A stretch of DNA of 64,000 bases from Acutalibacteraceae bacterium (GTDB lineage: Bacteria > Bacillota > Clostridia > Christensenellales > UBA1242), in contig CAVCHC010000001.1 of NCBI GenBank assembly GCA_963602035.1, positions 25,351 to 89,350 of the forward strand. The letters are read 5' to 3'. Both the position numbers and the translations under genes were made by a program. How positions within the stretch are numbered: the stretch's first letter is position 1; the number at the start of each line of letters is the position of its first letter. Under the pieces are notes generated by a model that saw only the letters and a list, made by a program, of their open reading frames with translations, had not been told where the DNA came from and made no database searches. Shown here piece after piece: positions 1 to 64,000 of the stretch.

Positions 1-8
1 TGATACTT

Positions 9-500
9 ATGTTTTTTGGTATCGGCGATTTGGGGCCGCTGTTTTCAAACGAGGCGAATATGGCAACGCTTGGCCTTGCGGGGCTTATGGGCTTTTTCTT
101 GTATATGATTTTGGGCGTGATGGTTATCGCGGTGATGGCGTTTGGCATAACTTTTTTTGTTTTGACCATAACCAACACGGTGTATACGTTTAAAGCCGCG
201 CGCTATCCAAAGGGCATTTTTGCGGTAAGCGGCCGCGCCGTTGCGATTATTATTGAATATTTTATCTTTACAGCAATCTTTGCGTTTGTGGCGTTTTTTG
301 CCATCTCGGGCAACGTGTCAGTGGTGGCGGGGGTTGTGTTTGCGGTTATCGCGGCCATCTTTCTTGCCATGGCGATTTTGACGATTGTTGACAAGTCTGC
401 CTGCCAAAAGGCCTTTAATGAACTCAGCAGCGAAGACCAAAAACTTGCGCGCGCCTACGCCAAAGAGCAGTCACGCAAACGCCGCGCAAACAGGGTTTAA
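9..500 (+). CDS. hypothetical multi-pass membrane protein
   Basis: 163-aa ORF with several hydrophobic helices and a basic C-terminal tail (KEQSRKRRANRV). The frame stays open to the window edge, so the true start may lie upstream. No family recognised. Confidence 0.45.
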   Translation: MFFGIGDLGPLFSNEANMATLGLAGLMGFFLYMILGVMVIAVMAFGITFFVLTITNTVYTFKAARYPKGIFAVSGRAVAIIIEYFIFTAIFAFVAFFAISGNVSVVAGVVFAVIAAIFLAMAILTIVDKSACQKAFNELSSEDQKLARAYAKEQSRKRRANRV

Positions 501-1272
501 ATATTGCTGTCATTGCGAGCGCAGCGTGGCAATCCCATTGTTAAAGTTGCAAGTTGAAATGCGGCTTGAAATTAAAGTTTAAAGTTGAAAGTTGAAAGTT
601 TAAATGCGGACGAGATTACAACATTACTACGAAGAATTGCAACGAATTTACTCATATAATTCCCAACTCCGCCCCCTTCTCGTCGCAACACGAACTTGTT
701 TTACGCTCAGCATTGCTAACGCAAGGGTTCGCTTTACTTACGTTCGGTTGCTCCTCTTCGCCTGCAAATTTTGTTCCAAAATTTTTGGCGAGCACGCTGA
801 CGCGTGAGGATAAAGCGGATAAGGATATAATGAGAGGGTTAATAAGGCAACTTGAAAAAAGAAAATACTCTATGTATGTCGAGATTGATAAACATAGAGT
901 ATTTTTTTATTATGATAATATTTTTGTCATTACAAGAAAACAAAACCGACATAGCAATCTCAGCCGCTTTATAGTACTCTCGTTTTTTATGCGGACTGAT
1001 TAACCCCTCTGTCTCGTTACGCTTTACGCTTCACTCAACGACCCTCCCCCTAAAGGGGGCGGAGTTGGGGAGTGTATAGGTAGATTTCAATTAATAATGA
1101 TTATTTATCGACAGTTTGTTTTAACCACGGTTGTAAGCGTAAATATATTTACAACGAACACTGACCGAAGTGCAACGTAGGTTTGGTGAGGGGTAAATGT
1201 ATTTACGCGGGTATATCAATTAACAATTGTAAATCCTCGGCCGCTTCTTTTCACTCTTAACTCTTCACTTTC
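501..1272. repeat. intergenic mosaic repeat complex 1
   Basis: Module order: A 508-540; AAAGTTK heptamer arrays 542-606; nested-palindrome element 662-1069, which contains module C 681-806 and module A 925-967; module E 1136-1210; RAGTGAA heptamer array 1244-1272, in minus-strand sense, abutting the cmk stop. Confidence 0.85.
662..1069. mobile_element. MITE-like nested-palindrome element, rearranged copy
   Basis: Left end is cccaactccgccccc. Right end is ccctccccctaaagggggcggagttggg. The inner core matches copies at 6023-6399 and 35653-35950 (gagggttaataaggcaactt ... tgcggactgattaacccctc) and has a terminator-like hairpin aaaatactctatgt/acatagagtattttttt. The left arm is replaced by module C. 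Confidence 0.7.
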
Positions 1273-1953
1273 TTATGTTGGGTAGGTTTTGGTGTGGGTG
1301 GTGATGGAGGCGATGAGGGCGGCGGTGGCTTCTTCGATGTTTAGGTGGGTGGTGTCAAGCGTGATGGCGCCCTTTGGGATAACAAGCGGCGAGTTTTTGC
1401 GCGTGCTGTCTTCGTGGTCGCGTTCGGCAAGCTCCTCTTTAACGGCGTCAAGCGGCACCTTTTTGCCAAGGCCAAGATACTCATTTTGGCGGCGTTTCGC
1501 GCGTTCGTCAAGGTCGGCCGTCACGAAAAACTTGATGTCTGCGTTAGGGAAAACAACGCTGCCGACGTCGCGCCCCTCAACGATAAAGTTGGGCGTAGTT
1601 TCGGCGATTTTGTGTTGCAGAACGCGTGCGCACTCACGAATTTCGGGGATTTTGGCGATTTCAGGCACGATGGCCGTCACCTCGGGCGACCTAAGTTCAG
1701 CCGCCACGCGAGCGCCGTTAAGATAGATTACGCTTTCGCCGTCTTCAATTTTGACCTCGATATGCGTTTTGTTTTTGATTTCGTTTACAAGTGCGGCGGT
1801 GTTAGTTGCGGGAATGCCCGCCTTAATTGCTTGCAGGGCGATGGCGCGATAAAGCGACCCCGAGTTGACGTGCGCAAACCCGATTTGCTTGGCCGCGCGC
1901 GTGCTGATGGTGGACTTGCCCGAACTGGCAGTTCCGTCAATAGTGATGATCAT
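1273..1953 (-). CDS. cmk: cytidylate kinase
   Basis: P-loop ITIDGTASSGKST and CMP-kinase-like sequence throughout. RBS AAAGGAGA sits 7 nt upstream of the ATG at 1953. The ORF-track start at 1983 has no RBS. Confidence 0.9.
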   Translation of the reverse strand: MIITIDGTASSGKSTISTRAAKQIGFAHVNSGSLYRAIALQAIKAGIPATNTAALVNEIKNKTHIEVKIEDGESVIYLNGARVAAELRSPEVTAIVPEIAKIPEIRECARVLQHKIAETTPNFIVEGRDVGSVVFPNADIKFFVTADLDERAKRRQNEYLGLGKKVPLDAVKEELAERDHEDSTRKNSPLVIPKGAITLDTTHLNIEEATAALIASITTHTKTYPT

Positions 1954-2066
1954 AAAAAATTCTCCTTTAACTAATGATAGCACTATTTTTTAAAATTTAA
2001 AAACAAACAAGCGAAATGTTTGGAATTTTTTCAATATTGTTTTAAAATAGGGTAGGAGAAAACAAA

Positions 2067-2681
2067 ATGGCAAAAAAACCAAACATTTTTATTCGCATTT
2101 TATCCTTTTTGGCGTTTGTTATTTTGTTGCCCGTTTTTTTAATCTGGTGGATAGTGCGCGCGTGCGTAAAACACGCCAAATACAAAAAGTGGAAGCGCGA
2201 GGGCGAAACGGGGCGCAAGCTTATCTTGTCGGCTGACATAACCACGATTGACCTTATGGAAGGCTATGAGTTTGAAGACTATTTAAAGTGCTTGTTTTTC
2301 TATCTTGGGTACGCGGTTGAGGTCACCCAGAAATCGCGCGACTATGGCGCCGACCTTATCCTTATTAAAGACGGGGTTAAAACGGTGGTGCAGGCCAAGC
2401 GCTTTAACAAAACGGTTGGAAGCAAGGCGGTTGCTGAGGTGGTGGGCGCGATGAAACACTATGGCGCGAACGAGGGCTGGGTTGTTACAAACTCTACCTT
2501 TTCAACGCAGGCAGAGACTCTTGCGCGCGAGAATATGGTAAGGCTTATCGACCGCGACGAACTTATGGAGCTATCCCGCGAGGTGTGCGAGAATTTGCGT
2601 ATTGACAACAGCGCGGGGCAGGTGGCACTAAGCGCGGCGTACAACGGCGGCGGCGCCACGGGCGACAACTTCCGCATTTAA
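2067..2681 (+). CDS. membrane-anchored Mrr-like restriction endonuclease domain protein
   Basis: N-terminal TM helix (ILSFLAFVILLPVFLIWWIV) followed by an Mrr_cat-like core (GYEFEDYL..DYGADLIL..VVQAKR..WVVTNSTFS). Confidence 0.7.
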   Translation: MAKKPNIFIRILSFLAFVILLPVFLIWWIVRACVKHAKYKKWKREGETGRKLILSADITTIDLMEGYEFEDYLKCLFFYLGYAVEVTQKSRDYGADLILIKDGVKTVVQAKRFNKTVGSKAVAEVVGAMKHYGANEGWVVTNSTFSTQAETLARENMVRLIDRDELMELSREVCENLRIDNSAGQVALSAAYNGGGATGDNFRI

Positions 2682-2807
2682 GTTGCTTATAATAAAAATA
2701 TCGAAAGAATGTCGAACTTTGGCGGGTTCGGCTTTTTTGTTTGGCGGCTGATTATTTAATTAAGTTTCTTCATATACTACAAATAAGCAAAAGGAGCAAC
2801 TTAGCGA

Positions 2808-3554
2808 ATGTGGGAACTTACTTTAAATTTCAGTCAAGATAAATCGCATTTTATGGACTTTTTATATTCAAAACTTGAAGGGCAAGTTAAGTTTTGTGGC
2901 GGCGTTATTATTCGTTCGTCGCGCGCGGGAAGGGTTAAAATCAGCCTCGCCGTGCCGCGAAAACAAAAGGACTATTTCGTTTTGCTTTTGTTAGAACTTG
3001 TAAGCGAGGTTATCACCCAAGACTTTAAGTTTGAATACCTTAACACCAATCTAGGCACGATTATTCCTAACGAACTGACGCGAGCGGCCTTTATTCGTGC
3101 GCTGACCGTTTTTGACAAACAGACTGACAAAGACCTTATAAAAAAGCAACTTGTTTTTGAAAATGAACTAAACATCGACAGCTTTTTCTATTTCAAACTG
3201 GGCGAACTGACCCAGCGCTGGCAAGAAATCTGCGTGTTGGTGCGCGAAAATATCTCGGCGTTGCAGGCGTCAGGAAGCCTTGCGGGACTTTTGAAATTTT
3301 TAATCAAAACCAGCGACATCGGTTACGACGAGGTGCACATCATTAAGCGCAAGGGCAGGTTCGTGTTGACTGACAAATCCAGCCGCCCCATCCACGCGCT
3401 GTTTGAGATGTGTGACAACAAGTCGCAGGCCGACACCATCGGCGACCTCATCCTTTTAAGCCCGTCAAAAATCGTCCTGCACCGCGCCACCGCCCGCGAA
3501 CCCTTTTTCGACTTTATCGAAAACCTTTTTGAAGACAAAGTTTGTATCGTTTAA
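2808..3554 (+). CDS. putative sporulation protein YtxC-like
   Basis: 248-aa ORF directly upstream of thrS, the position of ytxC in Bacillus. Sequence resemblance is weak and judged from memory only. Confidence 0.45.
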   Translation: MWELTLNFSQDKSHFMDFLYSKLEGQVKFCGGVIIRSSRAGRVKISLAVPRKQKDYFVLLLLELVSEVITQDFKFEYLNTNLGTIIPNELTRAAFIRALTVFDKQTDKDLIKKQLVFENELNIDSFFYFKLGELTQRWQEICVLVRENISALQASGSLAGLLKFLIKTSDIGYDEVHIIKRKGRFVLTDKSSRPIHALFEMCDNKSQADTIGDLILLSPSKIVLHRATAREPFFDFIENLFEDKVCIV

Positions 3555-3580
3555 TTTAACAAATTTGTTATGAAATTGTC

Positions 3581-3609
3581 TTGACAAGGTCGGGGGCGGC
3601 GGGTATAAT
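3581..3609 (+). promoter_or_regulatory. sigma-A-type promoter of the thrS leader
   Basis: TTGACA-17-TATAAT, with a G-rich spacer aggtcgggggcggcggg. Confidence 0.7.
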
Positions 3610-3615
3610 AGTTGT

Positions 3616-3840
3616 TGTTTAAAGGTAAAGACAAGTAGGTTGCGTCAATCGTTTTTAAGAGAGTTTGCCCATCGGCTGTAAGGCAAGCAAACAAGCGCAA
3701 GTGAAACCACTTTACGTTGTATTTAAGCACTCATCTTAATAAAAGTGGCGCGCAGAGGCGTGCAAATAAGGTGGAACCGCGGAGTAAACTTCGTCCTTAT
3801 GCTTACCCAGATAGTGGGCTAGTGTAAGGGCGTTTTTTAA
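3616..3840 (+). promoter_or_regulatory. T-box riboswitch leader (Thr specifier ACC)
   Basis: AGAGAG box near 3658. ACC followed by A at 3706-3709 in gtgaaACCAc. T-box sequence aaataaGGTGGAACCGCGg at 3764-3782. Terminator stem ccttatgcttaccc/gggctagtgtaagg plus a T-run at 3794-3838. Confidence 0.8.
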
Positions 3841-3917
3841 TGCAAAAATACTCCAATTGCTGCAAATTAAGATGGCGAAGAGGGTTGGGGTAAAAGTGAA
3901 ATGAAAATGACAATAAA

Positions 3918-3958
3918 AAGCGGCCGCATTTCAACTTTCAACTTTAAACTTTAACAAT
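3918..3958 (-). repeat. inverted AAAGTTK heptamer array with gcggccgcattt junction
   Basis: gcggccgcatttcaactttcaactttaaactttaac. The same junction plus array recurs at 6556-6590, 11357-11402 and 30078-30105. Confidence 0.8.
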
Positions 3959-4024
3959 TACACGATGCGTAAAATTTCACAACGAGAGAGTGTTTAAATC
4001 TATCAATCGAAAGGAGAAACAGAT

Positions 4025-5929
4025 ATGAAAATTCAATTAAGAGATGAAGTAAGAGAGTATCGCAAGGGAACAACGGTTGCCCAGATTGCTGAAAGCATCA
4101 GCGAGGGGTTGGCGCGCGTTGCGGTTTGTGGCAAGATTGGCGACGAATTAGTTGACCTTCAAACCAAGCTTAACCAAGACACTAAACTTACCATCATCAC
4201 GCCAAAAGACCCTGAATACAAGATGGTTATGCGTCACACTTGCGCGCACATTATGGCGCAGGCGGTTAAGGCGATTTATCCAACGGCCAAGTTGTCAATC
4301 GGCCCAGCAACCAACGAGGGGTTTTATTATGACTTTGACTTTAAAACGCCTATAACCCAAGAGGACCTTGGCAAGATTGAGGCCGAGATGAAGCGTATAA
4401 TTAAGGCCAATTTTGAAATTAAGCGTAAAGAGATAACCCGTTCGCAGGCCATCAAGCTTATGGACGAAAATGACGAGCCATTCAAAATCGAGCTTATTGA
4501 CGCTATTCCAGAGGGCGAAAAGATAACCATCTACACCCAGGGCGACTTTTTTGACGTCTGCCGCGGCCCACACCTTAAATCTACGGGTATGATTAAGGCA
4601 TTTAAGCTTACCAAACTTGCGGGCGCGTACTGGCGAGGCGATGAGCATAACAAGATGCTTAGCCGCGTTTATGGCGTATGTTTTGACAAGCAAAGCGAGA
4701 TGGATGACTATTTCAAGATGATTGAAGAGGCCGAAAAGCGTGACCACCGCAAACTTGGCAAAGAGCTTGACTTGTTCTTTTTAAGTGACTATGCGCCTGG
4801 GATGCCATTCTTTATGCCAAAGGGGCAAGTTGTAATTAACGAGCTTATCAACTTTTGGCGCGAAGAGCACGCAAAGGCGGGGTACGTTGAGATAACAACT
4901 CCAATCGCGCTTAACCGTGAACTTTGGGAAAAGAGCGGACACTGGGACCACTATAAAAAGAATATGTATACCTTTAAGGTTGAGGATGACGACTTCGCTA
5001 TCAAGCCTATGAACTGCCCAGGCGGTATGCTTTATTATAAAGAAAGGCTGCACAGTTATCGCGAGTTTCCTATGCGCGTGGCGGAACTTGGCAAGGTTCA
5101 TCGTCATGAGGCCAGCGGCACTTTGCACGGCTTGTTTAGGGTACGCTGCTTTACGCAAGACGATGCGCACATCTTTATGACGCCTGACCAAATCGAAACG
5201 GAAGTTGCGGGCATCATCAAACTTGTTGACAATATGTATAAGGTGTTTGGCCTGACTTATCACCTTGAACTTTCAACCATGCCAGACAACCACATTGGCG
5301 AACTTAGCGAGTGGCAGCATGCTGAAACCTGCCTTAAAAACGCCCTTACGCACCTTGGAAAAGAGTTTGTTATCAACGAGGGCGACGGCGCGTTCTATGG
5401 GCCAAAGATTGATATTCATATCAAAGACGCAATCGGCAGGACGTGGCAGTGCGGCACCATTCAACTTGATATGCAACTTCCTAAGCGCTTTAACCTTACG
5501 TATATGGACGCTGACGGGACGCACAAAGAGCCTATTATGGTTCACCGCGTAATTTTTGGGTCAGTCGAAAGGTTCTTTGGCGTTATAACAGAGCACTTTG
5601 CGGGCGCGTTCCCTACGTGGCTTAGCCCAGTTCAGGCGATTGTTATGAACGTTACGGACAAGTCAAGCGAGTATGCTAAACAAATCGCTGACAAACTTAA
5701 AGAGGCGGGTATTCGTACTGAACTTGACGTGCGCGCAGAGAAGATTGGTTACAAAATCAAAATGGCGCAATTGCAGAAAATACCTAATATGATTATCGTT
5801 GGCGAAAACGAGGTGGCGGCTGGTACTATCAGCGTGCGAAAACGCGGAAACATCGAACTTAAAGACGTTAAACTTGACGACTTTATCGCCGAAACCTTGC
5901 GCCAAATCAAAACCCGCGAGAGAAACTAA
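4025..5929 (+). CDS. thrS: threonine--tRNA ligase
   Basis: 634 aa with an N-terminal TGS-like domain and class II core motifs (HRHEASG, FRVRCFTQDDAHIF). RBS GAAAGGAGA. A Thr T-box lies upstream. Confidence 0.97.
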   Translation: MKIQLRDEVREYRKGTTVAQIAESISEGLARVAVCGKIGDELVDLQTKLNQDTKLTIITPKDPEYKMVMRHTCAHIMAQAVKAIYPTAKLSIGPATNEGFYYDFDFKTPITQEDLGKIEAEMKRIIKANFEIKRKEITRSQAIKLMDENDEPFKIELIDAIPEGEKITIYTQGDFFDVCRGPHLKSTGMIKAFKLTKLAGAYWRGDEHNKMLSRVYGVCFDKQSEMDDYFKMIEEAEKRDHRKLGKELDLFFLSDYAPGMPFFMPKGQVVINELINFWREEHAKAGYVEITTPIALNRELWEKSGHWDHYKKNMYTFKVEDDDFAIKPMNCPGGMLYYKERLHSYREFPMRVAELGKVHRHEASGTLHGLFRVRCFTQDDAHIFMTPDQIETEVAGIIKLVDNMYKVFGLTYHLELSTMPDNHIGELSEWQHAETCLKNALTHLGKEFVINEGDGAFYGPKIDIHIKDAIGRTWQCGTIQLDMQLPKRFNLTYMDADGTHKEPIMVHRVIFGSVERFFGVITEHFAGAFPTWLSPVQAIVMNVTDKSSEYAKQIADKLKEAGIRTELDVRAEKIGYKIKMAQLQKIPNMIIVGENEVAAGTISVRKRGNIELKDVKLDDFIAETLRQIKTRERN

Positions 5930-6650
5930 ACGCTGCGCGAGTGAAGAGTGAAGAGTGAAAAGTGAAAAGAAGCGGCTGGTGATTTTAATATCGCCGTGAA
6001 CGACTAATCTATACATCCACTCCCCAACTCCGCCCCCTTCAGGGGGAGGGCCGACGCGTTAAGAAAAGTTGCCAGTGGCAAGTTTTTAGCCAAAGGCGGG
6101 AGCGCCCCAAGCGCGGTCAGGCCGACAAGGCGGAGAACGTAGCGTGGAGCGCAGTGAGACGGAGGGGTTAATAAGGCAACTTGAATAAAGAAAATACTCT
6201 ATGTTAATTTATATCAACTAACATAGAGTATTTTTTTGTTATGATATTATTTTTGTCATTACGAGGAGGCAAGACCGACATAGCAATCTCAGCTGCTTTA
6301 TAATATTCTCGTTTTTTCTGCGGACTGATTAACCCCTCCGTCACGCCCTCCCTCAACGGTCGGCGTGCCCACCCTCCCCCTAAAGGGGGCGGAGTTGGGA
6401 AGGGTATGGGGAGATTTTGCTATATAATGATGTTAAACAACAAACTATCATAACGACATCAGCAAGCGTAAATATATTTACAACGAACACTGGTCGTAAC
6501 GCAGTGAAGAGTTGGTGAGGGGTAAATGTATTTACGCGAGTGCGCCAAATAAACAATAATAATCGGCCGCATTTCAACTTTAAACTTTAAACTTTAATTT
6601 CAAGCAACTTCTTTTCACTCTTCACTTTTAACTTTTCACTTCTTTGTTTA
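5930..6650. repeat. intergenic mosaic repeat complex 2
   Basis: GAGTGAA heptamer array 5939-5973, nested-palindrome element 6023-6399, module E 6465-6538, inverted AAAGTTK array 6564-6590, inverted AGTGAA array 6598-6633. The outer arrays are reverse complements of each other. Confidence 0.85.
6023..6399. mobile_element. MITE-like nested-palindrome element (gene-less copy)
   Basis: Arms cccaactccgcccccttcagggggaggg ... ccaccctccccctaaagggggcggagttggg. Inner ends gacggaggggttaataagg ... tgcggactgattaacccctccgtc. Core hairpin 6191-6237. Module A at 6254-6296. Confidence 0.8.
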
Positions 6651-6673
6651 CTCTTGACAAAGTGGCGGGGGTG
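6645..6673 (+). promoter_or_regulatory. sigma-A-type promoter
   Basis: TTGACA-17-TATAAT with spacer aagtggcgggggtgtgg (G-run plus extended -10 TG). Confidence 0.65.
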
Positions 6674-6708
6674 TGGTATAATCGCGCTACTTAAAGGAGA
6701 GGGTTGGT

Positions 6709-6969
6709 ATGACATATTTAAGCGAAACAAGAGATATTTCAAAAGGCAATTTCAGCGAGACGATTGAAGACTATCGCGGCTATAAAATTCAAATTGCAAG
6801 ATACATTAACAAAAAGTTTATCAAAGACGGCGTTTATACCTATGTTGACGATAAGTTGGTGCGTGACCTTACGGCGCCTGCCAGCGTAAGCATTAAGATG
6901 GCTGAGGTTGTGGCATTCGATTATGTTGACGGCCTTATCCGCGAGGCGCAAGACGAATACACAAAATAA
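6709..6969 (+). CDS. hypothetical small protein (86 aa)
   Basis: Has its own promoter and RBS AAAGGAGAGGG. No family recognised. Confidence 0.5.
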   Translation: MTYLSETRDISKGNFSETIEDYRGYKIQIARYINKKFIKDGVYTYVDDKLVRDLTAPASVSIKMAEVVAFDYVDGLIREAQDEYTK

Positions 6970-6979
6970 CGAAAAACAC

Positions 6980-7008
6980 TTGACAAACTTAATTAAATGG
7001 TATAAAAT
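6980..7008 (+). promoter_or_regulatory. promoter of the infC-rpmI-rplT operon
   Basis: TTGACA-17-TAAAAT. Confidence 0.6.
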
Positions 7009-7009
7009 A

Positions 7010-7150
7010 CCTGCGTATTGAAAAGAAGAAGGCCACTTCTCACCAAGCGAATGAAAGATTTTTCTTGGTTAAAACACTTTTAAAAACCCGTTTTGTTTGG
7101 GTATGTGTTTGGTGAAAGATGGCTTGGAACTCGGGCCATCTTTTCTTATA
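7010..7150 (+). promoter_or_regulatory. probable L20-type leader/attenuator
   Basis: About 180-nt leader ending in the hairpin gaaagatggc..gccatctttt plus a T-run (7114-7150), directly before infC. Firmicute infC operons are known to carry an L20-responsive leader. Confidence 0.5.
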
Positions 7151-7188
7151 AATACAAGTTTTATGCGATAGTCAAGGAGGATACAACT

Positions 7189-7704
7189 ATCAAACAAGAA
7201 CATCAATTAAATGGTGAAATTAATGACGCTCAGGTTCGCGTTATCGGCGCTGATGGGGCTCAACTTGGGATAATGAGCGCGAAAGAGGCTAATCGTCTTG
7301 CTGATGAGGCGGGGCTTGACCTTGTTAAGATTTCGCCAAACGCTGTGCCACCAGTGTGCCGAATTATGGATTATGGCAAATTTAGGTTTGACCAGTTAAA
7401 GCGCGAGAAAGAGCAACGAAAAAACCAAAAGGTTGTTGAACTTAAAGAGGTTCAACTTTCGATGACGATTGAGCTTCACGACATGCAAGTTAAGGCTAAA
7501 AACGCAACCAAGTTTCTGCAAGCGGGCAACAAAGTTAAGGTCGCTTTAAGGATGCGCGGGCGTCAGCAAGCCTATTTTATGAAGGGTATTGAAATCTGCA
7601 ACGATTTTTATAACCTTGTAAGCGAATTTGCAACCAAAGAGAAAGAACCAAAAGTGGAAGGAAGAAACATTTTAATGATTCTTGCACCAAAAACAAGTAA
7701 ATAA
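7189..7704 (+). CDS. infC: translation initiation factor IF-3 (non-AUG start)
   Basis: IF-3 N- and C-domain sequence (INDAQVRVIGADG..). The only in-frame start correctly spaced from RBS AAGGAGG (7174-7180) is ATC at 7189. The ORF-track start at 7093 lies inside the leader terminator. Confidence 0.88.
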   Translation: MKQEHQLNGEINDAQVRVIGADGAQLGIMSAKEANRLADEAGLDLVKISPNAVPPVCRIMDYGKFRFDQLKREKEQRKNQKVVELKEVQLSMTIELHDMQVKAKNATKFLQAGNKVKVALRMRGRQQAYFMKGIEICNDFYNLVSEFATKEKEPKVEGRNILMILAPKTSK

Positions 7705-7716
7705 GGAGAAAAAACA

Positions 7717-7917
7717 ATGCCAAAACAAAAAAGTAACAGTGCTGCTAAAAAGCGTTTCGTAGTTTTAAAAAGCGGCAAGATTAAAAGAGCAAAACAAAAC
7801 AAAAGACACATTTTAACCAAGAAAGAAACCAAGAGAAAAAGAGGCTTGCGTCAAACCGCGTATGTTTCTTCAACTCAGGAAAAAACTATCAAAAAATTGG
7901 TTGGTAGCCAAGATTAA
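7717..7917 (+). CDS. rpmI: 50S ribosomal protein L35
   Basis: [14 protein letters not shown]... L35 signature, in the operon context. Confidence 0.95.
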
Positions 7918-7928
7918 GGAGAAAGACG

Positions 7929-8285
7929 ATGAGAATTAAAAGAGGCGTTAATGCTAACAAAAAAAGAAAGAAAGTTTTAAAGGCTGCCAAGGGCTATCGT
8001 GGCAGCAAGTCTACGCTTTACAGAGTAGCGCGCGAAGCGGTTATGAAAAGCGAAAACTATGCTTACGTTGGACGTAAAAACAAGAAAAGAGATTTTAGAA
8101 CTCTTTGGATTGCACGTATCAACGCCGAAGCACGAGTTTATGACCTTAGTTACAGCAAACTTATGCATGGCTTAAAACTTGCTGGGATTGAACTTAACCG
8201 CAAGTCACTTGCTGAAATCGCGGTAAGCGACAAAGAGGCCTTTAAGGCTCTTGCTGAGCAAGCGAAAACTGCTTTAAGCAAATAG
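7929..8285 (+). CDS. rplT: 50S ribosomal protein L20
   Basis: [25 protein letters not shown]... typical L20. Confidence 0.96.
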
Positions 8286-8290
8286 TTAAC

Positions 8291-8317
8291 ACGCGGGGTT
8301 TTTGCCCCGTATTTTTG
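8291..8317 (+). terminator. intrinsic terminator after rplT
   Basis: Hairpin cgggg-ttttt-gccccg followed by atttttg. Confidence 0.7.
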
Positions 8318-8330
8318 TTTGGGGGAAGGT

Positions 8331-9098
8331 ATGGATATAATTTCAAGCGCGGATAATGCAAACATCAAAACGCTTAAAAGTTTAAGCGAAAAAAAATACC
8401 GCAAGTTTTATGGCGAGTATGTTATCGAGGGCATTAAGTCGGTAAAAGAGGCGCTTTACAGCGGCGCGAACGTGACCAAACTTTTTGTTAGCGAAAGCAA
8501 GCAAGACGAGTTTAGCGACATCATCTCGCGGTTTGGGCGCGCGCCAATTGTTGTGACTGACAAACTTTTTAACAAGATAAGTGAAACGGTGACGCCGCAG
8601 GGTATTATGGCGCAGGTAGAGATGAAGCCAAGCCGCGAGTTTAACCCAACCAGCCAGCCGTTTTTGGTGCTTGACAGAATAAGCGACCCCGGGAACCTTG
8701 GCACTATCATCCGCTCGGCCGTTGCAACGGGGTTTAACGACATTGTTTTGATTGACACGGTTGACGTATACAACCCCAAAACGGTAAGAAGCAGCGCAAG
8801 CGGCATCTATTTTGCGCGGTTTTATCCCATAAGCGAAGACGTGTTGATTGAAAAGTGTAACAGCGCGGGCATTGAGATTTTTGTTGCGGATATGGCGGGC
8901 AAAAACATTTTTAATGCGCAGCTGCCGGATGAAAACTATTGCCTTGTTATCGGCAACGAGGCAAACGGGCCAAGCAAAACGCTTAGAGAGGCGGCGGACA
9001 AATTCATATCGCTGCCGATGAAAAGCGAGATGGAAAGCCTTAACGCGGGCGTGTGTGCAAGCATAATGATGTACACGCTTAAAGGTAAAGAACTTTAA
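8331..9098 (+). CDS. TrmH/SpoU-family RNA 2-prime-O-methyltransferase
   Basis: SpoU-type C-terminal knot motifs (LVIGNEANGPS, LNAGVCASIMMY). The ATG at 8331 follows GGGGGAAGG. The ORF-track TTG at 8319 is less likely. Confidence 0.85.
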   Translation: MDIISSADNANIKTLKSLSEKKYRKFYGEYVIEGIKSVKEALYSGANVTKLFVSESKQDEFSDIISRFGRAPIVVTDKLFNKISETVTPQGIMAQVEMKPSREFNPTSQPFLVLDRISDPGNLGTIIRSAVATGFNDIVLIDTVDVYNPKTVRSSASGIYFARFYPISEDVLIEKCNSAGIEIFVADMAGKNIFNAQLPDENYCLVIGNEANGPSKTLREAADKFISLPMKSEMESLNAGVCASIMMYTLKGKEL

Positions 9099-9126
9099 CG
9101 ATATTGGCTTAACGCGTAAAAAGCGC

Positions 9127-9156
9127 TTGCGTAATGGCGGGCGAGTGTGGTAAAAT
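9127..9156 (+). promoter_or_regulatory. sigma-A-type promoter upstream of the yebC-like gene
   Basis: TTGCGT-18-TAAAAT with spacer aatggcgggcgagtgtgg. Confidence 0.55.
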
Positions 9157-9189
9157 ACCAAAGAAAATTATGTTGAAAGGAGAATAACA

Positions 9190-9909
9190 ATGAGTGGACA
9201 CAGCAAGTTCCATAACATAAAAGCAACAAAAGACAAGGCCGATAAGGCGCGTTCAAATATCTTTACAAAAATCGGGCGTGAACTTGCGGTGGCGGTTAAG
9301 GCAGGCGGAGCGGACCCATCAACCAACAGCAAGCTTTATGACGTTATCCAAAAGGCTAAGCAAAACAATATGCCTAACGACACCATTCAGCGCAGTATCA
9401 AAAAGGCCAGCGGGGCAACGGATACTGACAACTTTGAGGCGATAACCTATGAAGGCTATGGGCCTCATGGCGTTGCGTTTATCGTTGAGTGTTTAACGGA
9501 TAACCGTAACCGAACCGCAAGCGACGTTCGCCATCTTTTTGATAAGCACGGCGGGTCACTTGGCACCAGCGGCAGCGTTATGTATATGTTTGACCGCAAG
9601 GGCGTCATTATGCTTGAACCAAAGGCCGGCGCAAGCGAAGACGATGTTATGATGGCGGCCATTGAGGCGGGTGCTGACGACGTTATAACCGAGGAGGACG
9701 GGTTTGTTATCTACACCAGCCCAGAGACCTTTCACGCCGTTTCAAAAGCCTTTGAAGATGCGGGCTTTAATGTTATTTCAAGTGAGATTGAATACATTTC
9801 AAGCAACCTTATACCTCTTGACGAGAGTCAGGCTGAAAGCATTGAAAAACTGAAAGACAAGCTTGAAGAGTTGGATGATGTGCAGGAGGTTTACACCAAC
9901 CTATCGTAA
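9190..9909 (+). CDS. YebC/PmpR-family transcriptional regulator
   Basis: MSGHSKFHNIKATKDKADKAR... canonical YebC N-terminus, 239 aa. Confidence 0.93.
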   Translation: MSGHSKFHNIKATKDKADKARSNIFTKIGRELAVAVKAGGADPSTNSKLYDVIQKAKQNNMPNDTIQRSIKKASGATDTDNFEAITYEGYGPHGVAFIVECLTDNRNRTASDVRHLFDKHGGSLGTSGSVMYMFDRKGVIMLEPKAGASEDDVMMAAIEAGADDVITEEDGFVIYTSPETFHAVSKAFEDAGFNVISSEIEYISSNLIPLDESQAESIEKLKDKLEELDDVQEVYTNLS

Positions 9910-10045
9910 AAACCGCTAAATTGAGCGATTAAGTGCAGAAAATGCGAGGCTTCCAAGAAGTCACGTACGAAAGTACGCTCTATCTTGATAAGCCTCTTTT
10001 TTCTTTCTTACTCATCTCAATTTAGCGGTTTTTACACGTGACTAA
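9908..10045 (+). repeat. long imperfect hairpin element L (copy 1)
   Basis: aaaaccgctaaattgag...ctcaatttagcggttttt followed by acacgtgactaat. It starts inside the TAA stop of the upstream gene. A paralogue lies at 32625-32766. Confidence 0.8.
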
Positions 10046-10099
10046 TGTGGAAAGCGTAGTACTAATTTTGTAGAGAATAATTAAAAAATCTAGAATGCT

Positions 10100-10360
10100 T
10101 ATGTCACAAAGAGTGACGAATTTATATATACTATTCCCAACTCCGCCCCCTGAAGGGGGCGGAGTTGGGGAGTATATATAGAGATGATGTTGCTGTGAGG
10201 GGTGGTTGTATAATCCCCAGCAACTTCTTTTAACTTTTCACTTTTAACTTTTAACTCCCAAGCATCGCGCGGTTTTGGGGATTGTCACGTCGGCGATGAC
10301 TTCTCGCAATGACAATATTAATCTCAGCACTATTTCAACTTTAAACTTTCAACTTTCGCT
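10100..10360. repeat. intergenic mosaic repeat complex 3
   Basis: Conserved flank gacgaatttatatatac, solo palindrome 10136-10169, inverted heptamer array 10224-10256, module A (minus) 10277-10314, inverted AAAGTTK array 10333-10357. Confidence 0.8.
10136..10169. repeat. solo 34-bp perfect palindrome (unoccupied form of the nested-palindrome element)
   Basis: cccaactccgCCCCCtgaaGGGGGcggagttggg. Its flanks are homologous to those of the occupied site at 32857-33581. Confidence 0.85.
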
Positions 10361-10372
10361 AGGAAGTTGGGG

Positions 10373-11194
10373 CTAAATGAGTTCGTGTTGCGACGCCTCG
10401 GCGGGGGCTTGGGAAAGGGTGTGGGTGGCGAAGAAGTCGGCGGGGAGGGCGACGGGGCGCATATCGCGGTAAAGCGTGCCGGACTCGTTGGCGTATTCGG
10501 GGCGGGTTGCAAGGATGGTGATTTGCTCGGCCGTGTACTCAGGTGGCAGGCTAAACATTTTTCGAATTATGCCCATCTTTTGGCGCAGGCCGATTGTGTT
10601 TTTGATATAAAAATCGGTGGTTGAGGGGCGCGGCGACACCATCAAAATGCCATACTTTGTTCCTTTTTTGGCAAGGGAAGTAAGCGCGCGGGCAAGCTCG
10701 GTTTTGCTGAAATAATACGCGCGGGTGAAAGTGTTGATTTTGTTAGGCGTAATCTTGGGTTTAAGCCTGTCAGCCACAACAAAAATGGCGCGTGAATTTG
10801 TGCGCTTTTCAAGTTCGGCGCCAAGGCTGTTAAGCAGTGCAAGAGGTGCTTGCAGGTTGACAATTTTTTGCTCTTCGTTTTCAGCGTGCGGCGTGAAATT
10901 CTTGCCCGAAAAAACGCCCGCACAGTTAATAAACGCGTCAAGCCCTGAATTAAGTTCGCCCAAAAGGTCAAGGGTTTCGCGCGTCGCCTCGGTCACGCTT
11001 GAAAGGTCGATAAAGTCCGCGTGCACCACATAAAGGCGATGGACGCGGATGTTTTTAAGCGCCAAGTCGGCAAGCATCAACTCTTCGTCGACCTTGTTTT
11101 TGACCCACGCAACAACGATGTAATCCCTAAGCAAAAGTTTTTCAACGCACCTAAGGCCAATGCCAGACCCAGCACCCGTTACAACAGCAACCAT
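10373..11194 (-). CDS. short-chain dehydrogenase/reductase family protein
   Basis: TGAGSGIG cofactor motif at the N-terminus and a YYFSK catalytic motif. RBS AAAAGGAGA precedes the ATG at 11194. Confidence 0.75.
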   Translation of the reverse strand: MVAVVTGAGSGIGLRCVEKLLLRDYIVVAWVKNKVDEELMLADLALKNIRVHRLYVVHADFIDLSSVTEATRETLDLLGELNSGLDAFINCAGVFSGKNFTPHAENEEQKIVNLQAPLALLNSLGAELEKRTNSRAIFVVADRLKPKITPNKINTFTRAYYFSKTELARALTSLAKKGTKYGILMVSPRPSTTDFYIKNTIGLRQKMGIIRKMFSLPPEYTAEQITILATRPEYANESGTLYRDMRPVALPADFFATHTLSQAPAEASQHELI

Positions 11195-11304
11195 AGTTTC
11201 TCCTTTTTTGCGCAGCACCAACACGGCCGCGTTTTTTATTACCCCAATTTTGCCCAACGCCGCACAGTTTTATTCAGCCCGCGAAAGGGAAGTTTGAGGT
11301 AAAG

Positions 11305-11402
11305 TGGGTGAGATTGCCACGTCACTTCGTTCCTCGCAATGACAACAGTATTCCCAGCCGCATTTCAACTTTCAACTTTAAACTTTCAACTTTTAACTTT
11401 AA
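11305..11402 (-). repeat. module A plus inverted AAAGTTK heptamer array
   Basis: gagattgccacgtcacttcgttcctcgcaatgaca (11310-11344), then ccgcatttcaactttcaactttaaactttcaacttttaacttt (to 11402). Confidence 0.8.
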
Positions 11403-11439
11403 TCACTGTTATAAAAAATAAAAAAGTGTTGAAAATTAG

Positions 11440-11468
11440 TTGACAATATGAATGGATATTCATATACT
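11440..11468 (+). promoter_or_regulatory. arsR/cadA promoter with an overlapping palindromic operator
   Basis: TTGACA-17-TATACT. The spacer holds the inverted repeat ATATGAATggatATTCATAT (11446-11465), which is typical ArsR/SmtB operator architecture. Confidence 0.65.
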
Positions 11469-11692
11469 GATATTGTAATGAGATTAGTTGTGACCAAAGG
11501 CCGCAACGAGGGCGTATACAAAAATCGCCGTAAAAGGGCGCGATTGGCCGCGGGGGTCACTTGCGATTACAAGCGGCGATAAGGCAACACGGCTGGCCGC
11601 GAGGAAATTAGCGATTACAAGCGGCGAGAAGATGGTGCACAAATAAAAGCGGCGAGAAAAGTGCGTGAAACTAAAAGTAAGGGGGTATTGAC

Positions 11693-12052
11693 GTGGAGAG
11701 CGAAAAGGCGTGCGAGATTGACCACTGCGTTTATCATAGTGGCGAGTTTAGGGCGGTTTTGCTTGACGAGTTTGAGTTGCCCGCGATGGTTGGGGTATTC
11801 AAGGTGCTTGGCGACACGACGCGGCTTAAAATAATGTTTTGCCTGCTTGCTAAGCCGTGCTGTGTGGCGGAACTGTGCCACGATACGGGGCTGAGCCAGT
11901 CGCTTATAAGCCATCAACTAAGCGTTTTGAAAAAGAACGATTTGGTTGAGTTTATGAAAAACAAAAACAAGGTTATCTATACGCTTAAAGATGAGCACGT
12001 GGCCGAACTGATTAAGGTTGCCCGCGAACATATTGACGAAAAACGAATGTAA
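11693..12052 (+). CDS. ArsR/SmtB-family metalloregulator (CadC-like)
   Basis: wHTH segment ELCHDTGLSQSLISHQLSVLK, Cys pairs (CCVAELC), GTG start after AAGGGGG. A P-type ATPase gene follows directly. Confidence 0.85.
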   Translation: MESEKACEIDHCVYHSGEFRAVLLDEFELPAMVGVFKVLGDTTRLKIMFCLLAKPCCVAELCHDTGLSQSLISHQLSVLKKNDLVEFMKNKNKVIYTLKDEHVAELIKVAREHIDEKRM

Positions 12053-12061
12053 ATAGGATAA

Positions 12062-12123
12062 GACCCCCTCTGCTTTACTCCGCTTAACGCTTGTAAAGCA
12101 ATCCTCCCCCAAGGGGGCGGAGG
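12062..12123. repeat. solo right arm of nested-palindrome subfamily 2
   Basis: accccctctg..acgct..atcctcccccaagggggcggag matches the right arm of the element at 45244-45460. It lies between arsR and cadA. Confidence 0.6.
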
Positions 12124-12158
12124 CAAGAGGAGTTAAAAGTAATTTTAAAAGGATAATT

Positions 12159-14252
12159 ATGAAAAAGCAATATAAGTTGTTGAATATGCATTGCGCGGGG
12201 TGTGCGGACGCGCTGGAACAAAAGTTGAAAACGCTTGACGGTGTTAAGGCCGTGCAGGTCAACTTTATCACCAAGATTTTGACGTTTGAACCCGAGCGCG
12301 GCGTGGACGTAAACGAACTTAGCGAGCGCGTTTGCAACGCCGTTGTTAAGTTTGACCGTATGATAAAAATCGAGAACCCCGAAGACGAGGAGACGGTTAA
12401 AGAGAAAAAGGCTAAGCAGGTTAAGATGTGGCTTATTCTTTCAAGCGCCGTGCTGTTTTTGACCGCATTTATTCTTGACAAAACGGGCGTCAACTTTTGG
12501 GTGTCGCTGGGGTTTTATATCGCGGCCTATGCGCTTTCGGGTTTTGAAATTTTGTGGGCGAGCGCGGTAAACATTGCGCACGGTAAAATTTTTGACGAGA
12601 ACTTTTTGATGTCGGTTGCCACCATCGGCGCCTTCGCGATAGGCAAATACGCCGAGGCCGTTATGGTTATGCTGTTGTATCAAATTGGCGAGTGGCTGCA
12701 AGACCGCGCGGTTATGCGCTCTAAAAAGGCGATAACGAACCTGCTTAACATTAAGGCGAAAGTGGCGAACCTTGTTACCGACGACGGCGAGATTCAGGTT
12801 GACCTTGACCGCGTTGCCGTTGGCAGCATTATCCGCATCAAGCCCGGCGAAAACGTGCCTCTTGACGGCATTATCACGTTTGGCACCAGCAATGTGAACA
12901 CCTCTGCGCTGACGGGTGAAAGCGCCGAGATAACCAAAACCATAGGCGACGAAATCCTTTCGGGCACCATCAACGGCGAGGGCGTTTTGCTTGTTAAAGT
13001 GACCAAAAACGAGAAAGACAGCACCGTTTCAAAAATCATCGATATGGTAGAGTCGGCCAGTATGCAAAAGGCCAAAACCGAGAATTTTATCTCTAAATTT
13101 GCTAAGGTTTATACGCCGATAGTGTGCTTGGTGGCCGTGCTTATCGCGATTGTTCCGTGCTTAGTTTTGGGGTTTGGCGTCTTTTCAACGTACCTTTATC
13201 GCGGCCTGATATTCTTGGTTGTAAGTTGCCCGTGTGCGCTTGTTATTTCGGTGCCGCTAAGCTTTTTTGCGGGGCTTGGGGCAGCGGCCAGGAAGGGCGT
13301 TTTGGTTCGTGGCAGCAACTTTTTAGAGGCGCTTAGCCGCGTAGACACCGTTATTTTTGATAAAACGGGCACGCTTACCCAGGGCGAGTTTAAAATAGAC
13401 AAAATCACGGCGTTTGGCGAAAACACCCAAAAAGACGTTTTAGAGTACATCGCCTACGCCGAAAGTTACAGCAATCACCGCATTGCGCGTTCGGTTGTTG
13501 AAAGATATCTTGAAAACAACGAAATCAACAGCGCGTGGATAGAGGACATGACCGAGCACGCAGGGCTTGGGATTGAAGCCAAAATCTTTATGAACCCCGT
13601 TTTGGTTGGGTCGCGCTTGCTGCTTGAACAAAACGGCGTTAAAATCAACGGCGACGCTGACGGTCAAACGGCGATTTATCTTGCGGTGGCGGGCGAGCAC
13701 GCGGGCACGATTACGCTTACTGACACCATCAAGCCTGACGCAAAAACGGCGGTGCGCGACCTTAAAACCCTTGGCGTTAAACAGGTTTTGATGTTTACGG
13801 GCGACAATGAAAAGGTGGCCAGCGCGGTGGCGGGCGAGTTGGGGCTTGATGGGTTCCACGCGAATATGCTTCCGCAAGACAAGGTCAGCCGCCTTGCTGA
13901 ATACGAAAAGGCGTCTAAGGGGCTGGCGTTTGTTGGCGATGGCATTAACGACGCGCCCGTTTTGGCTAGCGTTGACGTTGGCGTTGCGATGGGCGGCGTG
14001 GGCAGCGATGTTGCGGTTGAGGCAAGCGACGTTGTTTTGATGACCGACGAGCCGTCTAAGATGGTTGACGCGATTAAAACCGCGCGAAAAACGCATAAAA
14101 TCGTTACCGAAAACGTGACGTTTGCGCTTGCGATTAAACTGGCCGTTTTGGCGCTTGGCGCGTTTGGCCTTGCGGGGATGTGGCTGGCGATTTTTGCGGA
14201 CGTGGGCGTAAGTTGCCTTGCGGTTTTAAACAGCCTCCGCGCGATGAAATAG
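12159..14252 (+). CDS. cadA: heavy-metal (Cd/Zn/Co-type) translocating P1B-type ATPase
   Basis: N-terminal HMA domain with a CAGC motif, TM CPC motif (VSCPCALV), DKTGTLT, GDGINDAP. Confidence 0.9.
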   Translation: MKKQYKLLNMHCAGCADALEQKLKTLDGVKAVQVNFITKILTFEPERGVDVNELSERVCNAVVKFDRMIKIENPEDEETVKEKKAKQVKMWLILSSAVLFLTAFILDKTGVNFWVSLGFYIAAYALSGFEILWASAVNIAHGKIFDENFLMSVATIGAFAIGKYAEAVMVMLLYQIGEWLQDRAVMRSKKAITNLLNIKAKVANLVTDDGEIQVDLDRVAVGSIIRIKPGENVPLDGIITFGTSNVNTSALTGESAEITKTIGDEILSGTINGEGVLLVKVTKNEKDSTVSKIIDMVESASMQKAKTENFISKFAKVYTPIVCLVAVLIAIVPCLVLGFGVFSTYLYRGLIFLVVSCPCALVISVPLSFFAGLGAAARKGVLVRGSNFLEALSRVDTVIFDKTGTLTQGEFKIDKITAFGENTQKDVLEYIAYAESYSNHRIARSVVERYLENNEINSAWIEDMTEHAGLGIEAKIFMNPVLVGSRLLLEQNGVKINGDADGQTAIYLAVAGEHAGTITLTDTIKPDAKTAVRDLKTLGVKQVLMFTGDNEKVASAVAGELGLDGFHANMLPQDKVSRLAEYEKASKGLAFVGDGINDAPVLASVDVGVAMGGVGSDVAVEASDVVLMTDEPSKMVDAIKTARKTHKIVTENVTFALAIKLAVLALGAFGLAGMWLAIFADVGVSCLAVLNSLRAMK

Positions 14253-14413
14253 GGGGGGGCGACCCCACGGCTTACGAGGGCGTCGGCACGGTTTTTATGG
14301 CTGTACTAGGCCACAATTCGCGTGACGTACTTGGGCGTCAAAAAATTACAAAATTCGACAAAATTTTTAGTATTAATATGGGCGCGTATGCGGGCAAAAA
14401 ATGCGGGCGCGTC

Positions 14414-14442
14414 TTGACAATCTCCTTAATCTGTGGTACAAT
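14414..14442 (+). promoter_or_regulatory. sigma-A-type promoter of LbH gene 1
   Basis: TTGACA-17-TACAAT with an extended -10 TG. Confidence 0.65.
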
Positions 14443-14464
14443 ACCCAGGCTTAGGGAGATTTTT

Positions 14465-15454
14465 ATGTTTTATAGTAATTTTAGTAAAAGTACTGACAAA
14501 TATTATCTTAATCCAAACGATTATATTGACGTGGCTGAGCCGGCTGCGTCGATATTTGAAACGCCCGTTGTGCACAGGCTTTATCGCGTGGTTTATCTTA
14601 AAAGCATTGCGTTTAACGCCGATTGTTACCCAATTTCTCCGGGGACGGAGGGTGGCTATATTGAAAGCGAAAGCAACCTGTCTCAGGCGGGCAACTGCGT
14701 GGTTTTAGACGGCGCAAGGGTGTTTGGCAGCGCTAATGTTTCGGGCGACGCGTGCGTGTGTGACGAGGCAACAATTTATGGCCGTGCGGTGATTAAAAAC
14801 AATGCGCTGGTTTGCGGCGGGGCGTGCGTGTGTGATGACGCGCGGGTTATAATGAATGGTATTGTTGATGGCAACGCGTGCGTGGCGGGCAATGCGGTTG
14901 TTTGTGACTGTGCACACGTTTTTGACGGGGCTACCATTGGCGGCAGTGCGTTTGTAAGCGGCCAAGCGATGGTTTTAGGCAGTGCGGTTATAAAAGACAG
15001 CGCGATTGTTACCGACAATGCGATTGTAAGTGGTCAAGCGACAATTTCAGGCAGCGCGGTTATAAAAGATAGCGCGGGCGTGTTTGACAACGCTAACGTT
15101 TCGGGGTTTGCTAAACTTGAAAAGCGCGCGAGGGCGTATGACGATTGTTGCATTACGGACGCGGCGCGGGTAAGCAACCGTGCGATGATTATCGGCGGGG
15201 CGACCGTTGGCGGCAAGGCGTGCATTTTTGATAACGCGGTTGTTGGCGGCCGTGCAAGCGTTTTGGGTAACTCGTACGTCGGCACGAATGTAGAAGTTAA
15301 AGGCAACGCAAGGCTTGACGATAAGCAGCAAAAATTTTATCAAAACGTAATCATAAACGGCGCCGAAATTGAGTATCAATCAGGCAATGCTGAATACAAT
15401 GCAGAGAATGTTGACGCTAGTCAAGACGACGCAACCAGCCAGCCTAATGCGTAA
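14465..15454 (+). CDS. left-handed beta-helix (hexapeptide-repeat) protein, YdcK-like
   Basis: About 35 consecutive hexapeptide units ([GDN]xAx[VI]x). The N-terminal segment (RLYRVVYL..GTEGGYIESESNLSQAGNCVV) resembles E. coli YdcK as I recall it. RBS AGGGAGA precedes the ATG at 14465. The ORF-track start at 14180 overlaps cadA. Confidence 0.6.
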   Translation: MFYSNFSKSTDKYYLNPNDYIDVAEPAASIFETPVVHRLYRVVYLKSIAFNADCYPISPGTEGGYIESESNLSQAGNCVVLDGARVFGSANVSGDACVCDEATIYGRAVIKNNALVCGGACVCDDARVIMNGIVDGNACVAGNAVVCDCAHVFDGATIGGSAFVSGQAMVLGSAVIKDSAIVTDNAIVSGQATISGSAVIKDSAGVFDNANVSGFAKLEKRARAYDDCCITDAARVSNRAMIIGGATVGGKACIFDNAVVGGRASVLGNSYVGTNVEVKGNARLDDKQQKFYQNVIINGAEIEYQSGNAEYNAENVDASQDDATSQPNA

Positions 15455-15560
15455 TTACACGGGGCGGGCAAAGTTAGTAACGCTTGTGTAATTACACGGG
15501 GCGGGCAAAGTTAGTAACGCTTGCGTAATTAGGTGCGGGCGAACTAAGTTAGCATAAATT
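15449..15560 (+). repeat. 3 x 37-bp tandem repeat that reiterates the gene end and stop codon
   Basis: gcgTAAttacacggggcgggcaaagttagtaacgctt / gtgTAAttacacggggcgggcaaagttagtaacgctt / a degenerate third unit. Confidence 0.85.
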
Positions 15561-15617
15561 ATGTGTAATATTCGCGGGCAGATTGGGTCGGCGGATTTAT
15601 TGAAAAAGGAAGAAAAA

Positions 15618-16373
15618 ATGAGCAAAGTTTCAATAAAAAATCAAAAGTTTAGGCTTGGCTATCCAAGCACGCTTATATTTGACAATATGGGCAAAACGAT
15701 TAATGTTTTCAGGGTTGAGTACCTGCGTGACATTCCGCGTTTTAACATCAAAAAAGGTGACAAGGGCGGGTTTGTTGAGTATGCGGGCAACCTTAGTCAA
15801 GACGACGACGCGGTTATTGTTGGCAACGCGGTTGTAACGGGCAGCGCGTGGGTTTTTGGCGACGCTTGTGTTTGTGGCAACGCGCGAGTGTCTGGCGAGG
15901 CGTGGGTCGGCGAAAAGGCAATTATTTCGGGCGACGGCAGGGTGTTTGACCACGCGGTTGTTGGCGGCCGTGCGCAGGTTTGTATGGGCGCACAGGTGTT
16001 TGAAAATGCACGTGTTGGCGAAGACGCGGTGATAACGGGCAATGCGCGTGCGTGTGGTAATGCGCTTGTTACGGGGTCGGCGAAGGTGTCGGGCTCGGCT
16101 GAGGTTAGCGGCGACGTAAAAATTGGCGACAAGGCGATTGTGACCGACGGGGCAAAGGTTTGTCAGGCGGCGCAAATTAATGGCAATGCGCTTGTTTGTA
16201 AGCGCGCGAAAATCGGCGGCCACGCGAAGATAACTGACAACGCGGTGGTTGGCGGCTATTGCGTTATCGGCGGAAAAACGCAGGTTGTTGGCTCGGCCGA
16301 ACTATCAGGGCACGTTAAAAACTTAGCGGGCGACATCATTGACGCTGACATTCACGTTGAGAAAACGAAATAG
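15618..16373 (+). CDS. left-handed beta-helix (hexapeptide-repeat) protein, YdcK-like paralogue
   Basis: Same architecture as the previous gene (VFRVEYL..KGGFVEYAGNLSQ followed by hexapeptide repeats). RBS AAAGGAAG precedes the ATG at 15618. Confidence 0.6.
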   Translation: MSKVSIKNQKFRLGYPSTLIFDNMGKTINVFRVEYLRDIPRFNIKKGDKGGFVEYAGNLSQDDDAVIVGNAVVTGSAWVFGDACVCGNARVSGEAWVGEKAIISGDGRVFDHAVVGGRAQVCMGAQVFENARVGEDAVITGNARACGNALVTGSAKVSGSAEVSGDVKIGDKAIVTDGAKVCQAAQINGNALVCKRAKIGGHAKITDNAVVGGYCVIGGKTQVVGSAELSGHVKNLAGDIIDADIHVEKTK

Positions 16374-16378
16374 CTTAG

Positions 16379-16397
16379 TTAAAGTTTAAAGTTTAAA
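16379..16397 (+). repeat. short AAAGTTK heptamer array after the stop codon
   Basis: ttaaagtttaaagtttaaat, beginning 5 nt after the TAG stop. Confidence 0.7.
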
Positions 16398-16411
16398 TAT
16401 TGATGGGATTA

Positions 16412-16450
16412 AAATAAATTTGTTTTTTATAGACAAATTTATTTTTTTTT
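16412..16450 (+). terminator. intrinsic terminator overlapping the argS promoter
   Basis: 11-bp perfect stem aataaatttgt/acaaatttatt followed by T9. TAGACA-17-TATAAT (16430-16458) is embedded in the 3-prime arm. Confidence 0.75.
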
Positions 16451-16476
16451 GGTATAATACGCGCGAGGGTATTTTT

Positions 16477-18321
16477 ATGAACATAAAACAAGAGATTTCA
16501 CAAGTAATCGAGGGGGCGTTAAGCGCGCTTAACATTCACGCAGACGGGCCTTTGGTTAACTTTTCAAATAAGATGGACGTGGCGGACTTTCAAAGCAACA
16601 TTTGTTTTGCGCTTGCTAAAAAACTGGGCAAAAACCCGCTTGAACTGGCAACGCAGATAGTGTCTCTTTGCAAAAAAGACGGCTTTGAGTTTAGCGTATG
16701 CGCGCCAGCGTTCATCAACATTAAACTTACGGACAAAAAGCTTAGCGAGGTCGCAACCAGCCTGCTAACTGACCCGTATTTTGGCATAGAAAAAACCGCA
16801 GCACCAAAGACGATTTTCTTTGACTATGGCGGGGCGAACGTTGCCAAAGAGTTGCATATGGGGCACTTGCGCTCGCCAATTATCGGCGAAAGTTTAAGGC
16901 GAGTTTATGCGCTGTTTGGCCACAAAACGATAAGCGACACGCACCTTGGCGACTGGGGGCTTCAAATGGGGCTTACCATCGCGCAGCTTGAAGATGACGG
17001 CCTTTTAGACTTTTATTTTAAGGGTAAAGGCGAAAAGCCAACCATAACGCTTGACCTTTTAAACACTGAGTATCCTAAGGCAAGTTTGCGCAAAAAGACG
17101 GACGAAAACTTTAAGGCCAAGGCTGACCTTTATACGCTTAACCTGCAACGTAAGAAAGAGCCATTTTTCACTATCTGGAAAGAGATGCGCGCGGTAAGCA
17201 TCAAGGCGATTGAACGAAATTATAACAACTTAAATATCCATTTTGACATCTGGGACGGCGAGAGCAGCGTAAGCGATTTGATTGCGCCAACTATTGAATT
17301 GTTTAAGTCTAAGGGGCTTACGCGCGTAAGCGAGGGTGCGCTTGTTGTTGACGTGGCGACGGAGAACGAAAACATCCCTATCCCTAAAAAGAACGAAAGC
17401 GACCCGCAACTTTATCGCAACCCGATGCCGCCAGCCATTATTCAAAAATACAACGGCGGCGAACTTTATATGACCACCGACCTTGCCACGATTTGGCAGC
17501 GTAACACCAAGTTTAACCCTGACGAAATCATATACGTGACTGACAATCGCCAGACCGAGCACTTTATCAAACTTTTCAGGTGCGCCAAGATGGCGGGCAT
17601 TTCGCCCGAGGGGCAGCGCCTTACGCACGTACCGTTTGGCACGATGAACGGGAAGGACGGCAAGCCGTTTAAAACCCGCAGCGGCGAGACGATTAAACTT
17701 GAAGACATCATTGACCTCATTAAGGTAAAGGCGCAAGAAAAACTGACGGCCAACGGGCTTGAAAAGGACGACAAACTTGCCCTTGAAATCGGGGTGGCGG
17801 CGCTTAAATTCGGCGATTTGTCTAACGACGTGGCGCGCGATTACGTTTTGGATATTGACAAGTTTGCGGCGTTTGAAGGCAAAACGGGGCCGTACCTGCA
17901 ATACACCAACGCGCGAATTAACTCGCTTTTAGAAAAGGCGGGCGCGCTTTATTTGGCGGGCGATGATGCAGTCGGTGCGCTGAATACGGGCAAACAAAAA
18001 GCGCAATCAGGCACGGGCGATATGGCGAAAGGCAATGTGGCGGTTGATGTGAAGTCGGCCGAAGAGCGCGAAATTGTTATCAACGTTATCAAGTTGATTG
18101 ACAGTTTCAGTGCGGCGCTTAGCAACCTTACGCTTAACGGAATTTGCAACGCTACGTTCACGCTGGCGCAAAGTTTTTCGGCGTTTTATAACAACATCCG
18201 CATTTTAAGCGAGCCAGACGCGGCGCGAAAACAGGCCTTGCTTGCCATCTGCGCACTTACGCAAAAGGGCATAACGCTTGCGCTTGACACGCTTGCGATT
18301 GACAGCCCAAGGAAGATGTAA
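16477..18321 (+). CDS. argS: arginine--tRNA ligase
   Basis: Class I HIGH variant (HMGHLRS) and ArgRS-like sequence over the full length. The ATG at 16477 lies downstream of the promoter. The ORF-track start at 16420 lies in the terminator. Confidence 0.94.
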   Translation: MNIKQEISQVIEGALSALNIHADGPLVNFSNKMDVADFQSNICFALAKKLGKNPLELATQIVSLCKKDGFEFSVCAPAFINIKLTDKKLSEVATSLLTDPYFGIEKTAAPKTIFFDYGGANVAKELHMGHLRSPIIGESLRRVYALFGHKTISDTHLGDWGLQMGLTIAQLEDDGLLDFYFKGKGEKPTITLDLLNTEYPKASLRKKTDENFKAKADLYTLNLQRKKEPFFTIWKEMRAVSIKAIERNYNNLNIHFDIWDGESSVSDLIAPTIELFKSKGLTRVSEGALVVDVATENENIPIPKKNESDPQLYRNPMPPAIIQKYNGGELYMTTDLATIWQRNTKFNPDEIIYVTDNRQTEHFIKLFRCAKMAGISPEGQRLTHVPFGTMNGKDGKPFKTRSGETIKLEDIIDLIKVKAQEKLTANGLEKDDKLALEIGVAALKFGDLSNDVARDYVLDIDKFAAFEGKTGPYLQYTNARINSLLEKAGALYLAGDDAVGALNTGKQKAQSGTGDMAKGNVAVDVKSAEEREIVINVIKLIDSFSAALSNLTLNGICNATFTLAQSFSAFYNNIRILSEPDAARKQALLAICALTQKGITLALDTLAIDSPRKM

Positions 18322-18882
18322 ATGAAAAAGTTGTTGCTTCACAGTTGCTGCGGGCCGTGCTCGACGGCGGTTATCGAGCGGCTTTTGGCTGACACTGATT
18401 TTGACATAACTATCTATTATTACAACCCGTGCATCGCGCCCGAAGATGAGTATTTTCACCGCAAGGCCGAGCAAATCCGCGTGATAAAAAGCGTCAATTC
18501 GCCGCGCGTTAAGTTTTTAGATTGTGACTATAACCCGCGTGAGTATCTTGATGCGGTGCGGGGGTTTGAAGGGGAGCCCGAGGGTGGGGCACGCTGCACG
18601 CGATGTTTTGCGCTGCGCCTTAAAAAAACGGCCGAGATGGCCAAGGCGGGCGGGTTTGACGTATTTGGCACAACGCTTACCGTCAGCCCACACAAAAACG
18701 CCAAGTTGATAAACAGCCTCGGCGCGCAGATAGCGGAAGACGCGGGCGTTTCATTTTTAGAGGCCGACTTTAAAAAGAAAGACGGCTTTAAGCGCAGCAT
18801 CGTCTTGTCAAAACAACTTGGCCTCTATCGCCAAGACTACTGCGGCTGCATCTTCTCAAAACGCAAAGATAAAGAAATTTAG
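18322..18882 (+). CDS. queH: epoxyqueuosine reductase QueH (DUF208)
   Basis: HSCCGPCS near the N-terminus and DYCGC near the C-terminus, about 186 aa. Confidence 0.85.
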   Translation: MKKLLLHSCCGPCSTAVIERLLADTDFDITIYYYNPCIAPEDEYFHRKAEQIRVIKSVNSPRVKFLDCDYNPREYLDAVRGFEGEPEGGARCTRCFALRLKKTAEMAKAGGFDVFGTTLTVSPHKNAKLINSLGAQIAEDAGVSFLEADFKKKDGFKRSIVLSKQLGLYRQDYCGCIFSKRKDKEI

Positions 18883-18891
18883 TTTCGTAAA

Positions 18892-18922
18892 AGCACTCCT
18901 AAAATGCTAGGAGTGTTTTTTC
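18892..18922 (+). terminator. intrinsic terminator after queH
   Basis: Stem cactcct/aggagtg followed by tttttt. Confidence 0.75.
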
Positions 18923-18963
18923 TTTTAACTTTAATATTTAGCCCGGTTTGGGGTGAATTTTAC

Positions 18964-18993
18964 TTGCCAAGAGGGGGATAATTTTGGTATTAT
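18964..18993 (+). promoter_or_regulatory. sigma-A-type promoter of plsX
   Basis: TTGCCA-18-TATTAT with spacer agagggggataattttgg. Confidence 0.5.
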
Positions 18994-19054
18994 TAATGTG
19001 TATTATTGTATATTAGGGCTTTTGCGCCCAAATGAAAACAAGGAAAGCGAAACT

Positions 19055-20089
19055 ATGAAAATTATTATTGATGCATTTGGCGGAGACAATTCGCCGCAAG
19101 AAATGGTGCGCGGGGCGGTTACAAGCGTTAACCTTATTGACGATTTAAAGATTGTTTTGACGGGTGACGAGGCCGCGATCCGTGCCGAACTTAACCGCAC
19201 GGGTTATATTGGAGACGAGATTGAGGTTGTGCACGCGCCAGAGGTTATAACGTGTGACGAGTCGCCAACGATGGCCATCCGCAAAAAGACGCAAAGCTCG
19301 TTGGTTGTTGGCCTTGATTTGTTAAAAAGTGACGACACGGCGGACGCATTTATAAGCGCGGGCAGTACAGGCGCGGTGCTTGCGGGTGGACTGTTTAGAG
19401 TTGGGCGCATTAAGGGCGTTTTAAGGCCTGCATTGGGGCCGCTTCTTCCTAACGCAAAGGGCACGAAAACGATGCTTATTGACTGCGGCGCGAATATGGA
19501 CTGTAAGCCTGAATATCTGGTTCAGTTCGCGGTTATGGGCAGCGAGTATATGCGCGCTACGTTTGGAATCGAAAGGCCGCGCGTTGGGCTTATGTCGGTT
19601 GGCGTTGAAGACCACAAGGGCAACGACCTGACCCACACGGTTTTTGAAAAACTTAAAGCGCTTGATTCGATTAATTTTGTTGGAAATATGGAAGCGCGCG
19701 ATATGCTAAGTGGCGATTATGACGTTTTGGTGTGCGACGGGTTTGTTGGCAACGTTGCATTAAAAGCCACTGAGGGCGCCGTTGCATTTTTGATGAACTC
19801 GCTTAAAACCAAGATTAAAAACGCTAACATTTTTGCTAAACTTGGGGCGGGGATGCTTAAAAAGCCGCTTAAAGAGTTAAAGCGCGATATGGACTACACA
19901 AATCAGGGCGGTTCGCCATTTTTGGGCGTTGAGAAACTGATAATTAAGTCGCACGGGTCAAGCACGGCAAAAACCATCGTTTCGTGCGTGTTCCAAGCGT
20001 GTGAACTTATAAATGCTGGCACCCTTGATAAAATTCGCGAGGGGCTGGCGACGCTAGGGAAGGAGCAATCTGGTGAAACAGCAGTTTAA
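19055..20089 (+). CDS. plsX: phosphate acyltransferase PlsX
   Basis: MKIIIDAFGGDNSPQE... canonical PlsX N-terminus, about 344 aa. Confidence 0.93.
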   Translation: MKIIIDAFGGDNSPQEMVRGAVTSVNLIDDLKIVLTGDEAAIRAELNRTGYIGDEIEVVHAPEVITCDESPTMAIRKKTQSSLVVGLDLLKSDDTADAFISAGSTGAVLAGGLFRVGRIKGVLRPALGPLLPNAKGTKTMLIDCGANMDCKPEYLVQFAVMGSEYMRATFGIERPRVGLMSVGVEDHKGNDLTHTVFEKLKALDSINFVGNMEARDMLSGDYDVLVCDGFVGNVALKATEGAVAFLMNSLKTKIKNANIFAKLGAGMLKKPLKELKRDMDYTNQGGSPFLGVEKLIIKSHGSSTAKTIVSCVFQACELINAGTLDKIREGLATLGKEQSGETAV

Positions 20090-20747
20090 TTTAGTAGAGG
20101 CGCAAAAGCGACTTGGGGTTAGTTTTAAGCAGCCGAACCTAATCAAGCAGGCCTTTACGCATTCAAGTTTTGCTAACGAGCACCACACAAAAAGCAACGA
20201 GCGCCTTGAATTTCTTGGTGACAGCGTTTTGGGGTTTATCGTGACGGACAAGATTTATTCGTGCGTTAATCTGCCTGAGGGAGAGTTGTCAAAACTGAGG
20301 TCGCTGTTAGTCAGCGTTGACCCGCTAAGCGAGATTATTGACAAGCTTAACCTTGACGAACTTATGCTTAAAGGCGTGGGTGAAAGCAAGGCGCACGCGA
20401 CGTCTAAGGCGATGAAGTGTGACCTTTTTGAGGCGATAGTTGGCGCGATTTATCTTGACGCGGGTCTTGGGGCTGCGCGAGAATTCGTTTTAAGCCATCT
20501 TGGCAAAAAAATAGCCGAACTTAAAACGCGCGACAATTTTGAAGACAGCAAGACGCAACTTCAAGAGCGTTTTGTTCGCGAGAAAGTGGTGTATAACACC
20601 AAAAAAACGGGCGAAGACCACAGCCCCGTGTATGTAAGCAAAGTTTTAATTAATGGCGTTGTTTGTGGGCACGGAGAGGCGGGCAACAAGCGTACGGCCG
20701 AGATGATGGCCGCAAGTGAAGCCCTGAAAAAAGTAACAAAAGTTTAA
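20073..20747 (+). CDS. rnc: ribonuclease III
   Basis: RNase III signature ERLEFLGDSVL and a C-terminal dsRBD. GTG start overlaps plsX by 17 nt. Confidence 0.93.
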   Translation: MKQQFNLVEAQKRLGVSFKQPNLIKQAFTHSSFANEHHTKSNERLEFLGDSVLGFIVTDKIYSCVNLPEGELSKLRSLLVSVDPLSEIIDKLNLDELMLKGVGESKAHATSKAMKCDLFEAIVGAIYLDAGLGAAREFVLSHLGKKIAELKTRDNFEDSKTQLQERFVREKVVYNTKKTGEDHSPVYVSKVLINGVVCGHGEAGNKRTAEMMAASEALKKVTKV

Positions 20748-20773
20748 TTTATACCTATTAAAAGGCCTAAGAG

Positions 20774-20878
20774 TAACCGTTTTTGATGGTTAAAAGTTAT
20801 TTGCCAGAGGCGATTATTTAGCCTGATGGTAACGAAGTTTATTTGCCAAAGGCGATTGTTTAGCCTGATGGTAACAAA
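20774..20878 (+). repeat. about 2.5 x 41-bp tandem repeat downstream of rnc
   Basis: agttatttgccagaggcgattatttagcctgatggtaacga / agtttatttgccaaaggcgattgtttagcctgatggtaacaa, preceded by a partial unit. Confidence 0.8.
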
Positions 20879-20898
20879 AGCATAAAGAGGATACAAAG

Positions 20899-23800
20899 TT
20901 GAAGTTTAAGAAGATAGAAATCTGCGGTTTTAAGTCTTTTGCAGACAAGATGGAAGTTAAGTTTGAGTCGGGCGTGACGGGTATTGTTGGCCCTAACGGC
21001 TGCGGAAAAAGTAACGTAGCGGACGCGATTAGATGGGTTATGGGTGAGCAAAGCGCCAAGGCGTTGCGTGGCTCGAATATGCAAGACGTAATTTTTAACG
21101 GTACGGACACGCGTAAGCGCCAGTCTTTTTGTGAGGTTTCACTTTATTTTGACAACAGCGAGCGCATTTTTCCGCTTGAATATGACGAGGTTGTGTTTAC
21201 GCGAAAACTTTATCGCTCGGGCGAAAGCGAGTATATGATAAACAAAACGCCTTGCCGAATGAAAGACATTGTTGACGCCCTGCGAGACAGCGGCCTTGGC
21301 AAAGAAAGTTATTCGATTATCGGGCAGGGTAAGATTGACAGTCTGCTTTCAGCGAAGCCTGAGGAGCGTCGTTCGGTTTTTGAAGAGGCGGCGGGCATAA
21401 GCAGGTTTAAAAGCCGTAAGATTGAGGCCGAAAGAAAGTTAGAGCGCACGAATGACAACCTTACGCGCCTAAATGACATTATTTTAGAGTTAGAGCGCCA
21501 GCTTGGGCCTCTTGCGGAGCAAAGCGAAAAGGCCAAAAAGTTTTTGGAACTGCGCGATACTCTTAAATTGTTAGAGCTTAACATTTATGTTGCTCAGTTT
21601 GACAGCGCAAGCGGTAACAAAGAGGCCATCCACAACCGCCTTGACGCCTTAAATGAAGAGCTTGAAACCAAGCAGCGCGAGTTTAATGAGGTGCTTGATG
21701 CGTATAACCTTAGTCGTGAAAGCATCAACAACCTTGACTGGCAGATTGAAAAACTGCGCGACGAACTGCTTGACATTACGGTTGGCATTGAAAAACAGTC
21801 CGGCCAAAGCAACCTTGTTAAAGAAAAACTTAGTAACGCCAAAGACGCGGCGGAAAAACTTAAACTCTCGCTTGGGCAAGACGAGGTTTTGTCGTCAAGC
21901 CTTGCAAGCAAAATCGACCTGTCAAAAAAAGAGCAGGCCGAACTTATTAAAACCAATGCCGAACTTGAAAAGACCATTGCGCGCAATAACGAAGAGTACC
22001 TTGAAATTGTTGACCGAATTACGGCGGGCGAGAAGACGGCCGAGCTTAGTGGTGACGAAATCGTGACCGCGCTTGACAGGCTTGGCGACGTTAAATCGTC
22101 AATATCCAGCCTGACGACAGAGAAAAACAACCTTGAAGCGCGCAAGCAAGAAATCTTAGACCGAAAGGCGCAGATAAATAACGATGAGCGTGAACTTGAA
22201 AGCAAAACGCAAGACAAGCTAGCCGAACTTGACAAAACTGAGCGCAAACTTGACGACACGCGCGCGCGCCAACAGGCTAAGCAAGACGAACTTAAAAACC
22301 TAAGCCAGCTTTTGTCTGACGCATACACTCGCCAACAAGAGATGAATGCTGAGTTTCACACCAAGCTTTCGCGCGCCCGCATTATGCAAGAAATGGCCGA
22401 AGAAAACGAGGGGTACATCCTAAGCGTTAAGCGCCTTTTAGAGCAAGCCAAAACCAATTCAAGCCTTGGTGGGATGATAATTGGCGTTGTTGCCAAGCTT
22501 ATGAAGGTGCCTGAAAAACTTGAAACGGCGATTGAGATGGCCTTGGGCGCAAGCGTTCAAAACATCGTTACGCGCAACGAGGACGACGCGAAATACATCG
22601 TTAATTTCTTAAAAGAAAACAGGTTTGGGCGCGCTACATTTTTGCCACTTACCAGTATGAAAGAGCGCCGAATTTTGCCTGAAATGTTGCCTAAACTGAA
22701 AGCGCAGGGCGTTTTGGGCATTGCCAGCGACCTGATTAAATATGACAAGTCTAACGCGCCGGTATTTTCAAGCCTGCTTGGCAGCACGGTAATTGTTGAC
22801 ACGATTGAAAACGCGGTAAGCCTTGCTAAATCTACGCGCTATTCGTTTAAAATAGTGACGCTTGACGGCGACGTTATTAACCCGCAAGGTTCGATTACGG
22901 GTGGTTCTAAAAAAGACACGGCGGTTAATCTTTTGGGTCGCGAACGTGAACTTGAAGACACGAAAAAGGCCGTTGAGGTTATAAAGGTAGACATCGAAAA
23001 ACTTAACGCGCGCATTGAAACGCTTAAAAAAGAGAAAGAGGTAACAAACGCCGCATTGCTTGAAATTTCGGGCGATATTCACGAACTTGAAGTTGCCATC
23101 GTGCGCCTAAATGACGAGATTGAGGGGCTTGAAAACGACGCAGACGACCTTGAAAGCGAAGACCGCAATCTTGGTTTTCAGTTTGACAATATTCTTGACC
23201 GCATTGAGATTATTGATGCAACGCTTGCTGAAACCAAAAACAGCGAGAAAGAGATTAATGACCAAAAGTCGTCTGCCAGCGAAAGCAAGCGCATAATGAC
23301 GTCACGATTTGAGCAGCTTAAAAAGCAGCGCGAAGAGTTGTATGAAACGCTGACGACGCTTAAAGTTAAAAAGGCGTCAGCCGAGGCCGAGCTTGAAAAA
23401 CTTTCGGCCGACCTTGACCGATTTGAAACCGAACTTGCCCAAAGCGAGTACCGCACGCGTGAAAACCAGCTTGAACTTGCAAAGGCGAACGCAACGATAG
23501 CCGAGTTTGAAAATATGCTTAACGCGATTGTTGAAAGCAAAGAGGTCACCGCCGCGCAAGAAAGGCTTAACGAAATCAAGGCCGAACTTTCAAAGATGGA
23601 TATGAAAAAGGCCGATTTGCAGGCCACGATGAACAATGCTGACAGCAAGAAGATGGAACTTTCAACAGACATTCAGCGTGCCAGTGACAAAAAGACCAAA
23701 GAAGAGATGAGCCTTCAAAAGATAGACACGGATATCGAGGCGATGCAAGAGCGCGTTTGGGAAGAGTATTCGATGACGTATGCTGACGCTAAGGCTTATG

Positions 23801-24495
23801 AAAAAGAGGATTTTGACTTGACCCGCGGCCTGGCGGAAAGTGGCAAGATTAAAAAAGAAATCAGTGCGCTTGGATACGTTAACGTTGCGGCGATTGAGCA
23901 AGTGGGCGAGGTCAGCGCAAGGTATAACGAGATGGCCACTCAGCGTGACGATTTAACCAAAACGCAAGAAGACCTTTTAAAGATTATAAAAGAACTTACC
24001 ACCCAGATGGAGGCGCGCTTTAAAGACCAATTTGAAAAAATCAATCAAAACTTTCAAAAGACGTTTAAAGAGTTGTTTGGTGGCGGGCGTGCTGAACTTA
24101 TCTTGCACGACGACGTTAGCTGCTTAGAGGCCGGCATAGATATTGTTGCTGAGCCACCGGGCAAAAAGCTGCAAAGCATAACGCTGTTGTCAGGCGGAGA
24201 GAAGGCATTTACGGCGGTTGCGATACTGTTTGCGATACTTAAACTTAGGCCTATGCCATTCTGCGTGCTTGACGAAATTGAGGCCGCGCTTGACGATGCC
24301 AACGTTGAAAGGTTCGCTAAATACTTAAAGCGATTTAGCGAAGACACGCAGTTTATCGTTATCACGCACCGTAAGCCAACGATGGAACTGGCGGACTGTT
24401 TGTATGGCGTAACGATGGAAGAAAAGGGCGTTTCAAAGATGGTTTCGGTTAAGCTTAGCGACGCGGTTAAGCAGTCAAGCGAGGAGAGTGCGTAA
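20899..24495 (+). CDS. smc: chromosome partition protein Smc
   Basis: 1198 aa. Walker A GPNGCGKSN, long coiled coils with a hinge, signature LSGGEK, Walker B VLDEIEAALD. TTG start after AAGAGGA. Confidence 0.96.
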   Translation: MKFKKIEICGFKSFADKMEVKFESGVTGIVGPNGCGKSNVADAIRWVMGEQSAKALRGSNMQDVIFNGTDTRKRQSFCEVSLYFDNSERIFPLEYDEVVFTRKLYRSGESEYMINKTPCRMKDIVDALRDSGLGKESYSIIGQGKIDSLLSAKPEERRSVFEEAAGISRFKSRKIEAERKLERTNDNLTRLNDIILELERQLGPLAEQSEKAKKFLELRDTLKLLELNIYVAQFDSASGNKEAIHNRLDALNEELETKQREFNEVLDAYNLSRESINNLDWQIEKLRDELLDITVGIEKQSGQSNLVKEKLSNAKDAAEKLKLSLGQDEVLSSSLASKIDLSKKEQAELIKTNAELEKTIARNNEEYLEIVDRITAGEKTAELSGDEIVTALDRLGDVKSSISSLTTEKNNLEARKQEILDRKAQINNDERELESKTQDKLAELDKTERKLDDTRARQQAKQDELKNLSQLLSDAYTRQQEMNAEFHTKLSRARIMQEMAEENEGYILSVKRLLEQAKTNSSLGGMIIGVVAKLMKVPEKLETAIEMALGASVQNIVTRNEDDAKYIVNFLKENRFGRATFLPLTSMKERRILPEMLPKLKAQGVLGIASDLIKYDKSNAPVFSSLLGSTVIVDTIENAVSLAKSTRYSFKIVTLDGDVINPQGSITGGSKKDTAVNLLGRERELEDTKKAVEVIKVDIEKLNARIETLKKEKEVTNAALLEISGDIHELEVAIVRLNDEIEGLENDADDLESEDRNLGFQFDNILDRIEIIDATLAETKNSEKEINDQKSSASESKRIMTSRFEQLKKQREELYETLTTLKVKKASAEAELEKLSADLDRFETELAQSEYRTRENQLELAKANATIAEFENMLNAIVESKEVTAAQERLNEIKAELSKMDMKKADLQATMNNADSKKMELSTDIQRASDKKTKEEMSLQKIDTDIEAMQERVWEEYSMTYADAKAYEKEDFDLTRGLAESGKIKKEISALGYVNVAAIEQVGEVSARYNEMATQRDDLTKTQEDLLKIIKELTTQMEARFKDQFEKINQNFQKTFKELFGGGRAELILHDDVSCLEAGIDIVAEPPGKKLQSITLLSGGEKAFTAVAILFAILKLRPMPFCVLDEIEAALDDANVERFAKYLKRFSEDTQFIVITHRKPTMELADCLYGVTMEEKGVSKMVSVKLSDAVKQSSEESA

Positions 24496-25391
24496 TGGGA
24501 TTTTTTAAAAGACTTTTTGAAGGAAACAAGAAAACTAAGCGGTCTTTTGCCGAGAAATTGAAGTATATTTTTACGGGCAACGAGATTGACGAAGAGTTTT
24601 ATGAAGAGCTTGAATATTGCCTTATTTCAAGCGACATTGGGGCGGCCACGTGCGAAGAAATCTTAGACGAGCTTCGCGCGCAGATCAAACTTAAAAAACT
24701 TAAAAAAACTGAGGACTGTAAAGACCTTTTAAAGGATATTTGCGTTGAAATTTTAGAAAAGAACCCCGTTGAAGAGTTTAATAGCCCGGCCGTTTTGATG
24801 GTTGCGGGCGTCAACGGCGTTGGAAAAACCACGGCGATTGGCAAGATTGCTAATGCGTACACAAAACAAGGCAAAAAGGTCATCATCGCGGCGGCGGACA
24901 CCTTTCGCGCGGCGGCGAGCGACCAGCTTGAAGTGTGGGCGAACCGCGCTAAGGTTAAAATCGTTAAATCCAGCGAGGGGGCAGACCCCGGGGCGGTTGT
25001 GTTTGACGCGATTGCGTCGGCTAAGGCCAAGGGCTGTGACCTGTTGATTATTGACACGGCGGGCAGGCTTCACAACAAGGCCAACTTGATGGAAGAGCTG
25101 AAAAAGATTTCGCGTATTGTTGAGCGCGAGTATCCCGAGGCAGACTATCACAAGGCCATCGTTGTTGACGCAACTACTGGGCAAAACGCCTTTAACCAAG
25201 TTGAGTTTTTTGACGAGGCAATAGGCCTAACTGACCTTATCATAACCAAACTTGACGGGACGGCCAAGGGCGGCTTTTTGTTAGGCCTTGCGGGGCAATA
25301 CGAGATACCCATTCGTTTCGTTGGCGTCGGCGAGGGCATAGACGACCTTTTGCCATTTAACGCCCGCGAATTTATGGACTCGATTATTTAA
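24495..25391 (+). CDS. ftsY: signal recognition particle receptor FtsY
   Basis: NG domain motifs GVNGVGKTT, DTAGR, TKLDG. Its ATG overlaps the smc stop (TAATG). Confidence 0.94.
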   Translation: MGFFKRLFEGNKKTKRSFAEKLKYIFTGNEIDEEFYEELEYCLISSDIGAATCEEILDELRAQIKLKKLKKTEDCKDLLKDICVEILEKNPVEEFNSPAVLMVAGVNGVGKTTAIGKIANAYTKQGKKVIIAAADTFRAAASDQLEVWANRAKVKIVKSSEGADPGAVVFDAIASAKAKGCDLLIIDTAGRLHNKANLMEELKKISRIVEREYPEADYHKAIVVDATTGQNAFNQVEFFDEAIGLTDLIITKLDGTAKGGFLLGLAGQYEIPIRFVGVGEGIDDLLPFNAREFMDSII

Positions 25392-25845
25392 AGTAAAGTT
25401 TAAAGTTGAAAGTTTAAATGCGGATGCTTATTTTCAGTATTTCTATTTTTTACATCCGCATAAATATATTTACACTCACCAGCACTCCACTTCGTTGCGC
25501 CAGTGTTCGTTGTAAATATATTTACGCTTGCTGTCGTCGTTACTAAATTAGGCTGCTGCTAATTGTCATTGCGAGGAGCATTAGCGACGTGGCAATCTCA
25601 GCCGCTTTATTCTCACGCGCAAGCGTGCTCGCCAAGGATTTTGGTACAAAATACGCAGGCGAAGAGGAGCAACCGAACGCAAGATAAGCGAACACCTACG
25701 TTAGTAGGGCTGAGCGTCAAACAAGTTCGCGTTGCGACGAGGTGGTGAGGTGTAAATGTATGTACGCGGGTATATGTAATAAATGATTTGTAAATAGTCA
25801 ACTTCTTTTAACTTTTCACTTTTAACTCTTCACTTTTAACTTTTT
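25389..25845. repeat. intergenic mosaic repeat complex X
   Basis: AAAGTTK array 25389-25418 (includes the ftsY TAA), module E (minus) 25456-25528, module A 25564-25604, module C (minus) 25614-25739, half module E 25746-25780, inverted heptamer array 25801-25845. Overall it is the reverse complement of complex Y at 29609-30105. Confidence 0.85.
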
Positions 25846-25856
25846 TATGTTTCCTC

Positions 25857-25885
25857 TTGACAAGGGGGAGAAATAGTGGTATTCT
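25857..25885 (+). promoter_or_regulatory. sigma-A-type promoter of the ylxM-ffh operon
   Basis: TTGACA-17-TATTCT with spacer agggggagaaatagtgg. Confidence 0.55.
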
Positions 25886-25925
25886 TATCAATGTAAAGTT
25901 AAATTGCTTTACAACTGGGGGCAAA

Positions 25926-26246
25926 ATGGATTTGATAGACAAGCTTAAATCAATTGACCTTTTTGACCTTTATGGTTCGCTTTTAACGGACGGGCGGCGC
26001 GAGGTTATGTCGCGGTATCTTTATGACGACTGCGCGCTTAGCGAGATTGCAACTGACCTTGGGCAATCAAGGCAGGCGGTTTATGACGCGATTTCATCAA
26101 GCGAAAAACAACTTGCGCGGTTTGAAGAAAAACTTGGGTTCTTGGCGGCGCGAAAGTTGGTGCGCGCAGAGATTGACGCGTGTTTAGGTGAAGGCGACCT
26201 TGATAAGATTAAGGCAAGGCTAAACAAGATTAAAAACAATTTATAA
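25926..26246 (+). CDS. ylxM: YlxM-family putative DNA-binding protein
   Basis: About 106-aa HTH protein directly upstream of ffh, which is the conserved position. Confidence 0.8.
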   Translation: MDLIDKLKSIDLFDLYGSLLTDGRREVMSRYLYDDCALSEIATDLGQSRQAVYDAISSSEKQLARFEEKLGFLAARKLVRAEIDACLGEGDLDKIKARLNKIKNNL

Positions 26247-26256
26247 CGGAGAAATT

Positions 26257-27585
26257 ATGGGGCTTTTTTCAAATTTAGGCGAGAAACTTAATCATATTTT
26301 TTCAAAACTTACCAACAAGGGTAAGCTAACTGAGCTTGAAATAAAAACGGCGATGAGAGAGGTTCGCGTTGCGCTTTTAGAGGCCGACGTTAACTTTCAG
26401 GTTGCCAAAGATTTTATTTCAAAGGTAACAGAAAAGGCCGTTGGCGAAGAGATTTTAAAAAGCTTGACGCCGGGGCAACAGGTTATCAAAATCGTTAAAG
26501 ACGAACTTGTTGAGCTTATGGGTTCAACGAACGCAAAACTTGGGGTGTCGTCAACCCCGCCAACCGTCATATTGATGTGCGGCCTTCAAGGCGCGGGCAA
26601 AACCACGATGTGTGGAAAGCTTGGTGCGCTTTTGAAAAAGCAGGGCAAAAAACCGCTTTTGGTTGCGTGTGACATTTATCGTCCTGCGGCGATTGAACAG
26701 CTTAAAATCGTTGGCAAAACTGCTAACTGTGAGGTGTTTAGCGAGGGGCAGATTGACCCCGTAAAGATTGCCAAAGACGGTATCGCGCACGCCAAGAAGA
26801 TGGGGTTTGACACTGTTATTATTGACACGGCGGGCAGGCTTCATATCGACGAAAAGTTGATGGCAGAGATACAAAACATCAAAGACGCCACAAACCCAAC
26901 CGAAATTCTTTTAACGATTGATGCGATGCTTGGCCAAGACGCCGTAAATGTTGCGAAAGAGTTTGACGAAAAACTTGGCATAACGGGCACGATTGTAACC
27001 AAACTTGATGGTGATACGCGTGGTGGCGTTGCGCTGTCAGTAAAAGCCGTAACGGGCAAGCCAATCAAATTCTGTGGCGTTGGCGAAAAGGTGGGCGACC
27101 TTGAACCGTTTTATCCTGACCGAATGGCCTCGCGCATTCTTGGTATGGGCGACGTTTTGACGCTTATAGAGAAGGCGCAAGAAAATGTTGACAAAGAAAC
27201 GATGAAGCGTATGGAAGAAAACCTAAGGCGCAACACGTTTACATTTGACGACTTTTTGATGCAGTTTGAGCAGATAAGCAAGATGGGCAACCTAAGCGAC
27301 CTTATCGCGATGATTCCGGGCGCGGGCACCAAGTTTCAAGTTGGCGACGTTGACGAGAAAAAGCTTGTTAAATACAAGGCTATCATTCAGTCTATGACGC
27401 CGAAAGAGAGGCAAAACCCAGACCTAATTAAGGCCAGCCAAAAAAAGCGAATTGCGGCGGGCAGTGGGTCAACCATCCAAGAGGTCAACTCGCTTATGAA
27501 GCAGTATGACCAAACCAAGCAGATGATTAAAAATATGAATGGCCGAAATATGCAAAAAATGTTCGGCCGAAAAATCAACTTTTAA
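26257..27585 (+). CDS. ffh: signal recognition particle protein Ffh
   Basis: GLQGAGKTT, DTAGR, TKLDGD, and a Met-rich M domain. Confidence 0.97.
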   Translation: MGLFSNLGEKLNHIFSKLTNKGKLTELEIKTAMREVRVALLEADVNFQVAKDFISKVTEKAVGEEILKSLTPGQQVIKIVKDELVELMGSTNAKLGVSSTPPTVILMCGLQGAGKTTMCGKLGALLKKQGKKPLLVACDIYRPAAIEQLKIVGKTANCEVFSEGQIDPVKIAKDGIAHAKKMGFDTVIIDTAGRLHIDEKLMAEIQNIKDATNPTEILLTIDAMLGQDAVNVAKEFDEKLGITGTIVTKLDGDTRGGVALSVKAVTGKPIKFCGVGEKVGDLEPFYPDRMASRILGMGDVLTLIEKAQENVDKETMKRMEENLRRNTFTFDDFLMQFEQISKMGNLSDLIAMIPGAGTKFQVGDVDEKKLVKYKAIIQSMTPKERQNPDLIKASQKKRIAAGSGSTIQEVNSLMKQYDQTKQMIKNMNGRNMQKMFGRKINF

Positions 27586-27775
27586 TTAGCTTTAACTTGC
27601 GGGCAAGCACTACGTCGCTGGCGGGTATATACAAAACGCTGGCGGGGAATTAAGGATTTCTACCCGACATGTTTTACCAGCGGGCAGACTCAGCCAAGTT
27701 TGGCTAATTAAAAATAAGTGGCATATTTCAGCGTACCAACGCTGTTTATGATAAAAAAACAAAAGGAGAACGAAA

Positions 27776-28171
27776 ATGGCTGTTAAAATCAGACTTACAA
27801 GAATGGGTGACAAGAAATCTCCATTCTATCGCATTGTTGTTGCAGATTCAAGGAAATCAAGAGATGGTGAGGTTATCGATTTAATCGGTACTTTTAACCC
27901 ATTAACCAACCCTGAAACCATCAAAGTTGACGCAGATAAGGCAACTGACTGGCTTAAAAAGGGCGCACAACCAACTGACACGGCTAAGGCATTGCTTGTT
28001 AAGGCAAACGTAACTTTCCCTGAAAAGAAAGTGAAGGCTAAAAAGGCAAAAGCAACCGCAGAAGTTAAAGTTGAAGCCGAACCTGCTAAAAAGGCACCAG
28101 CAAAAAAAGCTGCTGCTAAAACAACTGCTAAAACTGCAACCAAAAAAGCTGCAACCAAGAAAGCAGAATAG
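27776..28171 (+). CDS. rpsP: 30S ribosomal protein S16 with a Lys/Ala-rich C-terminal extension
   Basis: [26 protein letters not shown] core plus an extra tail of about 45 aa ([37 protein letters not shown]). Confidence 0.93.
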
Positions 28172-28188
28172 TAAGGAGGTAAGGCTTT

Positions 28189-28422
28189 ATGCAAGAATTA
28201 CTTCTTTATATCGCTAAAAATTTGGTAAATGATGCAGACGCAGTTTCAGTAGACGTCAAAGAAAATGACAGGTTTATTGACTGCAAATTGACCGTAGGCA
28301 AAGGCGACTTAGGCAAGGTTATTGGGCGCAATGGCAAAATTGCGGCCGCTATCCGCACCGTAGCGCGCGCTTATGGCCGAAAACAAAACAAAAAAGTCAA
28401 CGTTAAAATTGACGAAAATTAG
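28189..28422 (+). CDS. KH-domain RNA-binding protein (YlqC family)
   Basis: GKVIGRNGKIAAAIRTV KH GXXG motif. Conserved position between rpsP and rimM. Confidence 0.87.
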   Translation: MQELLLYIAKNLVNDADAVSVDVKENDRFIDCKLTVGKGDLGKVIGRNGKIAAAIRTVARAYGRKQNKKVNVKIDEN

Positions 28423-28424
28423 TG

Positions 28425-28449
28425 AAGGGGGCGCGTGCCCCTTTTGTTT
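28425..28449 (+). terminator. hairpin/partial terminator
   Basis: aagggg-gcgcgtg-cccctt followed by ttg. rimM follows 13 nt later, so this is probably leaky. Confidence 0.45.
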
Positions 28450-28461
28450 GTGTGAGGGAAT

Positions 28462-28953
28462 ATGGATTTTTTAGAAATCGGCCTTATAACCAAGCCGCAC
28501 GGGGTTCGCGGGCAAGTTAAAATCAAGCCGCTTGACTTTGGCCATTTTGACTTTTTGGCCGCAAAAACGCTTAACATCGGCGGTACGGACTATGCTGTAT
28601 TAGAGATTTTTTCAAACAATGGCGAGTTTGTTGCGACCTTAGCAGGCGTGGACAGCGTACAAAAGGCCAACGCGCTTAAAAATAAGGCAGTGTGCGTAGC
28701 GCGCAGCGAGGTTGACGCGGGCGACCAGATTTTTGTTGCCGACATTTTGGGCAAAACGGCGGTTGACGACGGTGGGCGCGTGCTTGGGCGTATTGACGAC
28801 GTCCAAAATTTTGGCGCGGCCGACGTTATCTATATAAAAGGCGAAAAACCGTTTTTGTTTGCCAACATCGGCGGGATAATCACGGCGGTTGATGACAAGC
28901 AAGTGACGCTTAACGCAAAAAATCTAAGCGAGGTTATGGTTTATGAAGATTGA
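28462..28953 (+). CDS. rimM: 16S rRNA processing protein RimM
   Basis: GLITKPHGVRGQVKIKP N-terminus and a PRC-barrel-like C-terminus. Confidence 0.9.
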   Translation: MDFLEIGLITKPHGVRGQVKIKPLDFGHFDFLAAKTLNIGGTDYAVLEIFSNNGEFVATLAGVDSVQKANALKNKAVCVARSEVDAGDQIFVADILGKTAVDDGGRVLGRIDDVQNFGAADVIYIKGEKPFLFANIGGIITAVDDKQVTLNAKNLSEVMVYED

Positions 28954-29614
28954 CATTTTAACGCTGTTTCCTGAGATGTTTGAGCCGCTTAAAACCAGCC
29001 TTTTAGGTAAGGCGCAAGAGAGGGGCGTGCTTGAAATCAACCTGATTAACATTCGCGACTATTCGACGGACAAGCACAAAAAGTGCGATGATTATCCTTT
29101 TGGTGGCGGGTGCGGGATGCTGATGACGCCGCAGCCTATCGCAAGCGCGTTTGAGGCGATTGAGGGGTACAAAACTGCGCACAAAATCTTTATGTCGCCG
29201 CGAGGGAGGACGTTTGTTCAGTCGCGCGCGAAAGAACTTAGCCAGTTTGACCATCTTATCATCTTGTGCGGGCACTATGAGGGGGTAGACCAGCGCATTA
29301 TCGACCTGTTTATCGACGAGGAAATTTCAATCGGCGACTATGTTTTAACGGGCGGCGAAATCCCCGCGATGGCCGTGGTTGACAGCGTCGTGCGCCTTAT
29401 CCCCGGCGTGATTGGCGATATCAACTCAACCGAGGACGAAAGTTTTTCGGCGGGCACCCTTGAATATCCGCAGTACACGCGGCCGCAAACGTTTATGGGG
29501 CTAAGCGTGCCTGACGTCTTGATAAGCGGCGACCACGGTAAGGTTGACGCGTGGCGAAAAGAGCAGTCAAGGCTTATAACCGCCGCCCGCCGCCCAGAAT
29601 TATTAAATAAGTGA
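28943..29614 (+). CDS. trmD: tRNA (guanine37-N1)-methyltransferase
   Basis: MKIDILTLFPEMF... canonical TrmD. Overlaps rimM by 11 nt. Confidence 0.96.
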   Translation: MKIDILTLFPEMFEPLKTSLLGKAQERGVLEINLINIRDYSTDKHKKCDDYPFGGGCGMLMTPQPIASAFEAIEGYKTAHKIFMSPRGRTFVQSRAKELSQFDHLIILCGHYEGVDQRIIDLFIDEEISIGDYVLTGGEIPAMAVVDSVVRLIPGVIGDINSTEDESFSAGTLEYPQYTRPQTFMGLSVPDVLISGDHGKVDAWRKEQSRLITAARRPELLNK

Positions 29615-30105
29615 AGAGTTAAAAGTGAAAAGTGAAAAGAAGCGGCTGGAATTAAATTGCTGTTACTAGTAACTTGTACGTGCCTGTCATTGCGAGGAAC
29701 GTAGTGACGTGGCAATCCCATTGCTAGGGGAAGAGACGATGTTACCAGCGCAGCTCCGCCCCCTTGGCTCGTCGCAACTCGAACTTGTTTAACGCTCAGC
29801 CCTACTAACGTAGGTGTTCGCTTATCTCTCGTTCGGTTGCTCCTCTTCGCCTGCAAATTTTATGCTAAAATTTTTGGCGAGCACGCTTGCGCGTGGGGAT
29901 AAATCGGCTGAGATTATCGCGTCGTTACACTCCTCGTAATGACAATTAGCAGCAGACCATTTTAGCGACATCGGTAAGCGTAAATATATTTACAACGAAC
30001 ACTGGCCGAAGCATGGCGTAGGTTTGGTGAGTGTAAATGTATTTATGCGGGTGCACCGAATAGATACTGCAAATAATCGGCCGCATTTAAACTTTAAACT
30101 TTCAA
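29609..30105. repeat. intergenic mosaic repeat complex Y
   Basis: RAGTGAA array 29609-29643 (the trmD TGA stop is part of the first unit), module A 29685-29723, partial palindrome gctccgccccc, module C 29770-29895, module A (minus) 29906-29944, module E 29977-30050, inverted AAAGTTK array 30085-30105. Confidence 0.85.
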
Positions 30106-30152
30106 CAAGCGTGGTTGTGCAAATAAAAATCTGGTTATAAAAGGAGAATAAG

Positions 30153-31007
30153 ATGCTTATACAGTGGTTTCCGGGGCATATGGCCAAAACGCTTAGGGTT
30201 ATTGAAGAAAACCTTAAATTGGCAAATGCTATTATCTATTGTCTTGACGCGCGCGCGCCGTTTTCAAGCTTGAACCCAAAATTTGATAAGATTATAGGCA
30301 ACAAGCCTGTTATTTTCGTGCTTAACAAGGCCGACTTGGCTGACGAGGTGATGACGAAACGTGCGGTTAAAATGCTTGAAAATGAGGGTAAAACCGTGAT
30401 TGTTACCAACGCTAACAGCAACGCTTGTCGCGGGCTGATAACAAAAACGCTTACGGCGGCCTTTAAACAAAAACAAGAGGTGTTTGACCGTCGCGGCGTG
30501 ACGGGCGTTTTAAGGGCGATGGTTATCGGCGTGCCTAACACGGGCAAAAGCACGATAATCAACTTGCTTGCGGGCGAAAAAAAGGCCACAACGGGCGACA
30601 AGGCGGGCGTAACCAAAAACGCCAACTGGATAAAAGTGGCAGACAACATCGAGGTTATGGACACGCCCGGGACGCTTTGGCCAAGCTTTGAAGACCCAGC
30701 CGTTGGGCGAAATCTTGCCATCATCGGCTCGATAAAAACCGAGGTTTTGGATATAAGCGAACTGGGGTTTGAAACCGTCAAACTGCTTATTGACATCGCG
30801 CCCGACAAGCTTAAAGAGCGCTATAAACTTAGCGAGGACGCAGGCGAACTTGCGGCGCTTGACCCGATTGAAATCTATGACGAGATTTGCGCTAAGCGTG
30901 GCTGGATATTAAAGCGCAATGAGATGGACTATGAGCGCGCGGGTAAGGGCATTCTTGACGATTTTCGCTCGGCGCGTATCGGCCGCATAACGATAGACAA
31001 GTTTTAA
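30153..31007 (+). CDS. rbgA: ribosome biogenesis GTPase A (YlqF)
   Basis: Circularly permuted GTPase: NKADL precedes GVPNTGKST and DTPG. Confidence 0.9.
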   Translation: MLIQWFPGHMAKTLRVIEENLKLANAIIYCLDARAPFSSLNPKFDKIIGNKPVIFVLNKADLADEVMTKRAVKMLENEGKTVIVTNANSNACRGLITKTLTAAFKQKQEVFDRRGVTGVLRAMVIGVPNTGKSTIINLLAGEKKATTGDKAGVTKNANWIKVADNIEVMDTPGTLWPSFEDPAVGRNLAIIGSIKTEVLDISELGFETVKLLIDIAPDKLKERYKLSEDAGELAALDPIEIYDEICAKRGWILKRNEMDYERAGKGILDDFRSARIGRITIDKF

Positions 31008-31069
31008 GTAAAGTTTAAAGTTGAAAGTTTAAAGTTTAAATATTGATGTCATTGCGACGAAGCGACGAC
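31005..31069 (+). repeat. AAAGTTK heptamer array plus truncated module A
   Basis: taagtaaagtttaaagttgaaagtttaaagtttaaatattgatgtcattgcgacgaagcgacgac. It includes the rbgA stop and runs to within 10 nt of the rnhB RBS. Confidence 0.8.
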
Positions 31070-31084
31070 TTTTTGGAGAAACAG

Positions 31085-31693
31085 ATGAAACCTGATTGTG
31101 ATTTATTGGCGTACGAAAACGCGCTGCGCCGTGAGGGCAAAACTCTTATCGCGGGGGCAGACGAGGTAGGGCGCGGGCCGCTGGCGGGGCCGGTGGTGAC
31201 GTGTGCGGTTATTATGGACCTTGACCACGTCGTTGACGGCGTGTGGGACAGCAAAAAGCTTAGCGAAAAAAAGCGTGAGCAACTTTTTGACGAGATAAAA
31301 AAGCACGCGATTGCCTATCAAATTGAGTTTGAAAGCGAGGCGGCGATTGACGAAATCAACATCCTTAACGCCACGAAAAAGTGTATGGCGCGCGCGATAA
31401 ACACTCTGTCGGTGCGGCCTGACGTGGTGCTGGTTGACGCGGTTGACGGCCTTGACATTAACGTGCCCGAAAAGGCGATTGTTCACGGCGACGCGCTGAG
31501 TTACACCATCGGCTGCGCAAGCATCTTAGCCAAGGTCACAAGAGATAGGTTTATGTGTGAGATGGCCAAAAAATATCCGCAATACGGCTTTGAAAAACAT
31601 AAAGGCTATGGCACCAAGGCGCACATCGAGGCATTAAAGACCTATGGAGCGTGCCCAATTCACCGCAAATCGTTTATTAAAAATTTTTTGTAA
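31085..31693 (+). CDS. rnhB: ribonuclease HII
   Basis: DEVGRGPLAGPVV catalytic motif. RBS GGAGA precedes the ATG at 31085. The ORF-track start at 31043 lies in the repeat. Confidence 0.9.
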   Translation: MKPDCDLLAYENALRREGKTLIAGADEVGRGPLAGPVVTCAVIMDLDHVVDGVWDSKKLSEKKREQLFDEIKKHAIAYQIEFESEAAIDEINILNATKKCMARAINTLSVRPDVVLVDAVDGLDINVPEKAIVHGDALSYTIGCASILAKVTRDRFMCEMAKKYPQYGFEKHKGYGTKAHIEALKTYGACPIHRKSFIKNFL

Positions 31694-31706
31694 AAAGGGG
31701 TGCAGG

Positions 31707-32150
31707 ATGAACAACATCAAGGTGTGGAAAGAGGGCGAAACGCAGGCGAAAGACTATCTTATCGCGCGCGGGTATCGGGTGGTTGAAACCAACTATAAAA
31801 ACGCGATTGGCGAAATCGACCTTATCGCGGTTGACCCAAAAACGCGCCAAGAGCGGGTGGTTAAAAACCGACTTGAACGGGGCGTGATTGACAAGCGTGC
31901 GGCCGAACGCCTTATGGCGCAGTGCGTGGATATGCTTGTTTTTGTTGAGGTCAAAACGCGGTCAAGCGGGAAGTTTGGCGACCCGTCGCTGGCGGTAGAC
32001 ATAACGAAACAGCGCAAGGTGTGTCGCGCCGCAACGGCCTATTTAAAGCGCTTTGGTAAGATGAACACGCCCGCCCGATTTGACGTTATTTCAATCAGTG
32101 GCGACCAGGTTGAGCACATCCTTAACGCCTTTGACACCTTTTATGGCTAA
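31707..32150 (+). CDS. YraN-family (UPF0102) endonuclease-like protein
   Basis: GEIDLIAV ... LVFVEVKTR motifs, split by an insert of about 30 aa. RBS AAAGGGG. Confidence 0.78.
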   Translation: MNNIKVWKEGETQAKDYLIARGYRVVETNYKNAIGEIDLIAVDPKTRQERVVKNRLERGVIDKRAAERLMAQCVDMLVFVEVKTRSSGKFGDPSLAVDITKQRKVCRAATAYLKRFGKMNTPARFDVISISGDQVEHILNAFDTFYG

Positions 32151-32176
32151 AAATTCGACAAAATTTATAAAAACAC

Positions 32177-32205
32177 TTGCTTTTTTTATAAAGACGTGCT
32201 AATAT
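32177..32205 (+). promoter_or_regulatory. promoter of rplS
   Basis: TTGCTT-17-TAATAT, with a 75-nt leader. Confidence 0.5.
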
Positions 32206-32279
32206 ATTTAAGCAAAAAAGTGGTCCTCTGCGCAAAGAGCTTGCACGAACACTTATCATACTAAAAGGAGGCAAACGAC

Positions 32280-32624
32280 ATGAGTAATGTTATTGATGCT
32301 ATTGAAAAAGAAGGTATGCGCGCTGATATCCCTGAGTTTAACATTGGTGACACGATTAAGGTTTACGCTAAAATCGTTGAAGGCAACCGCGAAAGAATTC
32401 AAGGCTTTGAAGGCGTGGTAATAGCTCGCAGAAACGGTGGAATAAGAGAAACTTTCACGGTTCGTCGTGTATCATTCGGTATCGGCGTTGAGAAAACTTA
32501 TCCGCTTCACTCACCAAAGATCGACCACATTGAAATCGTTCGTAAAGGTGATGTAAGACGTGCTAAACTTTACTATCTTCGTGAACGTAGTGGGAAGTCG
32601 GCGAAAGTAAAAGAAAAGAAATAG
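32280..32624 (+). CDS. rplS: 50S ribosomal protein L19
   Basis: [35 protein letters not shown]... typical L19. Confidence 0.96.
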
Positions 32625-32766
32625 TTAAAACCGCAAATTTGCGCGACTAAATGCAGAAAAGACAACGTCACTAAGCGTTGCAGCCGAAAAGGCTAGCTAC
32701 CGCTTAGATGACAACGTCTTTTCTTTTTTATTCATCACAAATTTGTGGTTTTAACACGTGACTAAT
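32625..32766 (+). repeat. long imperfect hairpin element L (copy 2)
   Basis: ttaaaaccgcaaatttg...acaaatttgtggtttt followed by aacacgtgactaat. Starts 1 nt after the rplS stop. Confidence 0.8.
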
Positions 32767-32788
32767 TCTTTTAAGTTATGGTATAAAT

Positions 32789-32821
32789 TGTCATTGCAAG
32801 AAACGATGTGATGGGTTATTC
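32789..32821 (+). repeat. module A (degenerate copy)
   Basis: ttgtcattgcaagaaacgatgtgatgggttattc. Confidence 0.6.
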
Positions 32822-32995
32822 ACAGCAGAAGCTGCGACGAATTTATATATACAATTCCCAACTCCGCCCCCTTTAGGGGGAGGGTGGTCGAACGTAGCGT
32901 AGAGCGTAGTGAGACGGAGGGGTTAATAAGTCCGCAGAAAAAACGGTGGTGCTATAAATTGGCAATGTTTGTTTTTTACTAATATTTTATAATAA

Positions 32996-33024
32996 TTTAC
33001 AAAATCTAACTGCGTTGATATAAT
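32996..33024 (+). promoter_or_regulatory. internal promoter of the DUF559 cassette
   Basis: TTTACA-17-TATAAT. The ATG at 33031 lies 6 nt after the -10 with no RBS, so the transcript is probably leaderless. Confidence 0.55.
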
Positions 33025-33030
33025 TTGAAT

Positions 33031-33399
33031 ATGATACAATACAATAACTATAATTATAAATTCGCAAAACGTATGCGCAAAAATATGACGCCGTGGGAGT
33101 TGCGGCTTTGGGAATTATGCTTACGCAAATTACCATTGCGGTTTAAACGTCAACATTTGCTAGGAACCTACATCGTGGATTTTTATTGCGCCAAGGCCAA
33201 GTTGGTTGTTGAAATAGATGGAGGCCAGCACTATTACGATGACGATACACAAAACAAAGATGCCGAGCGAGACGAGTTTTTAAAATCGCAGGGGCTTACG
33301 ATATTGCGCTTTTCGGACACTCACATTCACTATTTTTTTGAAAGTGTGTGCGCAGAGATATACAAGGCAATAGAACCATACTTAAATAAAGAAAGTTAA
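33031..33399 (+). CDS. DUF559 (Vsr/MutH-like fold) endonuclease-domain protein
   Basis: MTPWELRLW..LRFKRQH..YIVDFYC...LVVEIDGGQHY....D..RD.FL...G..ILRF pattern typical of DUF559, 122 aa. Confidence 0.8.
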   Translation: MIQYNNYNYKFAKRMRKNMTPWELRLWELCLRKLPLRFKRQHLLGTYIVDFYCAKAKLVVEIDGGQHYYDDDTQNKDAERDEFLKSQGLTILRFSDTHIHYFFESVCAEIYKAIEPYLNKES

Positions 33400-33444
33400 T
33401 TTTTTAGAAGATGCATATTTTTTAGATTTTGAGAGAACATAATA

Positions 33445-33500
33445 AAAGAAGGTGTTATAGTTCGGTTGGTTTAACCAAATTATAATACCTTCTTTTTTTC
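33445..33500 (+). terminator. hairpin terminator inside the DUF559 element
   Basis: aaaagaaggtgttata ... tataataccttcttttttt, merging into the right TIR. Confidence 0.6.
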
Positions 33501-33668
33501 TGCGGACTGATTAACCCCTCCGTCTTGTGTCGCTCTACGCTCCACTGCGACCACCCTCCCCCTAAAGGGGGCGGAGTTGGGTTAGGGAAGTGGGGCGGAT
33601 GCCATAGGGGTTAAAAGTTAAACCTGAGATTGTATCTTGAAAAAAATGAAAAATTTTGGAAAATTCTC

Positions 33669-33697
33669 TTGTAATTTTGGGGCGGGTGTGGTATAGT
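33669..33697 (+). promoter_or_regulatory. promoter of rpsB-tsf
   Basis: TTGTAA-17-TATAGT with spacer ttttggggcgggtgtgg. This implies a leader of about 350 nt. Confidence 0.55.
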
Positions 33698-34052
33698 TAT
33701 AAGCGAAATCACACCTTTGCTGATGAAAGGGCTGTTGCCAAGGCGGCGCGGTTAGTGGTGTTTTGTAACAGATTTAGGCTTTAAAAATATGGCAGGTCTT
33801 AGGTTTAGGCGGCTGAACGTACGGATGTATGTTAGGCAGTTTAGGCGACTGTGCGTAATATGATTGCGCAAGTTGTTTGTCTGGGGCGGGGCTTTAAAAA
33901 GTTTATCAAGCGTGATGAAATCGTGTTTGGATGGCTTTTAAGGCGGCCAATTTGTGGGGCTAAATTAAGTGCAAAATGCATAAGGCTGGGCGGCGTGGTG
34001 GCCTTGTTCAGGTGACGCAAGGGGAGGAAATAAACAAGGAGGAAATCAAAAA

Positions 34053-34865
34053 ATGTCAGTAGTATCAATGAAACAATTGCTTGAAGCCGGTGTTCATTTT
34101 GGTCATCCAACTCGTAAATGGAACCCAAAAATGAAGAAGTACATTTTTACCGCCCGCAATGATATTTACATTCTTAACCTTGAAGTTACGGTTGGTCTTA
34201 TCGACGAAGCGTATGCATTTGTTAAAAGTGTTGTTGAAAGTGGCAAGTCGGTATTGTTTGTAGGCACAAAGAAACAAGCAAAAGACGCAGTGATAGAAGA
34301 GGCTCAACGTTGTGGCCAGTTCTATATGGGCAACCGCTGGTTAGGTGGTACTTTAACCAACTTTAAAACCATTCGTGCTCGTGTTGAACGCTTAAACAAG
34401 CTTAATTCTATGGAACAAACTGGCGAGTTCGACCTTCTCCCTAAGAAGGAAGTTGCTAAACTTAAAGCCGAAAGAGACAAACTTGAAGAGAATCTTGGCG
34501 GTATTAAGGATATGCACACGATGCCAGGCGTTTTATTTGTTGTTGACCCTAAGAAAGAGTACATCGCAGTAAGAGAAGCGCGCAGTCTTGGTATTCCTAT
34601 CGTTGGCCTTGTTGACACCAACTGTGACCCAGATGATGTTGACTTTGTTATCCCAGGAAACGACGACGCTATTCGTGCGGTTAAGCTTATTGCTGGGGCA
34701 ATGGCAGATGCTGTTATTGAGGCGAAAGAGGGCGAAGAGGGCTTAGCTAAACGTAAGGCCGAGGAAGCTGAAAAGGCTGCCGAAGCTAACGAAGCCAACC
34801 AAACGGTTGAAGCTGCCGAAAAAATCGCGCCTGAAACGAAGACCGAAAGTAACGAGCAAGAATAA
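34053..34865 (+). CDS. rpsB: 30S ribosomal protein S2
   Basis: [22 protein letters not shown]... with an acidic C-terminal tail. Confidence 0.97.
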
Positions 34866-34886
34866 TTAAATAAGGGGAACAAATTT

Positions 34887-35534
34887 ATGGCAACTATGCA
34901 ACAAATAAGCGAACTCCGCGAAAAAACTGGGGTTGGCGTTCTTCAATGTAAAGAAGCACTTTTAGCTTGCAATGACAATATCGAAAAGGCGATTGATTAT
35001 CTTCGCGAAAAGGGTATTGCCGGCGCGGCTAAAAAAGAGGGCAGAATTGCGGCTGAGGGCGTTTGTGACACTTACGTTCATGGCAATGGCAAAATCGCAT
35101 GTATGATCGAAGTAAACTGTGAAACAGATTTCGTTGCGAAGTCTGACGCATTTAAGGCGCTTGTTCACGACCTTTTGCTTCACATCGCTGCGTGCAACCC
35201 ACTTTTTGTTAGCGATGCAGAGGTTGACCAAGAGCTTATCGCCAAAGAACGCGAAATCTATCGCGCACAGGCTTTAAACGAGGGCAAACCAGAAGCCGTT
35301 GTTGACAAGATGGTTGAAGGCCGAGTTAAGAAATACCTTAAAGAGGTTTGCTTGCTTGACCAACCATTTGTTAAAGACCCAAGCAAAGACATTCGTACGC
35401 TTATTAACGAAGCTATCGCTAAAATCGGCGAGAAGATAACGGTTCGCCGTTTCGTTCGCTGGGTTATGGGCGAAGGCCTTCAAAAGCGCAGTGAAAACTT
35501 CGCTGAGGAAATCGCAAAAGCAACCAAAGCGTAA
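34887..35534 (+). CDS. tsf: elongation factor Ts (short form)
   Basis: ELREKTGVGVLQCKEAL UBA-like N-terminus, 215 aa. Confidence 0.95.
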   Translation: MATMQQISELREKTGVGVLQCKEALLACNDNIEKAIDYLREKGIAGAAKKEGRIAAEGVCDTYVHGNGKIACMIEVNCETDFVAKSDAFKALVHDLLLHIAACNPLFVSDAEVDQELIAKEREIYRAQALNEGKPEAVVDKMVEGRVKKYLKEVCLLDQPFVKDPSKDIRTLINEAIAKIGEKITVRRFVRWVMGEGLQKRSENFAEEIAKATKA

Positions 35535-35548
35535 TAAAAAGCTTATTA

Positions 35549-35588
35549 AGCACCAATGTGGCACAACCGCCCGTTGGTGTTTTTTTGT
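35549..35588 (+). terminator. intrinsic terminator after tsf
   Basis: Stem caccaa...ttggtg followed by T8. Confidence 0.7.
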
Positions 35589-35652
35589 TGCCTTTTTGCG
35601 GAGTAACGTATGTTAAAATTGACATTGTTAAAGTTATACTCTCTATCCTTTC

Positions 35653-35950
35653 CCCAACTCCGCCCCCTTTAGGGGGAGGGTGGTCGAACGTAGTGTGGAG
35701 CGGAGTGAGACGGAGGGGTTAATCAGTCCGCAGAAAAAACGAGAATATTATAAAGTGGCTGAGATTACCACGTCGGCCTTGCCTCCTCGTAATGACAAAA
35801 ATAATACCACAATAAAAAAATACTCTATGTTTATCAATATTGACTTACATAGAGTATTTTCTTTTTTCGAGTTGCCTTATTAACCCCTCCGTCACGCCAT
35901 CCCTCCACGGTCGGCGTGCCCACCCTCCCCCTGAAGGGGGCGGAGTTGGG
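35653..35950 (-). mobile_element. MITE-like nested-palindrome element (gene-less copy, inverted core)
   Basis: Arms cccaactccgccccctttagggggagggtgg ... ccaccctccccctgaagggggcggagttggg. The core is the reverse complement of the 6023-6399 core, with module A at 35758-35797 and the hairpin aaaatactctatgt/acatagagtatttt. Confidence 0.8.
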
Positions 35951-36144
35951 AAGTGTATGGGGAGATTTCTCTCTATAAGGATATTAACCAGGCAGATAGT
36001 TTTAGAAACGTCAGCAAGCGTAAATATATTTACAACAAACACTGACTGAAACGCAGTGGAAGTTTGGTGAGAGGTAAATGTATTTACGCGGATAAGATAA
36101 ATAATACTAAAAAATAAAAATCAATATTTCAACTTTAAACTTTC
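35951..36144. repeat. module E plus inverted AAAGTTK array
   Basis: Conserved junction gtgtatggggagattt, module E 36017-36091, array 36127-36144. Confidence 0.8.
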
Positions 36145-36179
36145 CGCGTTGTGACGACGCAACGAGGAGGTGGTAAACG

Positions 36180-36208
36180 TTGACAAAAGCGGGGGTTTAG
36201 GATAAAAT
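36180..36208 (+). promoter_or_regulatory. possible promoter of the lipid kinase gene
   Basis: TTGACA-17-TAAAAT with spacer aaagcgggggtttagga. The -10 ends only 6 nt before the ATG, so either the transcript is leaderless or the real promoter is elsewhere. Confidence 0.4.
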
Positions 36209-36214
36209 AGGGGT

Positions 36215-37183
36215 ATGAAAATTAAAAAAGTTTTTATGATTTATAACAGTGGCGCGGGTAAGAATAGGTCGCAGGTTCGCGCGAAAGAGATTGAGGGGCT
36301 TTTATCGGCGCGCGGGGTTGACTGCGTTTTGTTTGAAAGCAACAACAAGGCGGCCGACGCGCAGTTTGCGCTTATGGTTAAAGACGCGCAGGAATTGGGC
36401 GACGACGGGCTGTGCGTTGTTGTTTTGGGCGGCGATGGCACGCTTGGGGCGATAGTGCGCTCGATGGTAAACAGTGGGGTAGACGTGCCTGTTGCGGTGT
36501 TTCCGTGTGGCACGGCTAACGACTTTGCAACGGCCGGAAGGATACCCAAAAAGGCCGCTAAATTTGTTGACTTTTTATTCAGCACAGAGCCGCAATACAC
36601 GGATATTGCTGTGGTTTCGGGCGTAGACAGCGTGCAAAAAGAGGCCACTTCAACTATCGCTATCAACGCGGTGGGTGCGGGCAATTTTTCAAACGGCGTG
36701 ACGGTTTATAACACTAAGGCGAAAAAGGCGTTCGGCGTTTTGGGCTATTATTTTGGCTGTGTTCGCGAGTTTTTTCGTATGAAGTCGTGCGAGCTAACGT
36801 TTAACTGTGACGGCGAAAAAGTTAAGGCAGACACGTTGATGTTTTATCTTGTTAATTCGCCACGCGCGGGCGGGTTTGGCCATTTTGCGCCAGATGCCAA
36901 GATAAACGATGGCAAGTTTGAACTGGTTATCGTTAAAAAGACGGGGTTTTGGGGGTGCTTGTCAGTGTTTAACGCTGTCCGTCACGGTAAGGCAGACAAA
37001 AACAAGCATATCATAACGCGGTCGGTTAAAAATGTTACCGTTAGCGGCGGCGAACAACACCCAAAGTTTTTCAGGTGCGACATTGACGGAAACGCAGGGC
37101 CAGAGGGCACACTTAAAGTAAGCATCAAGAAAAACAAAATCCGCATTTTCAGTAACCTTAAAGCCGAAAGCAACAAAAAATAA
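36215..37183 (+). CDS. diacylglycerol/lipid kinase family protein (YegS/DagK-like)
   Basis: DAGK catalytic motif VVVLGGDGTLGAIV, 322 aa. Confidence 0.8.
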   Translation: MKIKKVFMIYNSGAGKNRSQVRAKEIEGLLSARGVDCVLFESNNKAADAQFALMVKDAQELGDDGLCVVVLGGDGTLGAIVRSMVNSGVDVPVAVFPCGTANDFATAGRIPKKAAKFVDFLFSTEPQYTDIAVVSGVDSVQKEATSTIAINAVGAGNFSNGVTVYNTKAKKAFGVLGYYFGCVREFFRMKSCELTFNCDGEKVKADTLMFYLVNSPRAGGFGHFAPDAKINDGKFELVIVKKTGFWGCLSVFNAVRHGKADKNKHIITRSVKNVTVSGGEQHPKFFRCDIDGNAGPEGTLKVSIKKNKIRIFSNLKAESNKK

Positions 37184-37258
37184 ATGCGGCTGAATTTATT
37201 TGTTGGTAATACCATAAACGCTAAGGGCTAACAAAAAAGCGGGGCTGAATTTAATTTC
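37171..37258 (+). repeat. direct repeat of the gene end and stop region
   Basis: caacaaaaaaTAAatgcggctgaatttatttg versus taacaaaaaagcggggctgaatttaatttc, 58 bp apart. Confidence 0.6.
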
Positions 37259-37405
37259 TATCGCCGCGCGCGCGAACCTAAACAGGCGATGAAAGTGGAT
37301 GAAAAATAAAAAGTCAAACAAATAAGTCAAAATTATTTGGAAAAAAGCGTAATATTTAGTATACTCGAAGAGAATAATCGTTATAGCGATTGTAAGGAGA
37401 AAATT

Positions 37406-37978
37406 ATGATTGAATCAAACAATGTTGAAGAAATTTTTATGGAACTTGAAATGGGGCTTGAAAAACAAATCGAGCACTTTAAAACCGAGCTTAACAACGT
37501 GCGTGCGGGTCGCGCTAACCCACATATTTTAGACAAAATCACGGTGGACTATTACGGTGCGCCAACGCCTCTTGCGCATATTTCTAACATAAGCGTTCAA
37601 GACGGCCGCATTTTGGTTATCTCGCCTTGGGACAGCAGTCTTGTTAAGGCTATCAACAAAGAAATTATGGCAAGCGACATCGGCATAACTCCAAGCGACG
37701 ACGGCCGCGTTATCCGCCTTGCGTTCCCTCAACTTACCGAAGAGAGGCGCCGCGAACTTGTTAAGTCTACCAAAAAAATGGCCGAAGACAACAAGGTTAT
37801 CTGCCGCAACATTCGTCGTGACGCGATGGAAGAGCTTAAAAAGCTTAAAAAAGACAGCGCTATAACCGAAGACGATTTGGCGTCATTTGAAAAAGACGTT
37901 CAAAAGTCGCTTGACGCTAAAATCGCCGAGATAGACAAGATTATGGCTAACAAAGAAGCCGAAATTATGCAGGTTTAG
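37406..37978 (+). CDS. frr: ribosome recycling factor
   Basis: VRAGRANPHILDKITVDYYG... RBS AAGGAGA precedes the ATG at 37406. Confidence 0.94.
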   Translation: MIESNNVEEIFMELEMGLEKQIEHFKTELNNVRAGRANPHILDKITVDYYGAPTPLAHISNISVQDGRILVISPWDSSLVKAINKEIMASDIGITPSDDGRVIRLAFPQLTEERRRELVKSTKKMAEDNKVICRNIRRDAMEELKKLKKDSAITEDDLASFEKDVQKSLDAKIAEIDKIMANKEAEIMQV

Positions 37979-38042
37979 TGCACATTTTTGTGAAATACGC
38001 TTGATTTTTTGGCAGAAAGACTAAGAAATCAAAGGAAATGTT

Positions 38043-38765
38043 ATGTTTTTTAAAAAGAAAAATAAACACAATGCGATTGACTTAAATAATTTGCCTACGC
38101 ACGTAGGTTTTATTATGGATGGCAACCGCAGATGGGCGCGAAAACGCGGATTACCGACCCTTGCGGGGCACAAAGAAGGGGCAGAGGCGCTTAAACGAAT
38201 TGTTAGGCGCGCAAGCGAGATTGGCCTTAAAAACCTGTCGTTTTTCTGCTTTTCAATAGAGAATTTTAAGCGCAGCGAAGAAGAGGTAAACTACCTTCTT
38301 AAAATGATTGGCGAGATTGAAAAATTGGTGCCTGATATGCTTAAAATTGACTATAAATTTCACCATTCTGGGGACAAAACTTTGCTTCCGCCTGAGACGG
38401 TTGAGTGCATTTCGCGCATTGAAAAGGCCACCGAAAACTGTAAGACGGGCGTGCTTAACTTTCTTATCGCGTATGGCGGGCGTCATGACCTTGTGATGGC
38501 AACCAAGGCGATGATTAAGGCCAACGTTGACCCCGAAACCATCACCGAAGAGAGCATAAAAAACTATCTTACAACGTCTTCGCTGCCTGATGTTGACCTT
38601 GTTGTTAGAACCAGCGGCGAGCAGCGTATCAGCGGCTTTATGCTTTATAACTGCGCGTATGCAGAGATGATTTTTGACGAAAAATACTGGCCAGACTATA
38701 AGGGGGCTGACCTTGACCGCGTTATCGCCATTTACCAAAATCGCGAGCGCAGGTTTGGGAGGTAG
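38043..38765 (+). CDS. uppS: isoprenyl transferase (undecaprenyl diphosphate synthase)
   Basis: HVGFIMDGNRRWA and RTSGEQRISGF motifs. Confidence 0.94.
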   Translation: MFFKKKNKHNAIDLNNLPTHVGFIMDGNRRWARKRGLPTLAGHKEGAEALKRIVRRASEIGLKNLSFFCFSIENFKRSEEEVNYLLKMIGEIEKLVPDMLKIDYKFHHSGDKTLLPPETVECISRIEKATENCKTGVLNFLIAYGGRHDLVMATKAMIKANVDPETITEESIKNYLTTSSLPDVDLVVRTSGEQRISGFMLYNCAYAEMIFDEKYWPDYKGADLDRVIAIYQNRERRFGR

Positions 38766-38835
38766 GAATGCGCAACCTGTATAAGTTTGGGCTTAAAAAA
38801 TTGGTTTCAACGAGGCCTTTAAAGGGGGAAAAGGG

Positions 38836-39741
38836 ATGCTAAAACGCACTTTAACTGGGCTTGTTATTCTTATTTTGCTTGCGGGCGGGCTTGCGCTTAG
38901 GCTGGTTAGCCCGTGGTTTTTTGACGCGTTTATCTTAATATTAACGTACGCGTGCATAATCGAGATGTTTATGGCGTATAAGGTGGCAAATCGCAAATTT
39001 TTTAAGGTGCCACTGTTTTTGCTGCCAGTTGGGCTGATGTTTATTTTTAAGTGGACAAGTAGGCCGTTTATGTGGCTTATCGCCGCGTTTTTGGGGCTGT
39101 TTTTGATTTGTATGCTTAGCGAACTTATCATTTACGCAAGCCGCAGGAAGCACGAAAATCAAGAGGCTAACACCAAAGAAAACGTGGCGCGCCCGCTACT
39201 TGACTTAACCAAAACGACGATGACGGTGGCGGTTTATCCAACGCTAATTTTGTCTTCGCTGTTTGGCATTAACAACTTTGGGCTTAACGCGGGGTTTGTT
39301 GGGCTTATTATGACGTTTGCGGTTAGTATGTTCACCGACGTTTTTGCCTATGTTTTTGGCGTTTTGTTTGGCCAAAAGGGCAAGTCGCATAGGTTGGCGC
39401 CAGAGGTTTCGCCTAAAAAGAGTGTTGTTGGCTTTGTTTTTGGCATAGTTGGCGGCCTTATCGCGGGCGGCGTGGGGTACGTGTTGTTTGTGTACCTTGG
39501 CCTATTTGGCGCGTTTGGCGGGGTGAGTATGGGCGCTGCGATTGCGTTTTTTGCGGTTTTGGGCGTTGTTGGCGCGCTGCTTACACAGATGGGCGACCTT
39601 GTTGCAAGCGCGTTTAAGCGTGAGGTTGGGCTTAAAGATTTTGGCAATATTTTTCCGGGGCACGGCGGGTTTATGGACAGGTGTGACGGCCAAATGTTTA
39701 CCGCGGCGCTTGTTTATTGCTTGATGCTTATTGTTTTTTAA
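38836..39741 (+). CDS. cdsA: phosphatidate cytidylyltransferase
   Basis: Polytopic membrane protein with the C-terminal signature SAFKREVGLKDFGNIFPGHGGFMDRCDG. Confidence 0.88.
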   Translation: MLKRTLTGLVILILLAGGLALRLVSPWFFDAFILILTYACIIEMFMAYKVANRKFFKVPLFLLPVGLMFIFKWTSRPFMWLIAAFLGLFLICMLSELIIYASRRKHENQEANTKENVARPLLDLTKTTMTVAVYPTLILSSLFGINNFGLNAGFVGLIMTFAVSMFTDVFAYVFGVLFGQKGKSHRLAPEVSPKKSVVGFVFGIVGGLIAGGVGYVLFVYLGLFGAFGGVSMGAAIAFFAVLGVVGALLTQMGDLVASAFKREVGLKDFGNIFPGHGGFMDRCDGQMFTAALVYCLMLIVF

Positions 39742-39753
39742 GGAGTTACGGCT

Positions 39754-41010
39754 TTGATTAAGATACTTTATATACTTGTTGCTATCATTGTTTTGATGAT
39801 ACTTATAACCGTCCACGAGTTTGGCCATTACACGTTTGGCAAACTTTTGGGCTTTAAAATTGACGAATTTTCAATTGGTTTTGGCAAACACGCCATCTTT
39901 CAAAAAACCAACAAAAAGGGCGAAAAGTTTTCAATTCGCCTTATTCCGCTTGGCGGGTATTGCGCGTTTGCGGGCGAGGACGAAGAGAACCCTGACCCCG
40001 GCGCGTTTAACAACCAAAAGGCATGGAAGCGCCTTATTGTGACGCTGGGCGGCGTGTTTTTTAACTTTGTTTTTGGCATAATTATGAGCGCGATTTTTTT
40101 GATGGTGTCTGGCTACGCGGTGCCTAAGGTTTATCAGTTGGCGCCAAACAACACCTACTTAAAGACAGGCGACATTATTCACAAAGTTAATGGCAAAAGC
40201 CTTGAAATTTATCGCCATATGAGCGATATTACGTCTGGCATCGCGGAGGGGAAAGACATTGTTTTGACCATCGAGCGTGACGGCCAGATTATGGACATAA
40301 CGGTTCAAAAACAAAACTATGACGCCTTTTATTACGTTGGCAATTTCGCGGGAGTTGCGGGCAATATTTATGACGTTGGCGGAAATGTGGTAACTGAAAG
40401 CGACCTGCGCGAGTACCTTGCGGCGATTTCGCCAGTGTTAAACGAAGACGGGACGTACCAAAAACTTGAAATCCCTGAGGGCACTTTTCAATATAAAGAC
40501 GCCGATGGAAGTTTTAAAAACTATCTAAGCGCCGACCTTATTTCAAAGGCGGGCATATCGATTGCTCCAAAAGGGGTAAGCCTTGGGTTTGTGTACACCA
40601 GTTACGCGCAAAGTTACGGCTTTTTTGAGTCCCTTGGCAAGGCGTGGCCATTTGCATTCTATATCTGCGGCGTGATTTTAAGCGCGCTTCTAGGGATCTT
40701 TACGGGCGCAACAAAACTTAAAGACCTTGGCGGCACGGTGACGGCGATTGGCCAGATTGCCGAGGTTTCACAAATGGGCTTTACGCAATTTTTGATGCTG
40801 TTTCCTTTATTGTCTTTCAACCTGGCGCTGTTTAACGTTTTGCCTATTCCAGCGCTTGACGGGGCAAGGGCGGTGTTTATCTTAATCGAGATGATATTTA
40901 GAAAGCCTGTGCCGCGAAAAATCGAGGGCATTATCCACACGGTTGGGCTTATCGTGCTGTTTGCGCTTGTTATCTTTCTTGACGTTTATCACTTTTTCTT
41001 CGTGCGGTAA
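39754..41010 (+). CDS. rseP: RIP metalloprotease RseP/RasP (M50)
   Basis: HEFGH zinc motif, a PDZ-like middle region, and NVLPIPALDG near the C-terminus. TTG start. Confidence 0.88.
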   Translation: MIKILYILVAIIVLMILITVHEFGHYTFGKLLGFKIDEFSIGFGKHAIFQKTNKKGEKFSIRLIPLGGYCAFAGEDEENPDPGAFNNQKAWKRLIVTLGGVFFNFVFGIIMSAIFLMVSGYAVPKVYQLAPNNTYLKTGDIIHKVNGKSLEIYRHMSDITSGIAEGKDIVLTIERDGQIMDITVQKQNYDAFYYVGNFAGVAGNIYDVGGNVVTESDLREYLAAISPVLNEDGTYQKLEIPEGTFQYKDADGSFKNYLSADLISKAGISIAPKGVSLGFVYTSYAQSYGFFESLGKAWPFAFYICGVILSALLGIFTGATKLKDLGGTVTAIGQIAEVSQMGFTQFLMLFPLLSFNLALFNVLPIPALDGARAVFILIEMIFRKPVPRKIEGIIHTVGLIVLFALVIFLDVYHFFFVR

Positions 41011-41135
41011 ACGGCGGACAATGCCGCTTTATATATAAGCAAATTATATTTAAGCAAAACGGCGAACAAACCTGCTATATATAAGCAAAACGGCGAGTTA
41101 GGCTGGTTAATATAATGTAAAACGGCGTAATGCTA
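41004..41135 (+). repeat. 4 tandem units that reiterate the rseP end and stop
   Basis: gcggTAAacggcggacaatgccgctttatatataa / gcaaaacggcgaacaaacctgctatatataa / gcaaaacggcgagttaggctggttaatataat / gtaaaacggcgtaatgc... Confidence 0.75.
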
Positions 41136-41146
41136 AATTGTTTGAT

Positions 41147-41252
41147 TGGCGGGCGGCCGAACGCGGTATTTTAATCGTGACAAGGTGGCGGGCGCGCTTT
41201 TGGCAAAACTAAAATAGGTGTCGGGCGCGTTTTGGGTTTAACTAAAAAAGGG
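41147..41252 (+). repeat. 3 degenerate tandem units (33-39 bp) with a tgGCGGGCG core
   Basis: Units start at 41147, 41186 and 41219 (tggcgggcggcc.., tggcgggcgcgc.., tgtcgggcgcgt..). Confidence 0.65.
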
Positions 41253-41296
41253 CGCTGAGCCTTTCACAAATGCAATTGAATTAACAAAGGACAATT

Positions 41297-42970
41297 ATGA
41301 ATATTGACGAAATTTTAACTGACATTAATGCAAAAACGGGTGGCGAGTATGGGTTCGCGCTTAGGGGCTCTGTGCTGCGCGAGGGGAACCTTTGTGACCT
41401 TGACATAAGCTATAAAGATGGCTGCATTCTAGGCAAAGACAAGCGCCAAGAGCTTACGTTTGAGATTATGAAAAACCTGCCCGCGGGCTATATTTATAAC
41501 ATCAAATTCACCAAAAACTATGTAACCGAAGAGACGGTTAAGCGTGAGATTGAGCGGCTTGTACGGATGAAATTTCCGGCGCTTATCTACCAGTTTGAGG
41601 GGTTTGTTGAGGGCGACCCCGCGCGCGTTATCATCCGCATTGATGAGCGGCTTGAAGACTACATCAAAACCAAAAACGTGGGCGGCGAGTTTGAAACGGC
41701 CTTGCACCACGCGTTCTTTTCAAATTTTAAGGTTGAGTTTATCAAAGACACCGAGTTTGACGACCTGGTTGACGACGTTTATGACGACCCAACCGATTTT
41801 GAGCCTGTTGCGCCAAAAACGCTTACCGTGACGGACGTCAGCCCGCTTTGTGGCGAATTGGTTGGCGACACGGCGGGGCTTATTAAAAACCATAAGGTGG
41901 TTACGCCTAACGCCATTCTTTGTGGCAAAATTAAGTTTTTGAAAGTTAGCGACATTAAGAAAAAGTCGGGCGAGGAAGCCACTGGGTCGGCTGAACATGA
42001 AAAAACGGCGGGGACAGCTGGGGCGACTGCAAGCGTAACCGAAAGCGAAAAAACTGGCGAAAACGCCGACGCAAGCGAGAAAGCGGGCGAAAGTGGCGCG
42101 CAACCGTACGTTAAAAAGTATCTTAAATTCGTGCTTGAAGACCCGACGGGCGAGATTAACTGCATCTATTTTACAACCAAAACGACCCAGCCGGCCGCGC
42201 TTAAACTTGACAATAACAGCGAGATTATCGCAAGCGGCGCCATCGAGGAAGACAAATTTTCGGGCGGGGTTACGTTTAAAATCAAGAACATCAACCTGTG
42301 CATTGTGCCGAAAAACTATGAGGAGCCGGTGGTGTTTAAACCCGAGCCTAAGGAGTATCGCTTTTGCAAGCCCGAGCCATATATTGACCGCAAGCAGGTT
42401 GACCTGTTTTCGGCGTTTAATGTTGATGACGCGGCGGTGGCGCCGTATCTGGCAAGTCACGACGTGGTGGTTTTTGACTTTGAGACCACGGGGCTTTCGG
42501 CCACTGACTGCAAAATTATCGAAATTGGCGCCGTAAAGATTCATAATGGTAAGATAACTGAGCAGTTTGAGACCTTTGTTGACCCCGAAGAGCACATCGC
42601 GGATGACAGCACCAAAATTCACGGTATTGTTGACAGCGACGTTGCGGGCGCGCCGACATACCAGCAGGCGCTGGCCGACTTTTATAAATTCACGCGAAAC
42701 TCTACGCTGGTTGCGTATAACATCGCGTTTGATTACAGCTTTTTAAGCAAGTATGGCCGCGAGGCGGGGTATAACTTTGACAACCCTCAAATCGACGCGC
42801 TTAAAGTTGCAACCACGTTTGTTAAGGGCGTAAGGAACTATAAGCTTAAAACGATTGCCGACCATCTTGGCGTGCTTTTAGACAACGCACACCGCGCCGT
42901 TTATGACGCCATCGCAACCGCCGAGGTGTTTATCAAACTTGCTGACCACCTCACCGATGCCGGCCTTTAA
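41297..42970 (+). CDS. PolC-like N-terminal/OB-fold/DEDDh 3-prime-5-prime exonuclease protein with no polymerase or PHP domain
   Basis: Exo motifs VVFDFETTGL, VAYNIAFDYSF, HRAVYDAIATAEVF in the C-terminal 190 aa. A central OB-like segment (KFVLEDPTGEINCIYF..GVTFKIKNI) is interrupted by an acidic/Gly-rich insert. It sits where polC lies in Bacillus. Confidence 0.7.
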   Translation: MNIDEILTDINAKTGGEYGFALRGSVLREGNLCDLDISYKDGCILGKDKRQELTFEIMKNLPAGYIYNIKFTKNYVTEETVKREIERLVRMKFPALIYQFEGFVEGDPARVIIRIDERLEDYIKTKNVGGEFETALHHAFFSNFKVEFIKDTEFDDLVDDVYDDPTDFEPVAPKTLTVTDVSPLCGELVGDTAGLIKNHKVVTPNAILCGKIKFLKVSDIKKKSGEEATGSAEHEKTAGTAGATASVTESEKTGENADASEKAGESGAQPYVKKYLKFVLEDPTGEINCIYFTTKTTQPAALKLDNNSEIIASGAIEEDKFSGGVTFKIKNINLCIVPKNYEEPVVFKPEPKEYRFCKPEPYIDRKQVDLFSAFNVDDAAVAPYLASHDVVVFDFETTGLSATDCKIIEIGAVKIHNGKITEQFETFVDPEEHIADDSTKIHGIVDSDVAGAPTYQQALADFYKFTRNSTLVAYNIAFDYSFLSKYGREAGYNFDNPQIDALKVATTFVKGVRNYKLKTIADHLGVLLDNAHRAVYDAIATAEVFIKLADHLTDAGL

Positions 42971-43050
42971 CCGCCTTGCATCGCTTGTAATGACAAATCA
43001 CAGATTGTTTATAAGCCATCCTAATAATACAAGGGGTGGTTTTTTATTTT

Positions 43051-43109
43051 TAAAGTTAAAAGTTGAAATATTGCTGAGATTAATATTGTCATTGCGACGA
43101 CGGGGTGGC
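43051..43109 (+). repeat. AAAGTTR array plus truncated module A
   Basis: taaagttaaaagttgaaatattgctgagattaatattgtcattgcgacgacggggtggc. Confidence 0.7.
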
Positions 43110-43223
43110 TTTTTTTATGCGGAATTTTTGGGAAGGAGTATTATTGATTTTATGTGAGAGATTTTGTGGGGGGAGTTGCGGGTTTGTTGGGGGAAAATTT
43201 GGCGGGAATTTTGGGGAAGGGTA

Positions 43224-43252
43224 TTGACAAATCGGGGGTTGTTTGCTAAACT
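43224..43252 (+). promoter_or_regulatory. promoter of Cys/His-repeat gene 1
   Basis: TTGACA-17-TAAACT, preceded by seven G-runs (43168-43238). Confidence 0.6.
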
Positions 43253-43345
43253 TGTGGTCGATAAAAAAGGTAAACAAAATCAAATTAAATAGTTGCAAAT
43301 TTTGATTATGTGAATGAATACTACTTTAAGCTAAGGGGGGTAATT

Positions 43346-45166
43346 ATGAAAAAATCTGTTTTATTTTCGGTTTTTTTAAGCGTTATTTTAACGATAACTT
43401 TTGCATTTTCGACCCTTATTGAAACGGGGGTTTTAAGGTTAGCGCACGAGGATAATGGCGACGCGTCACTTTCTTGTGACCACATTTTCAGCACGATTAC
43501 GACGGTGTCAAGCGCGACGTGTACCGAAGAGGGGCACGGCTATCGCGAGTGCACCAAGTGTCACATCAAAAAGGAAGTAACAACGCCAAAAACCGCGCAC
43601 ACGGTTGACGGCTGGACGGTTACGGTTGAGCCAACGTGCGCAAAGGCGGGCGAGGCGTATGGGCGCTGCACAAGCTGCTGGCAAGTTGTTACCAAAACAC
43701 TAGCCAAAAAGGGACACTCGCCAAAGGTAACGTGGACGATTATCAAGGCGCCAACGCTTACCGAGACGGGCTTAAAGGGCATTGAATGCGAGGTCTGCGG
43801 CGAATTTTTGTGCACGGTGACTATGCCAAAACTTAGCGAGCCCGTTGACCCAATTGACCCGGTAGACCCAGTTGATCCAGTAGACCCAACGGACCCGACG
43901 GATCCAACCGATCCGTCGCACACGCACACGTATGATAGCGTGTTTACGATAGACACGGCGGCCACTTGCACAACAGACGGCCAGAAATCGCGCCACTGCA
44001 CGCACACAAACTGCACGGCGCGCACCGACGTAACGGTTATTCCCGCAACGGGGCATAATTACGACGCAGGCAAGGTTATCTTGAAGGCCACCTGCACGGC
44101 GGGCGAGGTTAAACAGTTTAAGTGCACCAACGCGGGCTGCACTCATTCATACACCGAAACGGGCACGGCGCTTGGCCACAACTTTGGCGACTTTACGACT
44201 GAAAGACAGGCAACGTGCACCGAAAGCGGCGTGAAAGCAAGGCATTGCAGTCGCTGTGAAGCGCGCAAAGACGTAACCGAAATCGCGGCGCTTGGCCACA
44301 ATTTTGAAAAGAACTTCACGATAGATTTTGAGCCAAATTGCCTTAGCGACGGCCAGATGTCTCGCCGCTGCACGCGCTGTGAAGAGGCGACCGAAATCAC
44401 GGTTATCGAGCACGACGCGGATATGCACGACCCGATTGAGTCGACCATAATTTACATCGAGGCGACCTGCACAACGGGCGGATATTTGGAATATGAATGC
44501 AGGTATTGTCACCAAGCGGTGCGCATCCATTGTGAAAACGAACTCGGCCACGACGACAACTTTTTGACGGGCGGCGTCTGCGGGCGTTGCGGCGCTACGG
44601 GCACGGGCTATGACGACCTTGGGCACGACTGCGCGCGTCACGGGCACGTGTTCAGCACGGTTGGCGTCTGCGTTTATTGCGGCTATGGCTATGACGAAAC
44701 AACGGGCACCATCATCGGCGTAACTGACCCAAGCGGCTCTCAAACGGGCGGCGCTTCGGGCGGACAAACCACGTGCAGCCACGCGCATACCACAACTGAG
44801 ACCACGCGCGTTTTTCACCTTGACGGGAAAGAGGGCGTGTTTGACGAACAGTATTGCTACGCCGATTGTACGCACCACACGTGCAGCGACTGTGGCAAAG
44901 AATGGTGGGATAATTACGTTTACACCAGCCACACCTTTGCGGGCGGGACGTGCACAAACTGCGGCTTTTCAAAAACGGGCTGCAACCACGACCACGTTGA
45001 GATTATCGACCTGCCACAAGGCTGCGTGACCATCCACCACGGCGAGTGCACAGATTGCGGCGCAACCACCGACGTAACATCGGGCAGCCACGGCACGATT
45101 ATCGTTGACAAGAACGGCAAAAAGTATTGCCTTGCTTGCGGCTGGATCTTTGAAATGAAAGTTTAG
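43346..45166 (+). CDS. membrane-anchored Cys/His-repeat protein 1
   Basis: N-terminal signal/anchor helix. About 8 units of H-x10-14-[AP]TC-x9-11-C-x2-4-C-x12-15-GH. An (x-D-P)8 linker at 43841-43915. A further Cys/His-rich C-terminal region. RBS AAGGGGGG precedes the ATG at 43346. Confidence 0.7.
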   Translation: MKKSVLFSVFLSVILTITFAFSTLIETGVLRLAHEDNGDASLSCDHIFSTITTVSSATCTEEGHGYRECTKCHIKKEVTTPKTAHTVDGWTVTVEPTCAKAGEAYGRCTSCWQVVTKTLAKKGHSPKVTWTIIKAPTLTETGLKGIECEVCGEFLCTVTMPKLSEPVDPIDPVDPVDPVDPTDPTDPTDPSHTHTYDSVFTIDTAATCTTDGQKSRHCTHTNCTARTDVTVIPATGHNYDAGKVILKATCTAGEVKQFKCTNAGCTHSYTETGTALGHNFGDFTTERQATCTESGVKARHCSRCEARKDVTEIAALGHNFEKNFTIDFEPNCLSDGQMSRRCTRCEEATEITVIEHDADMHDPIESTIIYIEATCTTGGYLEYECRYCHQAVRIHCENELGHDDNFLTGGVCGRCGATGTGYDDLGHDCARHGHVFSTVGVCVYCGYGYDETTGTIIGVTDPSGSQTGGASGGQTTCSHAHTTTETTRVFHLDGKEGVFDEQYCYADCTHHTCSDCGKEWWDNYVYTSHTFAGGTCTNCGFSKTGCNHDHVEIIDLPQGCVTIHHGECTDCGATTDVTSGSHGTIIVDKNGKKYCLACGWIFEMKV

Positions 45167-45243
45167 AATTGCTTTCATAAATAATAATTAGATAAAGTTC
45201 TCGGCTTTTACCCCTGACTTGTTGTAATGTATACAATGTTAAA

Positions 45244-45460
45244 CAGTCTCCGCCCCCTTGGGGGAGGGTCGTCTCGCAAACCGCAGAGGTGCAGCGGGAC
45301 AGAGGGGGTCTAAGTCCTATAAAAAATAAGAAGATACTTTACGTTAGTAAATATTTGCTAACATAATGTATCTTCTTTTTTTAAGTTGATTTTATACCCC
45401 CTCCGAGTTTCGTCGCTCTACGCTCCTCAACACTATCCTCCCCCAAGGGGGCGGAGTCTG
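45244..45460. mobile_element. MITE-like nested-palindrome element, subfamily 2
   Basis: Arms cagtctccgcccccttgggggaggg ... cctcccccaagggggcggagtctg. Inner ends gacagagggggtctaagtcct / ttataccccctccgag. Core hairpin aagaagatac..gtatcttcttttttt. Confidence 0.7.
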
Positions 45461-45488
45461 CTCAATGTGGGTAAGTGACTCTAACAAT

Positions 45489-45517
45489 GGGATTGCCTTC
45501 GGTTGCTCGCAATGACA
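45489..45517 (-). repeat. module A (short-core copy)
   Basis: gggattgccttcggttgctcgcaatgaca. Confidence 0.75.
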
Positions 45518-45590
45518 GTTGTGTAGGACATAGTTAAGGCCTAATTTTTTGCGCTGAAAAGTTGCGCGGGGGTGACGCGGCTATTTATAT

Positions 45591-45619
45591 TTGACAAGTT
45601 TGGCGCTTTGTGTTAAACT
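45591..45619 (+). promoter_or_regulatory. promoter of Cys/His-repeat gene 2
   Basis: TTGACA-17-TAAACT, the same unusual -10 as gene 1. Confidence 0.6.
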
Positions 45620-45670
45620 ATCCTCTTAAAGCCTACAAGCAAGTCTGTATATTTACACAGGGAGAGAAAG

Positions 45671-48600
45671 ATGGAAAAAGAAGAAAGGATGAACAGAACG
45701 GCCAAAGTGCTGCTTATTATACTTGCAACGATTGTGATAATCGCGATTATGGCGTTTTTCATTTTGTGGGGCACGGGCGCGCTTGACGGGTTAAAGGGCG
45801 GCAACGCGAGCGCAAAATGCAGCCACACGTTTAACTCGTGGCAGACCGACGTCCAGCCGACGTGCAAAGACGAGGGGCATATGTTTCGCGTATGCAGCAA
45901 GTGTCAGTATCGCGAGACGCGCTCGGTACCAAAGGCCGCGCACACTGTGCATAGTTGGAAGCGTACTGTTGAGCCAACCTGCTTGACGGTGGGGTCACAA
46001 AAGGGGTTGTGCACATATTGCTATCAAGAGGTGACGCAAGACATTCCCGCGCTTGGACATAAGGCCAAGGCCGACCTTGTTGTTAAGGCCGCGACGTGCA
46101 CCGAAGATGGGTCGCAGACGTCAGTTTGTGAGCGCTGCGACGCCGAGATTACAAAAACGACGCTGCCAAAACTTGGGCACGCTTGGGGCAAATACAGCGA
46201 AATTCAAAAGATGACCTGCACGAAAGACAAAATCGAGCGCCGTACCTGCTCGCGTACGGGCTGCGGAGAGCACGAGGACCGCACCACGAAGACCACGGGG
46301 CACACCTACACGGCCGAATACGAAGAGACGCTTGCGCCAACGTGCACGGTCAAGGGTAGCAAGCATAGGTTCTGTGACGTTTGTAACGACGAAGACGTGG
46401 CGGACATTGCGGCGCTTGGCCACGATTACAGCGATGAATGGACGACGGACGAGGCGCCGACCTGCATCAAAGTGGGCAGCAAATCAAGGCATTGCAAGCG
46501 AACGGGCTGCGACGCCAAGACGGACGAAACAGAGATAGAAAAAACGGCGCATAACTGGGGCGCGTGGCTCGAAGAGGTGGCGGCGGACTGTGTAAATAAG
46601 GGCACGAAAAGACACACCTGCCAAACCGCGGGCTGCACGGCGTATGAGACCGATTCGATACCTGCGCTTGGGCACGACTGGGGTGAGTGGGAAAATAACA
46701 CCGCGACGTGCACCAAGGGCGGGACGGCGACGCATACCTGCACGCGTGACGGCTGTGGCGCCAGCGAAACAAAAAATACCGACCCCCTTGACCACGACTG
46801 GGATGAGGGCATTGTTACAACCAAGCCAACCTGCGAAGTAGACGGCGAGAGGACGTTTACATGTAAACGGGGCTGCGGCGCGCAAACCACGGCAATAGAA
46901 CCCGCGACAGGGCATACTGAAAGCGACTGGATAGTTGACCCTGGCGACGAGGCGACGTGTAAATACGAAGGGCGCAAATATAAAAAGTGTACTGTTTGTG
47001 GTGAGGTCTTAGTTGAAGGCGTTATACCGCGTACCGATGACCACCAGTATGGGTCGTGGACGACCGAGCTTGCGCCAACGTGTACAGAAGAAGGCTTGAT
47101 GACGAGAGAGTGCGTTATTTGTGGCCACGTTGATGAACAAATTTTAGACGCAACGGGGCATAACTATCAGGTTTCAAAGGACGATTGCACAGAGCCGACA
47201 TGTACAGTAGATGGCGAAACAGTTAAAAAATGTACTAAATGCGGCGATATAATAACCGAGACGCTGCCAAAACTTGGGCACGTTGAAGGCGATTGGGAAG
47301 TTACTGTTGAGGCAAAGTGTGAGACCGAAGGAACGCGCGTAAAGAAATGTAAAAGATGCGGCGAAATACTTGCTACCGAGAAGATTGACGCTCTTGACCA
47401 TGACTGGGATGAAGGCAAAGAGATCAAGGCAGCAACGTGCGTAGACAAAGGCCAAACGTTGTTTACTTGCAAACGTACAGGCTGTGGCGCGACCAAGACC
47501 GAAGACATCGACACAACGGGTGTGCATACGTGGGATGAAGGCAAAGTTACGACTGAGCCAACTTGCGAAACGGCGGGCGTAAAGACGATTACGTGCGATG
47601 TTTGTAAAACAACAAAAACCGAAGAGATTAAGGCCACGGGGCACACTGAGGCTGAACGCACTACGACCGCGGCAACCTGTGTTGACGATGGAATGAAAGA
47701 AATCTATTGCACGATTTGCAGCAAGGTTTTAAGAACCGAAGAGATTGCGGCCACGGGCGAGCATACGTGGGATGAGGGCGAGGTCACGAAAGAGGCGACG
47801 TGCGTGGAGACGGGCATAAAAACGTATACCTGCACGGTTTGCAAAACGACCAAAACCGAAGACATCCCATTATCTACGGAGCACTCGTGGAACGACGGCG
47901 TTGTAACCAGTGCGGCGACGTGCGAAATAACGGGCGTTAAGACGTATACGTGCAATCTTTGCAGAAAAACAAAGGCCGAGACGATTAGCCCGCTTGGCCA
48001 TAAATACAAAACAGATTATACAGTGGACAAAGAGGCAACCTGCACGGAAAATGGCAGCAAATCTCTCCATTGCTCGCGAAGCGGGTGTACTTCAAAAATT
48101 GGCAGCGTAACGATTAAAGCGCTGGGGCACGATTATGATGAAACCATATTAAAGGCCGCAACTTGCACGGTGGATGGCTTGGCGCAATATGATTGTTCTA
48201 GGTGCACATCTTCGTATACAATTACCATCAATGCGACGGGGCATAACTATCAACTTTCGACGGCCGATAGTGTTTTACCAACATGCACAACAGCGGGCAA
48301 GAACGTCCAAAAATGTACTAAATGCAGCGACACAATAACTGAGACGGTGGCGGCCACAGGACACGCTTTTACGAACGGATATACCGTTGACGTTGAGCCG
48401 ACTTGCACAACGTATGGCTCTAAATCTATGCATTGCGCGGTGGCGGGTTGCTCGGGGCGTTCGACGCCGGTAAGTATCGCGCCAACGGATCACTCGTATG
48501 ACGTTGGTATTCTTCTTACTGAGGCGGACTGCACGCATGCGGCGGTCTATAAGCGGACTTGCCAGAATAAAAATTGCACTAGCACAATGACTGAGTCAAA

Positions 48601-48775
48601 AGGGGCGGCGCTTGGGCATAATTACAAAAATGGCATTTGCACAAGGTGTAATGAGCGTGACCCAGATATCAGCGTTTCGTCGCTTAACGCAAGGCTGATT
48701 AACGCGGCGGTGACCGTTGTTACTAAAAAAGATGAAACGGCGTGCGCGACAACTTTCCGCAAGCTTCGCTGGTAA
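45671..48775 (+). CDS. membrane-anchored Cys/His-repeat protein 2 (about 23 repeats)
   Basis: One N-terminal TM helix (VLLIILATIVIIAIMAFFILW) followed by about 23 units of about 42-46 aa, for example GHDWGEWENNTATCTKGGTATHTCTRDGCGASETKNTDPLDH. RBS GGGAGAGAAAG. Confidence 0.75.
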   Translation: MEKEERMNRTAKVLLIILATIVIIAIMAFFILWGTGALDGLKGGNASAKCSHTFNSWQTDVQPTCKDEGHMFRVCSKCQYRETRSVPKAAHTVHSWKRTVEPTCLTVGSQKGLCTYCYQEVTQDIPALGHKAKADLVVKAATCTEDGSQTSVCERCDAEITKTTLPKLGHAWGKYSEIQKMTCTKDKIERRTCSRTGCGEHEDRTTKTTGHTYTAEYEETLAPTCTVKGSKHRFCDVCNDEDVADIAALGHDYSDEWTTDEAPTCIKVGSKSRHCKRTGCDAKTDETEIEKTAHNWGAWLEEVAADCVNKGTKRHTCQTAGCTAYETDSIPALGHDWGEWENNTATCTKGGTATHTCTRDGCGASETKNTDPLDHDWDEGIVTTKPTCEVDGERTFTCKRGCGAQTTAIEPATGHTESDWIVDPGDEATCKYEGRKYKKCTVCGEVLVEGVIPRTDDHQYGSWTTELAPTCTEEGLMTRECVICGHVDEQILDATGHNYQVSKDDCTEPTCTVDGETVKKCTKCGDIITETLPKLGHVEGDWEVTVEAKCETEGTRVKKCKRCGEILATEKIDALDHDWDEGKEIKAATCVDKGQTLFTCKRTGCGATKTEDIDTTGVHTWDEGKVTTEPTCETAGVKTITCDVCKTTKTEEIKATGHTEAERTTTAATCVDDGMKEIYCTICSKVLRTEEIAATGEHTWDEGEVTKEATCVETGIKTYTCTVCKTTKTEDIPLSTEHSWNDGVVTSAATCEITGVKTYTCNLCRKTKAETISPLGHKYKTDYTVDKEATCTENGSKSLHCSRSGCTSKIGSVTIKALGHDYDETILKAATCTVDGLAQYDCSRCTSSYTITINATGHNYQLSTADSVLPTCTTAGKNVQKCTKCSDTITETVAATGHAFTNGYTVDVEPTCTTYGSKSMHCAVAGCSGRSTPVSIAPTDHSYDVGILLTEADCTHAAVYKRTCQNKNCTSTMTESKGAALGHNYKNGICTRCNERDPDISVSSLNARLINAAVTVVTKKDETACATTFRKLRW

Positions 48776-48831
48776 TGTTTGCTGGGCGAAGAGGCGATGC
48801 CAGCCGATTTTAAAAAAGTTTTATAAAATAC

Positions 48832-48860
48832 TTGATTTTGGGCATAATTTAGGGTATAAT
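48832..48860 (+). promoter_or_regulatory. promoter of the rimP-nusA-infB operon
   Basis: TTGATT-17-TATAAT. Confidence 0.65.
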
Positions 48861-48883
48861 ACAAGTGTATTGAGGCTTATTGA

Positions 48884-48914
48884 TGGGAGAGACGATTGTC
48901 TCTCCTAAATTTTT
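48884..48914 (+). terminator. leader hairpin/attenuator upstream of rimP-nusA
   Basis: ggagagac-gatt-gtctctcc followed by taaattttt, between the promoter and rimP. Confidence 0.55.
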
Positions 48915-48934
48915 GAGATAAGTTTGGGGGGAAT

Positions 48935-49390
48935 ATGTCTATTTCTAACGACGTTCAAACCGCGCTTACGCCGATTATAAGCGGGCTTGGATATGACATT
49001 GTTGAAGTTGAATTTGCCAAAAAGCAAGACGGCAACAATCTTACGATTTTTATTGATAAAAAGGGCGGTGTTAGCCTTGATGACTGCGTTTTGGTTCACA
49101 ACGCTATTGACGCGCCGCTTGACGAGCTTGACCCAACAAAAGGCGAGCATTATATCTTAAACGTGTCTTCACCGGGGCTTGATAGGCCGATTAAAACCGA
49201 CGCTGACCTTGAACGCAACATGGGCGAAAAACTTGAAGCGAACACTTTTGTTAAGGTAGGCGCGCGCAAGCATTTTGAGGGCGTTTTGACGGGCTACACC
49301 GAAAGCGAAATCACGCTTGACACTGAGCACGGCGCGGTTACGCTTGAAAGAAAAAATATATCTAAACTTAATAAATTCATAGAGTTTTAA
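48935..49390 (+). CDS. rimP: ribosome maturation factor RimP
   Basis: GYDIVEVEF...LNVSSPGLDRPIK motif. Confidence 0.9.
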   Translation: MSISNDVQTALTPIISGLGYDIVEVEFAKKQDGNNLTIFIDKKGGVSLDDCVLVHNAIDAPLDELDPTKGEHYILNVSSPGLDRPIKTDADLERNMGEKLEANTFVKVGARKHFEGVLTGYTESEITLDTEHGAVTLERKNISKLNKFIEF

Positions 49391-49399
49391 GGAGAAAAA

Positions 49400-50524
49400 A
49401 TGGTTAACAAAGATTTATTTGCGGCTCTTGACGAGCTTGAAGCAAACAAAGGTATTAAAAAAGAGTTCTTTTTAGAGACGCTTGAAGCGGCACTTGCGGC
49501 GGCGTACAAGAAAAACTATGGCGAGGCTAGGTCGATTGAGGTTAAAATCACGCCAGAAAAAAACAAGATTGAATTTTTTGCATACAAAACGGTTGTTGAA
49601 GCGGTTGAAGACCCTGACACTCAGGTTTCGCTTGAAGACGCGCAACAACTTAAAAAATCTATCAAAATTGGCGACACCTTAAAAGAAGAAATCACGCCAA
49701 AAGATTTCGGCCGTATCGCAGCAGGAACCGCAAAACAGGTTATCGTTCAAAAGCTTAGAGAGGCAGAGCGCAGCATGGCGTTTGGCGAGCTTGAAAACAA
49801 GGTAGACACGATTATTAACGGCGTTGTTAGGCGTGTTGAGGGCGACGCGGTTTATGTTGAACTTAGCGGGACGACCATCGAAGGCGTTATGATGACCAGC
49901 GACCAAATCCCTAACGAAAAGTATGCAGTTGGCGCGCGAATTAAGGTTTATGTTAAAAAACTACGCGAGGGCTTTAACGGCGTACAGGCGGTTGTGTCAC
50001 GCGCGGTGCCTAACTTTGTTAAAAAACTTTTCGAGGCCGAGGTGCCTGAGATTGCGTCGGGCGTTGTTGAGATAAAAGGCGTTGTTCGCGAGGCGGGGTA
50101 CAGAACCAAAATCGCCATCACGTCTAATGATAGTGACGTTGACGCGCTTGGTGCGTGCGTTGGTAACCGCGGGGCACGTGTTAACGCGATTGTTGCTGAA
50201 CTTAACGGCGAAAAGGTTGACATCATTATTTGGAGCGATGACCCATTTGAATACATCGCGCGCGCGCTTAGCCCAGCCAAGGTTATAAGCGTTGAAATTG
50301 ACGAGATTTTAAAGGCGTCTAAGGTAATAGTGCCTGATGACAAACTTTCGCTTGCTATTGGCAAGGCGGGTCAAAACGTGCGATTGGCTGCTAAACTTAC
50401 GGGCTGGAAGATTGACGTTAAAAGTGAAAGCGTAAGTCGTGCGGCTGAGGCGCAGGCTGAGCTTGACAGCACGGTTAGCACGGACGCTGACGACGCTGGC
50501 TCACTTTTTGTTGACCTTGACTAA
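49400..50524 (+). CDS. nusA: transcription termination/antitermination factor NusA
   Basis: N-terminal domain, S1 domain and two KH domains (AIGKAGQNVRLAAKLTGWKIDV). Confidence 0.96.
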   Translation: MVNKDLFAALDELEANKGIKKEFFLETLEAALAAAYKKNYGEARSIEVKITPEKNKIEFFAYKTVVEAVEDPDTQVSLEDAQQLKKSIKIGDTLKEEITPKDFGRIAAGTAKQVIVQKLREAERSMAFGELENKVDTIINGVVRRVEGDAVYVELSGTTIEGVMMTSDQIPNEKYAVGARIKVYVKKLREGFNGVQAVVSRAVPNFVKKLFEAEVPEIASGVVEIKGVVREAGYRTKIAITSNDSDVDALGACVGNRGARVNAIVAELNGEKVDIIIWSDDPFEYIARALSPAKVISVEIDEILKASKVIVPDDKLSLAIGKAGQNVRLAAKLTGWKIDVKSESVSRAAEAQAELDSTVSTDADDAGSLFVDLD

Positions 50525-50535
50525 AAGGAGAAACT

Positions 50536-50793
50536 ATGAAAAAAACGCCACAAAGAATGTGTATTGCCTGCCGAACGGGGCGAGACAAAAATGAGTTCAT
50601 CCGTTTTGTTAAACTCTCGGGCGGCGGCGTAATTCTTGATAAAACGGGCAAGGCGATGGGGCGCGGCGCATATGTTTGTAACAACACGGACTGCGTCAAA
50701 AAGGCCATAAAACAAAGGGCGCTTAACCGTGCGTTTAAGTGTGAGATTGCGCCCGAAATTTATCGCGAGTTAGAGGAGACGGTTGGTGAATAA
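50536..50793 (+). CDS. ylxR: YlxR/RnpM-family RNA-binding protein
   Basis: RMCIACR...GRGAYVC motif pair. Conserved position. Confidence 0.88.
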   Translation: MKKTPQRMCIACRTGRDKNEFIRFVKLSGGGVILDKTGKAMGRGAYVCNNTDCVKKAIKQRALNRAFKCEIAPEIYRELEETVGE

Positions 50794-51076
50794 ACTTAAC
50801 AGTTATATCGGGTTTGCGCGAAAAAGCGGTGCGTGCGTTTTGGGGGTGGATAACCTTTTAAAAAGCCGCGCGGTTAAGATAGTTTTCGCAAGTCCCAGCC
50901 TTAAAGAAAACTCGCTTTCAAAACTTAAAAATAGGTTCGGTGAGGTGCTTTTTGTTACTCCGCTTGCGTTTGAAACGCTTAGCCCAAGTGTTTTGGCGTT
51001 TGGGATAACGGACATTAACCTTGCTGACGCTTGTTTTAAAATAATCAAAACGACCGATTGTGGTCAAGGAGACTAA
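50786..51076 (+). CDS. L7Ae-family RNA-binding protein (YlxQ-like)
   Basis: Conserved position between ylxR and infB. GTG at 50786 is favoured by RBS spacing; TTG at 50783 is also possible. Confidence 0.72.
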   Translation: MNKLNSYIGFARKSGACVLGVDNLLKSRAVKIVFASPSLKENSLSKLKNRFGEVLFVTPLAFETLSPSVLAFGITDINLADACFKIIKTTDCGQGD

Positions 51077-51079
51077 ACT

Positions 51080-53659
51080 TTGACAAACCAAGAAAACAAA
51101 GAAAAAATGACGCTTGAAAACATCAAACTTGTGCAAGACCAGTTAAAAGACAACGCGATTGCCAAACTGCTTGCCAACGTTAAAAAGGCACGAACAAGAG
51201 TTGACCAGACCCTTGTTTCTTTGCGTGTTAAACAGAAAGAACTTGCAGCCCACGCGGCCGAACAAAAGGCACAAGCCGAGGCAGCAGAGCGCGCAAGATT
51301 AAAGGCAGAGGCGGAGGCAAAAGCCCAGGCAGAGGCAAAGGTGAAGGCCGAAACTAAGCCAGCCCCAGCCGCTAAACCTGCCCAAGCGCCAACGCAAGCA
51401 AGGCCTAATGCGCCACAATCGCGTCCTCAAACTCAAACGCGTGTTTTTGCTAACAACACGAACACGGCGGGCGGGTATCGTAACGGCGGGGTAAGCCCAA
51501 ACTATAAAGGCAATAACCCTCGTCCGTTTGGCGCTAACCCAAGGTTTGGCGCGAATGCTAATGGTCAGGGTACGGGCAGAAACGCTTACGGCGCGCAAGG
51601 TCAAAACAGGCCTAATGGCGCAAGGCCAGCGGGAGCGCGTCCAGCGGGGGCAAACAGGCCAATGGGTACGCCAAGGCTTAAACCTACCGAGGCGTTAGAC
51701 GTTTCAACGCTTGTTAAAAAGGACGTAAGCCATCAAACCAAGAAAAAGACTTTTGACCGCGGCGATGACAAAAAGTCGATGAACAAAAAGGCGCTTGTTA
51801 TGCGCGGGTACGTTGAAGACGCCAGCCTTATGGACGAAGATTTTGTGTCTGGCGGAAAGCGTAAAAGCAAGAAGACGAAAGAAACGCAAACGGTGGTTGC
51901 GCCTCGTGTTGACCACGCGGTTATCACAACGGAGAACCTTACCGTTAAACTTTTGGCTGAAAAAATCGGCCGCCCAGTTACCGAACTTATGAGCAAATTC
52001 TTGATGCTTGGGATGATTGTTAACATCAACTCTAACATCGATTTTGACAGTGCGGAACTTATCGCAAGCGAGCTTGGCGTAACCCTTGAAAAGAAGCTTG
52101 ACAAGACGTTTGAAGAAAAGATGGCCGAGATGCACAATGCCGACGCTGAGGACGAGAAAGACCTTATCAAGCGCCCACCAGTTATCACGGTTATGGGTCA
52201 CGTTGACCACGGTAAAACGTCGCTGCTTGACCGCATCCGTCAAACGCACGTAACCCAAGGCGAGGCGGGCGGAATCACCCAGCACATCGGCGCGTATACC
52301 ATCAAGGTTAAAGGCGAGCAGATTACGTTTATCGACACCCCAGGCCACGCGGCGTTCACGGCTATGCGTAAGCGTGGGGCGAACCTAACGGACATTGCAA
52401 TCTTGGTTGTTGCGGCTGACGACGGCGTTATGCCTCAAACAATCGAGGCGATTAAGCACATCAAAGACGCGAAAGTGCCTATGATTGTTGCCATTAACAA
52501 GATAGACACGGTTAACGCAAATGTTGACCGAATTAAGCAAGAGCTTGCCGAACAAAACGTTATCCCCGAAGAATGGGGCGGCGACGCTATTATGGTGCCT
52601 ATTTCGGCTAAAACTGGTGAAAATGTTGACAAGCTTTTAGAGATGATTTTGTTTGTAAGCGAATATCAAAACCTTCGCGCTAACCCTAACAGGCAGGCCA
52701 GCGGGTCTATTATCGAGGCGCGCCTTGATAAGGGTATGGGCTCGGTAGCGACGGTGCTTGTGCAGAACGGTACGCTTCACGTTGGCGACTTTGTTTTGGC
52801 GGGTACGTGCTCGGGCAAGGTGCGCGCTATGGTTGACGACAAGGGCGCACACATCAAGTCGGCTGGGCCATCAACGCCAGTGTCGATTTTGGGGCTTACG
52901 GGTGTGCCTAACGCGGGCGACTCGCTTTACGCGGTAGACGAAAAACTTAGCAAGCAGGTTGTTGCAGAGCGTATTGAAAAAGAGCGTATGGGGCTTATCA
53001 AAAAGGCCGACCTTTCGGTTGACTCGCTTATGAACCGTATCGCAGACAGCAACTTTAAAGACTTTAACGTTATCATAAAAGGTGACGTTGCGGGCTCGGT
53101 TGAGGCGCTTAAAGAGACGCTTAGCGCTATCGAAAACGAAGAGGTTAAAGTGCGTTGTATTCACGGCGGCGTTGGCGCGATTAATGAAAACGACGTTATG
53201 CTTGCCCAAGCGGCGCACGCGGTTATCATCGGCTTTAACGTTAAGCCTGACTTTAAGGCGAAAATCCTTGCCGAGAAATATAAGGTAGACATTAAATTTT
53301 ATAAGATTATTTATGAGGCGATTGAGTTTGTAACCCAGTCTATTGAAGCGATGAAGACGCCTAAGTTTGAAGAGGTTATAACGGGTCACGCCGAGGTAAG
53401 GCAGTTGTTTAAGGCCAGCAAGGTTGGCACAATCGCGGGCTCGCATATGCTTGACGGTAAGATAACCAAACAAAGCAAGGTTCGCATTACGCGCAAAAAC
53501 AAGCTTATCTTTGAAGGCAACGTTGCGTCACTTCAACGTGAGAAAAACGAGGCCAAAGAGGTGCTTGCGGGCTTTGATTTTGGCGTTACGTTTGACGGGT
53601 TTGGCGACATCGAAGTTGGCGATATGATAGAAGCGTACAGCCTTGAAAAAATTAAATAG
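51080..53659 (+). CDS. infB: translation initiation factor IF-2
   Basis: [14 protein letters not shown] and NKID G-domain motifs. Low-complexity Ala/Gln/Pro-rich N-terminus. TTG start 7 nt after AGGAGA. Confidence 0.96.
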
Positions 53660-53670
53660 GGGGAATTGTT

Positions 53671-54024
53671 ATGCCAAATAACGTAAGAATGCAAAAAATT
53701 AACAGCGAAATTCAAAAAAGTTTAAGCGAGATTATTTCAAGCCTAAACAACCCCGAACTTGAAAACCTTATCATAAGCATAACGCGTGTTGACACGTCTA
53801 ATGACCTTTATGTGTCACGCGCGTACGTAAGCATACTTGGTGACAGCAATTCGCGTGAGCGTGTTATGGCTATTCTTAGCAACGCTAAGGGCTATATCCG
53901 CCGCGAGTTGGCGCGCAAGGTGCAGTTGCGTACTGTTCCTGACCTTGTGTTTGTTTTAGACGACAGCCAAGATTACAGCGCGAATATCAACAGGCTTTTG
54001 GATAAAATCAATAAGGGGAATTAA
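53671..54024 (+). CDS. rbfA: ribosome-binding factor A
   Basis: Typical RbfA length and sequence, in the operon position. Confidence 0.92.
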   Translation: MPNNVRMQKINSEIQKSLSEIISSLNNPELENLIISITRVDTSNDLYVSRAYVSILGDSNSRERVMAILSNAKGYIRRELARKVQLRTVPDLVFVLDDSQDYSANINRLLDKINKGN

Positions 54025-54969
54025 ATGAATAATATTTTAAAAGCGATTGAAAGTGCAAAGAAGATTGTTATACTTTCTCATATCAATGTTGATGGGGATG
54101 GTGTGGGGTCGGCTCTTGCACTTTTCCATTTATGTAAGAAATTTAACAAGCAGGTGTGCATTGCGATAGACAGTGTGCTGCCTACGCACGTCACGTTTTT
54201 AGAAGACACGGCGCTTGTTAACAAAAACGTCGATTTTGATTGCGACCTTGTTATCTATACTGACTGTAACAACCCTGACCGCATCGGCAGGTTTAAATTT
54301 AAGGTAGGCAAGCACAAAAACAAAATCAACATTGACCATCATTTTGACAACACGGAGTTTGGTCGTCTTAACCTTGTTAAAAAGGGGTATTCGTCGGCGT
54401 GCGAGGTGATTTATGACCTGTGCGCGGATAACGACATTCAAATCGACGAGGCGATGGCAAGGTGTATGCTTGTTGGCATTTTGACGGATACGGGCAACCT
54501 TAGTTATGACAGTGCTACCAGTGACACGTTTAGAAAGGTGGCAACGCTTTTAGACATCACGGGGCTTAGCATTGACAAGTTCACGCGGCCGCTTTTTGCA
54601 AGCGATTCGATTGAGGTATTTAACCTTAAAAAACTGGCGTATGAAAAGATTGAGTTCAGCGCCGATTTTTCAAGGGCGGTTATCGCGGTGTCGTTTGACG
54701 ATATGAAAAGGGTCGGCGTGGATTTAAGCGAAACCAAGTCTATTATTGGCGTTGGGTTTGGGCTTGAACCCGTGCAAGTGCTGGTTGCTATCACGGAGGC
54801 CGAGCCGGGCGTGTGCTTTGTGTCTTTCAGGACGAAGGGCAGCATAGACGCGTGCAAAATGGCGTCAGCGTTTGGCGGTGGCGGGCACAAAAACGCGTCG
54901 GGTTGCAGAATTTATGATAGCCTGAATAACGTTATCGCGGCCGTAAAAAAGGTAATTCAGTTTAACTAA
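54025..54969 (+). CDS. nrnA: DHH/DHHA1 phosphoesterase (NrnA-like)
   Basis: DGDGVGS, the DHH motif (NIDHHFDN) and the GGGH motif. Confidence 0.85.
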   Translation: MNNILKAIESAKKIVILSHINVDGDGVGSALALFHLCKKFNKQVCIAIDSVLPTHVTFLEDTALVNKNVDFDCDLVIYTDCNNPDRIGRFKFKVGKHKNKINIDHHFDNTEFGRLNLVKKGYSSACEVIYDLCADNDIQIDEAMARCMLVGILTDTGNLSYDSATSDTFRKVATLLDITGLSIDKFTRPLFASDSIEVFNLKKLAYEKIEFSADFSRAVIAVSFDDMKRVGVDLSETKSIIGVGFGLEPVQVLVAITEAEPGVCFVSFRTKGSIDACKMASAFGGGGHKNASGCRIYDSLNNVIAAVKKVIQFN

Positions 54970-55049
54970 TGCTGTCGCGGCTGTAAAAAGGTAATTCAGT
55001 TTGATTAACGTAGTTACGGCTGTAAAAAGTAATTCGGTTTGGCTAATAA
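54931..55049 (+). repeat. 3 x about 40-bp tandem repeat that reiterates the nrnA end and stop
   Basis: gttatcgcggccgtaaaaaaggtaattcagtttaacTAAt / gctgtcgcggctgtaaaaaggtaattcagtttgatTAAc / gtagttacggctgtaaaaagtaattcggtttggcTAAtaa. Confidence 0.85.
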
Positions 55050-55098
55050 ATACAGACAGTCAATCAACAAAAAGTATTGCAAAAAGTGGTGAGATTTG

Positions 55099-55995
55099 AT
55101 GAAAGGCTTTTTTAATATCAACAAGCCGCGCGGGATGAACTCGACCAAGGTGGTGGCGATTATCAAGCGCCTTACGCACGAAAAGGTGGGGCATCTTGGC
55201 ACGCTTGACCCCGATGCGCACGGTGTTTTGCCCATCGCGGTTGGCAAGGCGACGCGGCTGTTTGACTTTTTTCTTAACAAAGACAAGGTGTATGAGGCGC
55301 GCGGGCGGTTCGGCGTTTTAACCGATACGCTTGACGAAAGTGGGCGCGTAGTTTTAACGAACGACGTGCGGCCAACGCGGGCGCAGTTAGAGGCGGTTTT
55401 GCCGATGTTTTGTGGTAAGCAAATGCAGATACCGCCTATTTTTTCGGCCAAGCAGGTGGACGGCGAGCGTGCGTATGACAAGGCGCGCAGGGGCGAAGAG
55501 GTGACGCTTACTCCGCGCGAGATTAACATTTTTAGCCTTGAACTTTTGAGTTTTGAGGGCGACGAATTTTCGGTGCGCATTCACTGTTCGGCGGGCACCT
55601 ACGTTCGGGCGCTTATTCGCGACATTGCTGAAAAACTGGGCGCCATCGCCACAACGGTAGACATTTTCAGGACACGTTCGGGCGCATTTGACATCGCCTC
55701 GTCAATATCTATTGATAATATTTGTCATAGCGAGGAGCAAAGTGACGTGGCAATCCCATTGTCAAACCCAAGCTCGTCCGCTTTGCAACTAATTTCGATT
55801 GAAGACGCGCTGTCAGGGCAAGAAAAGGTGCGCCTAACCGAGCCGCAGGTGCAAAACCTGTTGTGTGGGCGCGGGCAAATGGTTTCATATAAAGACGCGA
55901 AAAACGTGCTGTTTTTGACGCCAGATGGCGACACGTACGGCCTTGGCGACATTGAAAATGGGCAGATAAAAATCACGGCATTTTTGTTAGATTAA
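55099..55995 (+). CDS. truB: tRNA pseudouridine55 synthase, carrying an in-frame module A insertion
   Basis: GHLGTLDPDAHGVL catalytic motif. The segment CHSEEQSDVAIPL is encoded by repeat module A. Confidence 0.9.
   Translation: MKGFFNINKPRGMNSTKVVAIIKRLTHEKVGHLGTLDPDAHGVLPIAVGKATRLFDFFLNKDKVYEARGRFGVLTDTLDESGRVVLTNDVRPTRAQLEAVLPMFCGKQMQIPPIFSAKQVDGERAYDKARRGEEVTLTPREINIFSLELLSFEGDEFSVRIHCSAGTYVRALIRDIAEKLGAIATTVDIFRTRSGAFDIASSISIDNICHSEEQSDVAIPLSNPSSSALQLISIEDALSGQEKVRLTEPQVQNLLCGRGQMVSYKDAKNVLFLTPDGDTYGLGDIENGQIKITAFLLD
55719..55762 (+). repeat. module A copy inside the truB coding sequence
   Basis: atatttgtcatagcgaggagcaaagtgacgtggcaatcccattgtc, compared with the intergenic copy tgtcattgcgaggaacgtagtgacgtggcaatcccattg at 29685-29723. 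Confidence 0.85.
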
Positions 55996-56006
55996 AGGAG
56001 AAAATT

Positions 56007-56864
56007 ATGATTGAATTTGGGCCAGCGGGTACCGACGAAATAATGGACGCGCAAAAAATGGACATATTTGCGGTGCCTGCGTATCTTAAAAAACTGGGGC
56101 TTAAAACGTTTGAGTACCCACTAACGCACGGCACAAATCTTAACCTAGATAAGGCGAAACTGATTGGCGAGGCCTTTAAAAAAGAGGACATAACGCTTAG
56201 TTGCCACGCGCCGTATTACATCAATTTTGCGAACCCTGACCCGCTTGCGTTTGACAAAAACGTGGGCTACATCACCGCGTCGCTTAACATTTGCAGGGCG
56301 ATGGGGGCGGACAGGCTTGTTTTTCATCCGGGCAGTTTAACGGGGCAGACGCGCGAGGTTGCGGTTAAAAATACCTATGAAAACATTCGCGAAATGGTCA
56401 AGATTTTAAACGAGCAGAACGCGCTTGACGGGCTGTTTTTGTGTCCTGAAACGATGGGCAAACACGGACAGGTTGGCACGGTTGAAGAGGTCGCGCAGTT
56501 TGTAAGCATTGACGAGCACTTGATGCCCACTATCGACTTTGGGCACGTCAACGCCTTTATGCTTGGCGGGCTTAAAACGGTGGCCGATTTTGACCAGATT
56601 TTTGCTACCCTAAAACGCGTTTTGGGCGAGCGTGGAAGCGTTATTCACGGCCACTTTTCACGTATTGAGTATGGCGCAAAAGGCGAGTTAAAGCATATTA
56701 ATTTTGACAGCCCAGAGCCGTTTGGGCCTGACTATCACGCGCTTATTGAGTCTTTAAAGCGCAACAACATAAGCGGGCGCATTGTGTGTGAGTCGCGCGG
56801 GCACCAGTCGGTTGACGCCGCCACGATGAACAGCGAGTACTTATCTTCGCCCGTAGCCAAATGA
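56007..56864 (+). CDS. AP endonuclease family 2 / endonuclease IV-like TIM-barrel protein
   Basis: HAPYYINFAN, VFHPGS, PETMG and IDFGHVNA resemble the Nfo metal-ligand motifs. Confidence 0.68.
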   Translation: MIEFGPAGTDEIMDAQKMDIFAVPAYLKKLGLKTFEYPLTHGTNLNLDKAKLIGEAFKKEDITLSCHAPYYINFANPDPLAFDKNVGYITASLNICRAMGADRLVFHPGSLTGQTREVAVKNTYENIREMVKILNEQNALDGLFLCPETMGKHGQVGTVEEVAQFVSIDEHLMPTIDFGHVNAFMLGGLKTVADFDQIFATLKRVLGERGSVIHGHFSRIEYGAKGELKHINFDSPEPFGPDYHALIESLKRNNISGRIVCESRGHQSVDAATMNSEYLSSPVAK

Positions 56865-56894
56865 GTGAAAAGTGAAGAGTGAAAAGTGAAGAGT
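56862..56894 (+). repeat. RAGTGAA heptamer array starting at the TGA stop
   Basis: TGAgtgaaaagtgaagagtgaaaagtgaagagtaa. Confidence 0.8.
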
Positions 56895-57064
56895 AAATTG
56901 ATAGCTCGTTAATGGTGTTGATAGCCGAACGGTGGTTGTGACGATAAATTTAACTGAAATTGCGGGCAATATTTTTCAACTTTCTTTGAAAAACACTTTA
57001 ACTTTTCAAAACTTTATGGTATAATATCAAGGTAACCTAAGCAAATTATTTATTGGAGGATTTT

Positions 57065-57622
57065 ATGATCACAGCAGGAGATTTAAGAAAAGGCGTAACC
57101 TTTGAAATGGATGGCAAGATTTATATCGTTGTTGACTTTCTTCACGTTAAACCGGGCAAGGGCGCTGCGTTTGTTAGAACCAAGCTTAAAAACATCGTAA
57201 CTGGCCAGGTTATTGAAAGGACTTTTAACCCAGTTGAAAAGTTTGAAAAGGCGCACATTGAAAAGAAAGAGATGACGTATTTGTATCAAGATGCTGGTCT
57301 TTATTATTTTATGGACACTGAGACGTATGAGCAGGTTCCGCTTAATCATGACCAAGTTGAAGACGCGCTTCAATACATCACCGAGAATATGCAGGTAACC
57401 GTTCAGTTCTACAAGGGTGAGGCGTTCAGCGTTGAGCCACCTAACTTTGTTGAGCTTAACATCGTTGAGTGCGAGCCAGGCATCCAGGGCGACACGAGTA
57501 AGGCGGGCAACAAGCCAGCAACCCTTGAAACGGGTCTTGTTTTGCAAGTTCCACTTTTTGTTAACAATGGAGACCGCATTCGTATCGACACCCGCACCGG
57601 GACATATATGTCACGCGTGTAA
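57065..57622 (+). CDS. efp: elongation factor P
   Basis: [15 protein letters not shown] loop. RBS GGAGG precedes the ATG at 57065. Confidence 0.96.
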
Positions 57623-57646
57623 TTCGACAAGATTACTACTTATTAG

Positions 57647-57684
57647 TCAAAACAACTTAAAAGTTGCTTTGGCTATTTTTTTTG
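57647..57684 (+). terminator. intrinsic terminator after efp
   Basis: tcaaaacaactt/aagttgctttgg stem, then T8 after 5 nt. Confidence 0.55.
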
Positions 57685-57738
57685 CGCGAATTTATTTATT
57701 AATTTGCGCGCATAAACTTGGTCAAAGGGGGCGGCGCA

Positions 57739-58701
57739 ATGCTTGAATTGTTGCTTTCAAAGCGATTGTTTGAGGCGGTAAAAAATGCTTTCAACCTGAA
57801 TTTTGTTTACGAAATAAGGTTGCGGGTTGGCTGTCCGCTTGTTGTGAACTTTGGCGGAAAGAACTGTTTTATAAAAGATAAAAGCGTGATAAAAGATAAA
57901 AGTGTGGGCTTTCGGGCTGAGTGCGGGGCTGCAAATTACGTTTGCTGTACGCGTGAAGACATAAAATTTTGCCTTGCGGTTGCTACTGAAAACTCGATGT
58001 ACGCGGTCAACAACCAGATAAAACAAGGGTTTATAACGTTTAGGGGCGGGCTGCGTTTGGGGCTTGCGGGCGAGGTGGTGACTGGCGCTGCGGGCGAGGT
58101 TGAAACCATAAAAAACATCACTGCGATTAACATTCGCGTACCGCACGAGGTCAAAAATTGCGCGCACACGGCGCTTACGTTTATGCTTAACGGTGGGCTT
58201 AAAAACACGCTGATTATTGGGCCTCCGGGGTCGGGCAAAACGACGTTTTTAAGAGATATTGCGCGTGGAATTTCGGCGCACACAGATATTTCAAACGTCC
58301 TTATCGTTGATGAAAGGCTTGAAATTGCCAACTGCGTTGATGGCGTGCCGACGCTTGACGTTGGGCAAACGGCTGATGTTATAAGCGGGGCGAATAAGGA
58401 ATATGCTTTTCGTGAGGGGGTGCGCACGCTTAAACCGGACGTGATTATCTGCGACGAGATTGCAACGGCGGCCGACGCGGAGGCTGTTAAAACGGCGGCG
58501 TTTTCAGGAGTTAAGGTTATTGCAACGGCGCACGGAGCAAGCGTAAATGACATCAAAAGCCGTGCCGAACTTGCGCCGCTTTTAAGCGAAAAAGTTTTTG
58601 AGCGTATCGTTGTTTTGTCTTGTCGGTGTGGGGCGGGCACTTATGAACACATCTTTGACGCCTCACTTAACACGCTTTACAAACCTACGACAACTCAATA
58701 A
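57739..58701 (+). CDS. spoIIIAA: stage III sporulation protein AA (ATPase)
   Basis: Walker A GPPGSGKTT and Walker B-like VIICDEI. It is the first gene of an eight-gene spoIIIA-like operon downstream of efp, as in Bacillus. Confidence 0.85.
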   Translation: MLELLLSKRLFEAVKNAFNLNFVYEIRLRVGCPLVVNFGGKNCFIKDKSVIKDKSVGFRAECGAANYVCCTREDIKFCLAVATENSMYAVNNQIKQGFITFRGGLRLGLAGEVVTGAAGEVETIKNITAINIRVPHEVKNCAHTALTFMLNGGLKNTLIIGPPGSGKTTFLRDIARGISAHTDISNVLIVDERLEIANCVDGVPTLDVGQTADVISGANKEYAFREGVRTLKPDVIICDEIATAADAEAVKTAAFSGVKVIATAHGASVNDIKSRAELAPLLSEKVFERIVVLSCRCGAGTYEHIFDASLNTLYKPTTTQ

Positions 58702-58816
58702 ACGAGCGTTAACTTAATGAACGATGCGAGATGGCTAAACAAAACGTGCGGTAACTTAAACGTACGCAAACTCTGCAATAAACGTGTGCAGGCTTAATAG
58801 TGAATGCGGGCTGACT
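58696..58816 (+). repeat. 3 x about 40-bp degenerate tandem repeat that reiterates the spoIIIAA end and stop
   Basis: caaTAAacgagcgttaacttaatgaacgatgcgag.. / aaacaaaacgtgcggtaacttaaacgtacgcaa.. / caaTAAacgtgtgcaggcttaatagtgaatgcggg.. Confidence 0.7.
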
Positions 58817-58903
58817 GAATGGTAAACGCGTAGTCTAGTTTACATTTGTAATATTACATTGGGTGTTGCGTTACTTATGGGGAATGGGTAAAGGAGGTTA
58901 AAG

Positions 58904-59377
58904 ATGGCTGTTGTTTGTTGTTTGATAGTCGTTTTTAGTGGGCTTGCGGGCTGGTTTTATGCCGATAAATTTAAAAAGCGTAAACAGTTTTTAGACGGCG
59001 CCATCGATTTCTGTAAACTCTATGAACAAAATTTAAGTTTCTCGCGCGAAAAAGTTAGCGACCTTATTGATAAATATATCGCGCAAAATAAATCGGTATT
59101 TCGCGCATTTTTATTCAACATCAAAAGCCAAAACTTTGACATCTCAAAGGTAAAGATGCCCGAGTTTTTAACAAAACAAGAGGCAGATTTAGTGTCGCAA
59201 ATGTTTGCTAATCTTGGCTCGGCTGACTATCTAACTGAGGCCGAACGCATAAAGGGGTTTAAAAGTCAGTTTGAAAATTGCTTAAAGCGCGCAAGTGAAG
59301 ACGAAACGCAAAAGGGGCGGCTTGGCTTTAAACTGTCTTTGGGGCTTGGGTTGGCGCTCGCGATAATAATATTTTAA
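58904..59377 (+). CDS. spoIIIAB: stage III sporulation protein AB
   Basis: 157 aa with N- and C-terminal TM helices. Operon position. RBS AAAGGAGG. Confidence 0.8.
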   Translation: MAVVCCLIVVFSGLAGWFYADKFKKRKQFLDGAIDFCKLYEQNLSFSREKVSDLIDKYIAQNKSVFRAFLFNIKSQNFDISKVKMPEFLTKQEADLVSQMFANLGSADYLTEAERIKGFKSQFENCLKRASEDETQKGRLGFKLSLGLGLALAIIIF

Positions 59378-59504
59378 TCTTTATACCAAAAACTTGGGTT
59401 AATTTAAATAATGTCAATATTAATTCGGGTGACTTATTAGGCAATCAATTTTTGCACATTGGGCTGGTTGTTAAATTATTGTAAGCAAATTAAAGGAGGG
59501 GGAC

Positions 59505-59702
59505 ATGGGTATCGACATCATTTTTAAAATTGCTGGCATTGGCATTTTAACCGCGGTGATTTCGCAAATTTTGAACCACAGCGGAAAAAGCGAGATTGCC
59601 ACGCTTGCCACACTTGCGGGGTTGGTTGTTGTTTTGGTTATGGTTCTTGGGATGGTGGGCGACTTGTTTACGTCTATCAAAACAATGTTTAATCTTTATT
59701 AA
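59505..59702 (+). CDS. spoIIIAC: stage III sporulation protein AC
   Basis: 65-aa two-TM protein (IFKIAGIGILTAVISQIL..). Confidence 0.88.
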   Translation: MGIDIIFKIAGIGILTAVISQILNHSGKSEIATLATLAGLVVVLVMVLGMVGDLFTSIKTMFNLY

Positions 59703-59854
59703 AATTAAAAGCGCAGCAATAACAAAAATGCGACCATTTTTGAAACCTGTTTGTAGCCCCGAAAGTTATTGGTTTAAATATTGATTTTGTTTAAGGCGAT
59801 GGCAGTATAATAAAAAAGTTAAAGCAAATGGCGAAGGCAAAGGAGGTGGGGGTG

Positions 59855-60238
59855 ATGCTGTTTAAAATTCTTGGCGTTGGAATTGTAACCGTTATTTCAT
59901 TTTTAACGGTCAAGCAATATAAGCCTGACCTCGCGATTGTTGTTAGTCTGGCGGGCGGCCTTTTAATGTCTTTAATCTTAATTGACGAGGCCAAAATTGT
60001 GATTGATGAATTCGTTACATTTTCAAGCGATTTTAAATTAGGCACAAGCATAACAGTACCTCTTTTAAAGGTTATGGGGGTGGGGTATGTTACAGAATTT
60101 TGCAGCGACCTCGCCGAAGACAGCGGTAACAAATTGCTTTCAAACAAAATTATTTTGGGTGGAAAAATTGCCATTTTAGTCATTGCTTTGCCCATCATCC
60201 GCGCCATTATTAAATCAATAGTGAGCATTGTTGTATGA
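59855..60238 (+). CDS. spoIIIAD: stage III sporulation protein AD
   Basis: 127-aa polytopic protein (MLFKILGVGIVTVISFLTVKQYKP). RBS AAGGAGGTGGGGG. Confidence 0.88.
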   Translation: MLFKILGVGIVTVISFLTVKQYKPDLAIVVSLAGGLLMSLILIDEAKIVIDEFVTFSSDFKLGTSITVPLLKVMGVGYVTEFCSDLAEDSGNKLLSNKIILGGKIAILVIALPIIRAIIKSIVSIVV

Positions 60239-61614
60239 TGGCAAAAAACGCAAAAACATATAAAAATTGTCAAAATATATTAAAAATATATCAAAATTAC
60301 GCCAAAAATGCAGAAAATAAAGCGTGCGCAAAAAATATGGCAATACGAAAAACACCGCAACACGGCAGGCAAATTAATATTAATCTTTTAAAACAGTTGG
60401 CGTTGATTTTGGTTTTTGTAGGCTTAATATTTTCGTTTTTTGTAAGCCTGGGTGCGCCATGTAATGTAAGTGGAGCGCAGCTGGTTGCGCTTGCAGAAGT
60501 TGATGCGCCGCCGACCGAACAAGAGATTGAAAAGGAACTTGACGACCAGGTTGAAAAAGATTTAAGTGAGATTGATTTTAGCGAACTTGACGGGCTGGCA
60601 AGTGAAATTGGCGAAGCGGGCGAGATGGTGTTTGGCGGGCTTTCGTTTAAAGAAACCGTGCTTTCAATTATTCGCGGTGAGTTTGTTGCGGACTTTGGTG
60701 GAGTTTTAAAGGGCATAGCAAACTCGGCGCTTATTGGTTTTAAAAAATCTTTCTCAACCTTGCTTTTGGTTTTGGTGGTTGCGCTTTTGTATTGCTTATA
60801 TAACAACTTGCTTTCGCACAAACAGGCGGGCATTAGTGACGTTGTAAGGATGGTGTGCGTTGGCGTTATTGCGCTCATAATTTTAACGATTGCAGCGGCG
60901 ATAATTTCAAAAACGACTCAAACTATCAGCACGCTGGGGCGCCAGATGAATGCGATTTTCCCCGTCCTTTTGGCGCTTATGACGGCGGTTGGGGGTGCGT
61001 CCACCGTTGCAAGTTTTTCGCCAACAATTATGTTTTTGTCGTCGTTTATTTCAAACGTTTTTACCTTTGTTTTGCTGCCTCTGTTTACGTGCGTTTTGGT
61101 TTTGTCGGTTGTTAATTGTTTTAGTGCTAACCGCAATTTTTCAAAACTTAATGGCTTCTTTAAGTCGCTTTTTAAATGGATAATCGGCACAATTTTTACG
61201 CTTTTTATGATGGTTTTATCCTTTAAGGGCGCAACGGCTGGCGCGCGCGATGGCATAAGCATTAAGGCGACCAAATACGCTATAAAAAATTACGTTCCGT
61301 ATCTTGGTGGGTTTGTTAGCGACGGGTTTGAGATGGTAAGGGTGTCAGGTATTCTTATTAAAAACTCGGTGGGGTTCGGCGGCGTTCTGCTTTTAGTTGC
61401 AACCGTTATTGGCCCGATAATTTCGATTGCGCTTTTTAGCCTTTCGTCGCGCCTTTTAAGCGGTTTGGTTGAGCCGCTGGGTGACTCCAAAGTTACTGGA
61501 ATTTTAGACTCCGTTGCCGACGCGTTTAAGATGTTAAGTGCCATTTTAATCGGCGTCGCGCTTATGTTTTTGTTTAGCCTTGTTATGATAATTATTACGG
61601 TTAATGTTATCTAA
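60235..61614 (+). CDS. spoIIIAE: stage III sporulation protein AE
   Basis: Polytopic SpoIIIAE-like body. ATGA overlap with spoIIIAD. The first 34 codons are encoded by an A-rich repeat, so the true start could instead be the ATG at 60337. Confidence 0.85.
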   Translation: MMAKNAKTYKNCQNILKIYQNYAKNAENKACAKNMAIRKTPQHGRQININLLKQLALILVFVGLIFSFFVSLGAPCNVSGAQLVALAEVDAPPTEQEIEKELDDQVEKDLSEIDFSELDGLASEIGEAGEMVFGGLSFKETVLSIIRGEFVADFGGVLKGIANSALIGFKKSFSTLLLVLVVALLYCLYNNLLSHKQAGISDVVRMVCVGVIALIILTIAAAIISKTTQTISTLGRQMNAIFPVLLALMTAVGGASTVASFSPTIMFLSSFISNVFTFVLLPLFTCVLVLSVVNCFSANRNFSKLNGFFKSLFKWIIGTIFTLFMMVLSFKGATAGARDGISIKATKYAIKNYVPYLGGFVSDGFEMVRVSGILIKNSVGFGGVLLLVATVIGPIISIALFSLSSRLLSGLVEPLGDSKVTGILDSVADAFKMLSAILIGVALMFLFSLVMIIITVNVI

Positions 61615-61700
61615 GTGGGGCGTTATAAGCAGGGTAATTTGCGAATATTTTGAAGCACTGGTGAATACAAAAATATATAAAAAGATAAGGGTAGGTAAAG

Positions 61701-61877
61701 ATGATTTTAAGCCAAATTTCAATCGCCGTTATAGCGTGCGTTGTTATTGAAAATTTAATCAAATTTTTGCTTCCTGATGGCAAATTAAAACCGTTTATTA
61801 AGGCGGTTGTTGGAGTGTTTTTGTTGGCAGTTTTAGCCGTCCCGATTATCGATTTTGTTAAGTCTATTTCGTTGTAA
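61701..61877 (+). CDS. spoIIIAF: SpoIIIAF-like protein, truncated to the two-TM N-terminal segment (58 aa)
   Basis: Not in the ORF track because it is under 60 aa. MILSQISIAVIACVVIENLIKFLLPDGKLKPFIKAVVGVFLLAVLAVPIIDFVKSISL matches the N-terminal pattern of SpoIIIAF. RBS AAGGGTAGG. Correct operon slot. Confidence 0.55.
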   Translation: MILSQISIAVIACVVIENLIKFLLPDGKLKPFIKAVVGVFLLAVLAVPIIDFVKSISL

Positions 61878-61899
61878 CATTGCCACGTGTAGCCAAATT

Positions 61900-62066
61900 T
61901 ATTTGTCCAAAAAAACGCAAAATCGCACACAAAACACGAAAAAAGTGCATAAAAACGTAAAATTAACGTCAAAAATGCAGAAAATTTGCAACGGCTAAAA
62001 AATATATAAACCAACAAAACTGCAATAAAAAAACATTAAAATAATTAAAATTGCAGATATAAAAAT
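61900..62066 (+). repeat. A-rich repeat segment (paralogue at 60239-60336)
   Basis: Shares acg[ct]caaaaatgcagaaaat ... aaaaaatat with the 5-prime end of spoIIIAE. Stops in all frames. Confidence 0.6.
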
Positions 62067-62091
62067 GCAAGATAGTGAGGAGGGTAAAGTT

Positions 62092-62667
62092 ATGGCAGAT
62101 GGCAACAAAAAACCGTCGATACTAGACAAATTTAAATCGCTTTTTTCACGCAAAAAAAGTGAGGATGACGAGCCTAAAAAGATGAGCAAATTAAAGGTCT
62201 GTGTGTTGTGCGTTTTAGTGCTTTTAGTGATTGGTTTGGCGCTTAATTGCTTTAAATCGATCGGCACCGAAAAATCAAAATCAAGCACGACCAGCGAGTC
62301 GGTGTCGACCAAAAGCTATATTGAAAATCTTGAAAGCAGATTGTCGGCACTTGTGTCGGGGGTAAGCGGAGTGTCTAACGCGCGCGTGTTTATTTCGGTT
62401 GATTCGTCGCCAAAAATTATTTATGCCACTGACGAACAGAAAACTGAAAATGGTGGTAATATTGTGTCGTCGTCAAGCATAACCTTTATTAAAGACGGAA
62501 CGCAAACGCAGCCCGTTGAGGTTATGACTCAGTACCCTGAAATCAAAGGCGTTTTGATTGTTGCAAAGGGCGTGGGCGACCCGCGGATAAAGCTTAGCCT
62601 TAGCGATGCGCTTTCGGCTGTTTTGCACATTCCTGCATCTAATATACAAATTTTAGAAGGGAGATAG
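62092..62667 (+). CDS. spoIIIAG: stage III sporulation protein AG
   Basis: Charged N-terminus, one TM helix and a C-terminal ring-building-motif-like domain. RBS GAGGAGGG precedes the ATG at 62092. Confidence 0.8.
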   Translation: MADGNKKPSILDKFKSLFSRKKSEDDEPKKMSKLKVCVLCVLVLLVIGLALNCFKSIGTEKSKSSTTSESVSTKSYIENLESRLSALVSGVSGVSNARVFISVDSSPKIIYATDEQKTENGGNIVSSSSITFIKDGTQTQPVEVMTQYPEIKGVLIVAKGVGDPRIKLSLSDALSAVLHIPASNIQILEGR

Positions 62668-62703
62668 GTTATGAAAATTTTGTTTTTTAAGGAGGGAAAA
62701 TCT

Positions 62704-63177
62704 ATGCTAACTAAAAAGAAAAAATTGTTTATCTTAATCGGGATGGCCATCTTGCTTGTTGTTACGGGCTATCTTAACGTGGCGCTTACGAGGACGGCGT
62801 CTAAGACCCAAACGGGCACGACGACTGAAACCAACTTTTTTGCAACCTACCGCGCCGACCGCACCTATACGCGCAATCTTGAACTTGAATACCTTGACGC
62901 GATAATCACAAGCTCGTCAAGTTCAAGCGACTATGTTGCAACGGCTACCAACAAAAAACTTGCCCTTGTTGCGCAGATGGAGAAGGAACTTGTTTTGGAA
63001 GGCTTAATTTCGGCGGCTGGCTATGAAGACGCAATTGTGACCGTGTCGGGCGACAACCTTAACGTCATTGTTAAAACCAATGGCTTTACGGGCGACGACG
63101 CAGCACGCATCCTTACCATCGTTGTTGACGAAACCAAAATGCGCGCGGCCAACATTAAAATCGTTCCCGTTGCGTAA
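62704..63177 (+). CDS. spoIIIAH: stage III sporulation protein AH
   Basis: MLTKKKKLFILIGMAILLVV anchor plus a soluble domain. RBS AAGGAGG sits 7 nt upstream. The ATG at 62671 is an alternative start. Confidence 0.7.
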   Translation: MLTKKKKLFILIGMAILLVVTGYLNVALTRTASKTQTGTTTETNFFATYRADRTYTRNLELEYLDAIITSSSSSSDYVATATNKKLALVAQMEKELVLEGLISAAGYEDAIVTVSGDNLNVIVKTNGFTGDDAARILTIVVDETKMRAANIKIVPVA

Positions 63178-63250
63178 AGGCGGTTGGCGCTTAAATAGTT
63201 TGTATCATTCCCGTTGCGTAAAGGCGGTTGATGCTTAAATAGTCTTTAAC
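63162..63250 (+). repeat. 2 x 45-bp tandem repeat that reiterates the spoIIIAH end and stop
   Basis: cgttcccgttgcgTAAaggcggttggcgcttaaatagttt / cattcccgttgcgTAAaggcggttgatgcttaaatagtct. Confidence 0.85.
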
Positions 63251-63291
63251 AAAAAATACTCTTCGTTACAATTAACAAAGAGTATTTTTTT
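63251..63291. terminator. bidirectional intrinsic terminator between convergent genes
   Basis: aaaaaatactctt-loop-aagagtatttttt, with A/T runs on both sides. Confidence 0.75.
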
Positions 63292-63425
63292 AATATTGAA
63301 AATTTGTAATATGTCAGTATTCTATATTAATATTTGTTTATCAGTATCTGCGTTGCGCCGACATTTTTATGCCGCATACTTTACATATGGGGGGGTTACA
63401 CAAATGTAATATTTGCGTAAGTCTG

Positions 63426-63986
63426 CTATGCGTTTAAAAGGCAGATGCCAAGGTTAAGGTAAAAGGCGTACATAAGCCAAAGCGTGTAAATTGAATAGAG
63501 TATGCCTGCCGCGAGGTTGCGATAATAAAAGCGATAGTTGGTGATGATTGCGGTAACCAAAACGATGCCGCAGATGATTGTGCTTATGATAAGCGAGTCA
63601 AGCCTGAAAAAGAATAGTGGCCACATAATGTTGAAAAATAGGTTGATTGAAAACCAAATGATGTCGCCGCGACGGGTCTGCGCGTTTTGATTAGGGCTTA
63701 AAAACGCCAAGAACGCTGACACGCCAAGCATAATATAGATGGCCGCCCACGCTATTGGGAACACGATTTTCGGCACGACGCCCTGAGGCAAGGTGTGCGC
63801 GCGGAAGTTAAACATTTGCCCGCCAAGCAGGGTAGCCAGCCCGCCCGCCAAAAGCACGCCGCCAATGATGATAATCGCCCAAAGCCACGCGTCGGTTGGC
63901 GTGTTGCGCTTGGTGATGTGGCGCTGTTTGGTGTCAGTAAAGTCGTTGGTTTGGTTCTTTTGTCCGTTCGCCGCTTTAAGGTGCAC
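63426..63986 (-). CDS. tspO: TspO/MBR-family tryptophan-rich sensory protein
   Basis: Five TM helices with Trp-rich motifs (FPIAWAAIYIMLG, NIMWPLFFF, YTLWLMYAFYLN). The start is near the window edge and uncertain. Confidence 0.82.
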   Translation of the reverse strand: MHLKAANGQKNQTNDFTDTKQRHITKRNTPTDAWLWAIIIIGGVLLAGGLATLLGGQMFNFRAHTLPQGVVPKIVFPIAWAAIYIMLGVSAFLAFLSPNQNAQTRRGDIIWFSINLFFNIMWPLFFFRLDSLIISTIICGIVLVTAIITNYRFYYRNLAAGILYSIYTLWLMYAFYLNLGICLLNA

Positions 63987-64000
63987 GTCTTTATTGGTTT

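Follow-up and report, generated by a model that had tools for sequence, protein, structure and literature searches.

Solo and filled forms of a nested-palindrome family whose full member encodes a DUF559 nuclease

The solo palindrome and its relatives in the window

The spacer between the convergent genes yebC and SDR raises the question of whether a closed palindrome is a site into which mobile DNA inserts or one from which DNA has been lost. The palindrome lies at 10136-10169 in the 64-kb stretch of DNA analysed here (the window), which carries housekeeping genes and the spoIIIA operon, and its two halves also bound a DUF559 nuclease gene at 32857-33581. The first-pass annotation interpreted the closed form as an empty target. 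The site reads cccaactccgCCCCCtgaaGGGGGcggagttggg, an inverted repeat with perfect arms of 15 bp and a loop of 4 nt. Its initial description as a perfect 34-bp palindrome holds for the arms and slightly overstates the length, because the asymmetric loop tgaa is not self-complementary. Folded as single-stranded DNA, the palindrome reaches -20.1 kcal/mol (z = -7.9), or -26 kcal/mol (z = -10.3) when the imperfect AT-rich outer arms (10120-10185) are included. The tails beside it read agttgggga.. and agttgggaat...

The window contains ten copies of the exact 15-mer of the stem (CCCAACTCCGCCCCC), arranged in five inverted pairs (662/1069, 6023/6399, 10136/10169, 32857/33581, and 35653/35950), where chance would give approximately 1.5 matches even with 3 mismatches allowed. 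One pair is the solo palindrome and four are filled sites, three of them non-coding and the other the DUF559 site (Table 1). The inner 155 nt at 6173-6327 are the reverse complement of 35724-35879 (score 117; direct orientation, 38). The three non-coding filled sites, together with degenerate relatives at 29749 and 45243-45465, had been overlooked in the first-pass annotation.

Every filled site is formed by nested palindromes. From the outside in, these comprise an AT-rich imperfect inverted repeat, a 10-bp arm (cccaactccg), a CCCCC-tt[tc]a-GGGGG hairpin, a variable segment B that terminates in GACGGAGGGGTTAAT, the repeat cagtccgcagaaaaaa, and the cargo. Each element end thus consists of cccaactccg, hairpin 1 (CCGCCCCC-N4-GGGGGAGG), a variable hairpin 2, and then GGAGGGG, and the two ends are mirror images that form inverted repeats of 34 nt (100% complementary) up to 96 nt (73%). 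Segment B exists in at least five variants which, with the unrelated module X, are freely combined (B1/B2, B2/B3, B1/B4, X/B3, B5/B4); the arms of the DUF559 element are always B1/B2. A T-shaped fold of a single arm was no better than that of shuffled sequence (z about 0 and -1.6).

At the DUF559 site the 15-mers are the same as those of the solo palindrome, as had been claimed, with a spacing of 695 bp instead of 690 bp; CCCCCtttaGGGGG is found at 32867-32880 and CCCCCtaaaGGGGG at 33558-33571. The CCCCC-N4-GGGGG hairpin does appear once per junction with differing loops, ttta on the left and taaa on the right. Across 25 arms the loop reads tt[tc]a inward, with exceptions in the arms fused to module X and in a single decayed arm. 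The mirrored loops show that the junction hairpins are mirror copies and not a duplicated target, and target-site duplication is ruled out as their origin. Flip/flop hairpin-transfer replication of the parvovirus type is likewise ruled out, since no arm has a flopped loop. The sequence CCCAAC...GTTGGG presumably resembles attC core sites; an integron attC or gene cassette is ruled out, since the flanking units are mirrored and not direct and the window has no tyrosine recombinase.

The junction hairpins formed by CCGCCCCC and GGGGGAGG carry a G.A mismatch that the perfect solo hairpin does not have, as seen in alignments to covariance model R2 (described below). The ten 15-mers of the window are identical, the inner arms are only 73-87% alike, and the flanks outside the 15-mer are 69-92% alike among loci. 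Identical 15-mers next to diverged inner arms suggest recognition by a sequence-specific protein, which passive slippage does not need. The DUF559 nuclease looks like the only candidate for such a protein that is physically linked to the palindrome family.

The shared upstream context that had been noted for the solo and DUF559 loci was found again. The outer arms of the two L hairpins (9906-10035 and 32624-32755) are related, acacgtgactaat occurs only at 10034 and 32754, and gacgaatttatatatac only at 10115 and 32836. The special link between the two loci that had been drawn from this context is explained instead by a genome-wide mosaic of repeat modules; the intergenic spacers of the strains compared below are mosaics of many such modules.

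Table 1. Features of the palindrome family in the window (E-values of R2 matches are rough)
Feature	Coordinates	Strand	Details and evidence
Non-coding family member, 408 bp	662..1069		Left arm, module X; right arm, variant B3
Non-coding family member, 377 bp	6023..6399		Arms B5/B4; R2 match 6326-6395, E 2e-4
Long hairpin module L and linker acacgtgactaat, 3' of yebC	9906..10046	+	20-bp perfect outer arms; hairpin itself 9906-10035
Extended imperfect inverted repeat, AT-rich outer layer around solo	10120..10185		32-nt arms, 81% complementary
Solo palindrome	10136..10169		Stem CCCAACTCCGCCCCC, 15 bp perfect; loop tgaa; weak R2 match 10140-10176, E 0.026
Degenerate half-site CGCAGCTCCGCCCCC joined to module X	29749..29917	+	15-mer scan, sequence comparison
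Long hairpin module L and linker acacgtgactaat, 3' of rplS	32624..32766	+	Hairpin itself 32624-32755
Full DUF559 element, 725 bp, inverted 15-mers at bounds	32857..33581	+	Sequence, 15-mer scan
Left arm, two-hairpin motif: CCGCCCCC-ttta-GGGGGAGG, variant B1, then GACGGAGGGGTTAAT	32861..32929	+	R2, E 6e-3
Promoter-like site TTTACA-17-TATAAT, just 5' of DUF559 start	32996..33024	+	11/12, TG extended; consensus match only
DUF559 (Vsr-like PD-(D/E)XK nuclease) ORF, 122 aa, intact	33031..33399	+	Pfam PF04480, 1.4e-30
Hairpin then T run, 3' of DUF559 stop, within element	33438..33502	+	Repeat analysis, sequence
Right arm, same motif inverted, variant B2	33508..33577	-	R2, E 1e-2
Non-coding family member, 298 bp	35653..35950		Arms B1/B4; inner 155 nt inverted relative to 6173-6327
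Diverged relative, nested palindrome cagtctccgccccc...gggggcggagtctg, central terminator-like hairpin	45243..45465		Fold/repeat analysis, R2

The DUF559 ORF is the only ORF in its element and the sole DUF559 gene in the window. The family profile matches PDB entries 3hrl (1.3e-22) and 3r3p, the catalytic domain of I-Bth0305I (9e-5), and also a PADLOC 'homing endonuclease' model (8e-5). The match to 3r3p fits the literature, in which VSR and DUF559 are classed together with a homing endonuclease from a group I intron (PMC3424549). Residues invariant across 35 homologues (D50, E61, D63, H67, D77, and R80) are present in the window protein. The gene differs from that of other strains by 12-17 synonymous and 1-2 non-synonymous codons and all copies are intact; judged by these codon counts, the ORF is under purifying selection and the gene is maintained. 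DUF559 is a very large family. Vsr-like repair activity of a DUF559 protein was recently reported in Caulobacter (PMC12907096), and apart from that report we found no other tested function in the literature that mentions the family.

Solo and filled sites are alternative states of one chromosomal site

The window derives from an uncultured Clostridia bacterium of the human gut. Its proteins recur in human-gut metagenome assemblies and in metagenome-assembled genomes labelled 'Clostridia bacterium' at NCBI. Exact-protein look-ups gave no records for SpoU, RpsB, RimP, or the window DUF559 protein, and for YebC and SDR they led only to a fragment of the window strain. We located the orthologous yebC-SDR spacer through an identical L20 protein and compared it in ten strains. 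In L134 this spacer contains a non-coding family member of approximately 295 bp with the L hairpin and the gacgaatttatatatac and agtatata flanks that are found in the window; the flanks are nearly identical to those of the window's solo site, and the loop at the right junction, tgaa, is the loop of the solo palindrome. In L135 the spacer contains a half-site joined to module X. The other eight of the ten strains have no palindrome there, and their spacers are differing mosaics of repeat modules. The exact context of the solo site is common to two strains only.

The converse arrangement was observed at the site that holds DUF559 in the window. Between rplS and rpsB, the window and L124, L126, L138, L229, L233, L234, L236, and L237 all have the DUF559 element. 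In L123 and L125 this position contains a decayed solo palindrome (cccaactgcctcataagggggcggagttggg) with a 3-nt deletion and substitutions, the latter more numerous in L125, and in L121 it contains an unrelated two-gene cassette. The flanks of the L123 and L125 solos differ from those of the filled rplS-rpsB alleles, and these solos therefore cannot have come from them by simple deletion. The sequences compared all come from metagenome or draft assemblies, which are possibly chimeric at repeats of this size; the L124 sequence has runs of N.

Because L134 is filled at yebC-SDR, and L123 and L125 are solo at the DUF559 site, solo and filled forms are alleles of one chromosomal site. The difference between them starts and stops within the CCCCC-N4-GGGGG hairpin. 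This bears out the earlier view that the solo and filled sites are one type of locus and that interconversion is confined to the hairpin. The solo also shares its flanks with filled sites, and its 15-mer is identical to the element ends.

The window strain is an outgroup to the others in the rpsB-tsf region, where it is 97.5% identical to them and they are 99-99.9% identical to one another, and it too is filled at rplS-rpsB. The sequences compared contain fewer solos than filled sites, with one solo locus in approximately 120 kb from other strains. The 6023-6399 element is missing from the corresponding spacer of all ten other strains compared, and the window elements 3' of thrS and tsf were not found in any other strain compared.

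Near-identical elements lie 5' of rpsB in some assemblies and 5' of an HTH_3-cation ATPase gene pair in others. The left neighbour at the HTH_3 locus varies and can be tuf, rpsI, rplS, or an M16 peptidase gene, and an identical DUF559 coding sequence follows the M16 peptidase gene in L118 and tuf in L119. The right-hand contexts at rpsB and HTH_3 are robust; the changes of left neighbour may reflect either genuine rearrangement or chimeric assembly at the repeats.

A two-hairpin motif around DUF559 genes in other bacteria

An alignment of DUF559 homologues that have 43-53% identity to the window protein was used to scan metagenome contigs and yielded 80 loci. Inverted repeats between the upstream and downstream flanks exceeded the 99th percentile of mismatched-pair controls in 16 of the 61 loci whose flanks were long enough. 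GC-rich hairpins of 7 bp or more were found within 160 nt of DUF559 on the upstream side in 53 of 74 loci and on the downstream side in 42 of 69, compared with 31 of 822 control windows. A single layout is common to the arms: hairpin 1 (CCTCCCTC-loop-GAGGGAGG or variants), TG, a hairpin 2 of free sequence, and GGAGGGAGAGA. In compact units, GGAGGGAGAGA is the ribosome-binding site a few bases 5' of the ATG.

We built a covariance model (R1) from seven seeds and a second (R2) from 150 R1 hits. In most of the 80 loci the motif lies on the + strand just 5' and on the - strand just 3' of the DUF559 ORF. The arms in the window match R2 in the same orientation around the DUF559 ORF, and the non-coding elements match as well (best E 2e-4; E-values here are rough). 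The cultured actinobacterium Bifidobacterium biavatii has a motif pair around DUF559 (E 5e-10 and 1e-9), and this unit is enclosed by a larger nested palindrome whose outer arms are perfect over 16 bp. L164 and L192 have 452 bp in common that run exactly from outer edge to outer edge of the motifs and have unrelated flanks. No target duplication or direct repeat was seen outside the ends of the window elements or of 17 units from other taxa. These results show that DUF559 genes and the motif pair around them form a unit that is conserved in many bacteria.

Covariation supports both hairpins of the motif. In an alignment that was fitted to the model, and which therefore favours the structure to some degree, 95.4% of cells were paired (73.4% in shuffled and 45-64% in slid controls), 403 cells had double changes (124 shuffled, 33-82 slid), and 15 of 15 pairs had compensatory changes (10.5 shuffled, 8-9 slid).

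Rfam contains nothing that matches the motif at gathering thresholds, with only chance-level matches at E up to 1. We found no description of a hairpin-flanked DUF559 unit in the literature on DUF559, DUF559 mobility, the motif sequences, or Vsr-type elements with inverted repeats. The two-hairpin DUF559 unit therefore appears to be new to Rfam and to the literature found, and it occurs in many other bacteria. A scan of a genome collection with the bare 15-mer gave chance matches in GC-rich genomes, with the exception of one inverted pair on a Pseudobdellovibrio contig.

Hairpin 1 of this motif forms the centre of the solo palindrome and belongs to the element. The solo is thus unlikely to be a naive target. 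The reading of the solo as an empty target site probably has the wrong polarity, since its hairpin comes from a conserved two-hairpin terminal motif that accompanies DUF559 genes in other bacteria; the rarity of solos, the filled state of the outgroup at rplS-rpsB, and the decay of the solos found there also count against it.

Origin of the solo palindrome and relation to known systems

The explanation we prefer, in which we place about equal belief and disbelief, is that the solo palindrome is a bodyless allele, or deletion footprint, of a nested-palindrome family whose full member encodes a DUF559 nuclease. Because hairpin 1 is self-complementary, the two inverted ends are also direct repeats (CCCCC-N4-GGGGG) and share approximately 14 nt of direct repeat at the foot of the long palindrome. 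A palindrome of 260-690 bp could fold back during replication, and slippage or recombination between the two copies would remove the body and join the outer halves into a perfect 15-bp stem. Joining the outer halves is expected to eliminate the G.A mismatch of the junction hairpins, which is gone in the solo. A crossover in the left C-run would produce exactly the window sequence including the right-type loop tgaa, as in L134. A filled paralogue could also restore the body by gene conversion across the flanks that the sites share and, more speculatively, the nuclease might promote such refilling.

Precise excision between short direct repeats that is stimulated by inverted repeats and independent of transposase is an established process (Foster et al. 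1981, as cited in PMC2615605). Precise excision of Tn10 and Tn5 and the formation of solo LTRs are alike in that slippage or recombination at short repeats, placed where long inverted repeats begin, removes a body and leaves one repeat copy. They differ in that the direct repeat here is the element's own self-complementary hairpin and not a target duplication, and in that the product is a perfect hairpin. We favour loss over gain because solos are scarce, those of L123 and L125 are decaying, and the outgroup is filled at rplS-rpsB. Against the deletion footprint, the polarity at the solo site itself is unproven, with only two strains having that context, and a model of insertion predicts the same junction sequences.

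We tentatively propose, as a possibility that we hold less firmly than the footprint itself, that a DUF559 gene within paired two-hairpin ends is an unrecognised class of autonomous mini mobile element of approximately 450 bp upward. Its Vsr-like nuclease would recognise the ends or the closed palindrome and drive gain, loss, or inversion; the non-coding copies would be MITE-like dependants, the solos would be footprints or landing pads, and the class would be spread across Clostridia and Actinobacteria.

The main rival of the deletion footprint, still viable and markedly less likely than it, is a homing-type target, and if this model were true the name 'empty site' would be literally correct. 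A dimeric DUF559 nuclease would cut the closed palindrome, which offers two 15-bp half-sites 4 bp apart, and repair would copy a filled paralogue by means of the shared flanks; filled sites would be immune with their half-sites split. DUF559 belongs to the Vsr clade with the homing endonuclease I-Bth0305I (3r3p, PADLOC, PMC3424549), a family with proven homing endonucleases, and its ORF is intact and under apparent purifying selection. Presence and absence at the same site (rplS-rpsB) without target duplication, a 15-mer as perfectly conserved as a recognition site would be, and flanks alike enough to permit repair are also consistent with homing, as are the near-identical elements beside rpsB or HTH_3 and the identical coding sequences with different upstream genes in L118 and L119. 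However, homing into the middle of a palindrome would be expected to give junctions with half a hairpin apiece, and a complete hairpin is seen at each. Units of other taxa end at the outer edge of hairpin 1 with unrelated flanks, so that every target would need a matching hairpin. Window elements also lie in spacers where other strains have no palindrome, and the solos are few, some of them decaying. Compared with free-standing or intron-borne genes for Vsr-like (EDxHD) homing endonucleases such as I-Bth0305I, the DUF559 element is similar in its small nuclease gene of the same clade, site presence or absence, and lack of target duplication. By contrast, the DUF559 element is intergenic and not within introns or genes, has inverted two-hairpin ends, nested palindromes, and non-coding relatives, and its cleavage is only putative.

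It is improbable that the family is a repeat of the REP/BIME or MITE kind, mobilised by a RAYT or an IS transposase with matching ends from elsewhere in the genome, with DUF559 as a passenger. Three of the four filled elements are non-coding with common outer ends, the arms combine freely like those of mosaic BIMEs, and the spacers of the species are mosaics of repeat modules, all of which such a repeat would explain. However, the association between motif and DUF559 is kept across phyla at the frequencies given above, a linkage that a passenger would not show, and this weakens the passenger view. None of the approximately 55 window ORFs contains a transposase, integrase, tyrosine recombinase, RAYT, or Y1 HUH/TnpB domain, and there is neither a GTAG or CGTC tag at the palindrome nor a target duplication. 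Like REP, REPIN, and BIME sequences, the family consists of GC-rich extragenic palindromes that are single or in inverted pairs and form intergenic mosaics; RAYT is an HUH-Y1 protein, whereas here the protein is of the PD-(D/E)XK type, and cargo of 260-690 bp, a nuclease gene among it, lies between the paired palindromes. The elements at 662-1069, 6023-6399, and 35653-35950 are small, non-coding, and have terminal inverted repeats, and in these traits, and in having size variants of internal segments, they resemble MITEs with internal insertions (ERIC/IRU, Correia, and nested MITEs). They differ in that target-site duplication is absent and no IS that encodes a recognised transposase is seen as their parent; the sole coding relative encodes just the 122-aa DUF559 protein.

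The least probable reading, to which we give very little credence, is that of an independent host hairpin that only happens to look like the element ends and acts as a terminator, mRNA stabiliser, or protein-binding site. The very stable fold and the position between convergent yebC and SDR, where a bidirectional terminator is expected, would suit it. However, no T tract directly follows the hairpin on either strand and a terminator scan did not flag it, which rules out an intrinsic terminator. The palindrome is absent at this site in eight of ten other strains, the 15-mer is identical to element ends with shared flanks, and the L134 allele is filled.

The first-pass annotation was correct in placing the site in neither IS200/IS605 nor REP/RAYT. 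IS200/IS605 is ruled out by the element's only ORF being DUF559, by the domain content of the window ORFs, and by terminal inverted repeats of 34-96 nt, which do not agree with the differing subterminal hairpins and lack of terminal inverted repeats at the ends of that family. REP/RAYT palindromes have a conserved GTAG or CGTC tetranucleotide at one end (PMC3733652); neither is present in or beside 10136-10169, and we rejected membership. The ORFs of the 64-kb window include no RAYT. The suggested resemblance to single-stranded DNA transposition did not hold up, as nothing supports that mode specifically. IS elements in REP or terminator hairpins (ISPpu9 of the IS110 family, IS1397) and group II introns at terminators are similar in that hairpins or palindromic repeats house mobile DNA. 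They have their own recombinases and split or abut the palindrome, whereas here the hairpin is in mirror copies and is part of the element.

In at least one large subfamily, the DUF559 gene travels in a covarying two-hairpin inverted-repeat shell, and this unit is polymorphic among strains and has non-coding look-alikes and solo remnants. This points to a selfish-element lifestyle for shell-enclosed DUF559 nucleases. DUF559 proteins are enriched among predicted programmed inversions with an odds ratio of 14 (PMC9881135), which fits genes enclosed by inverted repeats, and the shell may explain this enrichment. The elements may also mark hot spots of intergenic turnover or rearrangement beside highly expressed genes. 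In short-read assemblies of gut Clostridia, elements of this size cause breaks or wrong joins.

Two-hairpin motif and putative expression signals at DUF559 ORFs

Most of the metagenome loci with DUF559 homologues (L139-L217), together with Bifidobacterium biavatii, have the DUF559 ORF flanked by an inverted pair of a covarying two-hairpin motif that has no Rfam entry. The motif is comprised of hairpin 1 (CCTCCCTC/GAGGGAGG) followed by TG, a variable hairpin 2, and GGAGGGAGAGA immediately 5' of the ATG; the smallest units of ORF and motif are approximately 450 bp long. In these compact homologues, the GGAGGG of the motif serves as the ribosome-binding site. The window copy, by contrast, shows no Shine-Dalgarno sequence before its ATG, and its top promoter-like site stops 6 nt 5' of this start codon; its mRNA may be leaderless.

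Four loci from other taxa (L164, L186, L210, L215) have a similar small hairpin ending in gcacca directly 5' of the DUF559 unit, and gggctg comes after the unit. This sequence context suggests a preferred setting or an extra outer layer of DUF559 units in other taxa too.

Coordinates of features in the window and in comparison loci (L-numbers)
Feature	Sequence	Position	Strand
Mosaic spacer	window	5940-6640	
Mosaic spacer	window	9910-10372	
Mosaic spacer	window	35535-36214	
SDR gene 3' end	window	10376-10412	-
Inner cargo of non-coding element	window	6173-6327	
Inner cargo of non-coding element	window	35724-35879	
Promoter-like site to DUF559 start codon	window	32996-33031	
Two-hairpin motif	L219/L220	1366-1418	+
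Two-hairpin motif	L219/L220	1934-1988	-
rplS-rpsB cassette	L121	3346-4819	
Cassette remnant	L123/L125	about 3640-3790	
Mrr_cat gene	window	2067-2681	
YdcK-like ORF	window	14180-15454	
YdcK-like ORF	window	15561-16373	
18-nucleotide periodic repeats	window	14738-15955	
Inverted 15-mer pair	L027	1706-1798	

Mosaic spacers, cassettes and inverted cargo

In the window species, intergenic spacers have a mosaic make-up of repeat modules, which varies among strains at 99% core identity (L121-L137). Among these modules are long 'L' hairpins, gtcattgcgag...ggcaatc units, module X, which forms one arm of the element at 662-1069, a gcgtaaatatatttac...gtaaatgtatttacgc module, and runs of (aaagtt[gt]aa)n or (gtgaaaa)n as the outermost inverted repeats. 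Nested palindromes span entire spacers.

The spacer between rplS and rpsB is a hot spot for cassettes. In L121 it holds an unrelated cassette with two ORFs, one small and on the minus strand, the other of 167 aa. Just the first codons of this cassette remain in L123 and L125, where the remnant stops at an AGTTGGG junction that is a fragment of the outer half-site (one 15-mer side of the element palindrome). The left neighbour of the DUF559 element located 5' of an HTH_3-cation ATPase gene pair is tuf, rpsI, rplS or an M16 peptidase gene depending on the assembly (L118, L119, L230, L231, L235, L238), reflecting either rearrangements at repeat sites or assembly chimeras.

Two of the non-coding elements, which share the 15-mer ends of the DUF559 element, carry their inner cargo in opposite orientation, bounded by GACGGAGGGGTTAAT/ATTAACCCCTCCGTC repeats. 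Invertible DNA is one possible reading, insertion either way round another. DUF559 genes were reported to be enriched at predicted programmed inversions (PMC9881135).

At its 3' end the SDR gene contains agttcgtgttgcgacg and then ggcgggggcttggg, a stretch similar to the join between module X and the half-palindrome in L135 (gttcgtgttgcgacgagaagggggcggagttggg). It may be an old repeat remnant absorbed into coding sequence.

Other observations

The window encodes a stand-alone protein with an Mrr_cat restriction-endonuclease domain (Pfam 1.3e-31) that matches the ZorD, PDC-S02, and type IV REase models of PADLOC. Its gene sits between cmk and ytxC, close to the non-coding element at 662-1069. 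The 18-nucleotide periodic repeats lie within two neighbouring ORFs that match YdcK beta-solenoid and hexapeptide repeats. A Pseudobdellovibrio MAG (L027), a genome unrelated to that of the window, contains the identical 15-mer CCCAACTCCGCCCCC as an inverted pair spaced 63 nt apart and enclosing another small palindrome.

Follow-up and report, generated by a model that had tools for sequence, protein, structure and literature searches.

Proteins of the DUF559 family form a large group of nucleases (more than 21,000 clusters at 50% identity) to which, to our knowledge, no biological role has been assigned. In the 64,000 nucleotides of Acutalibacteraceae bacterium DNA analysed here, referred to as the window, one such gene lies within nested inverted repeats whose arms recur in copies that carry no gene. 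What kind of element does this arrangement represent? An initial annotation had proposed a candidate autonomous element of an undescribed mobile family, with the gene-less copies as its MITEs.

Architecture of the DUF559 cassette

The cassette spans about 725 bp (window 32857–33581) in the neighbourhood of rnhB, yraN, rplS, rpsB and tsf, with the gene intergenic between rplS and rpsB. Its arms of 87 and 88 nt are 89% complementary, such that 78 of 88 aligned positions match between 32857–32943 and the reverse complement of 33494–33581. They contain a 34-nt perfect inverted repeat (32857–32890 with 33548–33581) and a 31-nt inner repeat (32913–32943 against 33494–33524) with a single mismatch. 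Arms and inner repeats lie where the initial annotation had placed them, and shuffled versions of the window yielded 0 matches to either pattern. The outermost 15 nt on the left, H1L (CCCAACTCCGCCCCC, 32857–32871), are the perfect complement of H1R (GGGGGCGGAGTTGGG, 33567–33581), and six copies of this stem are found in the window compared to none in shuffles. The inverted arm pair sits in the loop of this hairpin with its 15-bp stem, and the nuclease gene is located at the dyad. Palindromy runs on past the arms into the flanks: an outer palindromic layer on the left (gacgaatttatatatacaatt, 32836–32856) is partly mirrored at 33582–33600 in other copies. The left flank (repeat family D9) is also present 5′ of a hairpin, at 10115–10135, and in L002, L018 and L114.

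Read from its sequence, the left arm (32864–32943, plus strand) is a triplex-motif-type repeat, composed of a pyrimidine block CCGCCCCC, the loop TTTA, a purine block GGGGGAGGG, a spacer of about 30–33 nt (TGGTCGAACGTAGCGTAGAGCGTAGTGAGAC), a mirror purine block GGAGGGG and TTAATAAGTCCGCAGAAAAAA. Inverted-repeat comparison identified the right arm (33494–33574, minus strand) as an inverted copy of the left one, with a loop that reads TAAA on the plus strand.

The interior (32944–33493) has a GC content of 0.344 compared to 0.465 for the whole window and is thus AT-rich, as had been proposed. It carries a sigma-70-type promoter, TTTACA-17-TATAAT with a TG extension (32996–33024, plus strand; 11 of 12 matches), which is kept in L001, L002, L015 and L017, followed by an ATG at 33031, only 6 nt past the −10 element, so that the ORF is leaderless. 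This ORF (33031–33399, plus strand) encodes a Vsr-fold PD-(D/E)XK nuclease of 122 aa; it is the only one in the cassette, and promoter, start codon, coding region and the lack of a known transposase on board all agree with the initial annotation. The hairpin terminator annotated downstream is borne out in its structure, an A/T-rich hairpin followed by a T run (33438–33505, plus strand; inverted repeat I3, 33438–33502, with 30-nt arms of 83% complementarity), but was not flagged by a simple terminator scan because its stem is A/T-rich. The same terminator-like module stands alone in L104.

A conserved nuclease with an intact active site

The protein scores 105.8 bits on the PF04480 (DUF559) profile (cut-off 20.6; E 1.4e-30; profile positions 4–109 of 109). 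It consists of little more than the catalytic core, preceded by a short N-terminal helix, and DUF559 is its only domain. Residues D50, E61, D63, H67, D77 and R80, aligned with PDB 3hrl, are invariant among 30 homologues. In the PDB, the family profile matches 3hrl (E 3e-22) and 3r3p, the structure of I-Bth0305I (E 1e-4), and weak profile matches to homing endonuclease families were also found (PADLOC ‘HEase’, 8e-5; PHROG ‘homing endonuclease’, 1e-4). All seven copies of the gene (7/7) are intact, with dN/dS values of 0.02–0.06; these values indicate strong purifying selection, and the predicted active site is intact. Synonymous divergence amounts to 0.21 for the cassette compared to 0.09 for housekeeping genes, a difference too noisy to part vertical descent from re-invasion. 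None of the genes next to the window DUF559 gene encodes a cytosine-5 methyltransferase. A phage element was rejected, since a scan of viral contigs with the inner repeat gave 0 matches and only 11 DUF559 relatives were found among 2.9 million viral contigs.

Gene-less copies and a solo hairpin in the window

Doublets of arms are scattered through the intergenic DNA of the window at a density of about one per 10 kb. The gene-less doublet at 6023–6399 combines a left arm of type A, which carries an 85-nt insert, with a right arm of type B, and encloses a terminator-like hairpin together with a TGTCATTACGAGG..GCAATC module; it is missing from 10 related strains. The doublet at 35653–35950, missing from nine related strains, has the same arms and an inverted inner segment, and is predicted to fold into one long hairpin (z = −12.4). 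In both copies it is the middle of the right arm that differs (type B). At 662–1069 (repeat family D13), the left arm is truncated: its inner half is lost and another repeat module is joined after CCCCCTTC. Each gene-less copy carries GTCCGCAGAAAAAA at one end only. The proposal that the arms and inner end of the cassette also bracket these copies therefore holds for the shared arms, but not for the truncated left arm at 662, the type B right arms or the second inner end. The gene-less copies contain different modules and have just one inner end in common with the cassette. They are thus not internal-deletion derivatives, and the analogy to a transposon and its MITEs consequently fails at this point.

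Besides palindromy into the flanks, the initial annotation had overlooked two further features. One is a variant doublet at 45245–45460 (families D12 and D14), which reads AGTCTCCGCCCCC-TT-GGGGGAGGGT ... ATCCTCCCCC-AA-GGGGGCGGAGTCTG and encloses a terminator-like hairpin and nothing else. The other is a solo hairpin at 10136–10169, CCCAACTCCGCCCCC-TGAA-GGGGGCGGAGTTGGG, which has the same flanks as the cassette (DNA fold z = −8.9) and, together with the flank gacgaatttatatatacaatt, folds into a 26-bp stem. In L114, the orthologous site is filled by a complete gene-less doublet.

Neither the cassette nor the gene-less copies show a target-site duplication, which is a further departure from the transposon pattern; a duplication of TA or of the loop was rejected, since in two copies the loops at the two ends are unlike. 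The junction loops are inverted rather than direct (TTYA on the left, TRAA on the right), and the flanks are themselves palindromic. Inverted loops make the overhangs incompatible for cut-and-paste, and a restriction-and-ligation model, in which a hairpin is cut in its loop and pasted into another, was therefore rejected. Integron attC sites and Xer/dif modules were likewise discarded as unlike in sequence and organisation. Rfam searches detected no family within the window, and no intron was found. More generally, the DNA between genes in this species is a patchwork of numerous unrelated repeat modules, which are shuffled from strain to strain.

Polymorphism and deletion scars in related strains

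The cassette was found 3′ of three different genes, rplS (window, L015 and L017), tuf (L002) and a peptidase M16 gene (L001 and L141). The L001 and L002 cassettes share 100% identity over 772 bp with differing left flanks, where L014 and perhaps L001 are metagenome assemblies that are possibly chimeric across the repeat. At the rplS|rpsB site, only some strains carry the cassette, within a group that is at most 1% different in housekeeping genes. Presence and absence differ between strains sharing an identical L19 protein, which is the strain polymorphism that the initial annotation had suggested looking for.

Solo hairpins occur at rplS (L018 and L020) and at tuf (L142–144). They are chimeras with a T at position −6 or an A at +6, both of which are inner-arm bases. 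Because of these inner-arm bases, the solos at both loci are deletion scars and not naive targets, and their interpretation as unfilled targets was rejected. Judged by their sequence, such chimeras are the product that would be expected of recombination or annealing between the two small hairpins. At a third site (window 10136; filled in L114), the solo lacks any inner-arm base and fits a scar as well as an unfilled target. Filled alleles and solos were the only states recovered at the three sites examined, with no naive unoccupied site among them, so that gain events can be read solely from the occupancy of multiple loci. The M16 site offers no comparable empty allele, with gene order differing there.

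No transposase or RAYT was detected in the 64-kb window and about 200 kb of same-species DNA, in agreement with the initial annotation, which had asked for matching ends elsewhere. Scanning a genome collection (without the window's own genome) for the outer arm gave three matches in all; those in Streptomyces and Devosia lack a neighbouring DUF559 gene and are probably due to chance.

DUF559 genes and triplex-type motifs in diverse bacteria

In metagenomes, 70 of 80 DUF559 loci harbor a triplex-type motif at most 300 nt from the gene, and the density of such motifs is 4.30 per kb near the gene compared to 0.083 per kb elsewhere, a 52-fold enrichment. A mirror purine block 10–30 nt inward was present in 59 of 114 arms from DUF559 loci versus 14 expected. 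The median inverted-repeat score was 34 for DUF559 loci and 18 for control ORFs (n = 230), and the 95th percentile of the controls was exceeded by 68% of 72 loci and by 26 of 45 de-duplicated protein clusters. Systematic bounding of DUF559 genes by inverted repeats, another point that the initial annotation had singled out for checking, is thus observed well beyond the window. Translation of the arms routinely gives DUF559 proteins spurious N- and C-terminal extensions, and the arms also cause metagenome assemblies to break.

Arm type follows protein clade, with an identity of 0.78 within types compared to 0.54 between them, which was reached in 0 of 1000 permutations, and left and right arm types are consistently distinct across lineages. 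Cassettes of 96–99% identity are found in unrelated flanks (L070, L102, L075 and L085), where homology stops just outside the arms. Motifs also adjoin the DUF559 gene in nine of 10 loci from Cyanobacteria, Deinococcota and Alpha-, Beta- and Gammaproteobacteria (counted as four other phyla), and the published motif TMECO #9 is located 168 bp away from ycjD, a DUF559 gene of E. coli. In L072, L086, Photobacterium and N. gonorrhoeae, the gene is adjoined by tandem BIME-like arrays with alternating arm types. The pairing of a DUF559 gene with such repeats recurs in every phylum sampled, and enzyme and repeats are therefore probably one mobile unit.

In most lineages, the inner block of the left arm, GGAG(A/G)GG, is the Shine-Dalgarno sequence and the right arm provides C-terminal codons or the stop codon. 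The position of the gene is stable in some species, as in P0022 (22 contigs), the Deinococcus hpa operon and E. coli ycjD. The general link between DUF559 and such repeats had escaped the initial annotation, as had the triplex-motif layout and the scar nature of the solos at two of three loci.

A proposed nuclease-plus-repeat unit and its alternatives

We tentatively favor the view that the cassette is a selfish or semi-selfish nuclease-plus-repeat unit, which is spread and homogenised by break-induced recombination in a homing-like manner. The nuclease would recognise the repeat while it is a palindromic duplex or once it is extruded into a hairpin or triplex, and would nick or cut it; the initial annotation had suggested that it may act on the CCCCC-N4-GGGGG hairpin. 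Host recombination would then mend the break from another copy, whereby gene and arms could be copied into further repeats, and homing-like gene conversion would homogenise the repeat copies. If repair instead proceeded by annealing of the two arms, the element would be deleted and a solo hairpin left behind. Both the cutting of these repeats by the nuclease and break repair as the route of spread are what we infer.

Several observations count against this model. The protein lacks the separate DNA-binding domains of I-Bth0305I, and the perfect solo at 10136 as well as complete gene-less doublets persist unconverted beside an intact nuclease gene. In most other lineages, few arms are found at a distance from the gene (0.083 per kb), which would leave few homing targets, and cassettes appear in flanks without pre-existing arms. 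Moreover, no naive unoccupied site was recovered, most E. coli triplex-motif (TM) loci are positionally stable, and the Caulobacter DUF559 protein VsrA behaves like a nuclease of DNA repair or damage whose link is to cytosine methylation and not to repeats.

The precedent of VsrA speaks for a host nuclease with hitch-hiking repeats, that is, a Vsr-like enzyme for repair or structure processing whose arms would serve as expression signals (ribosome-binding site, 3′ end or insulation) or simply build up there, with movement and polymorphism due to ordinary homologous recombination and replication slippage between dispersed repeats. Translation signals within the arms of most lineages, the stable gene position in P0022, Deinococcus and E. 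coli (ycjD), the shuffling mosaics of unrelated modules in intergenic regions, and scars that fit slippage or annealing without a special enzyme all point the same way. We nevertheless regard this explanation as somewhat unlikely, given that one repeat layout is enriched 52-fold at one gene family in five phyla, that cassettes enter unrelated flanks as a unit, and that no cytosine methyltransferase gene is adjacent. In the window, furthermore, the arms enclose the promoter, so that the mRNA does not include the left arm, which therefore cannot be an expression signal. Closest to the autonomous/non-autonomous idea of the initial annotation is an analogy to RAYTs and REPINs, in which DUF559 would act in trans on single-stranded hairpins during replication and disperse gene-less doublets by excision and insertion. 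The position of the gene between inverted hairpin repeats, the intergenic long-hairpin doublets at roughly one per 10 kb of the window, the alternating BIME-like arrays in L072, L086, Photobacterium and N. gonorrhoeae, the clade-specific arm sequences and the consistent difference between left and right arms, which recalls the Y and Z types of REPs, are all in line with it. However, a PD-(D/E)XK hydrolase works without a covalent intermediate and is unable to rejoin DNA, the protein has neither an HUH nor a tyrosine motif and does not match Y1_Tnp, and the gene is multi-copy and polymorphic here, in contrast to typical RAYTs. In addition, no clean insertion of a doublet with a naive empty site was seen, and doublets away from the gene are rare in most lineages, so that we consider this analogy unlikely.

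A conventional MITE family, with the arms as its terminal inverted repeats, a mobilising transposase encoded elsewhere and DUF559 as a captured passenger, is very unlikely. Gene-less copies with varied contents do exist, and the transposase search covered the 64-kb window together with about 200 kb from the same species, which leaves room for an unlinked enzyme; yet that search found no transposase, target-site duplications are lacking, and a passenger would not be expected to be tied to the same repeat layout, with co-varying arms, in distant phyla. Programmed inversion of the gene or its neighborhood at the inverted repeats appears scarcely credible. Predicted targets of programmed inversion show a 14-fold enrichment of ‘DUF559 domain-containing protein’ (PMC9881135), but the repeats themselves explain this enrichment. 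The inner segments of the gene-less copies at 6023 and 35653 are indeed in opposite orientation, whereas all DUF559 copies (7 of 7) point the same way with respect to distinguishable arm features. Moreover, none of the window ORFs nearby is an invertase gene, and promoter and gene lie together inside the repeats, such that a flip would not switch expression.

Comparison with known systems

Like a DNA transposon and its MITEs, gene-bearing and gene-less copies have inverted ends in common and vary in presence among strains; unlike such a family, they come without a transposase or target-site duplication, and the solos at two of three loci are scars. The Vsr-like homing endonuclease I-Bth0305I (EDxHD), a homodimer that cuts a pseudopalindrome at its insertion point, belongs to the same Pfam family and fold (3r3p, E 1e-4) and shares the conserved acidic and histidine residues. 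Its cleavage of a pseudopalindrome would fit the placement of the DUF559 gene at the dyad of a palindrome. In contrast to it, the DUF559 protein has no NUMOD or helix-turn-helix DNA-binding domains, and unlike EDxHD homing endonucleases the window gene lies outside introns and inteins and its family is rare in phages. The presumed target also differs, being a multi-copy intergenic repeat within one genome and not a unique allele. Caulobacter VsrA damages DNA in vivo, and T:G mismatches in methylated motifs have been proposed as its target (PMC12907096). It resembles the window protein in its DUF559 domain and in the lack of linkage to a methyltransferase gene, but differs in being tied to cytosine methylation, with no repeat association reported (PMC12907096).

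A different parallel is offered by REPs, REPINs and BIMEs with their RAYTs: inverted hairpin repeats flank the DUF559 gene, doublets form long hairpins, singlets occur, subtypes alternate in tandem arrays, and each enzyme clade has its own repeat sequence. RAYTs are HUH/Y1 transposases, typically single-copy and vertically inherited, whose genes are flanked by REPs. DUF559, in contrast, is a PD-(D/E)XK hydrolase without HUH/Y1 features, no Y1_Tnp match was found among the window ORFs, and its gene is multi-copy (at least three loci in related strains) and polymorphic for presence and absence. Its repeats are pyrimidine/purine mirror motifs and lack the GTAG tag of REPs.

BoxC/PIT/triplex-motif repeats were described in the 1990s and are known from more than 260 genomes; we know of no function, origin or means of dispersal for them. 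In their layout, the arms agree with this BoxC/PIT/intrastrand-triplex-motif class and are not an undescribed kind of sequence. The claim of an undescribed mobile family thus stands as far as a discrete multi-copy unit at three genes is concerned, but not for its arms, whose layout is published. As in these repeats, the DUF559 arms consist of a pyrimidine block, a loop, a complementary purine block, a linker and a mirror purine block, a likeness of layout; the fold predictions covered Watson-Crick hairpins. They are also G/C-rich, multi-copy and intergenic, and are found at unstable loci, either alone or in inverted pairs that comprise two subtypes. TM loci have been described as hypervariable, with deletions in inverted pairs that leave a hairpin (PMC4666352), although most E. 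coli TM loci are stable in position across 56 genomes (PMC4666352). The repeats are abundant in Enterobacteria, Neisseria and Cyanobacteria (PMC4666352), where DUF559 genes carry such arms, too. Differences lie in the second linker, which measures 16–33 nt in DUF559 arms and often forms its own mini-hairpin but only 3 nt in TMECO, and in the nesting of the window arms within a further hairpin with a 15-bp stem. The published TMECO consensus, CCCTCNCCC-N3-6-GGGNGAGGG-N3-GGGNGAGGG, is not matched by the window arms with their C5/G5-based blocks and 33-nt linker, whereas the copy beside ycjD (TMECO #9) does match. A survey from 2015 reported no link of TM repeats to flanking genes or mobile elements, and the words endonuclease and ycjD are absent from it (PMC4666352); our literature search found no paper tying DUF559 to these repeats.

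It is conceivable, if doubtful, that DUF559 proteins are the missing partner enzymes of BoxC/PIT/triplex-motif repeats, and thereby a cross-phylum, RAYT-independent counterpart of the REP/REPIN system. A Vsr-fold hydrolase that recognises non-B DNA (hairpin or triplex) would then drive spread, homogenisation and deletion of the repeats. If so, two orphans, the nuclease family and the repeats, would explain each other, the instability reported at these repeats would be accounted for, including in E. coli (ycjD with TMECO), and a hydrolytic nuclease would join the few enzymes so far associated with interspersed repeats of bacteria. The link between DUF559 and repeats thus provides a testable hypothesis for how such repeats arise, move and destabilise genomes.

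Nested inverted arms enclose a DUF559 nuclease gene

The initial annotation described nested arms with an inner repeat, a promoter, a DUF559 ORF and a hairpin in an A/T-rich segment at 32857-33581, and all of these were confirmed from the sequence. The arms (32857-32943 and 33494-33581) comprise a perfect 34-nt inverted repeat (32857-32890/33548-33581) and agree over their full length in 78 of 88 aligned positions, with one mismatch between the two copies of the inner 31-nt repeat (32913-32943/33494-33524). Neither the outer-arm nor the inner-repeat pattern was present in shuffled versions of the window. Palindromy runs on past the arms into the flanks, which had not been listed before. Between the arms, the GC content is 0.344 compared to 0.465 for the window, and this segment carries a promoter (TTTACA-17-TATAAT with a TG extension), an ATG start codon 6 nt past the −10 element, an ORF of 122 codons (33031-33399, plus strand) matching Pfam DUF559 (E 1.4e-30), and a hairpin with 30-nt arms followed by a T run. 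In another strain, this terminator hairpin (aacataataaaagaaggtgtt..ataccttctttttt) stands alone in the rplS-rpsB spacer (contig L104, 1920-1990), without arms or gene; the cassette is therefore a composite of modules.

The window is housekeeping DNA from a spore former of the Clostridia and includes the genes thrS, infC, rplT, ffh, rpsP, trmD, rplS, rpsB, tsf, frr, nusA, infB and spoIIIA. A search of the window for a transposase or RAYT found neither, nor is there an integrase among its genes. Several repeat families make up its mosaic intergenic regions, which are strikingly variable between strains sharing identical ribosomal proteins. At 2067-2681, among the housekeeping genes and adjoining the repeat-rich stretch 560-1250, an ORF encodes an Mrr_cat restriction-endonuclease domain (E 1e-31). 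The 18-nt periodic repeat (family D3) at 14738-15955, in two ORFs with hexapeptide/beta-solenoid matches, is coding repetition unconnected to the cassette.

Repeat comparison within the window located gene-less arm copies at 662-1069, 6023-6399 and 35653-35950. The earlier reading that these share both the arms and the inner end sequence holds for the recurrence of the arms, but not for the same inner end on both sides, since GTCCGCAGAAAAAA is found at only one end of each. In 662-1069 the left arm is reduced to its outer half, and in 6023-6399 and 35653-35950 the middle section of the right arm is a different one. Relative to the two arm subtypes, type A and type B, the inner segment is reversed between these two doublets (6165-6345 versus 35709-35895), which suggests an inversion across the inner inverted repeats. 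Two further features were missing from the initial annotation: a variant doublet at 45245-45460 and a solo hairpin, CCCAACTCCGCCCCC-TGAA-GGGGGCGGAGTTGGG, at 10136-10169, whose flanks are as in the cassette and which folds with them into a 26-bp stem (z = −8.9).

A further MITE-like module, in which terminal inverted repeats (TTAAAACCGCAAATTTG/CAAATTTGTGGTTTTAA) surround a terminator-like hairpin, lies behind rplS (32624-32755), behind the YebC-family gene 9190-9909 (9910-10040) and, in another strain, behind tuf (L002, 142-285). The module TGTCATTGCGAGGA..GTGACGTGGCAATCC, often adjoined by hexamer arrays of AAAGTT or AGTGAA, is present at 29685-29723, 55723-55761 and 32789-32827, inside 6023-6399 and 35653-35950, and in many intergenic regions of the species.

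The cassette occupies several loci and leaves deletion scars

A 98% identical DUF559 protein is encoded on other contigs within the same nested arms. The left flank is rplS in the window and in L015 and L017, tuf in L002, and, in both L001 and the independently assembled L141, a peptidase M16 gene; the right flank is either rpsB or an HTH_3/ATPase pair. L001 and L002 share 772 bp at 100% identity as far as the outer hairpin, beyond which they diverge. One contig joining rplS to the HTH_3 flank (L014) may be an assembly chimera. Most contigs that encode close DUF559 relatives measure just 0.5-1.5 kb, consistent with arms breaking short-read assemblies. The gene is intact in all seven cassette copies (74-aa gene calls were rejected as caller artefacts), its dN/dS is 0.02-0.06 at dS 0.2-0.3, and 30 homologues show no variation at the acidic and histidine positions of the Vsr-type active site; it follows that the protein is functional.

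Ten strains with identical L19 cluster tightly, differing at 7-58 of 2415 nt in housekeeping genes, and the window strain is an outgroup to them (79-92 differences). The strain comparison suggested by the initial annotation revealed presence/absence polymorphism within this group: the rplS-rpsB spacer holds the cassette in L015 and L017, a solo hairpin with unchanged left flank in L018 and L020, a diverged hairpin in L016 and L019, and a 167-aa ORF with a faint YpsA match in L013, L021 and L022 (about 5000-5620). In L018 and L020, the spacer also contains a small XRE-like gene (about 4620-5030), which runs on the opposite strand.

The L018/L020 solo reads CCCAACTCC-T-CCCCC, and its T at −6 is that of the right arm's inner stem (..CACCCTCCCCC), the outer stem having G at this position. 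The empty tuf-HTH_3 alleles (L142-L144) read CCCAACTCCGCCCCC-TTTA-GGAGGAGGAGTTGGG, with a left-type loop and the A at +6 of the left arm's inner stem. The two small end hairpins of the element are near-direct as well as inverted repeats, and both solos are the chimeras expected from recombination or annealing of these hairpins with deletion of all between. Their inner-arm bases mark them as scars, and they were rejected as naive unfilled targets. The third site, YebC-adh, with a solo in the window and a complete gene-less doublet in L114, fits either a scar or an unfilled target. No truly unoccupied site was recovered among the alleles compared at these three loci; gains are therefore inferred from multi-locus occupancy only.

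Triplex-type repeats accompany DUF559 genes across phyla

In 80 metagenome loci encoding DUF559 relatives of 39-54% identity, the best upstream-versus-downstream inverted repeat had a median score of 34, compared to 18 for 230 control ORFs from the same loci, and 68% of the 72 testable DUF559 loci exceeded the control 95th percentile. When the loci were grouped into 45 protein clusters, this percentile was exceeded by 26 of them and the 99th by 23. Enclosure by such inverted repeats, which the initial annotation had proposed to test, is general among DUF559 genes. The arms share a layout of a pyrimidine-stem hairpin (e.g., CCTCTCCC-TTT-GGGAGAGG), a spacer of 16-24 nt, often a mini-hairpin, and a second purine block GGAGAGGG, which in most lineages is also the Shine-Dalgarno sequence. 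The right arm contributes C-terminal codons (..SLPQSA.LTAPSSEGA and ..SLSQLR tails). Left and right arms differ consistently (CC-start in 29/42 upstream stems, GC-start in 28/42 downstream stems), and arm type tracks protein clade, with identities of 0.78 within and 0.54 between types (matched by 0 of 1000 permutations). Cassettes 92-99% identical lie in unrelated flanks (L070, L102, L075, L085), and their homology extends about 120-150 nt beyond the gene before it stops. In L072 and L086, right and left arms form tandem arrays with the gene in one slot. The family as a whole has 21,280 clusters at 50% identity (E≤1e-3), and in many of their representatives translated arms form extensions of the protein, e.g., PPLKGEG and SLPLTREG.

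The second purine block mirrors the first in 59 of 114 arms, compared to 14 expected from shuffled blocks, and always lies 10-30 nt inward (GGGGGAGGG ... GGAGGGG in the window). This signature is that of the BoxC/PIT/"TM" intrastrand triplex motifs, with the consensus CCCTCNCCC-N3-6-GGGNGAGGG-N3-GGGNGAGGG (Holder et al. 2015, PMC4666352), so that the arms belong by layout to a published class and are not an undescribed kind of sequence. TM motifs are abundant in >260 genomes, occur singly or as inverted pairs of two subtypes, and mark hypervariable loci where deletions "leave a hairpin"; no link to flanking genes or mobile elements was reported, and the words endonuclease and ycjD are absent from that paper (PMC4666352). 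The K-12 DUF559 gene, ycjD (1,351,407-1,351,760), is followed 168 bp downstream by TMECO #9 (1,351,239-1,351,204), a repeat that E. coli genomes contain at a median of 16 places, and a degenerate TM copy overlaps the last codons of ycjD (L103 2700-2930 = K-12 1,351,200-1,351,430). About 45 nt of the ycjD 3′ end (gagacggtgctggagaatattc...) are directly duplicated around this copy.

A simple scan for the TM layout found at least one motif no more than 300 nt from the ORF in 70 of the 80 DUF559 loci, and motif density was 52-fold higher close to the gene (4.30 per kb) than in the rest of the sequence (0.083 per kb). Motifs adjoin the gene in nine of ten loci from other phyla (Synechocystis, Picosynechococcus, two Deinococcus species, Sphingomonas, Sinorhizobium, N. 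gonorrhoeae, Photobacterium and E. coli); Azospirillum, with no motif beside its DUF559 gene, is the sole exception. Long triplex-type arrays with periods of about 137-281 nt directly adjoin the gene in Photobacterium (L132, 1878-3312), N. gonorrhoeae (L130, 1986-2683), L072 (1560-2690) and L086 (2250-2990). In Deinococcus proteolyticus (L134) and D. aetherius (L138), gene and arms occupy equivalent positions in the hpaB-hpaE operon region, suggesting either a long stay or repeated use of a single site. In Synechocystis (L129) and Picosynechococcus (L136), the gene lies beside or within DUF1156/DUF499 genes, the upstream Synechocystis DUF1156 ORF being short, as if interrupted.

Possible modes of spread and comparison with known systems

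The data show that nuclease and repeats form a discrete unit that is multi-copy, polymorphic, deletion-prone, functionally conserved and anciently associated. A hydrolytic nuclease alone cannot transpose DNA, and break-induced copying by host recombination is therefore the most economical mechanism. In such a homing-like scheme, a nuclease-made break would lead host recombination to copy the element, the gene would sit at the dyad, the expected cleavage point of a dimeric enzyme, and arm-to-arm annealing would leave the scars. We favor this reading tentatively, at somewhat below even probability. Against it stand the presence of intact targets alongside the DUF559 gene in the window genome, the scarcity of arms elsewhere than at the gene in most other lineages, and the failure to find a naive site. 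Two solved structures are nearest to the window protein. One is 3hrl, described as an uncharacterised "endonuclease-like protein"; the other, 3r3p, is the catalytic domain of the homodimeric Vsr-like homing endonuclease I-Bth0305I, which cleaves a 14-bp pseudopalindrome beside its own insertion site. I-Bth0305I has extra DNA-binding domains that are absent from the window protein, which also gives weak profile matches to "homing endonuclease" families.

That DUF559 is a host nuclease for repair or structure processing, with the repeats hitch-hiking, is unlikely, though a serious rival; the Caulobacter DUF559 protein VsrA, which causes DNA damage if a cytosine methyltransferase is absent, was interpreted as a repair nuclease (PMC12907096). 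It is also rather unlikely that the DUF559 nuclease acts in trans on the repeats in a RAYT-like role. Mobilization by an unlinked transposase is improbable, and an inverton more improbable still; DUF559 genes are enriched among predicted inversion targets (PMC9881135), which in hindsight reflects their flanking repeats.

The repeat class and the DUF559 protein family are each already known separately, and no paper connecting the two was found in the openly searchable literature, where 25 papers mention DUF559. That they constitute a genuinely new, widely distributed nuclease-repeat system is conceivable, if doubtful. Among known systems, the unit resembles free-standing homing-type nuclease genes, and its pairing of DUF559 with a repeat resembles that of REP and RAYT.

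Follow-up and report, generated by a model that had tools for sequence, protein, structure and literature searches.

How did a short repeat whose other copies lie between genes come to be read in frame within a conserved RNA-modifying enzyme, and what has become of it since? The question is raised by truB in the window, by which we mean the whole 64,000-nt stretch of DNA analyzed here, and we address it by following the repeat from its copy in truB to its copies elsewhere in the window, to other repeat systems, and to the truB genes of related bacteria.

A translated repeat within truB

The host gene, truB (tRNA pseudouridine-55 synthase), has a start ATG at 55099 and a stop codon that ends at 55995.

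55099..55995, + strand: truB, an ORF of 298 codons plus stop

A preliminary description of the window had reported that an intergenic repeat, module A, is inserted in this gene without breaking its frame. That proved to be so: the 298-codon ORF runs uninterrupted through the repeat as N207-I-C-H-S-E-E-Q-S-D-V-A-I-P-L-S222. The 46-nt string on which the report was based is present within truB, although it spans 55718-55763, one base more at each end than the 55719-55762 that had been given. Near-identity to the intergenic sequence at 29685-29723 had also been claimed, and the 39-nt core at 55723-55761 indeed shares 35 of its 39 positions with it. When a degenerate pattern is made to span both cores, it has these two sites and no others in the window, versus 0.00 expected (100 shuffles). 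Module A itself accounts for 36 nt of truB (55723-55758) in frame, and its translation along with the gene adds about 15 residues.

The insert is real, but its length had been put too short, for homology with the tails of intergenic copies extends beyond the end first given, to about 55788. We therefore take the repeat-derived linker to be 55720-55791 (24 codons), bounded by the conserved ...SISIDN and ISIEDAL..., where outgroup TruBs have about 7 residues. These limits come from alignment with orthologs, as proposed in the preliminary description. The parts of the linker are as follows.

55720..55791, + strand: variable linker of 24 codons (I208-L231), repeat-derived DNA, from alignments of ten alleles and outgroups
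55723..55726, + strand: TGTC head (unpaired tag) of module A; TGTC starts seven of the seven full copies in the window
55727..55734, + strand: left arm ATAGCGAG (consensus ATTGCGAG)
55735..55745, + strand: variable center GA-GCAAAGT-GA, a mini-hairpin in which G.T and C-G pairs close AAA, between tandem GA
55746..55754, + strand: right arm CGTGGCAAT
55755..55758, + strand: CCCA tail; C(C/T)CA in six of the seven full copies
55759..55779, + strand: 21-nt stretch (LSNPSSS) confined, by comparison with L025 and L019, to the allele lineage of the window, L026 and L147
55780..55788, + strand: GCTTTGCAA, homologous to the (A/G)CTTTA(C/T) tail segment of copies 11309 and 25564

Within the left arm a T-to-A change replaces Cys with Ser, turning CHC into CHS. 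In its initial bases the 21-nt stretch is similar to the tail CCCATTGTyAAA that intergenic copies 508 and 45488 carry; those tails are also matched by CCCATTGTCAAA in truB. The remainder of the stretch has no second copy within the window. The GCTTTGCAA segment is homologous to ACTTTACAC in other truB alleles as well. At the protein level, the repeat-encoded strings in the TruB of the window are CHCEERSDVAIP and NICHSEEQSDVAIPLSNPSSSALQ.

Distribution and anatomy of module A

There are seven full copies of module A in the window, six besides that in truB, which start with TGTCAT(T/A)GCGAG and end with CAATC(C/T)C(A/C). Those outside truB, together with two fragments, are:

508..537, + strand: short-form copy (center CGCAG), intergenic, 8 nt past a stop codon
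10277..10314, - strand: degenerate copy, intergenic
11309..11344, - strand: full copy, intergenic
25564..25600, + strand: full copy, intergenic
29685..29720, + strand: full copy, intergenic, 72 nt downstream of a + strand gene; the copy cited in the preliminary description
45488..45517, - strand: copy, intergenic, with the tail CCCATTGTTAGAGTCACTTACCCACATT, which matches spacer 'x'
31047 and 43087: two left-arm fragments

Eight of the nine copies or fragments, all but the copy in truB, are intergenic, and the fragment at 31047 overlaps no more than the opening codons of a putative ORF. A rough ORF map puts the coding share of the window at about 81%, for which the probability of finding at most two of nine in ORFs is 2e-4. 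Of the eight that are intergenic, six are downstream of a gene and share its orientation, and the cores of five further intergenic repeat modules in the window also fall outside genes, save two chance 8-mers. Most copies of module A are preceded by an AATATT/TAATT-like sequence. Arrays of (AAAGTTG/T)n often precede the module as well.

The layout of a unit, which is 30-36 nt long, is TGTC-ATTGCGAG-center-CGTGGCAAT-C(C/T)CA. Its sole inverted arms, ATTGC and GCAAT, form an outer stem of 5 bp whose first pairs are A-T and T-A; conserved, non-pairing GAG/CGTG follow this stem, and then comes a variable inner hairpin (center 3-20 nt). The TGTC head is found in every truB allele as it is in all seven full copies of the window, and in six of the seven GGCAAT is followed by CCCA or CTCA. 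Elsewhere in the window the centers include GA-ACGAAGT-GA, GA-ACGTAGT-GA and GA-GCATTAGC-GA. The units are singletons in the window and occur as head-to-tail pairs in truB alleles. Two of the intergenic copies have particular counterparts among those alleles: the copy at 508..537 shares the short form with L019, L023 and L024, and the tail of the copy at 45488 matches spacer 'x', which sits between two units in L020, L001 and L021.

We scanned for exact arms (TGTCATTGCGAG, 3-20 nt, CGTGGCAATCC) and found at least 120 metagenomic stretches, from sediments, lakes, mats and human gut, and 92 stretches of viral contigs, in some of which as many as 15 units form an array. The arms of module A thus enclose hairpins of many different sequences in more than 200 stretches of the two kinds. 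Among the matches listed there are 93 distinct centers, 82 of them at least 9 nt long, and a Watson-Crick stem of at least 3 bp can form in 59 of these 82 versus an average of 4.0 and a maximum of 11 in shuffles. Since 59 of 82 centers pair and do so with 43 different stem sequences (again among the matches listed), it is structure and not sequence that is conserved across the family. The metagenomic copies among those matches number 134, and 35 of them are followed within 80 nt downstream by a related unit in the opposite orientation. The arms of the TGTC-headed family are conserved across phyla and are present in viral contigs also.

A description of module A as a strong palindrome did not hold: individual copies are only marginally stable hairpins and, that at 29685 apart, fold no more favorably than shuffled sequences. 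The structure signal is visible only family-wide, as the variable inner hairpin. Rfam gave no match for the whole window at gathering thresholds, nor for 55600-55900 at E up to 10, and literature searches by peptide and DNA strings of the module returned only unrelated matches and primers.

Is truB the only gene in which such a repeat is translated? In the metagenomic sample, in-frame copies of the module-A family were found in at least five housekeeping genes, with Pfam domains that flank or span the insert:

L138: isoleucyl-tRNA synthetase (IleRS)
L038: Lgt
L062: lipoate-protein ligase (LplA), between two domains
L075: Maf
L102: AroK-AroB linker

Module A and known repeat systems

On the evidence of its sequence, module A resembles a CGTC/TGTC-type REP element, with no named family assigned. 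Members of the CGTC-tagged REP superfamily (Di Nocera, De Gregorio & Rocco 2013, BMC Genomics 14:522; PMC3733652) have a 5' unpaired CGTC, or TGTC/CCTC in many members, an uninterrupted 8-9 bp stem and a loop of 4-5 nt, with atypical loops in some CGTC-3 families, and no linked transposase is known for them (PMC3733652). Module A shares with them, and especially with CGTC-3, the TGTC tag, the A-T/T-A start of the stem and a 3' tail that fits CCA; it is likewise dispersed, mostly downstream of genes, with occasional in-frame intragenic copies. The CGTC-3 peptide VIAGLDPAIH back-translates to GTCATTGCCGGGCTTGACCCGGCAATCCA, that is, GTCATTGCCGGG-CTTGA-CCCGGCAATCCA, the ends of which, ATTGC...GCAAT-CCA, would be the same as those of module A (Additional file 3, PMC3733652). 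Unlike the CGTC REPs, module A has an outer stem of 5 bp, conserved mismatches (GAG/CGTG) and a variable inner hairpin or 5-nt center. The CGTC REPs are predominantly head-to-head dimers; in the window and the truB alleles module A occurs as singletons or head-to-tail units. We call it REP-like because it departs from the published stem of 8-9 bp and loop of 4-5 nt and is not arranged as head-to-head dimers in the window. Its host belongs to the Clostridiales, in a phylum outside the five listed for CGTC repeats (PMC3733652).

In-frame REPs have been described in the truB genes of S. alaskensis (aa 169-177), E. litoralis (aa 164-190) and S. maltophilia (aa 10-16) and in an IleRS, and the truB of R. 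conorii carries RPE-1 (PMC3733652). The insertion site in TruB is at aa 209-230 here versus about 165-190 in the alphaproteobacterial proteins, each in its own numbering. The Rickettsia palindromic elements (RPE) provide the classic example of selfish DNA that is translated within functional genes (PMC10969869; Ogata et al. 2000 cited), and module A is like them in being a selfish palindromic repeat that sits in frame, at a fold-compatible position, in a functional housekeeping gene. It differs in size, RPE-1 being about 150 bp with a conserved peptide of about 45 aa as against units of 30-36 nt, and in arms, as the peptides of RPE-4 and RPE-6 (VIPWLDHGI and VIPAKAGI; Additional file 3, PMC3733652) imply ATTCC...GGAAT and not ATTGC...GCAAT. 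RPEs are also restricted to Rickettsia. The truB site described here is a mosaic of different modules that is polymorphic between close strains.

Like REP/REPIN-RAYT elements and the BIMEs of E. coli (Bertels & Rainey 2011; PMC3116915), module A is a short, structured palindrome found in mosaic arrays, mostly 3' of genes. Classification as a REPIN/RAYT GTAG REP was nevertheless rejected: the head is TGTC, and the one GTAG present, in the loop of a single copy, is there by chance; there is no REPIN doublet within the window; and module A has arms conserved across phyla, while GTAG REPs are for the most part confined to a lineage. Nor is it a MITE (70-300 bp, with terminal inverted repeats of 15-30 bp), the unit being only 30-36 nt. 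A further likeness is with the small dispersed repeats of Nostoc, which Elhai et al. reportedly described in 2008 in Genome Res as structured elements of 21-27 nt with compensatory changes. These are said to lie often within tandem heptamer arrays and not to be noted mainly for in-frame gene insertions; module A is similarly a very small structured repeat, often found after (AAAGTTG/T)n arrays, although the sequences differ and so does the phylum.

A polymorphic hot spot in the truB linker

Searching 5.8 billion proteins with the TruB of the window, we obtained 23 clusters at 81-96% identity, the next matches being at 57% or less. All 23 of these close-relative clusters have a repeat insert of some kind at the truB site, over dS of up to 0.35, and a search of the clade for an element-free truB allele found none; a shorter cluster member, P0146 (280 aa), has an N-terminal truncation only, and module G (a second, palindromic module) is still present in it. 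The preliminary description had suggested looking to related strains for alleles that lack the repeat, and such alleles do exist in that some have G without A, but none is without any insert.

The outgroup TruBs (46-57% identity, labeled Clostridia MAGs) have a linker of roughly 7 residues, for example LTNPEKN; between ...(L/I)D(E/D)(L/I) and (L/I)IS(I/L)... the count is 22 residues in the window versus 7 in the outgroup. It had been pointed out that the same peptide in orthologs from genomes without module A would speak for coincidence or for a module derived from truB. Outgroups without the module are also without the peptide segment, as the linker is so short there and module A is absent from their truB loci of about 6.6 kb. 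Because the clade has no element-free allele, the empty site and the exact boundaries of the insertion are inferred from these outgroups alone, at 57% identity or less.

We compared ten truB alleles, those of the window, of the human-gut MAG UMGS2070 (L001) and of L019 to L026, and they present eight combinations of two intergenic modules, A and G, at the truB site:

L019: short-form A
L025: long-form A
Window and L026: long A plus 21 nt
L020 and L001: A-short, x, A-long
L022: palindromic module G1 alone
L023: G1 + A-short
L024: G2 + A-short
L021 (336-aa protein): G2 + A-long, x, A-short

G1 and G2 match CTCCGCCCCCTT..GGGGGAGG mosaics in the window at about 10115, 32836 and 33486. The linkers are 45, 51, 69, 72, 105, 114, 126 and 186 nt long, all multiples of 3 with zero stops, and the peptide encoded there is wholly different between alleles, some of which have G only and no A.

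The linker of truB is a polymorphic multi-module hot spot that changes faster than the gene around it. The neighbor-joining tree of the truB flanks is incongruent with the linker architectures: the sister pairs L020/L022, L023/L001 and L019/L025, with 11-15 flank differences in 822 positions (98-99% identical), have different linkers, and the same architectures reappear in separate subclades. The 45-nt difference between L023 and L022 is bounded by CCTATTT/CTTATTT, a pair that may be either a target-site duplication, element sequence, or direct repeats used for deletion. The individual alleles recur: the cluster of the 309-aa allele has 48 members (15 of the 15 listed are of 309 aa) and that of the 297-aa allele has 18, each from many assemblies. 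Was the insertion then "very recent", as had been offered as one option? It was not, for the architecture of the window is shared with L026, at dS 0.10, and some insert is present in every one of the close clusters.

For the neighbors of truB, from rimP to spoIIIAB, identity between the window and L021 is 89-100%, apart from the AP endonuclease gene, which cannot be read in L021, and this comparison shows no module-type indels. The two do differ in SpoIIIAA, by a simple tandem duplication, and in IF2, by a low-complexity indel.

TruB with the insert

Pfam places TruB_N at aa 25-169 (E=6e-51) and a weak TruB_C_2 at aa 170-208, solved TruB chains in the PDB match it with E of about 1e-41, the catalytic aspartate motif HLGTLDP is invariant across the TruB protein alignment, and the TruB_N catalytic domain is joined to a C-terminal PUA fold. 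On the Pfam domain limits, the preliminary description was right to place the repeat near the catalytic/PUA junction. The AlphaFold2 model has a mean pLDDT of 87.7, with values below 50 only at residues 212-227 (EEQSDVAIPLSNPSSS), and against E. coli TruB (1k8w_A) it has a TM of 0.87 in Foldseek, PUA domain included. For the 336-aa allele of L021 the same AlphaFold2 fold was obtained, with pLDDT below 50 at residues 212-263. The insert lies after a short helix that trails the last strand of the catalytic domain and before the first strand of the PUA domain. As modeled, the repeat-encoded segment is a floppy, disordered surface loop joining the two domains, and since the extra residues are modeled in this way the fold of the enzyme is unaffected. 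Modeling, another of the checks first proposed, gave a disordered loop on a TruB fold that is kept.

Outside the linker, the flanks (621 + 201 nt) are collinear in the ten alleles, with zero indels and pairwise dN/dS of 0.07-0.36. The truB gene of this clade is under purifying selection. The other option that had been put forward, a tolerated peptide insertion, is the right one: it agrees with these dN/dS values, with the lack of flank indels and with a low-confidence loop on an otherwise confident model.

Origin and fate of the insert

How did the truB linker come to its present state? Very probably, we think, through an old insertion of a small REP-type palindromic repeat that has been tolerated and is still rearranging. 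Module A, dispersed mainly just downstream of genes in an uncultured gut Clostridiales genome, would have landed in the naturally variable catalytic-PUA linker of truB before the clade diversified; we call the insertion old because there is no empty truB allele across dS of up to 0.35. Later remodeling may have included duplication or loss of units, replacement of short by long forms or the reverse, and gain or loss of the palindromic module G. Slippage or unequal recombination between short direct repeats, gene conversion that drew on intergenic mosaic arrays, and allelic recombination among strains would together account for most of it. Selection would have acted only as a frame and stop filter, removing variants that broke the frame. 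The insert is most readily seen as a selfish passenger that is tolerated and has no required function. Splicing or bypass of the insert was considered and rejected: all length variants are frame-preserving and stop-free, a constraint that would not exist if the segment were removed.

Alternatively, did new copies insert repeatedly? If the linker were a preferred target, the eight architectures would stem mainly from independent insertions of A and G, which we regard as possible though somewhat unlikely. The presence of two unrelated module families at the same few nucleotides, and of REPs in the truB of several unrelated bacteria, is in keeping with such targeting. The AATATT/TAATT-like sequence before most A copies could be a target preference, but this A/T-rich left flank may equally belong to the element, and the CCTATTT/CTTATTT pair, which is like a target-site duplication, surrounds a 45-nt difference that is explained equally well as a deletion between 7-nt direct repeats. 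Moreover, the recurrence of architectures across subclades is simpler by allelic recombination, and no empty site was observed among the truB alleles of the clade. Repeated targeting overlaps with the old and still-rearranging insertion that we favor.

More speculatively, and we have our doubts here, a TGTC-headed REP family may still be mobile, with the truB linker as an active landing pad. If so, near-identical strains with filled, doubled and swapped units would be a natural before-and-after series that could reveal the mobilizing enzyme and the target rule of CGTC-type REPs.

Has the insert been co-opted? It might act as an RNA hairpin in the nusA-infB-rbfA-truB transcript, as a stabilizer or processing site of the mRNA, or as a peptide that alters TruB, for example through Cys-His-Cys motifs. 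Some insert is kept in every allele of the clade to dS of about 0.35, the arms remain near the family consensus, z is -2.4 for the local RNA fold of 55690-55800, and REPs have been reported to affect mRNA stability (PMC3733652). We nonetheless find co-option improbable, because the content of the site is not conserved (there are G-only alleles, unlike peptides and the CHC-to-CHS change in the window), the insert is disordered in the models, single-copy hairpins are not more stable than shuffles, and Rfam has no match.

Two further explanations can be set aside. TruB linkers do vary in length between phyla, with about 20 residues at this position in E. coli TruB, but a native variable linker, with a coincidental resemblance to module A or with the intergenic module derived from truB, is scarcely credible given 35/39 identity against 0.00 expected by chance, a segment absent from the outgroups and a family with identical arms that recurs in over 200 unrelated stretches of metagenomic and viral contigs. 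Equally implausible is an assembly chimera at the repeat or a truB pseudogene: a 3.4-kb scaffold (L148, P0023) does join the 5' part of truB via module A to an unrelated repeat mosaic, so that the repeat can mislead assemblers or promote rearrangement, but dozens of assemblies, made from different samples, contain the same in-frame architectures; a read pair is longer than the inserts; and truB has dN/dS well below 1 and an intact C-terminal PUA part.

Implications

In-frame REP and RPE insertions are already known, those in truB of other bacteria included (Di Nocera 2013, PMC3733652), and the added interest of the present case is a multi-module hot spot that is strongly polymorphic between close relatives. 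It amounts to a natural experiment in which one interdomain loop of a conserved RNA-modifying enzyme accepts from 6 to 55 extra repeat-encoded residues of unrelated sequence. The "decoration" of proteins by REPs and RPEs, known mainly from Proteobacteria, is extended by it to an uncultured human-gut lineage of the Clostridiales, and truB, noted before in four other bacteria, appears as a recurrent host of such elements. Polymorphism in the linker could also help to show by what means tagged REPs that lack a known transposase are moved; to our knowledge, no transposase has been linked to CGTC-type REPs since 2013. For annotators and assemblers, repeat-derived peptides such as CHCEERSDVAIP within real proteins are neither errors nor domains. 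The hypervariable in-frame linker can be used as a strain marker. The window allele itself is found, identical over 2,897 nt, in a Logan assembly that is possibly of the same sample.

Insertions of the module A family in other genes

The insertion of module A, a short palindromic repeat, within truB has counterparts elsewhere: in metagenomic copies from unrelated organisms, the same element family lies in frame within conserved housekeeping genes. These copies are:

IleRS, in L138
Lgt, in L038
LplA, in L062
Maf, in L075
AroK-AroB, in L102

Several of them are doublets in opposite orientation, as illustrated by IleRS, where the doublet reads VIASPDLSGRGNP...RYARND.

The family also forms head-to-tail arrays of 5-15 units with a period of ~40-45 nt. 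One such array, on the IMG/VR contig L152 (2669-2857), sits between two minus-strand genes, and further arrays were found on the IMG/VR contigs L155, L187 and L199 and in the metagenomic stretch L045. The family occurs in 92 viral-contig stretches, which hints at a route of horizontal spread.

Repeat-encoded peptides and possible rearrangement in truB

In two truB alleles of relatives (P0005 and P0011, from loci L020 and L021), tandem module A units encode CHCER...CHCEER, which places four Cys and two His inside ~25 residues. Such a cluster could in principle bind metal; in the truB allele of the window, one Cys has been lost to substitution (CHS). A structure model predicts the repeat-encoded region to be disordered.

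On the 3.4-kb scaffold L148 (2790-3367, protein P0023), the 5′ part of truB continues through module A directly into a different repeat mosaic, made up of the palindromic module G followed by a second module A, and into an unrelated gene encoded on the opposite strand; the part of truB encoding the PUA domain is absent. This junction is either a repeat-seeded assembly chimera or a genuine rearrangement.

Variation around truB

The region immediately 5′ of truB is an additional variable spot: the gap separating truB from the DHH-family gene measures 126 nt in the window (54970-55098) and 254 nt in L026 (1947-2200), against ~46 nt in the other relatives. Two further differences, both relative to L021, are ordinary slippage indels and do not involve repeat modules:

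57871-57906: SpoIIIAA, tandem IKDKSV duplication
51302-51361: IF2, 8-residue difference in the N-terminal Ala/Glu/Lys low-complexity region

Other repeats of the window

The repeat density of the window is unusually high for a bacterial genome. Besides module A, at least six recurrent modules make up its mosaic intergenic regions, in which heptamer arrays, (AAAGTTG/T)n, often lie 5′ of module A:

500-1300, 3900-3960, 6000-6650, 10100-10360, 11260-11400, 25380-25850, 29590-30110, 31000-31070, 32830-33620, 35610-36150, 43030-43110, 45250-45520: mosaic intergenic regions
679-828, 25597-25741, 29768-29917: ~150-nt unit
Recurrent palindrome: GTAAATATATTTAC
Module G, palindrome: CTCCGCCCCCTT..GGGGGAGG
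Further recurrent module: GGACTGATTAACCCC

Direct repeats also occur at 14738-15955 and 43310-48775; they comprise 18-nt-periodic repeats around 14.7-16.0 kb (family D2) and internal 65-130-nt repeats (families D5 and D13) within two large ORFs of 618 and 1034 aa, which probably encode repetitive surface proteins.
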